Shown here piece by piece: positions 1 to 35,000 of a DNA stretch of 35,000 nt. The stretch covers positions 1 to 35,000 of the forward strand of contig JAHJRB010000015.1 in the NCBI GenBank assembly GCA_018831025.1. Direction: 5' to 3'. Positions within the stretch are counted from its first letter, which is position 1; every line of letters starts with the position of its first letter. Under the pieces are notes generated by a model. It ran no database searches. It was not told where the DNA came from and was given only the letters and a program-made list of their open reading frames with translations. Origin of the DNA: Nanobdellota archaeon. Lineage in GTDB: Archaea > Nanobdellota > Nanobdellia > SCGC-AAA011-G17 > ARS1403. The position numbers were made by a program, and so were the translations under genes.

Positions 1-69
1 ATTTTATTAATTTTATTAGCTATTGTTATTTGGTTAGCGATTAAAAAGGTGATAGAAAATGCTTTCTAA
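1..69 (+). CDS. 3' end of a small hydrophobic (single TM helix) protein, truncated by the window edge
   Basis: Frame 1 reads ILLILLAIVIWLAIKKVIENAF* with the stop at 67-69. It resembles the helix plus short tail of the small pilin-like ORFs at 907-1053 and 2544-2732. Confidence 0.3.
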   Translation: MLLILLAIVIWLAIKKVIENAF

Positions 70-910
70 GAAAGGAGAGAGTGCCTCTTATATGGGAGGA
101 AAAACAACAGATATTATCTTAGCTTTAATAGCATTGAGTGTTATTGGATTAGTTCTTTTTGGGTTTTTTGGAAATAGTGATTTTTTTAGTGAATTAACTT
201 GTAAAGTAACTGTTTATATGGCAGACCAAACTGAGAAAGCGCCTATAATAAAATATACACCTTTTACTTTTCCTATTATTTGCTCTACTAAAGATAAAGT
301 TATTGAAGAAGATAATAAGGATAAAATCATGTGGGAAATTGCTGATTATATGAGGAAATGCTGGAGCATGTGGGGAGAAGGAAATTTAAATCCTGCTGGT
401 AAAAATGTTTGGTTTAATGATGAGTTTAAATGTTTCAAATGCTATAGGTTGAGTTTTAATGATTTTGAAGGGATTATAGATGCAAATGAATGGGATGAAT
501 TCTTTAAGGATCCTGAGAAAAGAGTTAAAGGAAGCGACCTAGACTTTTATAATTATTTTAAAGGGAATATATTACTTGGAACTGATGATGAAGGCAATTT
601 TGTTATTGAGAAAGATAAGTATTATGGTGTTACTTTTGTTGAGCATATAGAGAAAGATAGATGGGGAAGATATGTAGCAACAGCGACTACGGGGGCGACC
701 GTTGTTGGAGGAGCATGTATGTTTGTTGTTGGTGTTGGATGGATTGCTAGTCCTCTTTGTGTTTTAGGTGGAGGCGCATTAGGAGCCGGAGCTGCAGCTA
801 TTGAACAGTTTATTGATAAGATTTCTAGTTTGATAGTTGGAGAAGATAAAGATATAATAATGCTTTCAAGATATGAAGATGTTAAAAAATGCGGAGGATA
901 TATTGAATGA
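59..910 (+). CDS. hypothetical membrane protein, Cys-rich ectodomain, Gly/Ala-rich C-terminal TM segments
   Basis: 283-aa ORF with an AGGTGAT Shine-Dalgarno 8 nt upstream. It has an N-terminal TM helix (DIILALIALSVIGLVLFGFF) and a C-terminal hydrophobic G/A-rich region. I recognise no family. Confidence 0.6.
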   Translation: MLSKKGESASYMGGKTTDIILALIALSVIGLVLFGFFGNSDFFSELTCKVTVYMADQTEKAPIIKYTPFTFPIICSTKDKVIEEDNKDKIMWEIADYMRKCWSMWGEGNLNPAGKNVWFNDEFKCFKCYRLSFNDFEGIIDANEWDEFFKDPEKRVKGSDLDFYNYFKGNILLGTDDEGNFVIEKDKYYGVTFVEHIEKDRWGRYVATATTGATVVGGACMFVVGVGWIASPLCVLGGGALGAGAAAIEQFIDKISSLIVGEDKDIIMLSRYEDVKKCGGYIE

Positions 911-1053
911 AAAAAGGAGAATTTGCCTTGAGTAATGTTGCGGGATTATTGCTTGTTTTATTAGCGGCTCTTGTTTTAATATTGTTTATCTATCTTCTTA
1001 GAGATAAAATTAAAGAGATGATAGATATTATGAAAAGCATTTTTGGATTATAA
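907..1053 (+). CDS. small (48 aa) class III signal peptide / pilin-like protein
   Basis: Absent from the ORF track. Its ATG overlaps the upstream TGA (ATGA) and a GGAGGAT SD lies upstream. Translation: MKKGEFALSNVAGLLLVLLAALVLILFIYLLRDKIKEMIDIMKSIFGL*. Confidence 0.5.
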   Translation: MKKGEFALSNVAGLLLVLLAALVLILFIYLLRDKIKEMIDIMKSIFGL

Positions 1054-1055
1054 AA

Positions 1056-2063
1056 ATGGCAGAAGGAGAAGGGATGGGTATTGGAACTTTGGTTAATGCT
1101 ATTGTGATTTTTTTAGTTATAATCGGGGTTATTTGGGTTCATGGAGAAATGTTCGGGGGTTCTAGGAAAGCGTTAGAAGAGTTTTTTGATTTAGGTGAAA
1201 TAAAAAATGTTGCTCAGGATGTTTTTAGTACAGAAAGAGATATTACTTTAAATACTACTCATATAATTGCGGATAAAATTGTAGAATTATTAATGGTGAA
1301 GGAGAATGATTGTTTGATCAATTTAGATTTTAGCGGTTTTGATGATAGTTTTGTTGTTGAGTTTAAAGAAAGTACAACTGGAAATAGTTTGCTGGAAGTT
1401 TCTAAAGGAAGAGTTGCTGTGCAAAGAAGATTGACAAATAATGTATTTTTTATGAATTCAAGAAATTTTAAAATTAAAGAATTTGATAAAATTGAAATTA
1501 ATGGGATAGAATACCCTGTAAAAATTGGGGATAAAATAATCTTATTTAAAGATATAAATTCAAATTTTTATTTCTATGCGGGAAATGAATTGGCAGCAAT
1601 TAGAAATACTAAATTGAGTTGTGGACAGAAAAAAGTATCTGATCAATTGGCTCAACAGAGAATCGAGGGAGGAATAGGTTCAGTAGAATATTATCTTTCT
1701 ATGATGCAAGTTTATTACAATGATGGAAAATATGATAAGGTGCTTGATGCTTATTATTCTCTTTATAGAGGTTCTGAACAAGGAACTTTGGTTGTTAGTG
1801 CTGAACAATTGGAAAAGATGAATACATTATGGATAAATAGTGTTAATCAAATGGGTTCTGGTGCGCGGTATTTATGTGAAGATAAAAATGGAGTTTTTAG
1901 ATGCTTTGATTTTTCATATTATGAATATACAACCAATCTTAGAAATGGTATACTACAAAATTGTAAAGATGAAATTTTAATCCCGGTATCTATTAAGTAT
2001 GGTAATTTGGAAGATTGTGAAAAAGAAAGATTAACTAAGATAGGAATTTTACCAAGAATTTGA
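1056..2063 (+). CDS. hypothetical N-terminally anchored protein
   Basis: 335-aa ORF starting 2 nt after the previous stop, with an N-terminal TM helix (GTLVNAIVIFLVIIGVIWV). I recognise no domain. Confidence 0.6.
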   Translation: MAEGEGMGIGTLVNAIVIFLVIIGVIWVHGEMFGGSRKALEEFFDLGEIKNVAQDVFSTERDITLNTTHIIADKIVELLMVKENDCLINLDFSGFDDSFVVEFKESTTGNSLLEVSKGRVAVQRRLTNNVFFMNSRNFKIKEFDKIEINGIEYPVKIGDKIILFKDINSNFYFYAGNELAAIRNTKLSCGQKKVSDQLAQQRIEGGIGSVEYYLSMMQVYYNDGKYDKVLDAYYSLYRGSEQGTLVVSAEQLEKMNTLWINSVNQMGSGARYLCEDKNGVFRCFDFSYYEYTTNLRNGILQNCKDEILIPVSIKYGNLEDCEKERLTKIGILPRI

Positions 2064-2148
2064 TAAAAAGCATTTATAGAAAACTTTAAATATAAACCAA
2101 ATAATTTAAATAGTAATTAATATTATTAAAATCCAAAGGTGATAATAA

Positions 2149-2529
2149 ATGAATAAAAGAGGTCAAGGTGGACTTTCTATGGATACCATAGTTGTGGCTA
2201 TTATTGCGATTATTGTTTTATTATTAATTGTTACTTTCTTTACTGGTGGTTTAGGAACTATCGGTCAAAAGATTACTGATGTATTTCAAAAAGGGACAGC
2301 AGGATATGATATAGATTTGGCTGTAAAGAACTGTGAAGATTATTGTGCTAGAGCTCAGAGATTGACAGGAGATCCCGCATTGAGAGCAAGTGCTTATTGT
2401 ACACAAACTTTCGATATTGATTTGAATAGGGATAACCAACTTTTGGATGCTGAAAAAGGTCTCAAATGCTATGGTGCTAAATCTGTCCCGGGTGTTAGTT
2501 GCTCTGGAGTAACCTGCCCTGCTACTTAA
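2149..2529 (+). CDS. type IV pilin-like protein (class III signal peptide), Cys-rich; candidate major subunit
   Basis: N-terminus MNKRGQGGLSMDTIVVAIIAIIVLLLIV. An AGGTGAT SD lies 7 nt upstream, TATA-like elements lie at 2071-2095, and a T-run follows the stop. Confidence 0.7.
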   Translation: MNKRGQGGLSMDTIVVAIIAIIVLLLIVTFFTGGLGTIGQKITDVFQKGTAGYDIDLAVKNCEDYCARAQRLTGDPALRASAYCTQTFDIDLNRDNQLLDAEKGLKCYGAKSVPGVSCSGVTCPAT

Positions 2530-2542
2530 TTTTTTTTCTTTT
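2530..2542 (+). terminator. oligo-T tract after the candidate major pilin gene (possible partial terminator)
   Basis: The sequence ttttttttcttttc starts directly after the TAA at 2527-2529. Archaeal terminators are oligo-T runs. Confidence 0.35.
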
Positions 2543-2543
2543 C

Positions 2544-2732
2544 ATGAATAAAAAAGGTTTGGCTTGGGGTATGATTGTAACTGCCATAATTGCGATACTT
2601 GTCTTAGTTATTCTTGTTTGGATTTTTAGAGAACAATTAACTGGAATTTCTGAACAGTTTTTAAACGTTATAAAACAAACTAGTGCAAGTTCTAAGGATT
2701 TTAGTGAAGAAATTAAAAATTTAAATCCTTAG
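2544..2732 (+). CDS. small (62 aa) pilin-like protein (class III signal peptide)
   Basis: This uses the internal ATG of track ORF 2499-2732 and gives MNKKGLAWGMIVTAIIAILVLVILVWIF. The 5' extension from 2499 overlaps the preceding gene and lacks the motif. Confidence 0.6.
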   Translation: MNKKGLAWGMIVTAIIAILVLVILVWIFREQLTGISEQFLNVIKQTSASSKDFSEEIKNLNP

Positions 2733-2780
2733 TAAAATAAAGAAAAATTATATAAAGTTTCTAAGTTAAGATTGTTGAGT

Positions 2781-3266
2781 ATGGGAGACGTTAGTTTAAA
2801 TTATACTGTTACTTTAATTTTAACTTTAATAGCAATTCTTACTTTGGGGGGATGTGTGTATAAAATTTATTATCCTAATTGTGATCCTCAAGCAGTTGAT
2901 AAGTTTAATGAGTTTACTACTTTATTTGAAAGTTGTTTAAATGGTAATTGCGGAGAATTTAATTTTCAAGACATTCCTGAAGGGCATAAGATTGTTTTAA
3001 AATCAAGCGGAACTATTACAGATATAAGATTGAATTGTGGAGGGAGATTTAGTAGTAAACTCAACCAAGCTTATAATGTTGGTTTGTGTACTTATCGTTT
3101 TGGGAAAGATTCATCGGAAAATATAGGAGAGTTTGATATCAGCTATAGTTTAATAGATAGTTTATATTCTTTTAATGGAAATATTAAAATTAGAAAAACC
3201 GAAAATAAAATTTGTATGGATAAAAAAGAAGTTGAGTATAGGTCGGTTATACCGACGCTGAGGTAA
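2781..3266 (+). CDS. hypothetical N-terminally anchored, Cys-containing protein
   Basis: ATG at 2781 (the track starts at TTG 2772). A TATA-like TTATATAA at 2748-2755 lies about 30 nt upstream. TM helix YTVTLILTLIAILTLGG. Confidence 0.55.
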   Translation: MGDVSLNYTVTLILTLIAILTLGGCVYKIYYPNCDPQAVDKFNEFTTLFESCLNGNCGEFNFQDIPEGHKIVLKSSGTITDIRLNCGGRFSSKLNQAYNVGLCTYRFGKDSSENIGEFDISYSLIDSLYSFNGNIKIRKTENKICMDKKEVEYRSVIPTLR

Positions 3267-3267
3267 T

Positions 3268-3648
3268 ATGAATAAAAGAGGTCAAAGTTTAATACAAGTT
3301 GAGACTATAGAATATGTTTTATTGGTTGCTATAGCAATAATGTTGTTTTTTTTATTAAATACAGCAATTGGTATGGAGAAATTTAATGGATTAAGAGCAG
3401 ATGATTTGGCTTTGACTATAAATTCTGTATTTATTCCAAAAGGGAATGTTGCGATTGATTATGAAATGGGAGAAGAAGGCAGGGAGATTAAATTTTATGA
3501 GGGAATTGTTGGAACTTATATTGACGACCCCATTAGAGAAAGTAAAAATTTAGTTTTAGTAGATAGTAATTATATTTTTGAAAGAAGAAATATGAATACT
3601 AATTTGTTGGAAATTACAAAGCAAGGGGATAAGGTTACTGTAAGATGA
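3268..3648 (+). CDS. type IV pilin-like protein (class III signal peptide)
   Basis: N-terminus MNKRGQSLIQVETIEYVLLVAIAIMLFFLL with a GAGGT SD upstream. The first 18 nt are identical to those of the gene at 2149. Confidence 0.7.
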   Translation: MNKRGQSLIQVETIEYVLLVAIAIMLFFLLNTAIGMEKFNGLRADDLALTINSVFIPKGNVAIDYEMGEEGREIKFYEGIVGTYIDDPIRESKNLVLVDSNYIFERRNMNTNLLEITKQGDKVTVR

Positions 3649-4058
3649 ATAAAAAAGGAGGGAGTACATTAGCTAGTAAATCTGGGTTTTATATTATATT
3701 TTTAATACTCTTTACCTTTGCTGTTTTGTACTCTGTTAAATTTATAGAAGATAAAGAAGTAAGAAGAGTTGATTTTTTTCAGTTAGAAGATAGTGTTGTT
3801 ATTAATAGAGTTATTAGTTGCGTATCTAATGATAATTTTGGAGAAATAGATGTAAATAAATTTAATGAAATTGAATTGAGAAAATGTTTGACTAACACTA
3901 ATTTTAATTTTATTATAATGTTGGATACGGTGGATGATCAAAAAATAGTTTCCATTGGAGATGTTGGTCTTGATTATAGGAGCATAGGCAGGTATGTCTT
4001 AGTTGATAATAAAAAAGCTAGAATAAGAGCGGGGTATAGTAAAAATGTTCCCGAGTGA
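3645..4058 (+). CDS. type IV pilin-like protein (class III signal peptide)
   Basis: N-terminus MNKKGGSTLASKSGFYIIFLILFTFAVLY. ATGA overlap with the upstream stop. Confidence 0.7.
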   Translation: MNKKGGSTLASKSGFYIIFLILFTFAVLYSVKFIEDKEVRRVDFFQLEDSVVINRVISCVSNDNFGEIDVNKFNEIELRKCLTNTNFNFIIMLDTVDDQKIVSIGDVGLDYRSIGRYVLVDNKKARIRAGYSKNVPE

Positions 4059-4476
4059 TGTGAAGGATTTAATTACAGCATTTGTTTTGATAGTGATATT
4101 AGTAGCAGGAAGTGCTATTTATCAGACGCTTTATAAAACGGATGAAGTCTTAAAAGAAATTAAAATTAATGATGAACAAGATTTATTTTCTTTGAATTAT
4201 TTGAAAACTAAAATTAGTGATGGAAGTTTAATTAGCGAGTTAATCATTGAATCTGAAAATAATGATGGTGCGTTTGAAACCTTAAAAGATGGAACTGAAG
4301 AGATAATGAATTTTGCATTTGTTGAAGAATATAGCGTAATTATTCTATATCCAACTATTGAAAAAAAATTCGGAGAAGATAATTTTGAAAGATATACTGA
4401 GTTAAAGTTATTTGATAAAGATGAAGAAATGATTTTAGTGAAGGTAGGAGTAAGATTTAAGGAGGGATGGGTGTGA
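4045..4476 (+). CDS. hypothetical N-terminally anchored protein
   Basis: 143-aa ORF overlapping the upstream gene by 14 nt. TM helix LITAFVLIVILVAGSAIY. Confidence 0.55.
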   Translation: MFPSDVKDLITAFVLIVILVAGSAIYQTLYKTDEVLKEIKINDEQDLFSLNYLKTKISDGSLISELIIESENNDGAFETLKDGTEEIMNFAFVEEYSVIILYPTIEKKFGEDNFERYTELKLFDKDEEMILVKVGVRFKEGWV

Positions 4477-5705
4477 ATAAAAAAGGTGTTTATTTTGCAA
4501 GTTTTAGTATTTTATTAGTTATCTTTATGATTATAGGTTACAGTTTTGTTAATGATAGAAAAGAAGCTGAGGCAGGGATAGATGATTTGGGAAAATTTAG
4601 CGTTGGTTTAATTACTTCTAATTTTAATGTTGAGAAATTAAGATTTGAAATTGAAGAGGCGATAAAAATTTCTAAAGAATTAGCTTTAAAAAATATTAAA
4701 GATAATGCGGGGGTTTATGATAAGATTAATTGTGGATTAAATGGGGATTACATAGTTTTAGGAACTGGATGTGATTATTTAAATCCTGAAGAGAATTTTT
4801 ATCATTATTTCAACGATAGTTTTGACAGAACCTTAAAAGGAATAGATCCAAAGTTTAACTCTGATGAATTTAATATTGAAATTTTAAATAATGGTTTAGA
4901 TGTAAAAGGGACTAAAAGAGTTTCATTAGATATTACTAAGGAGATTAAGTCTACAACTAAAAAAACTGTAACTGAAAAAGACTCTTTTAAATTTGATGAA
5001 AAATTAAATTCTGAAATATTGTCTTATATTGAAAGATATAGTCAAGAGTATAATGTACCTGAAGATTTGGTTAAAGCAGTTATAATTAAAGAATCTGGAG
5101 GAAATATTAATGCTGTTGGTTCCAATCCGGATAGTACTGATTATGGATTAATGCAGATAAATAGTAAAGCACATCCTGATTGGTTTGATGGGAGTAGGGG
5201 ATGTAGAGTTAATGAAGATGTTAGTTGTAATATTAAAGCAGGTACTGAAATATTAAAATCAGGTTATGATCGATTTAAGGATGGTAAGACATATACATGC
5301 ACTGGTAAGACTTATACTAACTGGGAAGCTGCTTTGAGAGCTTATAATGGATGGGGATGCTTAAACTTGGATTATGTTGAGAGCGTTTTATCTTTACTAG
5401 GTGAAGAGATTTCTACTTATATTACCCAAGATACTGAAGTTTATAGAGAGAACGTAGGTTATATCGAACTAGATTTAGATTATCATGAAGAGGTAGGCTA
5501 TAATTTTAGAAATATTAATGATGCTATTTTAAGGGGGAGAACTATTAAAGATTGTGTTAATAATGGAGAAGATGTCTTTGTTTGTGCTAGTAGAGAAAAT
5601 GACCTTTTTTTCATTTTTAATGCAAGGATTGAAGGAAACGTGATTAAATTTGATGTTGAAGAGCTAGAAACTGGGGATATAATTAAATTTGCGCTAAATA
5701 TATAA
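4467..5705 (+). CDS. pilin-like N-terminus fused to a lytic transglycosylase (SLT, lysozyme-like) domain
   Basis: The N-terminus (M)GVNKKGVYFASFSILLVIFMII gives MNKKG if GTG 4473 is the start (GTGA overlap, GGAGGGAT SD). SLT motifs are E-S (KESGGN, 5091-5096), GLMQI (about 5145-5159) and AYNGWG (about 5339-5356). Confidence 0.8.
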   Translation: MGVNKKGVYFASFSILLVIFMIIGYSFVNDRKEAEAGIDDLGKFSVGLITSNFNVEKLRFEIEEAIKISKELALKNIKDNAGVYDKINCGLNGDYIVLGTGCDYLNPEENFYHYFNDSFDRTLKGIDPKFNSDEFNIEILNNGLDVKGTKRVSLDITKEIKSTTKKTVTEKDSFKFDEKLNSEILSYIERYSQEYNVPEDLVKAVIIKESGGNINAVGSNPDSTDYGLMQINSKAHPDWFDGSRGCRVNEDVSCNIKAGTEILKSGYDRFKDGKTYTCTGKTYTNWEAALRAYNGWGCLNLDYVESVLSLLGEEISTYITQDTEVYRENVGYIELDLDYHEEVGYNFRNINDAILRGRTIKDCVNNGEDVFVCASRENDLFFIFNARIEGNVIKFDVEELETGDIIKFALNI

Positions 5706-5720
5706 AAGAATTACAATAAT

Positions 5721-5729
5721 TTTTTATAC
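5721..5729 (+). promoter_or_regulatory. TATA box for the RPA-like gene
   Basis: TTTTTATAC lies about 27 nt upstream of ATG 5752 with no SD between them, implying a leaderless or very short leader mRNA. Confidence 0.45.
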
Positions 5730-5751
5730 TACATCTTAATTCTTAGTTATT

Positions 5752-6750
5752 ATGCTATTTGGGTTAACTTATGAGGAAATTATTGATAAGATAAAGGAAA
5801 AAGGTCTAGAGCAAGGAGAGATTGAAAGAAAAATAAAAGAAAAAATGTCTCAACTTTCTGGTCTTATTTCTAAAGAAGGTGCTGCCCAAATTATTGCTAA
5901 TGAACTTGGCATTAAGATTTTTAGAGAGGTTGGAAAAATAAAAATAGGTGAGGTTAGAGCAGGAATGAGAGATATAGAGATAGATGGGAAAGTGGTTAAT
6001 GTTTATGACGTTAGGGAATTTAAAACTGAGAAAAGACAAGGAAAAGTTGCGAGTTTTATGATGGCTGATGAAACCGGACAGATGAGGATTGTTTTGTGGG
6101 ATGAAGGGCAAATAAAAAGAGTTGAAACCAATGAAATTAAAGAGGGAGTTATATTAAAAATAAAGAATACTTACTGTAGAAATAATAATGGGTTTAAAGA
6201 AATTCATTTGAATGCAAGGTCTGAGATTATTTTGAATCCACCTAATGTGGAGATTGGAGAAGTTAAAACAAATAATGTCGTTTTTGAGTTTAAACCTAAA
6301 AAAATTTCAGAGTTAAATGAAAATGATAGGAATGTTATTTTAAGGGGAACAATTGTTCAGCTTTTTGATCCTAGATTTTATGAAGTATGTGGGCAGTGTG
6401 GCAAGAGAGTTGTAATGGAGAATGGAAACTTTAAATGTGTAGATCATGGAGAAGTTAATGTTAATTATGCTGCAGTTCTTAATTTCTTTTTGGATGATGG
6501 GACAGAGAATATTCGAGTTGTTTGTTTTAGGAATGTTGCTGCTGATGTTTTAGGAATTTCTGAGGAAGAATTGGGTAAATTAAAAGATAGTCCGCAAGAT
6601 TTTGAAAATTTAAAGAATAATATTTTAGGAAAGCAATTGGAAGTTAGTGGAAGGGGGACGATGAATGAAATGTTCAATAGATTAGAATTCATAGGCAATA
6701 ACGCTGAAGAATTAAAGCCAGAGAAAATTTTAGAAGAAAATGATGTTTAG
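5752..6750 (+). CDS. rpa: replication protein A-like single-stranded DNA-binding protein (OB folds plus C4 zinc ribbon)
   Basis: The N-terminal helical domain (EEIIDKIKEK...LISKEGAAQIIANELGI) and OB-fold segments are typical of archaeal RPA. A zinc ribbon CGQCGKRVVMENGNFKCVDHG is also present. Confidence 0.75.
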   Translation: MLFGLTYEEIIDKIKEKGLEQGEIERKIKEKMSQLSGLISKEGAAQIIANELGIKIFREVGKIKIGEVRAGMRDIEIDGKVVNVYDVREFKTEKRQGKVASFMMADETGQMRIVLWDEGQIKRVETNEIKEGVILKIKNTYCRNNNGFKEIHLNARSEIILNPPNVEIGEVKTNNVVFEFKPKKISELNENDRNVILRGTIVQLFDPRFYEVCGQCGKRVVMENGNFKCVDHGEVNVNYAAVLNFFLDDGTENIRVVCFRNVAADVLGISEEELGKLKDSPQDFENLKNNILGKQLEVSGRGTMNEMFNRLEFIGNNAEELKPEKILEENDV

Positions 6751-7201
6751 AACCCACTTTGTTTTTTCTTTATTAGTTGGTCTATATTTTTTAGATAGTT
6801 TTAATGGAAATAAATTTTTATTTTTATTTTTAATCTTGCTGTTTGGGAGCCTTGCTGATATTGATAATCCGAAATCTAAATTAGGAAAAAATTTCTGGTT
6901 TTTGTCTAAACCATTTAATCTTTTATTCGGTCATAGAAAATTATTTCATAGTTTATTAGTTCCTGTAATTTTAGGTTTAGCAGTCTGGTATTTATTTGAC
7001 AAATGGTGGATGCCTATTTTTTTAGGTTATAGCAGTCATGTATTGTTAGATGGGTTTACTTTAGAAGGAATTAATTTTATTTATCCTTTTAAACAATTAA
7101 GGTTGAGTGGATTTATTGAAACTGGAAAAAAAGAAGAGAGTTTTATTTTTTATTTATTTGTTTTAATTGATGCGATATTTATCTTTAGTATTCTGTTTTA
7201 G
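6740..7201 (+). CDS. membrane-bound metal-dependent hydrolase, YdjM/DUF457 family
   Basis: Matching segments are THFVFSLLVG, LADIDNP, FGHRKLFHSLL and SHVLLDGFT. The protein is polytopic and hydrophobic. Confidence 0.65.
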   Translation: MMFRTHFVFSLLVGLYFLDSFNGNKFLFLFLILLFGSLADIDNPKSKLGKNFWFLSKPFNLLFGHRKLFHSLLVPVILGLAVWYLFDKWWMPIFLGYSSHVLLDGFTLEGINFIYPFKQLRLSGFIETGKKEESFIFYLFVLIDAIFIFSILF

Positions 7202-7258
7202 TATTATATGGTTTAGAGTATAGTAAACTATTTAAGCTAATTAAATATAAGTTTCACT

Positions 7259-7393
7259 ATGATTAAAAATAATGGAAACTTTGATATTGATTTTGATGAA
7301 GATTTGATTTTTGAAGATGATGACATGTATGAAAGTGTTGATTTTGGTTTCTTAGATAGAAAGAAGACTAGGAATGTTTTCGTTGCTAGCTAA
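7259..7393 (+). CDS. possible 44-aa acidic micro-protein (uncertain)
   Basis: Absent from the ORF track. Translation: MIKNNGNFDIDFDEDLIFEDDDMYESVDFGFLDRKKTRNVFVAS*. There is only a weak TATA-like element upstream and no homology that I recognise. Confidence 0.25.
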   Translation: MIKNNGNFDIDFDEDLIFEDDDMYESVDFGFLDRKKTRNVFVAS

Positions 7394-7422
7394 ATTATGT
7401 TCTGTAAAATATATTTTAAACT

Positions 7423-7440
7423 CATCCGACACATCCGACA
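7423..7440. repeat. perfect tandem 9-mer CATCCGACA x2 followed by a GC-rich tract
   Basis: The sequence is catccgaca catccgaca then gacccgcgcagag (to 7453). It is strongly GC-rich against AT-rich flanks and abuts the TATA element at 7454. Confidence 0.6.
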
Positions 7441-7453
7441 GACCCGCGCAGAG

Positions 7454-7461
7454 TTTATAAA
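7454..7461 (+). promoter_or_regulatory. TATA box (TTTATAAA) upstream of the 7549-radA unit
   Basis: TTTATAAA lies at 7454-7461 and a second TTTTATATT at 7471-7479. The downstream gene has a GGAGGTG SD, so a leadered transcript is likely. Confidence 0.4.
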
Positions 7462-7548
7462 TGTTTATGCTTTTATATTGATTGAAATTTTAGAAAAATT
7501 CTAAGATTTCATTGAAAAAAATGCGAAAAGCAAACGGAGGTGTTTTGC

Positions 7549-7827
7549 ATGGTAGGTAATTTACCAATAAAAAAGTGGAGAGCTGGTTCTATAGAAGGAG
7601 TTGTTTGGTCTAACAAAAGAAATATCGAACGAGATGGGGAGAAAATGGAAGTTGAATTTAAAACAGTAACTTTGAGAAGGAGTTGGAAGGATAGAGACCA
7701 AAACATTTGGAGAGATGAGAAATTAAATTTAAGAAAACAGGACATTCCAAAATTGATGGTTATCCTGAATAAAATGCAGGAAGAACTATTTTTGAGTCAA
7801 AGCGAGGGAGGCGGTGATGATGAGTGA
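7549..7827 (+). CDS. small basic protein with an acidic C-terminal tail; possible PC4/YdbC-like ssDNA-binding protein
   Basis: ATG 7549 lies 7 nt after a GGAGGTG SD (the track starts at GTG 7540). The sequence has alternating beta-like segments ([33 protein letters not shown]), then a helix, then the tail SEGGGDDE. It overlaps the radA start. Confidence 0.6.
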
Positions 7828-10261
7828 AGATAAATTAGAGAAATTACCTGGAGTTGGTGCAGCTACTGCAGAAAAATTAACCCTTGCTGGTTTTGATAAT
7901 TTAATGGCGATTGCTGTTGCTAGTCCTGGTGAATTAGTTGAAGCTGCAGGAGTAACCGAACCTACAGCAAGGAAAATAATTAATGCTGCTAGGGATAAAT
8001 TAAAAATGGGATTTGAAAGCGGAGAAGACTTGCTTAAAAAAAGAGAAGAGATAATTAAGATTAGTACTGGAAGCAAGGCTTTCGATGAATTATTAGGGGG
8101 GGGAATTGAAACAGGAGCAATAACTGAAGCTTACGGTGCATATGGTAGTGGAAAAACTACCTTGGGGCATCAATTATCGGTTAATGTTCAACTACCCATC
8201 GCGGAAGGCGGAGCAGAAGGAATGGCTGTTTGGATTGATTCTGAAGGAACTATAAGACCAGAATATATTAAAAAAATAGCGGAAGCAAAAGGATTAGATG
8301 CGAGCAAAATCTTAAAAAATTTTAGAGGAGTTAGGGCATTTAATTCTGACCATCAGATGTTGCTATCTGAAAAAATTGAAGACTTGATAAAAGACGGATT
8401 GCCAGTTAAATTGTTGATTATTGATTCTTTGATGGGACATTTTAGAAGTGAATTCAGTGGAAGAGGGATGTTGGCTGATAGACAACAAAAACTGAATAAA
8501 CATATGCATAGTTTGCTTAAGTTAGCGCATACCCATAGCATTGCAGTCTATATTACTAATCAAGTAATGGCTAGACCGGATATGTTTTTTGGAGATCCTA
8601 CCGAGGCTATTGGTGGACATGTGTTGGCTCATGCATGCGTAACAGGCGATACATTAATACAGCTTTCGGATGGGGCTATATTGCCAATAGAGAAATTAAA
8701 AGGACCAACTAATTTGATTTCTTTGAATTTAAATGGAGATTTAAAAAATATAAATTCTTTTTGCGATTATGGCTCTATTAGGGATAACATAAGTAAAATA
8801 TTTGAGATTCATACAAATGGGATTATTCAAGCGTCCCCTTTGCATAAATTTTTTAGATTAAATGGATTTTCTATTGAAGAAGTAGAAGCTAAGGAGATAA
8901 AGGTGGGGGATTTTATAGCCTGTCTTAATAACATAAATATTGATGGGGTTGAACAAAGGCTTCCAGAAATAAATGCTAAAGAGATGATAAGTGTTACTAA
9001 ACAAGGTAGCGATTTTATTAAGTATAAACTAGAAGAACTTGATTTGAGTAGGGAAGATGTTTGCAAGAATTTGAATATAAACCCAAGACAGTTACGCAGA
9101 GTGTTGAATCAGGAATATGCTACCGATGTTAATAATATAAATTTGCTAGTCAAGCAAGGTGTTAATGAAAATATCTATGAATTTATAGAACCACATACAT
9201 CTAATAAGTTTAGGGAAATTACAATCCCAAAAACGTTGAATTTAGAATTATCCCAGATTTTGGGTTATTTCATTGGTGATGGGAATATTGATGAATTTGG
9301 CATAAGATTTAAGGATGAAAGGATAGAAGTTTTAGAGGTCTATAATAAACTTTTTAAAAAGTTGTTTAATTTAAACGGGAAGATTTGTAAAGTAAAAGAT
9401 AAGAATTGCTACAATTTAGATATTAATAGTATTGCCGTAAAAAACTTATTTACTGAGATTTTAGATGATGTTTTTTTATACATTTCAAGATCTACAAAAA
9501 AACATATTGCAGCTTTTATTAGAGGTTTTATGGATGCGGAGGGGTATGTTAGTAAAAAAAGAGCAAGAATAACAATTGGACAAAAGAATAATTTGACCTT
9601 GAGATATTTGCAGATGTTACTTTTGAGATTAGGCATTAGAAGTAATTTAAGAAAAACTAATGGAAAAAAGATTTTTAGCTATCTAATTTTTGATGGGCAA
9701 TATTTTTTAAGATTTGCAAAGACTATTGGGGTCACTGCGAGTGATAAGAGAAAACTTCTTGAAAAGCAAATAAAATATTGTGAAAATGATGTAATTTTTA
9801 ATAGAGACTTATTGCCCGTTGAAAGAAAGTTTATTTGGGGTCTTATTAAAGAGATGGGTTTGTCTCCCTCTAAACATATTAAACCTAGACCCTCTGGCTA
9901 TAGATTCTTGAGCAGAGACAATGCAAGAAAGTTGTTGGTTACATTAGAAGGCATAAATGTAAATAATAATAAAATTAAAAATAACCTTAATTTTTTGAAA
10001 TCGTTAATTGATGGAGATGTAAGACTTGAAGAAGTAAAAAGAATTGACATTAAGAAAAATAATGAACCTTTGTATGATATTAGTGTACCTGTTGTAGAGA
10101 ATTATATTGCAAATGGTTTTGTTGTGCATAACTCAACATACAGAGTTTATTTGAGACGAGGCAAAAAAGGAACTAGGGTTGCTAAATTAGTTGATGCTCC
10201 CGCATTGCCGGAAAGCGAGGCTATCTTTATAGTGACGGAAGAGGGAATTAAAGACGTATAA
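7814..10261 (+). CDS. radA: DNA repair and recombination protein RadA, interrupted by an intein
   Basis: It has an N-terminal HhH ([15 protein letters not shown]), Walker [10 protein letters not shown] and Walker [16 protein letters not shown]...GGHVLAHA precedes the intein and [30 protein letters not shown] follows it. The exteins sum to 316 aa. Confidence 0.95.
8636..10132 (+). mobile_element. 499-aa intein with a LAGLIDADG homing endonuclease domain
   Basis: It starts with Cys ([13 protein letters not shown]) and ends VVHN, followed by +1 Ser. Block B is SPLH. The LAGLIDADG motifs are [10 protein letters not shown] and [12 protein letters not shown]. Block F is [16 protein letters not shown]. 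Confidence 0.9.
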
Positions 10262-10267
10262 ATAAAC

Positions 10268-10372
10268 GCTCCCGCGCGGATTTGAACCGCGGATTTCAAG
10301 GTTTTTGCTCTGGACCGCAACTTCGCAGATTTTTGAATCTCTTGCGTTCTATCCAAGCTAAACTACGGGAGC
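10268..10372 (-). tRNA. tRNA gene with about 31 extra nt in the anticodon region (intron-containing; isotype unresolved)
   Basis: The reverse complement gives acceptor GCTCCCG/CGGGAGC, D arm GTTT-AGCTTGGATA-GAAC and T arm CGCGG-TTCAAAT-CCGCG. The variable loop is AAATC and the presumptive anticodon stem is CAAGA/CCTTG, with 38 nt between its strands. No CCA is encoded. Confidence 0.7.
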
Positions 10373-10416
10373 TTATTGGTTTTTAGGTATTTCCTGTTTT
10401 TAATCCTTTTCAAAAC

Positions 10417-10425
10417 TTTTATAAA
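10417..10425 (+). promoter_or_regulatory. TATA box for the zinc-finger/aEF-1beta unit
   Basis: AAAACTTTTATAAA lies about 30 nt upstream of ATG 10453. Confidence 0.45.
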
Positions 10426-10452
10426 TCCAATTTTAAGCAATAATTAAAGAAA

Positions 10453-10617
10453 ATGACAATCAGAAAATGCAGTTCATGTAATAAAGGGGTGCAGATAGGT
10501 GCAACTATCTTTATGTGCCCTAAATGTGGTAAAGAAGAAATCATTAGATGCAAGAGTTGTAAAAGGGTAGGTGTAAAATATAAATGTAGGTCTTGTGGCT
10601 TTGGAGGACCTAATTAA
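10453..10617 (+). CDS. small zinc-finger protein, HVO_2753/DUF1610-like (four CxxC motifs)
   Basis: Absent from the ORF track. Translation: MTIRKCSSCNKGVQIGATIFMCPKCGKEEIIRCKSCKRVGVKYKCRSCGFGGPN*. The four CxxC pairs and the C-terminal CxxCGFxGP match the family as I recall it. Confidence 0.7.
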   Translation: MTIRKCSSCNKGVQIGATIFMCPKCGKEEIIRCKSCKRVGVKYKCRSCGFGGPN

Positions 10618-10619
10618 AA

Positions 10620-11120
10620 ATGTTTGAAAGAATTGCCATATATGCAGGATTAAGATCAACTTATCAAGAGTTAGGAAAATATAAAACTGGAATGCCTTTA
10701 ATTCATACTTCTCTAAATTTTCAAAGAGGTCTAATTGTTTTGAAAGATTTAGATGGGGATTTTGATATGGCTTTTAGTAGTTTTGGTTATTTTTTGGTTG
10801 GAGATGGTAATGTTGGGAGTATACATTTTGAAAGAGAAAGAGAGTGGAAAGAGAGAGAAGCTATGAAAAGATTGAGAAGAGGAAATTTAGTTGATGCTAG
10901 AGTAAGTTTAGATGGACATGTTAATGTTGAATTGGATGAGCCAAGAAATGTAAATGCAGGCGGATTGTTTTCACGCATTGAAATAGATAGGCTTAAAGTC
11001 GAACAATATTTAATGGAAAAACACGAAGCTTTTCCAAGATTAAAGAAAAGATATGCGAAAGCTTTAGCCGAAGAAATAGCTATTTATGCAGAAGCTTATC
11101 CTGTGGGAGATGCAGAATAA
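10620..11120 (+). CDS. hypothetical protein (166 aa) between the zinc-finger gene and aEF-1beta
   Basis: The ORF starts 3 nt after the previous stop and ends 1 nt before the ef1b ATG. It has a charged coiled segment (EREREWKEREAMKRLRR). I recognise no family. Confidence 0.55.
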   Translation: MFERIAIYAGLRSTYQELGKYKTGMPLIHTSLNFQRGLIVLKDLDGDFDMAFSSFGYFLVGDGNVGSIHFEREREWKEREAMKRLRRGNLVDARVSLDGHVNVELDEPRNVNAGGLFSRIEIDRLKVEQYLMEKHEAFPRLKKRYAKALAEEIAIYAEAYPVGDAE

Positions 11121-11121
11121 A

Positions 11122-11400
11122 ATGGCTCAAGTCATTGTTACTATAAAAATTATGCCTGAAAGTCCAGAGGTTAGTCTAGAGGATTTAAAATCAGAGGTAG
11201 AATCTAAAATAAAAAAATTTGCTGAAAATACTCCTGTTAGATTTGAGGAACTCCCTATTGGCTTTGGATTAAGTTCGCTTAATGTAACTTTTTCAATGGA
11301 TGAAGCTGGAGAAAGCACTGATAAATTAGAAGAAGATTTGAAAAGAATTGAAGGGATTAGTAATGCTGAAGTAGTTGATATGAGAAGGGCACTTGGTTAA
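11122..11400 (+). CDS. ef1b: translation elongation factor aEF-1 beta
   Basis: MAQVIVTIKIMPESPEVSLEDLK...PIGFGLSSLNVTF...GISNAEVVDMRRAL matches the archaeal EF-1beta pattern. This uses the internal ATG of track ORF 11086. Confidence 0.85.
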   Translation: MAQVIVTIKIMPESPEVSLEDLKSEVESKIKKFAENTPVRFEELPIGFGLSSLNVTFSMDEAGESTDKLEEDLKRIEGISNAEVVDMRRALG

Positions 11401-11436
11401 AAAGTTTTATTAATTAGGGTTTCTTAGATATTTAAA

Positions 11437-11991
11437 ATGGTTAATGAAATTGAAGAAAAATTAAAAGGAATGAGTAAAGAAGAGATTCAAGAGTTAGTAA
11501 AAAAACAGTGTTTGTTCTGCAATATTGTTAATGGGAATATAGAATCTTACAAAGTTTATGAAGATGATAATGTTATGGGTGTTTTAGATATTAATCCAGC
11601 TAATAAAGGACATGTTATACTTTTTCCTAAAGAACATTTACAATTCTTGAATGATTTAGATGAGAAATTATTAGGACATTTATTTGATGTTGTAAATAAG
11701 CTAAGCAATAAAATGATTGATAGATTAAAAGCGAGCGGGATTAATATTTATATTGCAAGCGGACAAGGTGCCGGACAGAATTTACCGCATATAGCTGTGC
11801 ATGTTATTCCAAGATATGAAAATGATAAAATTGCTTTTGGCTGGAATCCTAAAAAATTAAACAAAAATGATTTTGAAAATATCACTAAGGAATTAAAAAC
11901 AAATAAAATTTCTAAAATTGAAGTTAAGAAAGTTAAAAAAATAAAACCTAAAGTTGTAAAGGCAAAGAAATTTGAAGAAAGAGTGCCTTAA
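11437..11991 (+). CDS. HIT-family (histidine triad) nucleotide hydrolase with a Lys-rich C-terminal tail
   Basis: CLFCNIV, DINPANKGHVILFPKEH and the histidine triad HIAVHVIPR are present. Confidence 0.85.
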   Translation: MVNEIEEKLKGMSKEEIQELVKKQCLFCNIVNGNIESYKVYEDDNVMGVLDINPANKGHVILFPKEHLQFLNDLDEKLLGHLFDVVNKLSNKMIDRLKASGINIYIASGQGAGQNLPHIAVHVIPRYENDKIAFGWNPKKLNKNDFENITKELKTNKISKIEVKKVKKIKPKVVKAKKFEERVP

Positions 11992-12866
11992 AGGAAATAA
12001 GAAATTATATTTCCAAAAATTAAAGAAATTATTGTTGCAATTAAAAATGTTGGGGTGAATATTATCCCTTCTTTTATCTCTACTTTCTGAATTTTATTCT
12101 TTTTGAGCAAGGATATCTGCTCTTTATTTAACCCATACATAGGAATTTTTAAAAGTAGTTTGCTGTTTTTGTAAATGTTTTTTGTTAACCAATCACCCTC
12201 TATTAACTCAGAAGGTTTTATGGTTTTGTACATGCAACTTTTTTCCACAGACTTTATGTAAATCCAAAGATACAAGAATAATAAAATAGCGATAGCAATA
12301 AAAAAGAGACTTATTCTTGATAAAAAATTATTTACAATTATTGCAAGCACTATTAACAATATCGAAAGAATTAAAATTATTTTTCTTGGATTCTTTGTTT
12401 TCTTCAAATAAAGATTATACTCTCTTAAAAAATCTTTTTTATGTTTTAGAGATATATAGATTGTGAAAATTAAACTATATATCATCCCTATGATTAAAAT
12501 ATTTAAGAAGATTATTGCCGGGAAATAAATATTATCTAATCTTGGAGAGAAAATGTTTAATAATTGCTTTGGATATGTTGCAAATACTACTGATAATGCC
12601 ATTAGTAATTTAGCATCTCCTCCCCCCCATTGTTTAGAGTAAAACATAATATTGCCGATTAAATAAAAAATTACAAGATTAATTAATGCTATTTTTATAT
12701 AAAAGAAGTCATTATAGGTTATTGAGTATAAAGCTCTTAATGATAATCCAGAGGCTATTAATGAGAAATTCAGCCAGTCTGGTATTTCTGTTGTTTTTTT
12801 ATCAGAGTATGTTGCAATTAATAATCCTGCTAATCCTAAAATTAAAAGTATTAAATCTATAACCAT
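11988..12866 (-). CDS. A24-family archaeal prepilin/preflagellin peptidase (PibD/FlaK/EppA-like)
   Basis: The first catalytic Asp context is ATYSDKKTTEIPDW and the second is GGGDAKLLMAL (GxGD). The protein is polytopic, with an extra soluble segment before the last TM helix. Confidence 0.8.
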   Translation of the reverse strand: MVIDLILLILGLAGLLIATYSDKKTTEIPDWLNFSLIASGLSLRALYSITYNDFFYIKIALINLVIFYLIGNIMFYSKQWGGGDAKLLMALSVVFATYPKQLLNIFSPRLDNIYFPAIIFLNILIIGMIYSLIFTIYISLKHKKDFLREYNLYLKKTKNPRKIILILSILLIVLAIIVNNFLSRISLFFIAIAILLFLYLWIYIKSVEKSCMYKTIKPSELIEGDWLTKNIYKNSKLLLKIPMYGLNKEQISLLKKNKIQKVEIKEGIIFTPTFLIATIISLIFGNIISYFL

Positions 12867-12900
12867 ATCTTTAGAAGATATTTGTTATTATTTAAAAAAC

Positions 12901-12908
12901 TTTATATA
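12901..12908 (+). promoter_or_regulatory. TATA box (AAAAACTTTATATA context)
   Basis: It lies about 30 nt upstream of ATG 12934. Confidence 0.45.
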
Positions 12909-12933
12909 CTTCTTCTTATTTAATATTTTTAAT

Positions 12934-13212
12934 ATGGGAGGGTTATTCATGGATCATAAGATAAAGGTCATAGTTGGTTTAAGTTTTGTTGTATTAGTTT
13001 TGTTTGCTTATATTGGTGCGAATGCTTATGCCAACCAAAAGCAAGTAATTTATAGACAAGGGGTACAAGACGGAGCTTTATTACAGCAACAAGATATTGT
13101 TAGGACCGTTGCTACTACAGGATATGTGGCTTTTAATGTTGTTGGTCAAGATGGACAACCTGTTAATTTAATATTGGCTCCAGTACAACAACAGCAACAA
13201 GCGACTCAATAA
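12934..13212 (+). CDS. small membrane-anchored protein with a Gln-rich C-terminus
   Basis: 92-aa ORF with TM helix VIVGLSFVVLVLFAYIGA and C-terminus PVQQQQQATQ. Confidence 0.5.
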   Translation: MGGLFMDHKIKVIVGLSFVVLVLFAYIGANAYANQKQVIYRQGVQDGALLQQQDIVRTVATTGYVAFNVVGQDGQPVNLILAPVQQQQQATQ

Positions 13213-13229
13213 TAATTCTTTTATTTTTT

Positions 13230-13745
13230 TTATGATAAAAGCATAATTACAGAGTTTAACATCCTACATATAAATGAACCTGCGAACCAGGTGAAGAATA
13301 TTAATCCTATTGTTGGAAGAAAACCTATTAAGTAATTTGTTATTCTAAAATGTAGCATTACCCCAATTATTAGAGATAATGGGATAGGTATTGTTACCAT
13401 CCCCCATGTAAAACCTGCTAAAAATACTATTGGAATGTTAACAACTTTGAATAGAGAATTTACTGAGGAGGTATTTAACATTACTACCCAGAAAATCCCT
13501 ATTGCTAAACTAATTAGCACTGTTATTGGAGTTGAAAGTCCTCCTGTGGATCCTAATATGATGTCCCCGCTAATATTTAAGAATGATGCGAGCAGCGCTA
13601 ACATTAATACAGCTTCCTTTAACATATTTGCTATCCAGGATATTATTACAATGGTTATCAATACACTTAACCAGTTTTCTATAAAATACTTTAATAACTC
13701 GAAGAATACTCTATAAAACAATTCTACACAAATGTTTAAAGTCAT
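13230..13745 (-). CDS. hypothetical polytopic membrane protein
   Basis: 171-aa ORF with 4-5 hydrophobic helices. I recognise no family. Confidence 0.5.
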   Translation of the reverse strand: MTLNICVELFYRVFFELLKYFIENWLSVLITIVIISWIANMLKEAVLMLALLASFLNISGDIILGSTGGLSTPITVLISLAIGIFWVVMLNTSSVNSLFKVVNIPIVFLAGFTWGMVTIPIPLSLIIGVMLHFRITNYLIGFLPTIGLIFFTWFAGSFICRMLNSVIMLLS

Positions 13746-13788
13746 TTATAGTTATAAAGCATAACACCTTAATATTTATTTCGTAACA

Positions 13789-13796
13789 TTTATATA
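13789..13796 (+). promoter_or_regulatory. TATA box for the 13821-18265 cluster
   Basis: TTTATATA lies about 28 nt upstream of ATG 13821. Confidence 0.45.
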
Positions 13797-13820
13797 TTTT
13801 AGAAAGTTAATTTTATAATT

Positions 13821-14984
13821 ATGTTGAAGAAAAGAGGTCAGGCTGGTAATATAGCAACTTTGATTTCTTTAATTGCTCTTTTTATGATAATCTATATTTT
13901 ATTACTGCCGCAGGAAGCAAGGGATGAATTGTTGAATAGAGAAGATGGAATTCCTCAACATATGACGGATGGGATTTCTAGCCAAATTTTATTTTCAAAA
14001 GAAATTGGGGAAGTAAGTCCTTTAAAACAAAGTAGAGGGACTATTCATACTATTTCAGGGGTTAATTTATTTAGTAATGTTGAAAGTGAGATTATAACAT
14101 TGGCTAATAACATTTTAGTTAATAAAGGAATAATAAGTGAAAATTCTCAAAAATTAGTTTTTTATTTAGAATATCCTGAAGATGTTGAGAAATCTGAGTT
14201 ATATCTAATTATTGATAATGCTGTTGGTAATTTAGTTGTTAGTTTGAATGGTTATGAAATTTTTAATAAAGCTGTTAAGAGCAATAGTCAAGAACTTTTA
14301 GAAATGCCGGTCGGTTATTTGAGAGAAACAAATACAATTGAATTAAGTTCTGCAGCTCCTTTTTTGAGGAGTAGTATGCATGAGTTAAAATCTGTTAGAC
14401 TAAGAAAACAAGTTGAGATTAAAAACAAACAATCAACAAGAATACTTTCAATTCCTGCAAGTGAAATAAAGGATTTAGAAAAAGCTATTTTGAGTTTTTC
14501 AGTATATTGCAGCAGAAATGAAGATCAATTGTTGAATCTAAAACTAAATGGAAAATTAGTTTATAGTGATGTTCCTTTCTGTAACTTACAAAGAACTGAA
14601 ATAGAGATAGATTCTTCATTTATTAATAGTGGAGTAAATGAATTAATTCTTGAGAGTGAAGGGGATTATACATTAGAGCAGGTAGAATGGGAAAGTTTGT
14701 TGAGGGGGGAGCGAGCTAGCGAATATGCATTCACAATTAGCGATGATGATTATAATGATGTTAGAAGAGGATTGAAAGATGTATTTGTTGTATTTGATTT
14801 TGCTCTTAGCGATGAAAGAAAGATAATGGAGTTTTATGTTAATGATAAAAAATTTGATATTGATACTAGTGAAAATTCTTACTTTATGACTATTTCTGAC
14901 TACTTAGAAAAAGGTGGAAACTTAATCAGGTTAAGACCAAAAAACAGCTTTGAAATTATTGAAATGAGAGTAGAGCTGGAGTAA
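13821..14984 (+). CDS. large class III signal peptide (pilin-like N-terminus) surface protein
   Basis: N-terminus MLKKRGQAGNIATLISLIALFMIIYILL. The 387-aa body has no domain that I recognise. Confidence 0.7.
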   Translation: MLKKRGQAGNIATLISLIALFMIIYILLLPQEARDELLNREDGIPQHMTDGISSQILFSKEIGEVSPLKQSRGTIHTISGVNLFSNVESEIITLANNILVNKGIISENSQKLVFYLEYPEDVEKSELYLIIDNAVGNLVVSLNGYEIFNKAVKSNSQELLEMPVGYLRETNTIELSSAAPFLRSSMHELKSVRLRKQVEIKNKQSTRILSIPASEIKDLEKAILSFSVYCSRNEDQLLNLKLNGKLVYSDVPFCNLQRTEIEIDSSFINSGVNELILESEGDYTLEQVEWESLLRGERASEYAFTISDDDYNDVRRGLKDVFVVFDFALSDERKIMEFYVNDKKFDIDTSENSYFMTISDYLEKGGNLIRLRPKNSFEIIEMRVELE

Positions 14985-14986
14985 AA

Positions 14987-16327
14987 ATGGCTGAAAGTGT
15001 AGGCGGGGGGAATCCAAAGGGAGTTAAACAAATTCTCGTAGAAGGAGCTAAGGAAGGGGTTCAGAAAAGAGTTGAGAATAAAGTTGCTGGAAGTGGATCT
15101 AGTAGTCCATCTGTTAGTAGCGTTAGTAGCGGGGGTGCAAGCAAGTTTCTAATTTTTTTGATTTTTTTAATTATTGGAGGTTATTTTCTTTGGCCAACTG
15201 TTACTGATTGTATGGAAAGCGGTTTTTGTAAAACAAGAATAATAGAACCGGTTAAGACTGCTTTTAAACCAGTTGGAGAAACGTTTAGCTTTATTGGCAA
15301 GCAGGCAGGAGAAAGTGCTGCTATAATCCGTGGGGAGAAGACTTTTAGTTGGGAGGGAGATGTTGAAGAAAGAAAAAAAGCAGGCATTTGGTTTGAAGGA
15401 GGAAAAACTTATGGAATAACTTTATCTGAGACTGAGTCTGGAGTTGTTGAAACTTTAAGCGGAGAGTTTGGAGCAGTTATTGATGTTGTTGTTGGAAAAA
15501 TTGATGAGAACTTAAAAGAAATAGAAGCGAATATTGGTTGCAGTTTAGAAGAACATGAAGGAATTATAAGAGGAAATCCAGAAGGAAAATTAATTTTAGA
15601 TAATCCCTATCCTGAAGATGAGAGAACATATAGAGGAAGTGATTGTGTTTTTACCGAAGATCCAAATGTTTTAATAAAGAAAAAAGTGGATAAAGATCAG
15701 GTTTATTTTTTGAGTAAAGTTATTTTTAATTTAAATTATTCCTTAAATCCTGAAGTTTATTTGCCTGTGTTTGTTATACCGAAGAAGGAGATTTATGATG
15801 AATTTAGAGGAAGACCAGATGAAGCTTTTAAAGAACTAGCATTTGGACAATATAAAGAGTATAGTTCAGATGTAAGATCTGGGGGGATTAAATCAACTAT
15901 GATTTATATGGCCAATGTGGGAGTTGTTATGAGACTTGTTAATCAACCACTTGGGCTAAATGTAGATCAAATTTTCGGAGTACAATTCAGAAATAAAGAT
16001 ATAAAAAATAAAGCTAGTTTTAAGGGATTTGTTTTTACACTTCCAGATGGTCTAAATATTGGGGGGAGTGCAAAAGTTAGTGGAGGGGATGTTTGTGATT
16101 ACTTTGAACCTGTTGGTACAAGGAGTTATAAATTTAAAGAAGAGTTCTTTGATAGAATAAGCAAACAGTTGAATACGATAGATGGAGAGACAGACTTGTT
16201 CCTATGTAAAGTTGATATTGATAATGCATTTTCAGAAGCTTCTGAAGAATTGGCTAATCTTGGAGATATTGAAGGTAAGCTAAGTTATGACTATACTATC
16301 AGTGAAGAAGTTACCATAAGTAATTAG
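14987..16327 (+). CDS. hypothetical membrane-anchored protein (Ser-rich linker, one TM helix, large ectodomain)
   Basis: 446-aa ORF starting 2 nt after the upstream stop. It has a SGSSSPSVSSVSSGG linker, then the helix FLIFLIFLIIGGYFLW, and the C-terminal motif KLSYDYTISEEVTIS. Confidence 0.6.
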   Translation: MAESVGGGNPKGVKQILVEGAKEGVQKRVENKVAGSGSSSPSVSSVSSGGASKFLIFLIFLIIGGYFLWPTVTDCMESGFCKTRIIEPVKTAFKPVGETFSFIGKQAGESAAIIRGEKTFSWEGDVEERKKAGIWFEGGKTYGITLSETESGVVETLSGEFGAVIDVVVGKIDENLKEIEANIGCSLEEHEGIIRGNPEGKLILDNPYPEDERTYRGSDCVFTEDPNVLIKKKVDKDQVYFLSKVIFNLNYSLNPEVYLPVFVIPKKEIYDEFRGRPDEAFKELAFGQYKEYSSDVRSGGIKSTMIYMANVGVVMRLVNQPLGLNVDQIFGVQFRNKDIKNKASFKGFVFTLPDGLNIGGSAKVSGGDVCDYFEPVGTRSYKFKEEFFDRISKQLNTIDGETDLFLCKVDIDNAFSEASEELANLGDIEGKLSYDYTISEEVTISN

Positions 16328-16333
16328 AAAGTT

Positions 16334-16342
16334 TTTTATATA
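16334..16342 (+). promoter_or_regulatory. TATA box (GAAAGTTTTTTATATA context)
   Basis: It lies about 27 nt upstream of ATG 16366. Confidence 0.45.
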
Positions 16343-16365
16343 TTCTATAGTATATTAAAGTCTAT

Positions 16366-17316
16366 ATGTTCAAGTATAAACCTTTGATGGTTCTATTAGC
16401 ATTGTTATTTGTAGTTGGTGCGAGTTGCGATAGGAGTACTTTTTTTGGAAGTAAATCTGAAACTACTGAAGAAGATATTTTTTCTGGAATTCAAGGATTA
16501 GAACTTAGTTTTATGGAAGGAGCACCACCAAATGAGGTTTATCAAGATACCAGTTTTGATATTTTTGTTGAATTACATAATCAAAATGCATTAGATGTTA
16601 AACGTGGAACAATTAAGTTATCTATTCCTTATCTTTTTGAAGTTAGTGATAAAACAAAAACAATAGATACCATGATGGGGAAGGAAACTTATCCTGGTGG
16701 AGAGACTGAGATTATTGAATGGACCGGAGTTAAAGTTAAAGGTACAACTGTTAGGAAAGATACTAGGCAGACTGCAAATGTACAGGTTTGTTATGCGGGG
16801 GATTTGGAAGCTCAGCCAATGGTTTGTGTTAGACCAAGACCTGGAAGTGATGGAATTATAGAAGGAGAATGTAATATTGGTAAAAAAAGTTTATCTGGTG
16901 GACAAGGGGCGCCGATTGCAGTTACTTCTGTTACGGAAACTGTTTTGAAAGAAAGTGATAATACTAATACAATGGTGTTTAGATTTGAAGTGGAGGATGT
17001 TGGTGGAGGAAAAGTTATTGATGTTGGAGAAGTTAATGATTGTAGTATTAGTGCGAAGGATAAAACTAAAGCAGAAATTATTATAGAAAAAGTAACTTGG
17101 TTGGGAAGTGAAACAGGATTTGAGTGTGAAGGTGGAAAAGAAGAGAAAGATAAAGTAATAATGTTGAATGGAAAAGGAGTCTTTAAGTGTACTAGTCCTG
17201 CTATTTCAAATGATGAACATTATTCGTTACCTTTATATATTAAAATGAATTATGGATATGTAAAAAGTATAAATAAAGGCTTTACACTAAAAAAAGATAT
17301 ATTTTATGCTGATTAA
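16366..17316 (+). CDS. secreted/lipobox-like surface protein, paralog A
   Basis: The signal peptide MFKYKPLMVLLALLFVVGASC ends in Cys. The protein shares GL-x-[LI]-x-F-[ML]-E-[GD]-APP, CY...CV.P and AP[IV]xVTS motifs with the next gene. Confidence 0.65.
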   Translation: MFKYKPLMVLLALLFVVGASCDRSTFFGSKSETTEEDIFSGIQGLELSFMEGAPPNEVYQDTSFDIFVELHNQNALDVKRGTIKLSIPYLFEVSDKTKTIDTMMGKETYPGGETEIIEWTGVKVKGTTVRKDTRQTANVQVCYAGDLEAQPMVCVRPRPGSDGIIEGECNIGKKSLSGGQGAPIAVTSVTETVLKESDNTNTMVFRFEVEDVGGGKVIDVGEVNDCSISAKDKTKAEIIIEKVTWLGSETGFECEGGKEEKDKVIMLNGKGVFKCTSPAISNDEHYSLPLYIKMNYGYVKSINKGFTLKKDIFYAD

Positions 17317-17332
17317 AAAAGGAGGTAAAAAA

Positions 17333-18265
17333 ATGAGGAAATATGCTCTAGGAGTTGTACTTCTAATTGTTGTTTTATTAGTTAGTGGTCAAGAGGGTTG
17401 TCAAACTGGTGGAGAAACTGTTGGTACTGGACCTTATGTTGGAGGTAATGATGGTTTGAGCATTGTTTTTTTAGAAGATGCTCCTCCTGCAAGCGGTAAT
17501 TTTCAAGGCGAATCTATTCCATTAGAAGTTGAATTAACTAATAATGGAGAGAAAGAGATTGCAACAGGTAGTGCTTATATTAAACTGATTGGAGCTATAA
17601 CTAGTAATTCTTTTACTACAACTAAAACTACTGCTACAAATACTGGTGCAATATCTGCGATAAGAGATGCTAGCGATGTTTCGGATAATGATTTTGTTAA
17701 TTTAGGAACTGCAACTTTAAATGATGCTATTGGTGCAAGTTGGAGTCCACTTATCAAGGCGCAACTTTGTTATCCTTATGAAACTAATATACAGATAGAT
17801 AACCTTTGTGTGCCAGGAGATAACAGAGAAACAGGAACTAAAGAATGTGAGATAGATAGTGCTAAAAATTTAGTTGCAAAAGGAGACGTAAGTGCTGCTC
17901 CTGTTCAAGTAACAAGCATAGTTGAAAGCAGAGCTAGCGATGGAATAAGAATAACAATGGATATAGAAAACCAAGGGAATGGCTATGTTTTAGACCCAAG
18001 TAAAACTTGTGATTCTGTAACTGGTGTTGTTGACAGAGAAGACTATGTGGTTGTTGTAAATATACCTGGAGACGTTTGGACATGCAACTATAAAGATGCT
18101 GCAGCAAAGACAGTTGAGCTTAGAGATAACAGTGGAAGACTGAGATGTAGTAAATCCATAGGTGGAACTGGTAGGGCTTATAATGACAGATTCGTAGCAA
18201 CTTTAAGTTACAAGTATGTAGATACAGTTTCTAAATCTATTGTGATAGAAACCAATAGTAATTAA
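17333..18265 (+). CDS. secreted surface protein, paralog B
   Basis: ATG 17333 lies 9 nt after a GGAGGT SD (the track starts at 17306). The signal is MRKYALGVVLLIVVLLVSGQEGC. It is collinear with 16366-17316, for example KECEID...AAPVQVTSIVE...MDIENQGNGYVLD. Confidence 0.65.
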   Translation: MRKYALGVVLLIVVLLVSGQEGCQTGGETVGTGPYVGGNDGLSIVFLEDAPPASGNFQGESIPLEVELTNNGEKEIATGSAYIKLIGAITSNSFTTTKTTATNTGAISAIRDASDVSDNDFVNLGTATLNDAIGASWSPLIKAQLCYPYETNIQIDNLCVPGDNRETGTKECEIDSAKNLVAKGDVSAAPVQVTSIVESRASDGIRITMDIENQGNGYVLDPSKTCDSVTGVVDREDYVVVVNIPGDVWTCNYKDAAAKTVELRDNSGRLRCSKSIGGTGRAYNDRFVATLSYKYVDTVSKSIVIETNSN

Positions 18266-18270
18266 ATACC

Positions 18271-18289
18271 TTTTTCTTTTTTTTATTTT
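18271..18289 (+). terminator. oligo-T terminator after the surface-protein cluster
   Basis: The sequence tttttcttttttttatttt begins 6 nt after the TAA at 18263-18265. Confidence 0.4.
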
Positions 18290-18292
18290 ATT

Positions 18293-19525
18293 ATGAACGA
18301 CTATATTAAATGTAATGTGGACTTACATATGCATGGGTTGTATTCTATGGCTGTTAGTAGCAAGATGATTCCTAAAGTTATTGCTGAACAAGCACCATTA
18401 AAAGGATTAGATGTTGTTGGGAGTTCTGATATCTTAAATGGCAGATGGGTTAAATTAGTTAAAGAACAATTAAAACAAAATGGAGATGAATTATTAGAAG
18501 CGGATAATGGAACTAACTTTATTTTACAAACAGAAATTGAAGATATTAATCGAGTACACCATATAATTTTATTTCCTAGTTTTTCTAAGGTGGAAGAAAT
18601 TAAAGAAAAATTAAAAAATAAATGTAAAAATTTTGATACAGATGGAAGACCTAAAATATGGATTAATGGAGAAGAATTAGTTGAAGCTTGTAGTGAATCA
18701 GAATGTTTAGTTGGATTTGCCCATGCGTTTACTCCTTATTTTGGTTTGTTCAGTAAATTTAACTCTTATAAGGAATGTTATGGAGATAAATGGAGTAAGA
18801 TTCATTTTTTAGAATTGGGATTAAGTGCAGATACTAATATGGCAGATAGAATTTCTGAATTACATAATTTAACTTTTACTTCTAATAGTGATGCTCATAG
18901 CCCATGGCCAAATAAGCTAGGAAGAGAGTTTAATACTTTCAAAATAAAAGAAATGAGTTTTGATGAAATTGTTAAAGCTTTGAAAAGAGAAAATGGGAGA
19001 AAATGTATCTTAAATGTGGGTTTTAATCCTTTAGAAGGAAAATATCATAAAACTAGATGTACAGGTTGTCTAAGTTTTTTTGATCCTAAGGAAGCTGAAA
19101 AAATTGGTTGGAAATGTTCTAATTGTAGAAAATCTATTAAAAAAGGTGTTGATTTTAGAATTGAGGAATTATCTGACTTAGATTTTAATAAACATCCAGA
19201 ACATAGACCTGAATATAAACATATAATTCCCTTGAGTGAAATTATTGCTTTATCTTTGGATATTAAAAATACTTGGTCTGTTAAAGTTCAGAATACTTGG
19301 AAAGAATTTATAAATAAATTTGGAAATGAGACAAATATCTTATTAAATATTGATATTAATAAATTAAAAAATTTTAATGAAAAAATTGGAAACTTTATTG
19401 AATTGTTTAGAGAAGAAAAAATTGAATATGTTCCTGGGGGGGCAGGAGTATATGGAAAATTATTGAAACCGGGAGAGAAATTCAAAGAAGAAGTTAGAGA
19501 ACAGAAAAAACTAAATGAGTTTTAA
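18293..19525 (+). CDS. endoQ: endonuclease Q (PHP-domain, zinc-finger DNA repair endonuclease for deaminated bases)
   Basis: Matches to EndoQ as I recall it run along the whole length. They are DLHMHGLYS, HHIILFPS, GRP, AHAFTPY, FLELGLSADTNMAD, SNSDAHSPWPNKLGREFN, GKYHKTRCTGC, WKCSNCRKSIKKGV and PLSEII. Confidence 0.8.
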   Translation: MNDYIKCNVDLHMHGLYSMAVSSKMIPKVIAEQAPLKGLDVVGSSDILNGRWVKLVKEQLKQNGDELLEADNGTNFILQTEIEDINRVHHIILFPSFSKVEEIKEKLKNKCKNFDTDGRPKIWINGEELVEACSESECLVGFAHAFTPYFGLFSKFNSYKECYGDKWSKIHFLELGLSADTNMADRISELHNLTFTSNSDAHSPWPNKLGREFNTFKIKEMSFDEIVKALKRENGRKCILNVGFNPLEGKYHKTRCTGCLSFFDPKEAEKIGWKCSNCRKSIKKGVDFRIEELSDLDFNKHPEHRPEYKHIIPLSEIIALSLDIKNTWSVKVQNTWKEFINKFGNETNILLNIDINKLKNFNEKIGNFIELFREEKIEYVPGGAGVYGKLLKPGEKFKEEVREQKKLNEF

Positions 19526-20289
19526 CCTATATAATTCATTCCAGGTTCTTTTCGGAAAGGGATTTTATTTGAAAATTTCTTAATTTCATTGGATATATTT
19601 TTTTCTTCTATGGACATTTCTTTTATTTCTCTGTCTAAACCTTTTGTATCTACCTTAATCGAGAACAAGTTGTTTAAAGTTAGTATAACTTTTTTTGCTC
19701 CTTTTAATCCTAAATAACTTGGATGACCAAATGTTTCTGCTAAAAAAGAAATTGCGGGTATTTTTCTTTCTTTGCTTAATCCTAATAACAATCCAGAAAC
19801 TCCGATTATTGGACCTACAACGCCGTAGATTTTTTCATTTGTATTTGAGCTTCTGTATTTTTTAATTAGTTTTTTATCATTACCTGTTACAAAAACCCTC
19901 GGCTTTTCTGGAATACTTGGCAAACCTATACCCCCAATAGTAACTATTTCTGTTCCACCTAACTCTTGGAAAATATCTAATATTTTTTCACAGAAAGCAT
20001 GGCAACTTTTTTCCTCTAATGGTTGAATATCTCCACATAATAATACTAACGAATGTTTTTTTGTGTTTTTATAATAAAGTTCTATTTTAGGCAGTTCAAC
20101 TAAGTTTTCTTCATTGACAAATACTGAGTTTGGGAAAACTTCTGATTTTATTTCCATAAATTTTTCTGCTTTTAAACTTTCTACCATAAAATCTACGGTA
20201 ATCTTGCCAACATTCCCCATTCCAGGCAGACCCTCTATTAAAATTGGATTTTTTAGTTTTGGGTTACTTAGTTTCTTTATTTTGAACAT
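19522..20289 (-). CDS. PAC2-family protein (proteasome assembly chaperone-like, COG1938)
   Basis: NPILIEGLPGMGNVGKITVDFMVESL is the typical N-terminus and LLCGDIQP is present. The start may be 20289 (MFKIKKL) or 20319; the longer form overlaps Nop10 more. Confidence 0.7.
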   Translation of the reverse strand: MFKIKKLSNPKLKNPILIEGLPGMGNVGKITVDFMVESLKAEKFMEIKSEVFPNSVFVNEENLVELPKIELYYKNTKKHSLVLLCGDIQPLEEKSCHAFCEKILDIFQELGGTEIVTIGGIGLPSIPEKPRVFVTGNDKKLIKKYRSSNTNEKIYGVVGPIIGVSGLLLGLSKERKIPAISFLAETFGHPSYLGLKGAKKVILTLNNLFSIKVDTKGLDREIKEMSIEEKNISNEIKKFSNKIPFRKEPGMNYIG

Positions 20290-20440
20290 TTTTTTTGTAC
20301 TCTCTCCTATATTTTCCAAAACGATCTTCAGGAGAATATTTAGCGGGTTTTGGACTTATTGTTTTTGTTTTGCAGTTTGAACAAGTTTTTTTCAAAGTAT
20401 AATTATTGCACTTTGGGCAAATAAGTATATTTTTTTTCAT
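20264..20440 (-). CDS. nop10: H/ACA RNP protein Nop10
   Basis: Absent from the ORF track. Translation: MKKNILICPKCNNYTLKKTCSNCKTKTISPKPAKYSPEDRFGKYRREYKKNVQNKETK*. It has the zinc ribbon and the FSPxDxYGKYRR-type motif. ATGA overlap with the aIF2-alpha stop. Confidence 0.8.
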   Translation of the reverse strand: MKKNILICPKCNNYTLKKTCSNCKTKTISPKPAKYSPEDRFGKYRREYKKNVQNKETK

Positions 20441-21234
20441 TTCTTTATAAGTTCTGCTTTTCCTTTACTCTTGAAATCTAAAACAACTAACTTTTCAATC
20501 TTTTCTATTTCTTTTTCTGCTTCTTTGTAGTTTGTTGAAGTTATTGTTAATCTGTAGTTTGGAGCTCCTGCATAAAGGATATCACATTTTAAATTGTCTT
20601 TTGTGATTAATTCATTTACTTTTTTAAGCATCTTTTTTATTTCTTCTATTCCATTTGGTAAAGAAGATATGAGTTTTAATGTTGCGCTTATTTTAACTTC
20701 TTTTGGTTTTATTTTTGATTTTATTAGATTTATTAAAGACCCTTGCAAGACTGGATCTAAGCTTAAGAATTTTAAAACATTCTCATCCTTTACTATCTCT
20801 TGGAATGCATCATTTAATGTTCCAAATTCATCTACTAGCTTATAACCTATTTGTTCATAAGCATCTTTTATTGTGAGATTTTTTTGTTTTGCTAAACTTT
20901 CTAATATTTTTTCTGACCTTTGCTCTTGTTTATACTCTTTATTTTTGTTTATTCTTTGTGCTTGGTTGACTCTTCTTAAAGATAAATCAATGTGATTTCT
21001 TTCTTCGTTGATCTTTAATACTTTACAAATAATTTTTTTTCCTTCTTTTACAAAATCTCTAATGTTCCTAATTCTACCAGGAGAAACTTCGGATATTTGA
21101 ACAACACCTTCCTTGTCTTTATATTCATCTAAATCGACAAAGACACAATTGGGTAGAATTTTTTTAATTGTGCATATTAATATTTCATTCTCTTCTGGGA
21201 ATCCTGGTTTTTTATAAAACATATTTCTATTCAA
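20437..21234 (-). CDS. eif2a: translation initiation factor aIF2 alpha subunit
   Basis: An S1 domain is present (PEENEILICTIKKILPNCVFVDLDEYKDKEGVVQISEVSPGRIRNIRDFVKEGKK...DLSLRRV). The gene order with Nop10, S27e and L44e is conserved. Confidence 0.9.
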   Translation of the reverse strand: MNRNMFYKKPGFPEENEILICTIKKILPNCVFVDLDEYKDKEGVVQISEVSPGRIRNIRDFVKEGKKIICKVLKINEERNHIDLSLRRVNQAQRINKNKEYKQEQRSEKILESLAKQKNLTIKDAYEQIGYKLVDEFGTLNDAFQEIVKDENVLKFLSLDPVLQGSLINLIKSKIKPKEVKISATLKLISSLPNGIEEIKKMLKKVNELITKDNLKCDILYAGAPNYRLTITSTNYKEAEKEIEKIEKLVVLDFKSKGKAELIKK

Positions 21235-21409
21235 GAACCTCCAAGATCCTTGCTTTTATCTTTCCTTTTCCCCCAGTTGGTTCTGTAATTGGGGTTCCGC
21301 AGACTAAGCATTTGATTATGGAAGAGGGTTTCCCAAATGTAATTTGCTCATTTTTGCATTTGTTGCATCTAAGCTTTACAAATTTTGAATTTGGTTCTAA
21401 ATTTTTCAT
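21227..21409 (-). CDS. rps27e: 30S ribosomal protein S27e
   Basis: FVKLRCNKCKNEQITFGKPSSIIKCLVCGTPITEPTGGKGKI is the C4 zinc ribbon of S27e. Confidence 0.9.
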   Translation of the reverse strand: MKNLEPNSKFVKLRCNKCKNEQITFGKPSSIIKCLVCGTPITEPTGGKGKIKARILEVLE

Positions 21410-21711
21410 TCTTGTTCTATTTTTCTGGATCTAATTCCACTCTTTTGAATTTTTGATTTTTTGCATATTGAACATGTGTATTTAATATTAGATTTCTTTG
21501 ATGTTTTTGCTCCTGTTCTCTTAGGTTTTGAAGGTTTAGAACCCCATCTATTCTTATTTCCGGTTCCAGGGACTGAACGTTTTGTGGCTCTTTTGATAGA
21601 ACCACGTTTTAAACTTCCTCTCTTACTACCAGATTTTACTTGAGATATTTTTTGCTGAGTATGCTTCCTGCAAAATGGGCAATATCTTTTTGTAGTTTTT
21701 TTTAATTTCAT
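21406..21711 (-). CDS. rpl44e: 50S ribosomal protein L44e
   Basis: RYCPFCRKHTQQKISQVKSG...YTCSICKKS in a highly basic 101-aa protein. Confidence 0.9.
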   Translation of the reverse strand: MKLKKTTKRYCPFCRKHTQQKISQVKSGSKRGSLKRGSIKRATKRSVPGTGNKNRWGSKPSKPKRTGAKTSKKSNIKYTCSICKKSKIQKSGIRSRKIEQE

Positions 21712-22319
21712 TTTACTTCTATCTTTTCTGCTCTTTTCTTTTTTATTAGTATTTCTGAAATCTCAAAAGGTAAAGCTGCAATATCTTCTTTTTCAAAGGG
21801 TCCATAAGAATTGTTATTATTTCCTATGAACTTTGGAACAGCTGCTAAAAACCTTACTAAGACGTTATTTCCTTGCGTAATATCTGTTTTTAATGTTTTC
21901 GCTTTAAGTTCTGGGTGTTTTCCTTGTAGTAAATTGAATAGAATACCTTCTCTTGAGTCTTTTATGTTTTCCTTTATTTTTTCATATAAATCCCTTTCTT
22001 CTGGTAATAACGAACCAGTAATCTTATTTTTTGAGTCATTTCTCGCGGAGAATAATGCATTTTCTAGTATTTTACGCTCTCTCCTTTCATATAAATCCTT
22101 AATTATTTTTCTTACATTTTCTAATTGTTTCTCAGTTTTTCGAGTTTCAGAGGAGAAAAGAGAATCCTTTGATTTTTGGGACTGAAGAATTAATGTTTTT
22201 TCTTCTAAATATTTTAAAAATTTATTAAAAAAGTCTTTATCTAGCGTTTGTATTTCCTTTCTTATTTTTTCTTTCTGTAAGAGTTCAAAGAGGGTTTCAT
22301 AGGTAATCACTTCTGTCAT
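21708..22319 (-). CDS. GINS complex subunit, Gins51/Gins15-like (tentative)
   Basis: A helical N-domain is present (YETLFELLQKEK...LDKDFFNKFLKYL...LENVRKIIKDLYERRERKILENAL). The C-terminal B-domain-like segment is VRFLAAVPKFIGNNNNSYGPFEKEDIAALPFEISEILIKK. Confidence 0.5.
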   Translation of the reverse strand: MTEVITYETLFELLQKEKIRKEIQTLDKDFFNKFLKYLEEKTLILQSQKSKDSLFSSETRKTEKQLENVRKIIKDLYERRERKILENALFSARNDSKNKITGSLLPEERDLYEKIKENIKDSREGILFNLLQGKHPELKAKTLKTDITQGNNVLVRFLAAVPKFIGNNNNSYGPFEKEDIAALPFEISEILIKKKRAEKIEVK

Positions 22320-22412
22320 ACTTATTTTTTGAATAGAAGGTTTAAAATAAATTTATATCCTTGAGTAGATATATTAGAAAAATTTAAATTCTTTCTATTA
22401 TATTTAGTTGTT

Positions 22413-23003
22413 ATGAAGTGCTATATTTACTTATTTAGACATGGAGAAACTTATTATAACCTAGGGGGGATTGGAAAAAATAAAAAGTTTACAGGATGGA
22501 AGGATTCTAAACTAAGTCCTAAAGGTATTAAAAGCGCTAATAAAATCGCTAGAAAACTTAAAAATATTAAATTCCAAATTGCTTTTCAAACTAGATTGAG
22601 TAGGAGTAAAGATACTTTAAAAGAAGTTTTGAAATACCATCCTGAGTGTAAAAAAATTATAAATGATGATAGAATGATTGAAAGAAACTATGGAACTTTA
22701 CAAGGGCACACACACAAAGCAATTATAAAAAAATATGGGATGGAAAAATTTAGACAGTGGCATAGGAGTTATGATATTGCTCCTCCTAAGGGTGAAAGTA
22801 TAAAAATGGTTGAAAAAAGAGTTAAAAGTTTTATTAAAGATTTATTAAAATTAATAAAAAAAGAGAAAGTTAATGTGGTTATTTCTGCTCATGGGAATTC
22901 TATGAGGCCCTTTAGGAGATATTTTGAAAAATTAAATATTAAGGAAATGATTTCTTTAGAAAACCCCTATGATGATTATTTTAGGTACAGTGTAAATGTA
23001 TAA
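22413..23003 (+). CDS. histidine phosphatase family protein (dPGM/GpmA-like phosphoglycerate mutase)
   Basis: LFRHGETYYN (RHGE), FTGWKD, ERNYGTLQG and SAHGNSMR are present. Confidence 0.8.
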   Translation: MKCYIYLFRHGETYYNLGGIGKNKKFTGWKDSKLSPKGIKSANKIARKLKNIKFQIAFQTRLSRSKDTLKEVLKYHPECKKIINDDRMIERNYGTLQGHTHKAIIKKYGMEKFRQWHRSYDIAPPKGESIKMVEKRVKSFIKDLLKLIKKEKVNVVISAHGNSMRPFRRYFEKLNIKEMISLENPYDDYFRYSVNV

Positions 23004-23892
23004 GATCAAAGAAAAACCAGAGGATTTCATTGTAAAAGAAACTATAAAATTAAATAAAAAGAAAAATGGGGAATATGGTTATTTTTTACTAAGAAAAAAA
23101 GATTGGAATACGTTAGATGTTTTAAAAAAAATTTCTAAATATTTAAAGATAAAGGAGAATAGATTAGGGTATGCAGGATTAAAAGATAAAGTTGCTGTAA
23201 CAGAACAATATATTTCTATTAGGGGGATTAAGAATTTAAAATTTAAATTAAAAGATATTGAGATTAAAAAAATTGGAGAAGGGGATGAGCCAATAAAATT
23301 AGGTGGCTTGAAAGGAAATAAATTTAACATTATTGTTCGGAATCTAAACAATAAAAAAAAATTAAAGATAACTAAAATTGAGAATTATTTTGATAAACAA
23401 AGATTTGGCAATAAAAATATTAAGGTTGGATTGGCTTTGTTAAAAAGAGATTATAAGAAATTATGTGGATTATTGAAAGTAAAAAATAAAGAAGAAGTTT
23501 TTAGATTCGATAGAAAAATATTAAGGTTTTCTCTAAATTCTTATCAAAGTTATATTTTTAATGAAGCTTTAGAAGAATGCATTAAAAAAAAGATTAAAGT
23601 TAAGAAACTCCCTTTAATCCATTTTGACACAGAATTTAAAAATAAAATTATAGAAAATATCTATCAAAAACTGCTTAAGAAAGATAAAATTGGAAGAAAA
23701 GATTTCTTGTTTAGAGAAATGCCTTTTTTAGTAAGTGAGAGTGTTGATAGAAACACTTTTACTAAAGTTATGGATTTTAAGTATAGATATGGGAAAGATG
23801 AGCTTAACAAAAGAAAACTAAAAGCGGTTTTGAGTTTTTATTTGGATAAAGGCAGTTATGGCACACTAGTCGTTAAAAAACTATTTTCTTAA
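22996..23892 (+). CDS. truD: tRNA pseudouridine synthase TruD/Pus7 family (short form)
   Basis: PEDFIVKE, GYAGLKDKVAVTEQYISI (catalytic Asp motif) and NYFDKQRFG are present. Confidence 0.8.
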   Translation: MYKIKEKPEDFIVKETIKLNKKKNGEYGYFLLRKKDWNTLDVLKKISKYLKIKENRLGYAGLKDKVAVTEQYISIRGIKNLKFKLKDIEIKKIGEGDEPIKLGGLKGNKFNIIVRNLNNKKKLKITKIENYFDKQRFGNKNIKVGLALLKRDYKKLCGLLKVKNKEEVFRFDRKILRFSLNSYQSYIFNEALEECIKKKIKVKKLPLIHFDTEFKNKIIENIYQKLLKKDKIGRKDFLFREMPFLVSESVDRNTFTKVMDFKYRYGKDELNKRKLKAVLSFYLDKGSYGTLVVKKLFS

Positions 23893-23899
23893 CAAAAGA

Positions 23900-23907
23900 T
23901 TTATATT
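23900..23907 (+). promoter_or_regulatory. TATA box (AAAAGATTTATATT context)
   Basis: It lies about 28 nt upstream of ATG 23932. Confidence 0.4.
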
Positions 23908-23931
23908 GCTAAATACTTACTTTTAGATTAT

Positions 23932-24252
23932 ATGGATATTAATGAGGCGTTTAAAAGAAGAATTGAGGAAATAAAAGACTTTGGAGAAGAAGATGTTGCT
24001 AAGGAAAAATTTGCTGAATTGTGGTTGTTGTTTAGTAAAACTAATAAAGAATTTTTAAAAAATGAAGTTATTGAAAATATTCAAGACTTAAGAGCAAAGA
24101 TTGAAATTACTGGAATTAAAAACAAACTTGAAGAAGCAGAAAAAAAAGAAAGAAAAATAAAAAAAGTAGATAACTTTAATGATCTTTGTAATCTTATGAA
24201 ATATTCTAAATTTGATGAGGCCATAAAGAAGTTTAATGAAAGAAGAAAATAA
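23932..24252 (+). CDS. hypothetical charged/coiled-coil protein
   Basis: 106-aa K/E-rich ORF. I recognise no family. Confidence 0.4.
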   Translation: MDINEAFKRRIEEIKDFGEEDVAKEKFAELWLLFSKTNKEFLKNEVIENIQDLRAKIEITGIKNKLEEAEKKERKIKKVDNFNDLCNLMKYSKFDEAIKKFNERRK

Positions 24253-25711
24253 AGAAAGATGGGTTTTATTTTTAATATTTTTAGTAGTTCTTGGTAGTAG
24301 GTTGTATTTTGTTTTTCAAACACCTTATTTTAATGATGAAGCTTATTTGGATTACAGAATTATTACTAACATAGCTGAAACTGGTAAACCTTTTTTTTAT
24401 GATAGCCTAAGTTATAATGGAAGAGACTTGTTGTACTCTCCTGTATTTCATTATATACTTGCATTTTTTAATTTACTTTTGCCTCTGAATTTTGTTTTAA
24501 AAGTTATACCTAGCATATTTATTTCATTATTAGTTTTTGTTGTTTATTGGTTAAGCAGTTTATTAGTAAAAGAAAAGAATCTGGCATTATTCGCTTCTTT
24601 ATTATCTGGGTTTATCCCAATTATTTTTATAAATACTTTAAATAACATATCAGTCTATACACTTGTCTTACCTCTTACTTTTTATTTATTGTATTTATTA
24701 TTAAAGGTAAAAGGGAAAAAAGACATTTGGAAATTTATTACACTTAGTTTTGTTTTAGCTTTGTTGCATCCTTCTGCTTTCTTCTTTTTGTTAACTGTTT
24801 TATTTTTTATGATATTAATGGTTAGTGAGGGATTTGAAGTTGCTAAGATAAAAAAAGAATTAATACTTTTTTCTGTTTTTGTGATTTTATTTATTGAATT
24901 TTTAATTTATAAAAAAGCATTTATTGTTCATGGAATAGACATCGTAAGAACAAATGTTCCTACTCAAGTGCTAGCTAATTATTTTGATTTTAGTTTTTTA
25001 GATGTTGTTTTAAAAATAGGGATTTTGCTGATTATTTTAGGTCTTAGCGGAATTATTTTTGGATGGGTAAGAAAGAGAGAGGAAATATATTTGTTAGGTT
25101 CTTTAATCCTATCTATACTTATACTATCTGGTTTAAAATTAATTAGGCTGGAAGTTGGATTAATGTTCCTTGGAACAGCATTAGTTATTGTTTCCTGTGT
25201 AAGTTTTGAAATTTTGTTAAAATATTTGGATAAAACAAGATTGGCAAAACGTAAAAATTTGGTTATATTTTCATTTGTTTTTATTCTAATATTCTCTTTA
25301 GTTTTACCTAGTTTTATTGGTGCTTCTAAAAACATAGATTATGAGACCCCAACAAATTATGAAATTTTGGTTTTAAATTGGATTAAAGAAAATGCATTGC
25401 CAGATATTACAATTTTGGCGCCAATTGAAAAAGGACATCTTATTACTGCGTTAGCGGGAAAAAGAAATGTTATTGATTCTAACTTTTTATTAGCTCCAGA
25501 AACTTCAGAAAGATACAAGGATGTAAATACTATTTATACTTCAAGATCAGAGGTTAAGGCTTTAGAGTTAATACGAAAACATAATGTAGATTATATTTTA
25601 ATTCCTATAGAAACAGAATTAAATACAGGAAAGGGGAGTTGGTTAAATGATGAAGGATGCTTCGAGGGAGTCTTTTTTGGAACTCCAAAAGTTTACAAAG
25701 TTATATGCTAG
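24236..25711 (+). CDS. polytopic GT-C-type membrane glycosyltransferase-like protein (STT3/PMT-like first loop, no WWDxG)
   Basis: About 12 TM helices. The first loop is FNDEAYLDYRIITNIAETGKPFFYDSLSYNGRDLLYSP. The C-terminal soluble domain ends ...HNVDYILIP. Confidence 0.5.
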   Translation: MKEENKERWVLFLIFLVVLGSRLYFVFQTPYFNDEAYLDYRIITNIAETGKPFFYDSLSYNGRDLLYSPVFHYILAFFNLLLPLNFVLKVIPSIFISLLVFVVYWLSSLLVKEKNLALFASLLSGFIPIIFINTLNNISVYTLVLPLTFYLLYLLLKVKGKKDIWKFITLSFVLALLHPSAFFFLLTVLFFMILMVSEGFEVAKIKKELILFSVFVILFIEFLIYKKAFIVHGIDIVRTNVPTQVLANYFDFSFLDVVLKIGILLIILGLSGIIFGWVRKREEIYLLGSLILSILILSGLKLIRLEVGLMFLGTALVIVSCVSFEILLKYLDKTRLAKRKNLVIFSFVFILIFSLVLPSFIGASKNIDYETPTNYEILVLNWIKENALPDITILAPIEKGHLITALAGKRNVIDSNFLLAPETSERYKDVNTIYTSRSEVKALELIRKHNVDYILIPIETELNTGKGSWLNDEGCFEGVFFGTPKVYKVIC

Positions 25712-27041
25712 TAAATACTTTTTACTGGTGATGCTTGTACTTTGTTTAGTCGTACTTATTTTACCGAATTTATTGAGGAATAATCCCTTTTCAATTGGGG
25801 AGGAAAGCTTCTATCATTTAAGAATTGCTAAAGACATTCTTTCTGATGGTTTTTTACAATATGATGAACTGAGTTTTTCTGGGAGAGATACTTTTTTAGA
25901 AAGAGGATTGAGTTATAGTATCGCAAGTGTTAGTTTTATTACTAAGATTAGTGTGGAAACCTCTGCAAAAATCTTATTTTTATTATTAGGGCTTTTTGCT
26001 GTTTATTTACTTCATCTGATTTTTAAATTATTAAATTTAAAAGAAGGGTTGTTTGCATTGCCTGTGTTAATCATTTCTCCTGCTTTCATTTATCTTTTTA
26101 CTGTTATAAACCGGTATGCTGTCTCTTTTATACTTCTTTTGCTGCTTGTTTATTTCTTTTTGAAGAAAAGATATTATTTGAGCGGATTTTTTTTATTATT
26201 AATGCCCCTTTTTAGTTATGCGTTTACTTCTTTTATTTTGATTAGTGGTTTGTTTTACTTTCTTTATAAGAAAAAAAGTAAACTGCTTTTGATATTTTTA
26301 TTTTTAATATTACTCGTTTGGATATTTACTCTTAAAGGATTTAATTTGGAATTTATCTCTGATCTTGGGGGGGATTTAGGACTAAGTATTTTTGGAATTT
26401 TTATTGTCTTCGTAGGATTGGGATTTTTTTGGAAGAAAAAGAGATTCATTTCTCTATACCTGCTATGTTTAATTTTATTTATATTTTATTTAAAGCTTTA
26501 CTGGATGATTTTTATATTGAACATTCCCTTTTGCTTATTAATTGCTTATAGTTTTACTAATCTTTTAAATATAAAATGGGAAAGTGAATTAATAAAAGAG
26601 CTTACTATACTGCTTTTAATTTGTGGTTTATTACTCTCTGGATTTTCTTTTGTTAAATCTCTTAGTGATGCAGAACCTACTGAGGAAATTTTTGATACCT
26701 TGAGTTTAATACCACGAGGTAGTGTTGTTCTTTCTATCCCTAAAAATGGGTATTGGATAAATTATGCTGGAATGAAGAATGTAGTTGATGAATTTGTATG
26801 GTTTACTGATTTTGAAGAGAGAAATAACGATATTGAGACTTTATTTTGGACCGAAAATTTAAATGAAGTTGTCTCTGTGCTAGATAAATACAATGTGGAT
26901 TATATATTGTTAGGTTCTGTTGCAAAACATAAAATTTTAGCGAAAGACGAAGAGGGAATTTTATTCTTTTTGAAGTATAGTGATAAATTTAAGAAACTTA
27001 AAGAAGGAAATATAGAACTGTGGAGATATGTTAGAGAATAG
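25647..27041 (+). CDS. second GT-C-type membrane glycosyltransferase-like protein (tandem paralog)
   Basis: The first loop is GEESFYHLRIAKDILSDGFLQYDELSFSGRD. The protein has many TM helices and a C-terminal soluble domain with YNVDYILLG. The start is uncertain because it overlaps the upstream gene by 65 nt. Confidence 0.5.
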   Translation: MMKDASRESFLELQKFTKLYASKYFLLVMLVLCLVVLILPNLLRNNPFSIGEESFYHLRIAKDILSDGFLQYDELSFSGRDTFLERGLSYSIASVSFITKISVETSAKILFLLLGLFAVYLLHLIFKLLNLKEGLFALPVLIISPAFIYLFTVINRYAVSFILLLLLVYFFLKKRYYLSGFFLLLMPLFSYAFTSFILISGLFYFLYKKKSKLLLIFLFLILLVWIFTLKGFNLEFISDLGGDLGLSIFGIFIVFVGLGFFWKKKRFISLYLLCLILFIFYLKLYWMIFILNIPFCLLIAYSFTNLLNIKWESELIKELTILLLICGLLLSGFSFVKSLSDAEPTEEIFDTLSLIPRGSVVLSIPKNGYWINYAGMKNVVDEFVWFTDFEERNNDIETLFWTENLNEVVSVLDKYNVDYILLGSVAKHKILAKDEEGILFFLKYSDKFKKLKEGNIELWRYVRE

Positions 27042-27076
27042 AAAAATATATAATATAACTTAAGTATATTCTCTTT

Positions 27077-28291
27077 ATGCTTTGGAACATTTTTACTTAT
27101 GTTACAGTTTATTTTGGTTTATTTACAGGAATCTTTTTTTTGTTCACTTTTTTTGAGAATATGGGGGGATTGAAAGAAAGAAAAGCTAAAAGATTTCCTA
27201 AGGTTACAATCATTGTTCCTGCTTATAATGAGGAAACTACATTAAAAGGAACTGTTTACTCTTTATTAAATCTTGATTATCCTAAAGATAAATTGGAAAT
27301 TATTGTTGTTGATGATGGAAGTAAAGATAGCACTTATGAAGTTGCTAAACAATTTATAAAAAAAGGCGTTAAGGTTTTTACCAAGGAAAATGGGGGCAAA
27401 GCAACTGCTTTAAATTTTGCATTAACTAAAAGTACTGGGGAATTAGTTGGTTGTTTGGATGCTGATAGTTTTGTTACTAGCAGTGCTTTGAAAAAAATGG
27501 TCGGTTATTTTGAAGATCCAGAGATTATGGCGGTTACTCCTTCTATTAAAGTTTGGAAAGATAATTGTTTGTTGCAGAAAATGCAAAAAGTAGAGTATTT
27601 AATGGGGGTTTTCTTGAGAAAAGCTTTTGCCTATTTGGACAGTATACATGTTACTCCTGGGCCTTTTACGATTTATAGAAAATGGTTTTTTGATAAGTAT
27701 GGGGGATATGATGTTGGAAATTTAACAGAGGATATTGAAGTTGCTTTGAGAATACAAAGACATGGTTTTAGCATCGAGAATGTTATGGATGCTAATGTTT
27801 ATACTATAAGCCCAAACAAGTTTAAATCATTATTGAGACAAAGAAACAGATGGTATATTGGATTTTTGACTAATGTGTTTAATTATAAAGATTTATTTGG
27901 ATTGAAACATGGAAACTTAGGAATTTTGGTCCTGCCAAGCGCTTTTATCTCTATTGCTTTAAGTATAATACTATTCTTATACACTCTCGGAAATCTTTTG
28001 AATCATTCTTTTAAGAACCTTATTAATTTTTACAATGTGGGATTTGATATTACTCCCTTTTTTACAAATTCCCAGAATTTTTATTGGGATTTTAGTCCTT
28101 TAAGAATATTAGCTCTTTTGTCCTTGCTTACAGGAATATTAATGATTACCTTAACTAAAAAATATTCAAGAGAAGAGTCCAAAATTGGATTTGCTTACTT
28201 TTTATATCTAATAGCTTATTGGATATTTTTTGCTTTTTGGTGGATTATTGCCATTAGTTTAAAAACACTTAAGAGGCAAGTTTCATGGTGA
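27077..28291 (+). CDS. family 2 glycosyltransferase, membrane-integrated processive type (PgaC/IcaA/NodC/chitin synthase-like)
   Basis: VTIIVPAYNEE, VVDDGSKD, LDADS, TEDIE and QRNRWY (the QxxRW motif) are present, with flanking TM helices. Confidence 0.85.
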   Translation: MLWNIFTYVTVYFGLFTGIFFLFTFFENMGGLKERKAKRFPKVTIIVPAYNEETTLKGTVYSLLNLDYPKDKLEIIVVDDGSKDSTYEVAKQFIKKGVKVFTKENGGKATALNFALTKSTGELVGCLDADSFVTSSALKKMVGYFEDPEIMAVTPSIKVWKDNCLLQKMQKVEYLMGVFLRKAFAYLDSIHVTPGPFTIYRKWFFDKYGGYDVGNLTEDIEVALRIQRHGFSIENVMDANVYTISPNKFKSLLRQRNRWYIGFLTNVFNYKDLFGLKHGNLGILVLPSAFISIALSIILFLYTLGNLLNHSFKNLINFYNVGFDITPFFTNSQNFYWDFSPLRILALLSLLTGILMITLTKKYSREESKIGFAYFLYLIAYWIFFAFWWIIAISLKTLKRQVSW

Positions 28292-28296
28292 GATAA

Positions 28297-28944
28297 ATGG
28301 ATACAAATAGAAAAAAGATAAATAAGTTAAAGGTCTTTAGTATTTTGATTACTACTACTTTTGTTTTTGCTCTAGGAATATTTTTTGGACATATGATTAA
28401 CACTTCACAACTTAATAATATCATGGAATTCCAGCAGGATTTAAGGACACAGACCTTAAGTTTAGAGTTACAATATGCGTTAGCGAGTCAAGAGCTTTGT
28501 GTTGGAACTAATTGGAATCTGGTGGGAAATGAATTATACAATATGGGTGAAATGCTTGCTAATATGGAATCTTCTTTGGGAAAATTGGATGAAGATGTTC
28601 TCAAATTAAAAGAATATTATTCTTTACTTGAAGTAAAACATTGGTTATTTCTAAAAAATGTTAAAGAAAAATGTAAGTCTAATACTCCTATTATTTTGTA
28701 TTTTTATTCTAATCTTGGTGATTGTGACGATTGTGAAAAACAGGGTTATATTTTGACTTACTTAAAAAAGAAAAATCCTGAATTAAATATCTTTTCTTTT
28801 GATATCAATACTGATAATATTGCTATAGAAGGGTTAAAAGATTTATTTGGATTAAAAGGTAAAAATCTACCGCTTCTTATTGTTGATGATACTGTCTTAG
28901 AAGAGTTTACAGGATTAGAAGAACTCAATAAATTAATTTCTTAA
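28297..28944 (+). CDS. membrane-anchored protein with a thioredoxin-like CxxC C-terminal domain (tentative)
   Basis: It has an N-terminal TM helix, a coiled middle region and ILYFYSNLGDCDDCEKQGYIL. Confidence 0.45.
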   Translation: MDTNRKKINKLKVFSILITTTFVFALGIFFGHMINTSQLNNIMEFQQDLRTQTLSLELQYALASQELCVGTNWNLVGNELYNMGEMLANMESSLGKLDEDVLKLKEYYSLLEVKHWLFLKNVKEKCKSNTPIILYFYSNLGDCDDCEKQGYILTYLKKKNPELNIFSFDINTDNIAIEGLKDLFGLKGKNLPLLIVDDTVLEEFTGLEELNKLIS

Positions 28945-28946
28945 AA

Positions 28947-29393
28947 ATGCAATGTGAAATATGCGGAAAAGAAGGACCTTTATTTATAGTTAAAGTAGAG
29001 GGTACTAAGATGGAGGTCTGTAGTAGATGTAGTGTGTTTGGAGAAGTTCTCAAAGAAATTAAAAATGATATTGTTAGGGGTATAACTGAAAATAAAAGGT
29101 CTAAAGAAATTAATATTTCTTTTATTAAAAAAAATTGTAGTAAATTAATAAAAGAGAATAGGGAGAAATTAGGCTTGAAGCAAGAAGAATTAGCCAATGA
29201 ACTGAACTTAAAAGAAAGCATCATCCATAAAATTGAGAGCGGAGCAATTGAACCAGATATGAATTTGGCCAGAAAGCTTGAAAAATTTTTCAAGATAAAA
29301 TTAGTTGATAGCTATGTAGAAAAAAAAGATAATTCTAAAATTGAAGAGACAAAAGAAATGACTATTGGAGATTTATTGAAAGAAAAAGATTAA
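28947..29393 (+). CDS. mbf1: archaeal multiprotein bridging factor 1 (zinc ribbon plus XRE-type HTH)
   Basis: The zinc ribbon is MQCEICGKEG...VCSRCSVFG. The HTH is IKENREKLGLKQEELANELNLKESIIHKIESGAIEPDMNLARKLEKFF. Confidence 0.85.
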   Translation: MQCEICGKEGPLFIVKVEGTKMEVCSRCSVFGEVLKEIKNDIVRGITENKRSKEINISFIKKNCSKLIKENREKLGLKQEELANELNLKESIIHKIESGAIEPDMNLARKLEKFFKIKLVDSYVEKKDNSKIEETKEMTIGDLLKEKD

Positions 29394-29418
29394 ATACTAT
29401 TTTTTATTTTTATATTAT

Positions 29419-29700
29419 ATGGAAACCAAGTCAATTAATTATGTTCTCTTTATTGTAGTTTTTGTTTTAGCTCTAAATTTGGTTTATCCTTTAGGGAGAG
29501 CGTATGGTAAATTAACCTTTGGGGATCTTGGATGCGAAATTAATGGAGCTTATGTTGATGATGCAAATTTATGCTGTCATGAAATGGGGAGATTTCCGGG
29601 TTGTTTTGATAATAAATGCGATTCAGATAATTATCAAATAGTTGCTAATAAACAAATGTTTAGATATTGCAAAGCGAGCGGTTATGATGTTAGATATTAA
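29419..29700 (+). CDS. small secreted Cys-rich protein
   Basis: 93-aa ORF with the signal/anchor YVLFIVVFVLALNLVYPLG and 7 Cys in the mature part. It overlaps the GH3 gene start. Confidence 0.5.
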   Translation: METKSINYVLFIVVFVLALNLVYPLGRAYGKLTFGDLGCEINGAYVDDANLCCHEMGRFPGCFDNKCDSDNYQIVANKQMFRYCKASGYDVRY

Positions 29701-30778
29701 TAACGATAAACTTACGGTAGTTTTGTTAATAGTAATTGCACTACTTGGAATCTTAAACTTAAACAAAGATATGGTTGGTATGAATGTTTTAGAATTGGGA
29801 TTAGAGGATAGGAACTTTGAAATTAAAGATAATGTAATAAATTTAAACTCTTTGACTTTAAAACAGAAAATTGGACAAATGATTTTTACTTTAGCTAAAC
29901 CTGAAAATAAAGATTTATTACAAGAAATGAATGTAGGAGGGATTTATTTCTGGAAAAAAAATACTGAGAATACATATAGTAATGATATCCGGTACTTTCA
30001 AGAAAACATGGAAATTCCATTTTTTGTAGGAGTGGATTTAGAAGGATGCTGGAATCCTTTCGAAGATTTTTATAAGTTTCCTATGTTTAAAGAAATTAAA
30101 GATGAAAATGAAGCTTATGAATTAGGAAAAGAACAAGGACTATTGCTTAAAAAATTAGGGTTTAATATTAATTTTTCACCTGTTGTTGATAGAGAAGATA
30201 AAATATGGAAATGCAGAAGCTTTGAAGGGGATATTGAAAGAAAAGCTGCTTATTATGTAAGGGGGCTGCAAAATCAAGGAATTATTGCTACTGCTAAACA
30301 CTATCCTGGAAAAACTTTAATTGGAAAAGATCCGCACAAAGATATAGAGTTTACAATTATTAATGAGGATGATTTAAAGCCTTTCGAATGGACGATCAAA
30401 AGTGGAGTTAAGGCAGTTATGATAAATCATTTGATTTCTAGAGGGGCTGCGGATTCTGAATATAAACCAAGTGTTGTTAGTAAAAGCGTTATTAGCGGAT
30501 TAAAAAAAGATTTTACTGGTCTTGTTTTAACAGATGAAGTAAGAATGGCAGGTTTGAAGGATTTTTATGGTGATGAAAGACGAATGTATGTAGATTTAGT
30601 TAATGCGGGTAATGATGTAATATTAGACTTTAATGCTGAGCCTTGGCATATATATAAAATTGTTGCAATTATAGAAAATGCAATAAATCTAGGAGAAATA
30701 AAAGAGGATAGAATAGATGATGCAGTTACTAACATATTAAAAACTAAAGGGTTCAAGGTTGTAAAACGAAAGCTTTAA
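29684..30778 (+). CDS. glycoside hydrolase family 3 N-terminal domain protein (NagZ-like beta-N-acetylhexosaminidase) with an N-terminal membrane anchor
   Basis: GVDLEGCWNPF, NINFSPVVD, AKHYPGK (30296-30310), VMINHL and LVLTDEVRMAGL (Asp codon at 30533-35) are present. The anchor is LTVVLLIVIALLGIL. The start is taken at MMLDIN; the track starts at 29642. Confidence 0.8.
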   Translation: MMLDINNDKLTVVLLIVIALLGILNLNKDMVGMNVLELGLEDRNFEIKDNVINLNSLTLKQKIGQMIFTLAKPENKDLLQEMNVGGIYFWKKNTENTYSNDIRYFQENMEIPFFVGVDLEGCWNPFEDFYKFPMFKEIKDENEAYELGKEQGLLLKKLGFNINFSPVVDREDKIWKCRSFEGDIERKAAYYVRGLQNQGIIATAKHYPGKTLIGKDPHKDIEFTIINEDDLKPFEWTIKSGVKAVMINHLISRGAADSEYKPSVVSKSVISGLKKDFTGLVLTDEVRMAGLKDFYGDERRMYVDLVNAGNDVILDFNAEPWHIYKIVAIIENAINLGEIKEDRIDDAVTNILKTKGFKVVKRKL

Positions 30779-30804
30779 AAATTGAAATTAAGGGAATTTA
30801 GTCT

Positions 30805-31080
30805 ATGGAATTAAACATAAAAGAAGATACTAAAGAGAAAATAAAGTTTGAGATAATCGGAGAGGGACATACTTTTTCAAATCCCCTGTCTAAAGAGTTA
30901 TGGAATGATAGCCATGTTAAAACTTCAGGTTATAGTATTAAACACTCTTTAATAAGTAATCCTGTTTTTATTGTTGAAACTGATGGTAGTGAGAAACCAA
31001 AAGATGCTTTAAAAAAAGCAGCTACAAGATTAGAAAAAAAAATGAGTGAAATGCTGACTAAGTTTAAGTCTTTAAAATAA
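30805..31080 (+). CDS. rpoL: DNA-directed RNA polymerase subunit L (Rpo11)
   Basis: KIKFEIIGEGHTFSNPLSKELWNDSHVKTSGYSIKHSLISNPVFIVETDG...DALKKAATRL matches the RpoL pattern. A CTTTAAAAA TATA lies about 28 nt upstream. Confidence 0.8.
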   Translation: MELNIKEDTKEKIKFEIIGEGHTFSNPLSKELWNDSHVKTSGYSIKHSLISNPVFIVETDGSEKPKDALKKAATRLEKKMSEMLTKFKSLK

Positions 31081-31115
31081 AAACTTTTTTATTATAGGAG
31101 TGTTTTTCTCTGAAG

Positions 31116-31745
31116 ATGATTAATTGGAAAAAAATATGGTATTTTATATGGAAGGAAGATAGTTTTGCTAGTTGGTTAGTGAATATTTTATTGGCGATAA
31201 TTATTGTAAAATTTCTTATTTATCCAGGATTAGGACTGCTGTTTAATACAGATTTTCCTGTTGTTGCTGTTGTTAGTTGCAGTATGGAACATAAACTTAC
31301 TAACTGTGGAGATATTAATAAAGAAAAAGATTTATGCGGTATGGGTGATTTAAAATATGATAAAATTGATTTTGCTAATTTCTGGGAAAGTTGCGGAAAT
31401 TGGTATGAAGATAAGAATATAACTAAAAATATGTTTTCTGGATTTTCTTTTGTTAATGGATTTAATAAAGGGGATATAATGGTGCTTATAGGAACTGAGA
31501 ACATTAATGTAGGAGATGTAATTGTTTTTGACTCTGGTCTTGGTGGAGCACCTATAATACATAGAATTGTTGGAGTTAATGATGATGGAAGTTTAATGAC
31601 TAAAGGAGACCATAATATCGATCAAATGTTCTTTGAGAGAAACATTAATAAAGATAAGGTCTATGGAAAAGCTATCTTGAAAATCCCTTATTTGGGATGG
31701 GTAAAGGTAATATTTAATGATTTTATAGGGGGAATATTAAAATAG
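31116..31745 (+). CDS. signal peptidase I, archaeal/eukaryal S26B (Sec11-like) type
   Basis: An N-terminal TM helix is present. The catalytic Ser context is VVSCSMEH, followed by GDIMVL, GDVIVF and APIIHRIVG...MTKGDHN. Confidence 0.8.
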   Translation: MINWKKIWYFIWKEDSFASWLVNILLAIIIVKFLIYPGLGLLFNTDFPVVAVVSCSMEHKLTNCGDINKEKDLCGMGDLKYDKIDFANFWESCGNWYEDKNITKNMFSGFSFVNGFNKGDIMVLIGTENINVGDVIVFDSGLGGAPIIHRIVGVNDDGSLMTKGDHNIDQMFFERNINKDKVYGKAILKIPYLGWVKVIFNDFIGGILK

Positions 31746-32050
31746 AATTTTGTATTCATTGTGGAGGACTATTATTGCCTGGTAAGAATAAAAAAAACTT
31801 AGTTTGTGCTAGCTGTGGTAAGAGTAGCAAGACTAAGATTAATGTTGTTGTTAAGGAGGAAGTTATAGAAGAGAAAGAATTAGAGGTAGTTGATAAGGAT
31901 TATGATGTTAATCCGGAAGTAGAAGAAGAGTGTCCTAAATGTGAAAACAGAAAAGCTAGATTCTGGACATTACAGACGAGAGCAGGGGATGAGGCTGAAA
32001 CTAGGTTCTTTGAGTGTACTAAATGCAAACATAGGTGGAGAGAGTATTAG
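31742..32050 (+). CDS. tfs: transcription factor S (TFS) / RpoM-like; no canonical start codon
   Basis: The C-terminal ribbon is CPKCENRKARFWTLQTRAGDEAETRFFECTKCKHRW. The N-terminal ribbon EFCIHCGGLLLPGKNKKNLVCASCG begins at 31745, upstream of the only TTG. The first in-frame candidates are ATT 31736 and ATA 31742. Confidence 0.8.
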   Translation: MEFCIHCGGLLLPGKNKKNLVCASCGKSSKTKINVVVKEEVIEEKELEVVDKDYDVNPEVEEECPKCENRKARFWTLQTRAGDEAETRFFECTKCKHRWREY

Positions 32051-32060
32051 TCGGAAAGTT

Positions 32061-32068
32061 TTTATATA
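32061..32068 (+). promoter_or_regulatory. TATA box (GAAAGTTTTTATATA context)
   Basis: It lies about 27 nt upstream of ATG 32092. Confidence 0.45.
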
Positions 32069-32091
32069 AGTTTTAATTACTATTTTGTAAT

Positions 32092-32541
32092 ATGGTAGAA
32101 GGAGCGATATCTTTAACTATTGAACCTGTAATAGTTTTAGGAGTTATTCTTGGATTGTATGAACTTATATTAATTCATAGAGATGAAAATTTTAGGGGAA
32201 GTCATTGGTTTGGGCATGGAATTCATGCAGTTGTAATTATGGTGATTGCATTATTTGCGGTTTTTAATTGGGCTTATTTTTTACAAATTACAGGATTAGG
32301 GACTAAAAACATACCGCTTATTAGTAATGTCTTGGTCGGGAGAATTGCTATTGGGGTCATTTTAAATTTTAAAATGCATGCTGTAAGTGCGGTTGTAAAA
32401 GGAAGGGCTTTTGCAGGCGGCGTAAGCGGAGGAATGGCTGAACATTGGACCCATACAATTATTGTTTCTGTATTAGTTGTTACTGCACCTTATTATTGGT
32501 CTTTAATATTACCTATGTTGCCTGCTTGGGCAAGATTCTAA
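32092..32541 (+). CDS. hypothetical polytopic membrane protein with His-rich loops
   Basis: 149-aa ORF with 4 TM helices. The His-rich segments are HRDENFRGSHWFGHGIH and AEHWTH. Confidence 0.5.
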   Translation: MVEGAISLTIEPVIVLGVILGLYELILIHRDENFRGSHWFGHGIHAVVIMVIALFAVFNWAYFLQITGLGTKNIPLISNVLVGRIAIGVILNFKMHAVSAVVKGRAFAGGVSGGMAEHWTHTIIVSVLVVTAPYYWSLILPMLPAWARF

Positions 32542-32569
32542 AGAATATATATTTTTTAGTATATTAAAG

Positions 32570-32577
32570 TTTATAAA
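32570..32577 (+). promoter_or_regulatory. TATA box for the PCNA gene
   Basis: AAAGTTTATAAA lies about 27 nt upstream of ATG 32600. Confidence 0.45.
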
Positions 32578-32599
32578 CTAAATGCCATTTTAGAAAAAT

Positions 32600-33349
32600 A
32601 TGAAACTAACTTTAGCTGAATCCAGATTATTAAAAGAACCTATCAGTATTATTTCTGAACTTGTAAGCGAGGTTAGTTTTAAGATTGATAAAGATAAGTT
32701 AGAGATTATAGCAATGGATCCAGCGAATGTTGTTATGATAGTTTTTAAATTATTGAGTAGCGCGTTTGTTGAATATGAGGTTAAGAAAGATGAGGTAATA
32801 AGTTTAAGCTTAGATAACTTAAATCAGGTTTTTAGAAGAATAAAGCCCAGTGATACTTTAATATTAGAGCTAGATGAAGAGAAGAATAGATTAAAAATAA
32901 GATTAAGGGGCAATAGTAATAGAACTTTTAATTTGAGCTTATTAAGTGCTGATGAAGAAGAGAAAAAGATTCCAGAATTGGAGTTTCCGCTGGTTATTGA
33001 AACTAATAGTGAACTTTTTGAAGATGCTATAGAAGATGCAGGGATTGTGGCAGATAGTTTAGCTTTTATTGCAGATAAAAATAAATTTTTAATTCAGGGG
33101 ACGGGGAATATAAGCGATTCTAAAGTAGAGGTTTTGACTGATGAGGAAACAGAGATCAATGTGGATGGGGAGGATAAGATTGCTGCGAGATATAGTGTTG
33201 AGTATTTAAAAAAAATAATTAAGGGCGGGAAATTAGCTGATAGAGTTAAGGTGCAGTTTGGTAAAGATTATCCTCTTAAAGTGGATTATAATTTAATGGA
33301 TAAACTCGGACTTACTTTTATTTTAGCTCCTAGAGTTAGCAATGACTGA
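32600..33349 (+). CDS. pcn: DNA polymerase sliding clamp PCNA
   Basis: 249-aa protein. LLKEPISIISELVSEVSFKIDKDKLEIIAMDPANVVMIVFKL and the C-terminal YPLKVDY...LTFILAPRV match the PCNA pattern. Confidence 0.9.
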   Translation: MKLTLAESRLLKEPISIISELVSEVSFKIDKDKLEIIAMDPANVVMIVFKLLSSAFVEYEVKKDEVISLSLDNLNQVFRRIKPSDTLILELDEEKNRLKIRLRGNSNRTFNLSLLSADEEEKKIPELEFPLVIETNSELFEDAIEDAGIVADSLAFIADKNKFLIQGTGNISDSKVEVLTDEETEINVDGEDKIAARYSVEYLKKIIKGGKLADRVKVQFGKDYPLKVDYNLMDKLGLTFILAPRVSND

Positions 33350-33389
33350 ATCCTTTTAGGAAAAGCATTCATGTAAAATATCCTATAAA

Positions 33390-33857
33390 ATGACTGAAGA
33401 AAAAGATTTTGATAAGATTTTTAATAAATTTAAATCTGGAGTTTATGTTGTTACTACGATTCTAGATGATGTAAAATATGGATGGACTACTAGTTGGGTG
33501 AGTAAAGTAAGTTTTAATCCTAAATTGGTTATGGTTAGTATAGGCAAAAATAGAAAAGATCATGAAAAATTTATGGAAGCAGAGGTTTTTGCTATAAATG
33601 TATTAGGCGAAGATGGAATTGAAATTGGGAGACACTTTGGTTTGAGTAATGGAGAGAATGTTGATAATTTTGATGGAATTGATACCATAGAATTAGAAAC
33701 TGGTAGCCCTATTTTAAAAAATATTGTTGGAGCTGTTGATTGTAAGATTGTTAAGACTGTAGATGCTGGAGATCATGTGCTCTTTATTGGTGAAGTTCTT
33801 GATTGTATTGTTAAAGATGGAAATAGTTTAGTTTTCAGAAAAGAAGATTTTCCTTAG
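33390..33857 (+). CDS. flavin reductase-like (FMN-binding split-barrel) domain protein
   Basis: GVYVVTT, SWVSKVSFNPKLVMVSIGK, FAINVL and GDHVLFIGEVL are present. Confidence 0.75.
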   Translation: MTEEKDFDKIFNKFKSGVYVVTTILDDVKYGWTTSWVSKVSFNPKLVMVSIGKNRKDHEKFMEAEVFAINVLGEDGIEIGRHFGLSNGENVDNFDGIDTIELETGSPILKNIVGAVDCKIVKTVDAGDHVLFIGEVLDCIVKDGNSLVFRKEDFP

Positions 33858-34171
33858 ATTTCTATTCCGTTTTCTATTGCCTCCTTAACTATAGTTGGCT
33901 GTTTTTTTAATTTATTAAATTCTTTTGGGGTATAACAAATAAAGTCTACAGGATAGCGCAGTTTCCAGTAATCATACATTTTTGCTCCTCTTTTGAAAAA
34001 GTCTAATTTTTTGAATTTTGGGCTTACTATTATTAGGTCTATATCACTATCTTTGTGAGGTATTCCAGAGACCATAGAACCAAAAAAGTACATTTTAGTG
34101 ATAGGAATATTTTTATTTAAATCTTCTTTAAATATTTTCAATTTTTCTCTTATAGAAGTTTTTTTACCCAT
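33854..34171 (-). CDS. minimal nucleotidyltransferase (MNT) family protein, antitoxin-type partner of HEPN
   Basis: YFFGSMVSGIPHKDSDIDLIIV matches the GSx10-DxD motif. It overlaps the upstream HEPN gene by 22 nt. Confidence 0.8.
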   Translation of the reverse strand: MGKKTSIREKLKIFKEDLNKNIPITKMYFFGSMVSGIPHKDSDIDLIIVSPKFKKLDFFKRGAKMYDYWKLRYPVDFICYTPKEFNKLKKQPTIVKEAIENGIEI

Positions 34172-34512
34172 TGTATTACTTCCTCTGAAGTTTTAATAAA
34201 TTTAGAAACTTTTTCTTTTAAATTTAATTCCTGTTTTACATCAGGGTATCTTGAATAAATATATGCCAAAGTTAGTTCTTTAAGTTTTTCTAGTAAATCT
34301 TCCGAAATATTAACATCCTTTCCTAATTCTATTAAATCGTGAATTTTTCTTAGTTTTTTTATTTTTTTTAGAGATAATGCTTTTAATGCTTTCTCTGCAG
34401 CTTGCTGGCATAAGAATGCTGAAATATCATATCTTTTCCCCTTAAAATTATATTTTGCTGCATCTAAATCGGATTCTGCTTTTTCAATCCAGTTTTTTAT
34501 GATTTCTTTCAT
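34150..34512 (-). CDS. HEPN domain protein (toxin-type partner of MNT)
   Basis: AESDLDAAKYNF...FLCQQAAEKALKAL...LRKIHDL (Rx4H-like) are present, in a 120-aa helical protein. Confidence 0.8.
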   Translation of the reverse strand: MKEIIKNWIEKAESDLDAAKYNFKGKRYDISAFLCQQAAEKALKALSLKKIKKLRKIHDLIELGKDVNISEDLLEKLKELTLAYIYSRYPDVKQELNLKEKVSKFIKTSEEVIQWVKKLL

Positions 34513-34578
34513 TATTATTTTTGATGATTTTATCCTTTTTATTCTTTTTGGAAATATTTATATAGAAGTTATTCTACT

Positions 34579-34647
34579 TAATAAGTTATATATATTAACT
34601 GTGTAGTAAAAATAAGTTAAATAAGCTTAGTAAGCTTAATAAGTTAA
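34579..34647. repeat. cluster of five TAAG(C)TTA-type repeats, four of them in tandem at 9-10 nt spacing
   Basis: ATAAGTTA occurs at 34581-88, 34612-19 and 34639-46. The perfect palindrome TAAGCTTA occurs at 34622-29 and 34631-38. The cluster lies between divergent genes, directly upstream of the RHH gene. Confidence 0.6.
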
Positions 34648-34669
34648 GTTATTACTTGGGAAAAAGAGG

Positions 34670-34825
34670 ATGACTAGAGTAAATATAGAAGTAGATAATG
34701 AGTTGCATAAAAAGGCGAAGCTAGCTTCTTTGTTAGAAAATAAAACTTTAATTCAATTTATCAATGAAGCTATTGAGGAGAAGATTAAAAAGAGCCCTTT
34801 TGATAAAAGCGCTCGCGGAAAATGA
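34670..34825 (+). CDS. ribbon-helix-helix (CopG/Arc/MetJ-like) small DNA-binding protein
   Basis: Absent from the ORF track. Translation: MTRVNIEVDNELHKKAKLASLLENKTLIQFINEAIEEKIKKSPFDKSARGK*. It has the beta-strand then two-helix pattern. A GAGG SD lies upstream. Confidence 0.6.
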   Translation: MTRVNIEVDNELHKKAKLASLLENKTLIQFINEAIEEKIKKSPFDKSARGK

Positions 34826-35000
34826 AAATGAACGAAACTTTTTTAGAAAAAAACTTTCATGAAAAAATGAAGATGGAAAAAAGAGGACAAGAAACTTTGA
34901 GAAAAAGTTTCAATAAAAGAGGACAGGTGACTATGTTTATTATACTTGGAATTTTAATTGTTATAATTGCTGGAGCTTTATTGTTTGTTAATAGGGATAA
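34822..35000 (+). CDS. class III signal peptide (pilin-like) protein, 5' part, runs off the window
   Basis: The ORF reads MKMNETFLEKNFHEKMKMEKRGQETLRKSFNKRGQVTMFIILGILIVIIAGALLFVNRD... The true start is probably at 34867 or 34873. The KRGQ motif occurs twice. Confidence 0.55.
   Translation, partial: MKMNETFLEKNFHEKMKMEKRGQETLRKSFNKRGQVTMFIILGILIVIIAGALLFVNRD

Follow-up and report, generated by a model that had tools for sequence, protein, structure and literature searches.

Exchangeable peptidoglycan hydrolase modules in a DPANN archaeal pilin-like gene cluster: a possible pilus-linked device for breaching bacterial walls

The operons of bacterial transport machines include genes for specialised lytic transglycosylases and for NlpC/P60 hydrolases. 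In Sulfolobus, functional proteins other than pilins have been established to carry class III signals (PMC3047682). SLT domains in archaea of the kind studied here have been taken to be directed against bacterial walls (PMC8204110, PMC9723730), and in the literature we found no prior description tying DPANN SLT proteins to pili. We analysed a 35,000-nt stretch of DNA (hereafter, the window) whose first 5,705 nt would represent the pilin-encoding half of a complete locus for a type IV filament (an archaeal type IV pilus), from a Woese-/Pace-/Nanoarchaeota (DPANN) archaeon. The initial annotation of this region had proposed a pilus or pseudopilus cluster of major and minor pilin-like genes ending in a pilin-anchored muralytic enzyme, and every comparative test that we ran supported that reading. 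We consider it probable that the region belongs to an archaeal type IV filament locus whose peptidoglycan hydrolases are modular, ride on pilin-like proteins, and are directed against foreign, bacterial walls.

Positions 1–5705 are filled by 11 co-directional ORFs on the + strand, rather than the 12 counted previously. The junctions, read from the sequence, were as described before: the genes at 907, 3645, and 4473 start in ATGA/GTGA overlaps, the one at 4045 overlaps its predecessor by 14 nt, and gaps of 1–2 nt lie at 1054–1055 and 3267, with SD-like GGTGAT or GGAGG sequences 5′ of gene starts. The cluster had been called translationally coupled on the whole; the overlaps and short gaps are present, but gaps of 85, 14, and 48 nt divide the genes into approximately three blocks. 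The near identity of some 5′ ends also held, the 18-nt string ATGAATAAAAGAGGTCAA being the same at 2149 and 3268. A single N-terminal hydrophobic segment was seen in all of the products (Kyte-Doolittle), and family and structure searches with the cluster ectodomains returned no match to any characterised pilus protein, in agreement with the earlier impression.

Eight of the 11 ORFs start with an M(x)[KR][KR]G leader that runs into a hydrophobic helix; among the 47 ORFs in the rest of the window, one does. The six ORFs originally credited with the motif do have it, but so do 59–910 and 1–69. When a strict definition was applied (M, up to five residues, [KR][KR]G, and a TM segment within 12 residues), the motif was found in 6 of the 10 mechanically called cluster ORFs vs. 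1 of 47 outside (Fisher p = 3.8e-5), a 69-fold enrichment. It is kept in orthologues at 25–50% identity, and the Gly/Ala right behind the basic pair is kept across families at 22–50% identity. In 11 distant loci, the interval from the platform gene to the peptidase gene contains 6 to 11 ORFs that satisfy the motif test (six each in L012 and L034). The strict FlaFind-type pattern, which we take to be [KR][GA][ALIFQMVED][ILMVTAS]x3, is matched by two of the eight N-termini, and several products have 5–12 polar residues between the leader Gly and the hydrophobic stretch. None of the Pfam class III or pilin models matched a cluster product above its cut-off; the one exception, a match to Flp1_like, was sub-threshold. 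A 387-aa product encoded outside the cluster and near the peptidase gene (13821–14984, + strand; start MLKKRGQAGNIATLISLIALFMIIYILLLP) had no family match and is a possible further substrate.

The reported lack of an assembly ATPase and a platform protein is correct for the window, but both are encoded directly upstream of the cluster on the near-identical contig L001; the motor is missing from the window because the window edge cuts the locus. The L001 ATPase is of the FlaI/TadA/GspE2 type (PF00437, 2e-13; FlaI model, 1.6e-35; PDB 2oap, 4e-28, with CpaF and FlaI also matched). The 697-aa protein with eight TM segments is tentatively assigned as the platform from its position and topology; it had no PDB match and no detectable internal repeat, and one of nine orthologues matched T2SSF (E = 0.0015). 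A prepilin peptidase had been proposed at 11988–12866 (− strand), approximately 6 kb downstream of the cluster, and this A24 (FlaK/PibD-type) assignment was borne out by PF01478 (47.7 bits; cut-off, 26.5) and by the presence of both catalytic Asp motifs, D22 and GGGD81–84, while the match to the NCBIfam FlaK model (1.7e-14) fell far below the equivalog cut-off. This enzyme presumably processes the [KR]G leaders. Its gene lies directly 3′ of the pilin cluster in L006, L008, and at least 10 other loci. Gene order is kept as a unit across divergent genomes, with a 14-gene block adjoining RPA, RadA, and aEF-1β in Woese-/Pace-/Nanoarchaeota MAGs. Seven loci (L003, L004, L090, L095, and L098–L100) have this order at 36–57% protein identity, and L096 and L097 have it with NlpC/P60 instead of SLT in the last gene. 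Wherever the length of a locus allows a judgement, the pilin-like genes are linked to those for the ATPase, the putative platform, and the peptidase.

The first gene 3′ of the putative platform gene has only its 3′ part in the window (1–69); it is complete on L001 (7811–7921), where it reads MRKRGYIESKTVVIILLILLAIVIW... and encodes a 36-aa pilin-like product, MRKRGYIESKTVVIILLILLAIVIWLAIKKVIENAF. Its orthologues in L003 and L004 begin with MRKG and MKKKG, respectively, and a 35–36-aa gene is present at this place in L095 and L096. The next product, p283 (59–910), is a conserved pilin-like accessory protein with an MLSKKG leader, a TM helix at 19–37, a Cys-rich ectodomain containing MRKCWSMWGEG..EFKCFKCYR, and a Gly-rich hydrophobic C-terminal region. 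K4, G6, and eight Cys are invariant in its family and K5 is nearly so. It has no match in Pfam or NCBIfam, and its AF2 model is poor. Homologues formed 1,693 representative clusters at E ≤ 1e-3, with a [KR][GA]+TM N-terminus in 115 of the 148 best matches, and tblastn matches occurred in 15 loci, typically ~2 kb 5′ of the SLT gene in T4P loci. Two further helix-dominated pilin-like products are encoded at 907–1053 (48 aa, MKKG|EFALSNVAGLLLVLL..., a helix with a short tail; orthologue leaders end in LKKG or NKKG) and at 2544–2732 (62 aa, MNKKG|LAWGMIVTAIIAILVLVILVW..., conserved in L003 and L004). The latter is Flp1-like, matching PF16982 at E = 7e-6 but under the gathering cut-off, and its L099 orthologue reached E ≤ 1e-5. 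Minor pilin-like proteins with the leader motif are encoded at 3268–3648 (126 aa, MNKRG|QSLIQVETIEYVLLVAIAIM...; 125–127 aa in eight of the nine loci of the sub-type and 122 aa in L100) and at 3645–4058 (137 aa, MNKKG|GSTLASKSGFYIIFLILF...). The remaining single-pass membrane proteins, p335 (1056–2063), p161 (2781–3266), and p143 (4045–4476), are without a [KR]G leader. The L003 orthologue of p335 begins with MKMNKKG; p335 itself matched no Pfam or NCBIfam model. The Cys-rich p161 has orthologues ranging from 150 to 295 aa among loci.

The candidate major pilin (126 aa, 2149–2529) has the leader MNKRG, followed by QGGLSMDTIVVAIIAIIVLLLIVTFFTGG and a small head with six conserved Cys (columns at 90–100%). 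With 72 homologue clusters at 48–83% identity, it is the most conserved component of the locus, and its homology to the L087 pilin extends along the whole protein. Its N-terminal ~60 aa are nearly invariant while the Cys-rich C-terminal head is variable, which is the classic pattern of a polymerising major pilin. The gene is flanked by its own upstream gap and by the T-run on which the initial annotation had remarked. The 85-nt gap (2064–2148) contains a TATA-like TTTAAATA at 2086–2093 and an SD-like GGTGAT at 2138–2143, and is likely to be an internal promoter for the pilin gene. The run, T8CT4C (2530–2543), lies directly 3′ of the stop codon. Archaeal transcription termination occurs at oligo-T, and the run may be a partial terminator of this type; we found no bacterial-type hairpin terminator.

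The last ORF (4473–5705) encodes a predicted modular pilin-like peptidoglycan hydrolase of 410 aa, with an alternative ATG start at 4467 (MGVNKKG). An (M)NKKG leader and a hydrophobic helix (aa 3–29) are followed by an N-domain of a long helix and β-sheet (aa 37–165), an intact SLT/lysozyme-fold domain (aa ~180–309; nt ~5010–5399), and a C-terminal α/β domain (aa 317–409). The SLT domain recognised earlier was confirmed by PF01464 (aa 185–293; 58.5 bits; cut-off, 21.3; 5.9e-16). Within it E207, GLMQIN 225–230, and AYNGWG 290–295 are invariant, and the ES, GLMQ, and AYNxG motifs are invariant in 20 sequences with identity down to 22%. Foldseek matches of the fold (AF2 mean pLDDT of the protein, 81.9) included MltE, Slt70-type enzymes, MltC, and g-type lysozymes. 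Whether the chemistry is that of a lytic transglycosylase is uncertain, since the window subfamily carries an Asp (D223) where hen lysozyme has D52; the GH23/GH22 fold also covers chitinases and hydrolytic lysozymes.

The enzyme module is swappable between loci. Among orthologous loci picked by pilin homology, the same N-terminal carrier bears SLT in the window, L003, L004, L095, and L098, NlpC/P60 in L096 and L097 (52.5 and 46.8 bits; cut-off, 23; DCSG Cys and HVG(I/V)Y His present), and no enzyme in L099 and L100. Because the carrier occurs in sister lineages with NlpC/P60 or with nothing, it would seem to serve as the structural part and the hydrolase as a replaceable effector, and the two enzyme-less loci indicate that the machine can do without wall cutting. 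More distant loci have SLT on at least three other pilin-like carriers, one of which, in L087, duplicates the major pilin at 53% identity, head domain included. The arrangements comprise a C-terminal fusion to carrier A, an insertion into carrier B (residues 1–74 and 263–367 of the L034 protein match a 176-aa L037 protein), a fusion to carrier C, and the L087 fusion. Two unrelated peptidoglycan-specific hydrolase folds share one slot, which points to peptidoglycan as the target, and the module appears to be selected for being pilin-borne. Both the NlpC/P60 replacement and the L087 fusion strengthen the earlier notion of a cell-wall-breaching device. That relatives encode another wall-cutting enzyme at this position, or lack one, suggests that the pilus is linked to a means of breaching bacterial walls.

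Our data show the gene content, its synteny, the motifs, the identity of the domains, and the exchange of modules; from these we infer leader cleavage, polymerisation, a place on the filament, the substrate, and a biological target, in the following course of events. The peptidase would take off the short M(N)K[KR]G leaders, and the ATPase and platform would lift the mature subunits from the membrane by their hydrophobic N-terminal helices and polymerise the conserved 126-aa pilin into a filament, with p283, the 3268 and 3645 products, and the small 36-, 48-, and 62-aa proteins as minor or priming subunits. The last subunit, a carrier with a peptidoglycan-cleaving module, would be displayed on the outside of the cell, the most plausible site being the filament tip or its vicinity, where SLT would cut the glycan strands of a contacted bacterial wall. 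If so, opening of the sacculus could serve tight attachment, access to the host membrane, or scavenging of muropeptides.

We weighed three other explanations of the cluster. The N-termini could be plain signal anchors, basic because of the positive-inside rule and of a genome that is AT-rich (30% GC) and rich in Lys codons, and substrates of neither the peptidase nor the ATPase machine. The departure of most leaders from the FlaFind-type pattern and the lack of above-threshold pilin matches would fit, but we regard this as highly improbable given the enrichment of the motif in the cluster, the conserved Gly/Ala, and the constant association with genes for the ATPase, the putative platform, and the peptidase. 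A housekeeping role, in which the hydrolase locally opens the producer’s own wall polymer for pilus assembly in the manner of bacterial VirB1, R64 PilT, and BfpH, also seems quite unlikely. It draws on the wall enzymes of bacterial transport machines, which are often dispensable, as the enzyme-less L099 and L100 would allow; the best NCBIfam match of the SLT domain is the T3SS protein IagB, and the PDB matches of the NlpC/P60 orthologue include wall hydrolases of Tn916-like conjugative elements. The PgaC/NodC-like GT2 encoded in the window might make a GlcNAc polymer, so that a self-made polymer is a possible substrate. However, murein transglycosylases are described in the literature as “normally absent in Archaea” and read as aimed at bacteria, the 35-kb window contains no mur-type genes, and we know of no murein synthesis in archaea of these lineages. 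NlpC/P60 is a peptidoglycan endopeptidase that cuts peptide stems, which poly-GlcNAc and chitin lack, and we know of no pilin-like N-terminus among bacterial housekeeping wall enzymes.

The same ATPase, platform, and peptidase could instead build a short, envelope-embedded, pseudopilus-like structure or anchored surface proteins, comparable to the bindosome of Sulfolobus with its class III sugar-binding proteins, with the hydrolase acting at the archaeal surface or contact zone and no long filament. Several features are compatible with such an assembly, which we consider possible but rather doubtful: the ATPase scores against the bindosome BasE model (3.9e-16, far below the cut-off), many products (p283, p335, p161, and p143) are large or have no clean leader, and a 410-aa three-domain subunit is bulky for a filament body. 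By contrast, the small pilin is very strongly conserved and combines an invariant N-terminal helix with a variable head, as is typical of polymerising major subunits, and the SLT carrier in L087 is nearly a copy of it. The type IV filament reading also accommodates the 36–62-aa helix-only proteins, which are similar to Flp-type filament subunits.

All six N-termini quoted in the initial annotation for the cluster at 1-5705 were reproduced from the ORF list and the raw sequence: MKKGEFALSNV... at 907, MNKRGQGGLSMDTIVV... at 2149, MNKKGLAWGMIV... at 2544, MNKRGQSLIQVE... at 3268, MNKKGGSTLASK... at 3645 and, from a GTG start, (GTG)NKKGVYFASFS... at 4473 (all on the forward strand). Our recount gave 11 ORFs in this interval instead of the 12 genes claimed, and two of the ORFs thought to lack the motif do carry a leader, namely 59-910 (MLSKKG) and the truncated 1-69, the full product of which is MRKRGYIESKTVVIILLILLAIVIW.... 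A basic leader ending in Gly and followed by a membrane helix is present in 8 of the 11 products, and this feature is kept in orthologues of the cluster products. When a strict mechanical motif test was applied, 6 of the 10 called cluster ORFs carried the motif vs. 1 of the 47 ORFs outside the cluster (Fisher P = 3.8e-5); a strict FlaFind-type pattern fits only two of the eight leader-bearing products. Kyte-Doolittle analysis of the ten full-length ORFs (all but 1-69) gave a single N-terminal hydrophobic segment per product.

The junctions were as described: genes overlap by ATGA/GTGA at 907, 3645 and 4473 and by 14 nt at 4045, and are 1-2 nt apart at 1054-1055 and 3267. SD-like GGTGAT/GGAGG sequences lie upstream of the cluster starts. 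Translational coupling is broken by three intergenic gaps of 85, 14 and 48 nt. A TATA-like TTTAAATA lies within the 85-nt gap, 5' of the gene for the 126-aa pilin (2149-2529), and we found the T8CT4C run 3' of this gene's stop codon and the identical 18-nt string at 2149 and 3268 that had been noted before. Lying on either side of the pilin gene, the promoter-like gap and the T-run could give an excess of its transcript. A bacterial promoter/terminator scan returned 33 sites vs. 31.8 expected, and no hairpin terminators.

Comparison of related loci showed that the gene order is kept as a unit in divergent genomes. The order is ATPase–platform–36 aa (1-69)–p283 (59-910)–48 aa (907)–p335 (1056-2063)–pilin (2149-2529)–62 aa (2544)–p161 (2781-3266)–126 aa–137 aa–143 aa (4045-4476)–last gene (4473-5705)–RPA–YdjM, and it recurs in full in L003, L004, L090, L095, L096, L097, L098, L099 and L100, loci that differ in assembly and biome (groundwater, TARA ocean and others); for the last gene, protein identities are 36-57%. 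We conclude that the cluster is real and conserved. An origin from a mobile element or virus was rejected, as the cluster is syntenic with RPA, YdjM, RadA and aEF-1β across divergent genomes. The non-SLT products gave no match above threshold in Pfam or NCBIfam, in agreement with the earlier statement that their ectodomains fall into no recognized family; the 62-aa protein matched Flp1_like below threshold, and no Pfam pilin model scored above threshold on any cluster product.

By far the most conserved component is the 126-aa pilin (72 clusters, 48-83% identity). Near-invariance of the first ~60 residues (MNKRGQGGLSMNTII.AIIAIIVLLLIVTFFTGG...) is combined with variation in a short, Cys-rich C-terminal head, as would be expected of a polymerizing major subunit, for which this protein is the candidate. 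A profile of the pilin family had no match among PDB sequences even at E<=10. The p283 protein belongs to a large unannotated family of 1693 representative clusters at E<=1e-3, and among the best 148 of these 1693 clusters, 115 have an N-terminus with [KR][GA] and a TM segment. K4, G6 and eight Cys residues are invariant in its close relatives, with K5 nearly so, and the public copy differs from the window protein at two residues. The AF2 model of p283 reached a mean pLDDT of 56.7, and its Foldseek matches were noise (probability <=0.03). Scanning metagenomes with the p283 alignment yielded six loci, too few for an unbiased frequency of the enzyme in the locus. One 1.1-Mb contig (Ga0209042_1000001; L094, 9001-10594) encodes two adjacent p283-like genes with no ATPase, platform or SLT match within 10 kb, so the p283 family is not confined to this locus type. 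With about 1700 representative clusters, p283 enlarges the inventory of archaeal type IV filament components with an uncharacterized pilin-like family.

The initial annotation had found no assembly ATPase or platform gene. This is correct for the window itself but not for the locus, in which the ATPase gene and a putative platform gene stand directly upstream; their absence is an artefact of the window edge, as can be seen in L001, a 99%-identical 44.5-kb contig that we found by look-up of the 126-aa pilin and that extends further upstream (window position 1 is L001 position 7853). The ATPase (750 aa; L001 3430-5682, directly upstream of window position 1) was recognized by PF00437 (2e-13, 50.2 bits, cut-off 24.9), by FlaI (1.6e-35) and TadA (6.7e-33) as top NCBIfam models, both under their equivalog cut-offs, and by PDB matches to A. 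fulgidus GspE2 (2oap, 4e-28), CpaF (1.3e-19) and FlaI (7.7e-16). Its match to the BasE (bindosome) model was weak (58.9 bits against a cut-off of 1000). An ATPase of this PilB/FlaI/TadA (T2SSE) family is encoded with the pilins in all long related loci; in L096 (2336-6100, 1254 aa) it holds an intein with a LAGLIDADG domain.

Immediately after the ATPase gene in L001 is a gene for a 697-aa protein with eight predicted TM segments, which we take from its position, size and topology to be a putative platform, an assignment weakly supported by sequence: a match to T2SSF (E=0.0015, 18.9 bits, cut-off 25.2) appeared in one of nine orthologues, neither phmmer nor a profile found a PDB match, and hhalign of the N-terminal against the C-terminal half showed no internal repeat. 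The A24 prepilin peptidase reported at 11988-12866(-) was upheld by PF01478 (47.7 bits, cut-off 26.5) and by the presence of Asp22 and GGGD81-84, and its gene is directly 3' of the pilin cluster in L006, L008 and other related loci. Two divergently transcribed genes for coiled-coil proteins (about 210 and 116 aa) are found 5' of the ATPase gene in every locus examined (L001 198-3376). In L001, this pair is separated from the ATPase gene by inserted genes for an AsnC-type regulator and an IS605 OrfB/TnpB; the TnpB was judged a local insertion upstream of the ATPase gene. Judged by the sequences of its ATPase, peptidase and class III-type subunits, the cluster is a type IV filament system.

The SLT domain assigned to the 410-aa product of the last gene (4473-5705) was confirmed at residues 185-293 (PF01464, 58.5 bits). 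Among 20 family members, down to 22% identity, E207-S208, G225-L-M-Q228(-I/V-N) and A290-Y-N-G-W-G295 are invariant or nearly so, as is the N-terminal NK[KR]G. As modelled by AF2 (mean pLDDT 81.9), the protein comprises a membrane helix (residues 3-29), a long helix (37-77) packed on a beta-sheet (88-165; pLDDT ~90), a lysozyme-fold domain (~180-309) and a confident C-terminal alpha/beta domain (317-409). Foldseek matched the model to MltE, Slt70-type enzymes, MltC and MltF (probability 1.0), and further to g-type lysozymes, a GH23 chitinase and the phi6 lysin, all through the enzyme domain only. The protein has both the motif and the lysozyme fold of family 1 lytic transglycosylases (SLT, GH23). 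Its part N-terminal to the enzyme is compatible with a pilin-like module, although matched to none. A profile of the full-length protein had no PDB match at E<=1e-3; the isolated SLT domain gave weak lysozyme matches there, and its top NCBIfam match was IagB.

Lytic transglycosylases cleave non-hydrolytically, giving 1,6-anhydroMurNAc, and have no second catalytic acid. In the window subfamily, KESGGN..STDYGLMQIN aligns with E35...D52 of c-type lysozyme (PDB lysozyme matches; PF00062, E=0.0014), with an Asp at the D52 position that is missing from SSxGLMQIN of the broader family. The enzyme may thus equally well act as a hydrolytic lysozyme or as a lytic transglycosylase; either would attack the same bond in murein.

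Pilin homology, independent of SLT, was used to pick six loci (L095-L100). The gene order of the window is found in all six, which differ in what the last gene encodes: an SLT protein in L095 (414 aa) and L098 (419 aa), an NlpC/P60 protein in L096 (328 aa) and L097 (316 aa; PF00877, 52.5 and 46.8 bits, respectively, cut-off 23), and a protein with no enzyme domain in L099 (246 aa) and L100 (245 aa). The NlpC/P60 proteins contain the catalytic Cys in DCSG and the His in HVG(I/V)Y, and their PDB matches include wall hydrolases of Tn916-like conjugative elements. All six last-gene proteins start M(N)K[KR]G, followed by ..FATxSVLxVF.., and share the N-terminal domain of the window protein (L099 vs. 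window residues 1-136, E=1.5e-11; L096 vs. residues 1-71, E=2e-6).

More distant loci have SLT on other pilin-like carriers, each of which is also found without it. One carrier (KKGDIxITILVIG...) has a C-terminal SLT in L037, L031, L006 and L078 and none in L034 and L038. A second (KRGDKILSIYWFAIL...) has SLT inserted in L034 between residues 1-74 and 263-367, both of which match a 176-aa L037 protein, and a third (KKGNILVENVIFI...) occurs with SLT in L038, L030 and L073 and without it in L037. The SLT protein of L087 combines an N-terminal pilin module with a separate effector module: within its first 105 residues, the stretch 3-105 shares 53% identity (6e-34) with the stand-alone pilin that this locus also encodes, and this stand-alone pilin has full-length homology to the 126-aa pilin of the window. 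The L087 contig (JAHYJW010000004.1) is labelled 'Patescibacteria group bacterium' yet encodes RadA, RPA, aEF-1β and an archaeal pilus locus; mis-binning of a DPANN contig is almost certain. As read from these alignments, the enzyme is an exchangeable module on pilin-like carriers. The use of two unrelated peptidoglycan-specific folds in one slot, together with the repeated fusion of SLT to carriers, argues for selection on a peptidoglycan hydrolase delivered by the pilus machinery.

Scanning genomes with the SLT-protein alignment returned 80 loci, nearly all of them in Woesearchaeota, Pacearchaeota and Nanoarchaeota MAGs, and the SLT proteins fell into two classes. Class 1 consists of giants (1000-3200 aa) that have Sec-like signals and are not encoded near any ATPase, platform or peptidase gene. 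Those of class 2 are 245-425 aa, lie inside a pilus locus and have [KR][GA] pilin-type leaders; the ATPase and platform genes are 7-9 kb upstream, a p283 homologue is typically about 2 kb upstream and the A24 peptidase gene is 1.2-6.1 kb downstream. Between the platform and peptidase genes, eleven class 2 loci encode 6-11 ORFs with [KR][GA] and a TM segment (six each in L012 and L034). In the distant locus type, the interval from the last pilin gene to the peptidase gene encodes a conserved, very basic peptide of 37-41 aa (..EKRNKKKDKKREKKKHPYK.GG..R..; L006 13029-13151, L037 11444-11566, L038 9511-9636, L078 12648-12761 and others); a search of the window found none.

The window has a GC content of about 30% and encodes the archaeal markers RadA, RPA, aEF-1β, aIF2α, PAC2, archaeal signal peptidase I, GINS, TruD and PCNA. 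A bacterial (CPR) origin was rejected because RadA, RPA, aEF-1β, aIF2α, GINS, PCNA and the archaeal signal peptidase are among its products. RadA (7814-10261(+), 815 aa) contains an intein with a LAGLIDADG endonuclease, and a 106-nt Rfam tRNA match at 10267-10372(-) (44 bits), missed by ARAGORN, is probably an intron-containing archaeal tRNA. Class III-like N-termini also occur outside the cluster, at 13821-18265(+) and 34867-35000(+), none with a family match. The former interval is a run of four unknown secreted or anchored proteins headed by a 387-aa protein starting MLKKRGQAGNIATLISLIALF...; two of the four have a Cys after the N-terminal hydrophobic stretch (..VGASC and ..GQEGC) that is possibly lipobox-like. 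The latter is an ORF running off the window end that contains ..FNKRGQVTMFIILGILIVII. The interval 24236-28291(+) encodes two large polytopic membrane proteins that have a YYY-type domain at the C-terminus and, after them, a PgaC/IcaA/NodC-type GT2 (166 bits, under the equivalog cut-off); these genes may serve the archaeon's own synthesis of a GlcNAc-containing surface polymer. The product of 29642-30778(+) is a membrane-anchored NagZ-type GH3 (PF00933, 2.5e-35; NCBIfam beta-N-acetylhexosaminidase, 1.4e-23); speculatively, it could process muropeptides released by the SLT enzyme by removing GlcNAc. The HEPN (PF05168, 2e-30) and minimal nucleotidyltransferase (PF01909, 2.6e-13) pair at 33854-34512(-) is a typical toxin-antitoxin arrangement.

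In the likeliest mechanism, drawn from established type IV filament biology, the A24 peptidase would remove the M(N)K[KR]G leaders. The ATPase and platform would pull the subunits out by their N-terminal helices and polymerize the 126-aa pilin, and the other pilin-like proteins would, by analogy with bacterial minor pilins, prime assembly and end at the tip; the main text of PMC8179133 has modular pilins thought to do likewise. The last carrier would show its hydrolase at the tip or contact zone, and the hydrolase would cut the wall of a pilus-bound bacterial cell. The scheme is weakest at four points, each of them a prediction: cleavage of the leaders, existence of a filament, location of the enzyme and identity of its substrate. 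We tentatively propose, as one possible reading, that Woese-, Pace- and Nanoarchaeota have a dedicated type IV pilus that is a contact-dependent anti-bacterial wall-drilling organelle, with tip minor pilins carrying interchangeable SLT/lysozyme (glycan) or NlpC/P60 (stem peptide) enzymes that are swapped to match the host wall.

The genes might instead specify a bindosome-like or pseudopilus-like surface assembly with no long filament. We regard this as a rather unlikely but plausible reading of the gene content. We consider it quite improbable that the hydrolase remodels the producer's own wall: the PgaC/NodC-like GT2 in the window would fit such a role, but murein synthesis is not known in these archaea, and peptide stems are needed for NlpC/P60 to act. 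That the N-termini are plain signal anchors is hardly credible, being contradicted both by the conservation of the motif and by its conserved linkage to the machine genes.

Woesearchaeota and Pacearchaeota are among the most abundant uncultured archaea of groundwater and sediments. To our knowledge, SLT genes were the only prior hint that some of them target bacteria. As predicted here, the locus ties wall-cutting enzymes to a conserved pilus machine and offers a concrete, testable mechanism for cross-domain cell-cell interaction of ultra-small archaea with bacteria. If the wall-drilling proposal is true, many of these abundant ultra-small archaea would live across the domain boundary as episymbionts or predators of bacteria, and the type of host could be predicted from the enzyme module in the genome. 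The conserved 126-aa pilin, the 410-aa enzyme and the cognate peptidase are defined reagents for antibodies, activity assays and in-situ labelling.

Archaeal type IV pili include Epd of Methanococcus, Aap and Ups of Sulfolobales and PilA of Haloferax. The window system resembles them in its FlaI/TadA-family ATPase, its putative TadC/FlaJ-like membrane partner, its A24 peptidase and its several pilins, the leaders of which are short and basic. The Gln at +1 of the main pilin (KRG|Q) recalls EppA-type substrates. Unlike in those systems, no pilin or accessory family here matches a described one (Pfam, NCBIfam, PDB), the ATPase has an N-terminal part about 200 aa longer than that of FlaI, and the platform is barely recognizable by sequence. 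SLT, transglycosylase and peptidoglycan are unmentioned in two archaeal type IV censuses (PMC4858521 and bioRxiv 10.64898/2026.04.22.720090), and a full-text literature search found no paper tying DPANN SLT or NlpC/P60 proteins to pili. The Sulfolobus bindosome (Bas), in which functional non-filament proteins have class III signals and depend on their own PilB/PilC-like pair, is the precedent for archaeal cargo with a pilin leader (PMC3047682); however, its cargo consists of sugar-binding proteins for uptake, not hydrolases, and it has no conserved major pilin of the window's kind. The class 1 giants have already been described (fam00969; Castelle et al. 2021, PMC8204110; Vigneron et al. 2022, PMC9723730), with bacterial peptidoglycan as their proposed target. 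The window system shares that proposed target, the Woese- and Pacearchaeota lineages and the SLT/GH23 domain (27-47% identity over the domain), but its protein is 410 aa in a pilus locus and does not belong among the giants. Pili and pilin are not mentioned in Castelle et al. (PMC8204110), nor are pili or pilus in Vigneron et al. (PMC9723730).

Bacterial modular pilins, in the main text of Raynaud et al. 2021 (PMC8179133), consist of an N-terminal pilin module, with its class III leader, and a grafted effector that is thought to be tip-exposed, as in S. sanguinis PilB with its vWA module and PilC with its lectin module, and many architectures are known, including predicted peptidases. Neither an SLT, lysozyme or NlpC/P60 module nor an example from archaea is mentioned in that text, and the roles demonstrated in it are adhesion, unlike the enzymatic attack proposed here. 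As in modular pilins, the effector here is exchanged between carriers, one of which is a copy of the major pilin, yet modular pilins are defined by the IPR012902 N-methylation motif, to which we found no match. The proteins described here are the first archaeal candidates for enzymatic modular pilins.

Bacterial machine operons encode hydrolases such as VirB1 (T4SS), IagB/IpgF (T3SS), R64 PilT and BfpH (type IVb pili) and the NlpC/P60 enzymes of Tn916/ICE. The likeness lies in a lysozyme-fold or NlpC/P60 enzyme encoded within a machine operon. Those enzymes, however, open the producer's own sacculus and use Sec or lipoprotein signals, whereas here the producer is an archaeon presumed to be murein-free and the enzyme has a pilin-type N-terminus. 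The window system works like both modular pilins and machine-operon hydrolases, yet its archaeal origin, different leader and presumably foreign target make it a member of neither class.

Follow-up and report, generated by a model that had tools for sequence, protein, structure and literature searches.

We have found a lytic transglycosylase (SLT, family GH23) domain built into a pilin-like protein of an archaeon. The gene for this protein closes a type IV pilus-like operon of 12 genes in a Nanobdellota genome; 10 of the 12 lie in the window analysed here (a stretch of 35 000 nt). By alignment with related proteins, the SLT domain is a nested insertion in a conserved scaffold protein rather than a simple fusion. 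We lean, with slightly more confidence than doubt, to the reading that this protein belongs to a DPANN type IV pilus-like machine as one of its pilin-like subunits, modular in build and carrying its GH23/SLT module between the two scaffold halves and aimed at bacterial partners. The model draws on the domain identity, the conservation of the active site, the nested architecture, the operon membership and the recurrence of the arrangement in DPANN archaea.

To our knowledge, few Woesearchaeota, Pacearchaeota and Nanoarchaeota have a known host or a known means of attachment. The SLT domains of giant DPANN proteins have been taken as hints of interaction with bacteria, though no delivery mechanism came with them. 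In the present case that catalytic domain forms part of a conserved pilus operon, where a pilin-like carrier bears it or the last subunit has it nested inside, and natural SLT-plus and SLT-minus orthologous operons exist for direct comparison. What was a vague hint becomes a concrete testable model in which the protein, the machine, the residue and the lineages are named.

Architecture of the SLT-carrying protein

The ORF at 4467..5705 (forward strand, 412 aa) has no rival of 60 aa or more on either strand; the first-pass annotation had given both its limits and its N-terminal sequence NKKGVYFASFSILLVIFMII correctly. The true start of the gene is probably GTG 4473, yielding a 410-aa protein (4473..5705), rather than ATG 4467. 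This start is favoured because an AGGAGG ribosome-binding-like motif, read directly from the sequence at 4460..4465 of the same strand, is spaced 7 nt from the GTG and 1 nt from the ATG, because the GTG overlaps the stop codon of the preceding gene (GTGA; stop 4474-4476), because translation from it begins with MNKKG as in the homologues, and because one public gene call for the SLT protein has 410 aa. The sole named full-length homologue (38% identity) is labelled Nanoarchaeota.

The N terminus (4473..4553, forward strand) carries a class III-type signal and a hydrophobic helix: MNKKG is followed by 22 hydrophobic residues, VYFASFSILLVIFMIIGYSFV, with the helix at 4488-4553 also present in the predicted model. 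Cleavage is predicted after the Gly codon at 4485-4487, that is, after MNKKG. The motif MNK[KR]G with a hydrophobic helix is conserved in homologues of the SLT protein and occurs in seven of 10 operon proteins, while the helix as such is present in all 10. The N terminus had been described as pilin-type before, and the same motif in six of the nine other operon proteins bears this out. The label ‘pilin-like’ refers solely to the N terminus and the operon context. The conserved cysteines of the protein are even in number, which would fit an extracellular location.

The nested SLT/GH23 domain covers residues ∼176-315 (4992..5411, forward strand). Its match to Pfam SLT (PF01464, residues 187-295) scores 58.5 bits (E=5.9e-16), where the gathering score is 21.3. 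The three family-1 motifs recognized in the first-pass annotation are present in the expected order: VIIKESGGN at 5079-5105, with the Glu codon GAA at 5091-5093 (Glu209) and Ser at 5094-5096; GLMQI at 5145-5159, with GLMQ at 5145-5156 (G227-L-M229-Q230); and AYNGWG at 5340-5357, one base off the earlier ∼5339-5356, with AYNG at 5340-5351 (A292-Y293-N294-G295). Given the PF01464 score and the invariance of the motifs across 11 homologues (33-55% identity in the motif alignment), this set is, as a matter of sequence comparison, far beyond chance. The residues E, S, G-x-M-Q and Y-N-G vary little or not at all among the 11 homologues and among 61 domains on all carriers, with the Glu-Ser pair invariant in all 61 aligned domains; to judge from these alignments the active-site motifs are under purifying selection. 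The domain also contains four invariant cysteines.

Both the profile search and the structure prediction that had been proposed as checks agree with the SLT assignment, since the PF01464 match is significant and the predicted fold is helical and lysozyme-like. All 50 PDB matches listed by Foldseek (g-type lysozyme, MltE, MltF, Slt, LtgA or phi6 lysin) come from the g-type lysozyme/MltE/MltF/Slt superfamily, with probability 0.9-1.0 for most, ∼145-150 aligned residues and a weak E ∼0.03. A single-sequence search against PDB sequences returned no match to the SLT protein; the family profile reaches MltC and goose lysozyme at E ∼1e-6. In the profile alignment the catalytic Glu is kept: Glu209 falls on the catalytic Glu of MltC, which is replaced by Q in the entry for the inactive mutant (4cfo), and on Glu73 of goose lysozyme. 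Where goose lysozyme has Asp97, the SLT family has Asn or Cys, and it contains no second invariant carboxylate, a hint that these proteins may be transglycosylases rather than lysozymes. The catalytic Glu is lost in a distant relative, P0056, so that, as far as this sequence tells, catalysis is not universally needed in the wider family.

The sequences on both sides of the SLT domain belong to the scaffold. Its N-terminal half (4554..4961, forward strand; pLDDT ∼85-95) is predicted as a long helix followed by a beta-sheet and has two invariant cysteines, C89 and C102; its C-terminal half (5451..5702, forward strand; pLDDT ∼90-95) is an alpha/beta unit that ends in IKFALNI. Both halves align with relatives that have no SLT domain, and the alignment has one clean gap, which spans the SLT. 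Two orthologous Woesearchaeota operons (L086 and L087) consist of the same 10 genes, the last of which, in the identical position, codes for a 242-245-aa scaffold without SLT; no other gene in these two loci has an SLT Pfam match. It is because the SLT-less scaffold occupies the same operon position in orthologous operons that we describe the domain as a nested insertion. The first-pass annotation had seen a fusion of an SLT domain to a pilin-type protein, with anonymous flanking sequence: the joining to a pilin-type protein stands, while the flanks turn out to be the two scaffold halves and the simple fusion has to be given up. At a further locus (L016) scaffold and SLT are separate pilin-like genes within one operon. 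SLT-plus and SLT-minus forms appear interleaved in a neighbour-joining (NJ) tree of the scaffold, a tree with long branches and no support values.

The predicted model of the full-length SLT protein has pTM 0.50, and the relative placement of its domains is uncertain. For the SLT-less scaffold model (pTM 0.74), Foldseek gave no meaningful PDB match, to a pilin or otherwise (TM ∼0.14); the matches, such as SAS-6, XRCC4 and kinesin, were at chance level.

The pilus-like operon and its recurrence in DPANN archaea

The operon includes genes for a 750-aa ATPase of the T2SSE family and a 697-aa platform protein, situated directly upstream on the same contig, just outside the window; the contig bearing them differs from the window by five mismatches over 15.7 kb. 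The two genes keep the same order in L001, L005, L086 and L087, of which the first two, like this contig, are SLT-plus and the last two SLT-minus. In L001 the orthologous ATPase is FlaI/TadA-like and the ortholog of the platform protein has ∼9 hydrophobic segments; the platform protein itself has no NCBIfam match and no precomputed Pfam match. The similarity of the pilus ATPase to the bindosome ATPase BasE is weak (E=2.8e-15, far below cut-off).

All operon genes in the window are on the forward strand. The gene next to the platform gene (59..910) encodes a 283-aa protein with MLSKKG, a hydrophobic helix and eight Cys; it has orthologues in the same position in L001, L005, L087 and L088 and BLAST relatives in 14 loci. 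Then come a 48-aa protein (907..1053), which begins MKKGEFALSNVAG, contains a K-G motif as well as a hydrophobic helix and has 48-54-aa counterparts in orthologous operons, and a 335-aa protein (1056..2063) with an N-terminal hydrophobic helix, six Cys and no family match. A 126-aa pilin-like protein (2149..2529; MNKRGQ, hydrophobic helix, six Cys) precedes the candidate major pilin, a 62-aa Flp1-like protein (2544..2732; MNKKG and hydrophobic helix) whose match to Pfam Flp1_like (PF16982, E=7e-6) is below the gathering score and is equally weak in orthologues. The remaining genes encode a 164-aa protein with an N-terminal hydrophobic helix and seven Cys (2772..3266), two pilin-like proteins with hydrophobic helices, of 126 aa (3268..3648; MNKRGQ) and 137 aa (3645..4058; MNKKG), and a 143-aa protein with an N-terminal hydrophobic helix (4045..4476). 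The start of the 137-aa gene overlaps the preceding stop, just as the stop of the 143-aa gene (4474-4476) overlaps the GTG of the SLT gene; overlaps of this kind suggest that translation of the genes is coupled. Synteny of the operon is kept in homologues down to 33% identity.

A gene for a prepilin/preflagellin peptidase of the FlaK/PibD type (Peptidase_A24; 11988..12866, reverse strand) is located 6 kb downstream of the SLT gene. It matches PF01478 with E=2.4e-12 (47.7 bits; cut-off, 26.5) and FlaK_Arch with E=1.7e-14, below the cut-off for that family, and it is syntenic in L001, L004, L016, L086 and L088. We presume it to be the processing enzyme for the pilin-like proteins.

The SLT-pilus arrangement is, by sequence comparison, not a one-off but recurs in many DPANN pilus operons: in ∼13 further operons the SLT is found on a different, small K/R-G pilin-like protein. 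DPANN carrier types interleave in a rough NJ tree of SLT domains (long branches, no support values), and the domain looks like an accessory module that moves between carrier proteins across lineages. A phylogeny had been proposed as a test of bacterial origin; the NJ trees are compatible with one old insertion followed by losses or with several gains, and with or without a bacterial donor. At least one member of the SLT family comes from open-ocean Tara metagenomes. A locus labelled Patescibacteria (L075) was considered as a bacterial parallel and rejected as misbinned, since it carries archaeal RPA, RadA and aEF-1beta, KRGQ-type pilins and DPANN synteny.

The window also codes for RadA with an intein, RPA, aIF2-alpha, GINS51, PCNA, aMBF1 and an archaeal signal peptidase I; these genes confirm the archaeal origin. 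The window ORFs scanned yielded no gene for murein synthesis. GH3 NagZ-like and PgaC-like genes are present ∼22-25 kb downstream of the operon; they were considered as muropeptide salvage partners, and the idea was dropped as nothing ties either of them to the operon.

A model of function and its alternatives

In the model that we favour, the preprotein would insert in the membrane and a FlaK/PibD-type A24 peptidase would cut it after MNKKG. As operon membership leads us to infer, the FlaI/TadA-type ATPase and the platform protein would then use the hydrophobic N-terminal helix to load the subunit into the filament, or onto its tip or base, a filament whose main building block would be the 62-aa Flp-like pilin. 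The SLT module, extracellular and rich in disulfides, with Glu-Ser, GLMQ and AYNG intact and hence predicted to be active, would cleave MurNAc-GlcNAc bonds of a contacted bacterium, and the local breach of the wall could bring attachment, access to the membrane or release of nutrients. Archaea lack murein, and for this reason foreign bacterial murein is the putative target. All this suggests, short of proof, that a DPANN archaeon may use pilus machinery to breach bacterial cells.

A bolder form of the model, which we put forward tentatively and with more doubt than conviction, is a DPANN ‘drilling pilus’, in which a peptidoglycan-cleaving enzyme is an integral, probably tip, subunit for breaching bacterial walls. 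If true, physical episymbiosis or predation of an archaeon on a bacterium would gain its first molecular device, and the search for the hosts of many Woesearchaeota and Nanoarchaeota would be pointed to bacteria. We know of no DPANN archaeon shown to be associated with a bacterium, and the cultured examples known to us all live with archaeal hosts.

The class III signal and the machinery might instead only export the enzyme or anchor it at the surface, in the manner of a bindosome or of a T2SS pseudopilus, with foreign peptidoglycan still attacked. PibD-type peptidases do process non-pilin substrates, such as substrate-binding proteins, as well as pilins (PMC4858521). The weak BasE match of the ATPase, a scaffold fold that is not recognizably that of a pilin and the bulk of a 45-kDa subunit beside a 62-aa major pilin agree with such a role. 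However, bulky modular pilins are tolerated at filament tips, according to the main text of a survey of such proteins (PMC8179133), and the operon, like true pilus operons, has a candidate major pilin of the Flp1-like kind and several small pilin-like proteins. Surface display appears to us a fairly unlikely, if serious, explanation. We also consider it unlikely that the substrate is a GlcNAc polymer other than murein, such as chitin or chito-oligosaccharides, an envelope glycan of an archaeal host or pseudomurein. GH23 includes enzymes acting on chitin-type substrates, so murein is not the sole possible substrate, and MltE, whose complex with chitopentaose (PDB entry 4hjy) is among the Foldseek matches, binds such a chain; the archaeal hosts of cultured DPANN members point the same way, and with a PgaC/IcaA-like GT2 and a membrane-anchored GH3 NagZ-like enzyme coded in the window, GlcNAc polymers may matter to this organism. 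Against these substrates stand the classical family-1 motifs, all of which are intact where checked. Pseudomurein in particular has beta-1,3 linkages that are insensitive to lysozyme-type enzymes, and few methanogens with pseudomurein are expected in the open ocean sampled by Tara.

Two further readings were considered. The enzyme could be a housekeeping space-maker that opens the producer's own wall polymer for passage of the pilus, as BfpH, VirB1, IagB and EtgA do; a lytic transglycosylase embedded in the operon is exactly the bacterial arrangement, and among NCBIfam families the SLT protein comes closest to IagB of the T3SS (E=1.3e-5, far below cut-off). But archaeal walls have no murein to be opened, the scanned window ORFs include no gene for its synthesis, L086 and L087 retain all other operon genes while having no SLT Pfam match anywhere in the loci, and the domain shifts between carriers in different lineages as an accessory module would; we give this reading little credence. 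It is harder still to believe in a catalytically silent adhesin, in which the SLT fold would only bind peptidoglycan or another glycan for attachment: selection for binding alone would not be expected to leave Glu-Ser invariant in 61 of 61 aligned domains, even though P0056 has lost its Glu and an attachment role has been proposed for the giant DPANN SLT proteins (Castelle et al. 2021, PMC8204110).

Relation to known systems

The published DPANN SLT proteins are, in the literature searched, giant forms only (up to ∼3000 aa) and never tied to pili. These proteins (fam00969) of Woesearchaeota and Pacearchaeota have bacterial peptidoglycan as their proposed target (Castelle et al. 2021, PMC8204110; Vigneron et al. 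2022, PMC9723730). They share with the protein described here a homologous GH23/SLT domain, the kind of organism and the proposed target; however, they are 1000-3000 aa long, carry a Sec-type signal and have the SLT at the C terminus, whereas the window protein has 410 aa, a class III-type signal, the SLT in mid-protein and a place at the end of a pilus operon. Most of the giant SLT loci surveyed have no pilus-operon genes in their 10-kb flanks. The papers on DPANN SLT proteins in the literature searched, these two included, do not mention pili or pilins, and the 2016 census of archaeal type IV pili mentions no transglycosylase. Nor does the main text of the modular-pilin survey (PMC8179133) mention transglycosylases or archaea. 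Pilin-linked SLT in archaea is thus not described in the literature searched, within which the earlier view of this context as uncharacterized holds.

Specialized lytic transglycosylases of bacteria include IagB, IpgF and EtgA for T3SS, VirB1 for T4SS, and BfpH and R64 PilT for type IV pili. Like the present protein, they are family-1 SLT enzymes whose genes form part of the operon for a filament or a secretion machine. They are, in contrast, small, Sec-exported and periplasmic and cut the producer's own sacculus, while the enzyme described here is made by an archaeon, which has no murein, its N terminus is pilin-type and orthologous operons manage without the SLT.

The same design, in which a carrier made up of a class III signal plus a hydrophobic helix holds a grafted or inserted module, is known in the modular type IV pilins, as set out in the survey's main text: PilB (vWA) and PilC (lectin) of Streptococcus sanguinis, and GspK, in which a domain is inserted in the pilin fold (PMC8179133). 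These too are thought to be located at the tip. The survey, as far as its main text goes, deals with bacterial IPR012902 pilins and with lectin, vWA and peptidase modules, so that our model, if true, would extend the ‘modular pilin’ principle to archaea and to glycan-cleaving effector modules; the globular fold of the carrier here, unlike theirs, matches no solved pilin. The Sulfolobus bindosome likewise combines a non-pilin functional protein bearing a class III signal with a T4P-like ATPase and membrane protein, but the proteins that it displays, sugar-binding ones whose class III signals PibD processes, serve solute uptake, it has no glycan-cleaving enzyme and it is not encoded in a multi-pilin operon. 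With E. coli MltC, other family-1 enzymes and goose-type lysozyme, finally, the SLT domain shares the catalytic Glu, GLMQ, AYNG and the helical fold; the similarity is remote, and the window family is set apart by four conserved cysteines of its own and by an ‘AYNGWGC’ variant of motif III.

Gene start and enzyme module

The ORF at 4467..5705 (+), the last gene of the type IV pilus-like operon, exists as the first-pass annotation had described it, and neither strand holds a competing ORF. The sequence AGGAGG (4460-4465) stands 7 nt 5′ of a GTG codon at 4473; this codon shares bases with the stop codon of the upstream gene (GTGA), and its product opens with MNKKG, as homologues do. Thus, GTG 4473 is probably the true start of the gene. 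Public gene calls of both lengths, 410 and 412 aa, are found.

The three lytic transglycosylase (SLT) motifs, read from the + strand, are located where they had been proposed: VIIKESGGN at 5079-5105 with the Glu codon GAA at 5091-5093, GLMQI at 5145-5159 and AYNGWG at 5340-5357, the last one base off the approximate range. A search with the Pfam SLT HMM (PF01464) identified the domain over residues 187-295; the hit scores 58.5 bits (gathering score 21.3; E = 5.9e-16). All the PDB matches listed for the AlphaFold model (mean pLDDT 77) are g-type lysozymes, MltE, MltF, Slt, LtgA or the phi6 lysin, with alignments of ∼145-150 residues. The catalytic Glu is present in the alignment: in the family profile E209 pairs with two known residues, the catalytic Glu of E. 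coli MltC (replaced by Q in entry 4cfo, an inactive mutant) and Glu73 of goose-type lysozyme. Eleven full-length homologues (33-55% identity, all metagenomic and all annotated as ‘hypothetical’) share invariant E209-S210, G227/M229/Q230, Y293-N294-G295 and seven cysteines. In 61 related SLT domains, with every kind of carrier represented, three elements do not vary (the Glu, the Gln of GLMQ and Y-N-G), and Ser and Met are almost invariant. The related domains have no second invariant carboxylate, and the position of goose-lysozyme Asp97 is occupied by Asn or Cys, which speaks slightly more for a transglycosylase than for a hydrolase.

Scaffold around the SLT domain

An exhaustive profile search with the SLT protein returned 4,161 proteins at E ≤ 1e-3 and only 12 at E ≤ 1e-30, along with short proteins matching the ends of the query only. 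Proteins of 242-284 aa align to both ends of the query (residues 1 to about 165 and about 328 to 412) and show a single clean gap where the SLT domain lies. In two related loci, L086 and L087 (the latter labelled Woesearchaeota), an SLT-less version of 242-245 aa occupies the place of the window's SLT gene, as the final operon gene directly before RPA. The operon gene sizes of L087 (279-48-344-123-64-169-120-133-152-242 aa) are closely similar to those of the window (283-48-335-126-62-164-126-137-143-410 aa); L086 has the same order with less exact sizes. A third locus, L016, again carries the SLT-less scaffold before RPA, with SLT on a separate mid-operon pilin-like gene (347 aa). Taken together, the gap, the SLT-less versions at the same operon position and the split in L016 identify SLT (∼4992..5411) as a module nested within a conserved two-part carrier (4554..4961 and 5451..5702). 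The proposed joining of SLT to a class III-type N-terminus stands, though not as a simple fusion, and the flanks described as unknown sequence are both parts of a scaffold that also exists without SLT. The model of the SLT-less carrier is a single compact unit with a long N-terminal helix (pTM 0.74), for which we found no fold match in the PDB.

The exhaustive search also yielded a 463-aa distant relative (P0056) that keeps the scaffold and has an SLT-sized but degenerate insert. Its catalytic Glu is lost (‘AAYGSNF’ replaces ‘xxxESxx’), and it may be a pseudo-enzyme variant.

Operon and genomic surroundings

Each of the ten + strand ORFs that follow one another from 59 to 5705 encodes an N-terminal hydrophobic helix, and in seven of the ten products positions 3-6 contain a K/R-G motif (MNKRGQ..., MNKKG..., MKKG... 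or SKKG...). Several of these genes overlap start to stop. A 697-aa gene ends 75 bp before the window; in the parent contig L088, which differs from the window by 5 mismatches in 15.7 kb, it follows a 750-aa T2SSE-family ATPase gene. The orthologous ATPase in the related locus L001 is FlaI/TadA-like, and about 9 hydrophobic segments can be counted in the platform orthologue of that locus. The minus strand of the window carries a Peptidase_A24 gene (11988-12866). The order ATPase, platform, ten small proteins (SLT protein last), and then RPA, YdjM, RadA, EF-1beta and A24, is kept in relatives down to 33% identity. At the level of sequence and synteny, these features support both the class III signal peptide and the operon context claimed for the gene. 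The 62-aa operon protein, with a weak Flp1_like match, is a candidate major pilin.

A 48-aa ORF (MKKGEFALSNVAG...) at 907..1053 (+), too short to pass the default ORF size threshold, recurs in all orthologous operons, where it sits between genes of ∼280 and ∼340 aa. At 5706..5751 we read a T-run / ‘TTTTTTATA’ ∼25-30 nt 5′ of the RPA start codon, which could have two roles, closing the pilus operon as an archaeal terminator and supplying RPA with a TATA-like promoter element. The pilus ATPase gene is directly preceded by an IS605 OrfB/TnpB-type gene (Cas12f1-like TNB domain; L088 1..1052), which lies about 4.5 kb before the first base of the window.

The window is archaeal; it encodes RadA (7814..10261, +) split by a LAGLIDADG intein, RPA, aIF2-alpha, GINS51, PCNA, aMBF1 and archaeal signal peptidase I, and relatives are labelled Nanoarchaeota or Woesearchaeota. 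L086 (1..2500 and 12822..16787) has more inteins, with two in RadA and one in the pilus ATPase gene. A second predicted surface-protein cluster (13821..18265, +), right after the prepilin peptidase gene, encodes a 387-aa protein with another class III-type N-terminus (MLKKRGQ and a hydrophobic helix), a 446-aa protein with one TM segment and two ∼317-aa proteins whose N-termini carry a signal and a Cys (lipobox-like); neither Pfam nor NCBIfam gave a match for any of them. Further downstream, two large ORFs lie side by side (491 and 464 aa; 24236..27041, +); for both, the sole match is a weak one at the C-terminus to the ‘Chlor_Arch_YYY’ domain, and the 464-aa product reads as a polytopic membrane protein. 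They precede a PgaC/IcaA-like, poly-GlcNAc-synthase-like GT2 gene (27077..28291, +) and a gene (29642..30778, +) for an enzyme that begins with a TM helix and has only the N-domain of GH3; the best NCBIfam match of this enzyme, below cut-off, is NagZ-type beta-N-acetylhexosaminidase. Bacterial NagZ removes GlcNAc from lytic-transglycosylase products; a tie between the GH3/GT2 genes and SLT is speculative.

Distribution, function and known systems

With one genome per species searched, the top-scoring matches to the window's SLT domain come almost all from DPANN archaea. Their carriers are either giant proteins (1,000-3,000 aa) with Sec-type signals or small proteins (240-490 aa) with ‘N[KR][KR]GD + hydrophobic’ N-termini. 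Small-class genes occur in about 13 loci; most of them follow a pilus ATPase or platform gene at a distance of a few kb, and an A24 peptidase is often close by. The design thus recurs in DPANN and is not a single fusion. Rough NJ trees without support values suggest that the carriers, and likewise the SLT-plus and SLT-minus scaffolds, are interleaved. One locus with a 425-aa class III-type SLT protein, L075, is labelled ‘Patescibacteria group bacterium’. We rejected a bacterial origin: it carries KRGQ-type pilins, A24, aEF-1beta, RPA and RadA, its archaeal-type genes stand in DPANN synteny, and it is almost certainly a misbinned DPANN contig.

As far as sequence analysis reaches, the earlier interpretation is supported, with nested insertion and recurrence in DPANN as two corrections. 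We lean towards a modular pilin-like subunit that the A24 peptidase would process and the pilus machine would handle, and whose active module, displayed to bacterial cells, would cleave their peptidoglycan. That the protein is instead surface-displayed in a bindosome-like manner, and not incorporated into a filament, we consider unlikely, and a glycan other than murein as the substrate seems more doubtful still. The enzyme could in principle make space in the producer's own wall; this is highly improbable, as murein is, to our knowledge, absent in archaea and orthologous operons without SLT occur naturally. To a non-catalytic adhesin we give hardly any credence in view of the invariant active site.

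The general idea of DPANN SLT domains aimed at bacteria is already known, since large ‘murein-like lytic transglycosylase’ proteins of Woesearchaeota and Pacearchaeota, with a proposed role in binding or degrading bacterial walls, were described by Castelle et al. 2021 (PMC8204110), Vigneron et al. 2022 (PMC9723730) and later surveys. The words pili, pilus and pilin are absent from these reports, and neither transglycosylase nor lysozyme appears in the 2016 census of archaeal T4P systems (PMC4858521). A survey of modular pilins (PMC8179133) is concerned with bacterial pilins, whose modules are of the lectin, vWA and peptidase kinds; archaea and transglycosylases do not come up in its main text. 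The pilin-type SLT carrier, the nested architecture and the pilus-operon membership were not found in the literature searched and are new with respect to it. While the giant DPANN SLT proteins have 1,000-3,000 aa and Sec-type signals, the window's protein has 410/412 aa and a class III-type N-terminus.
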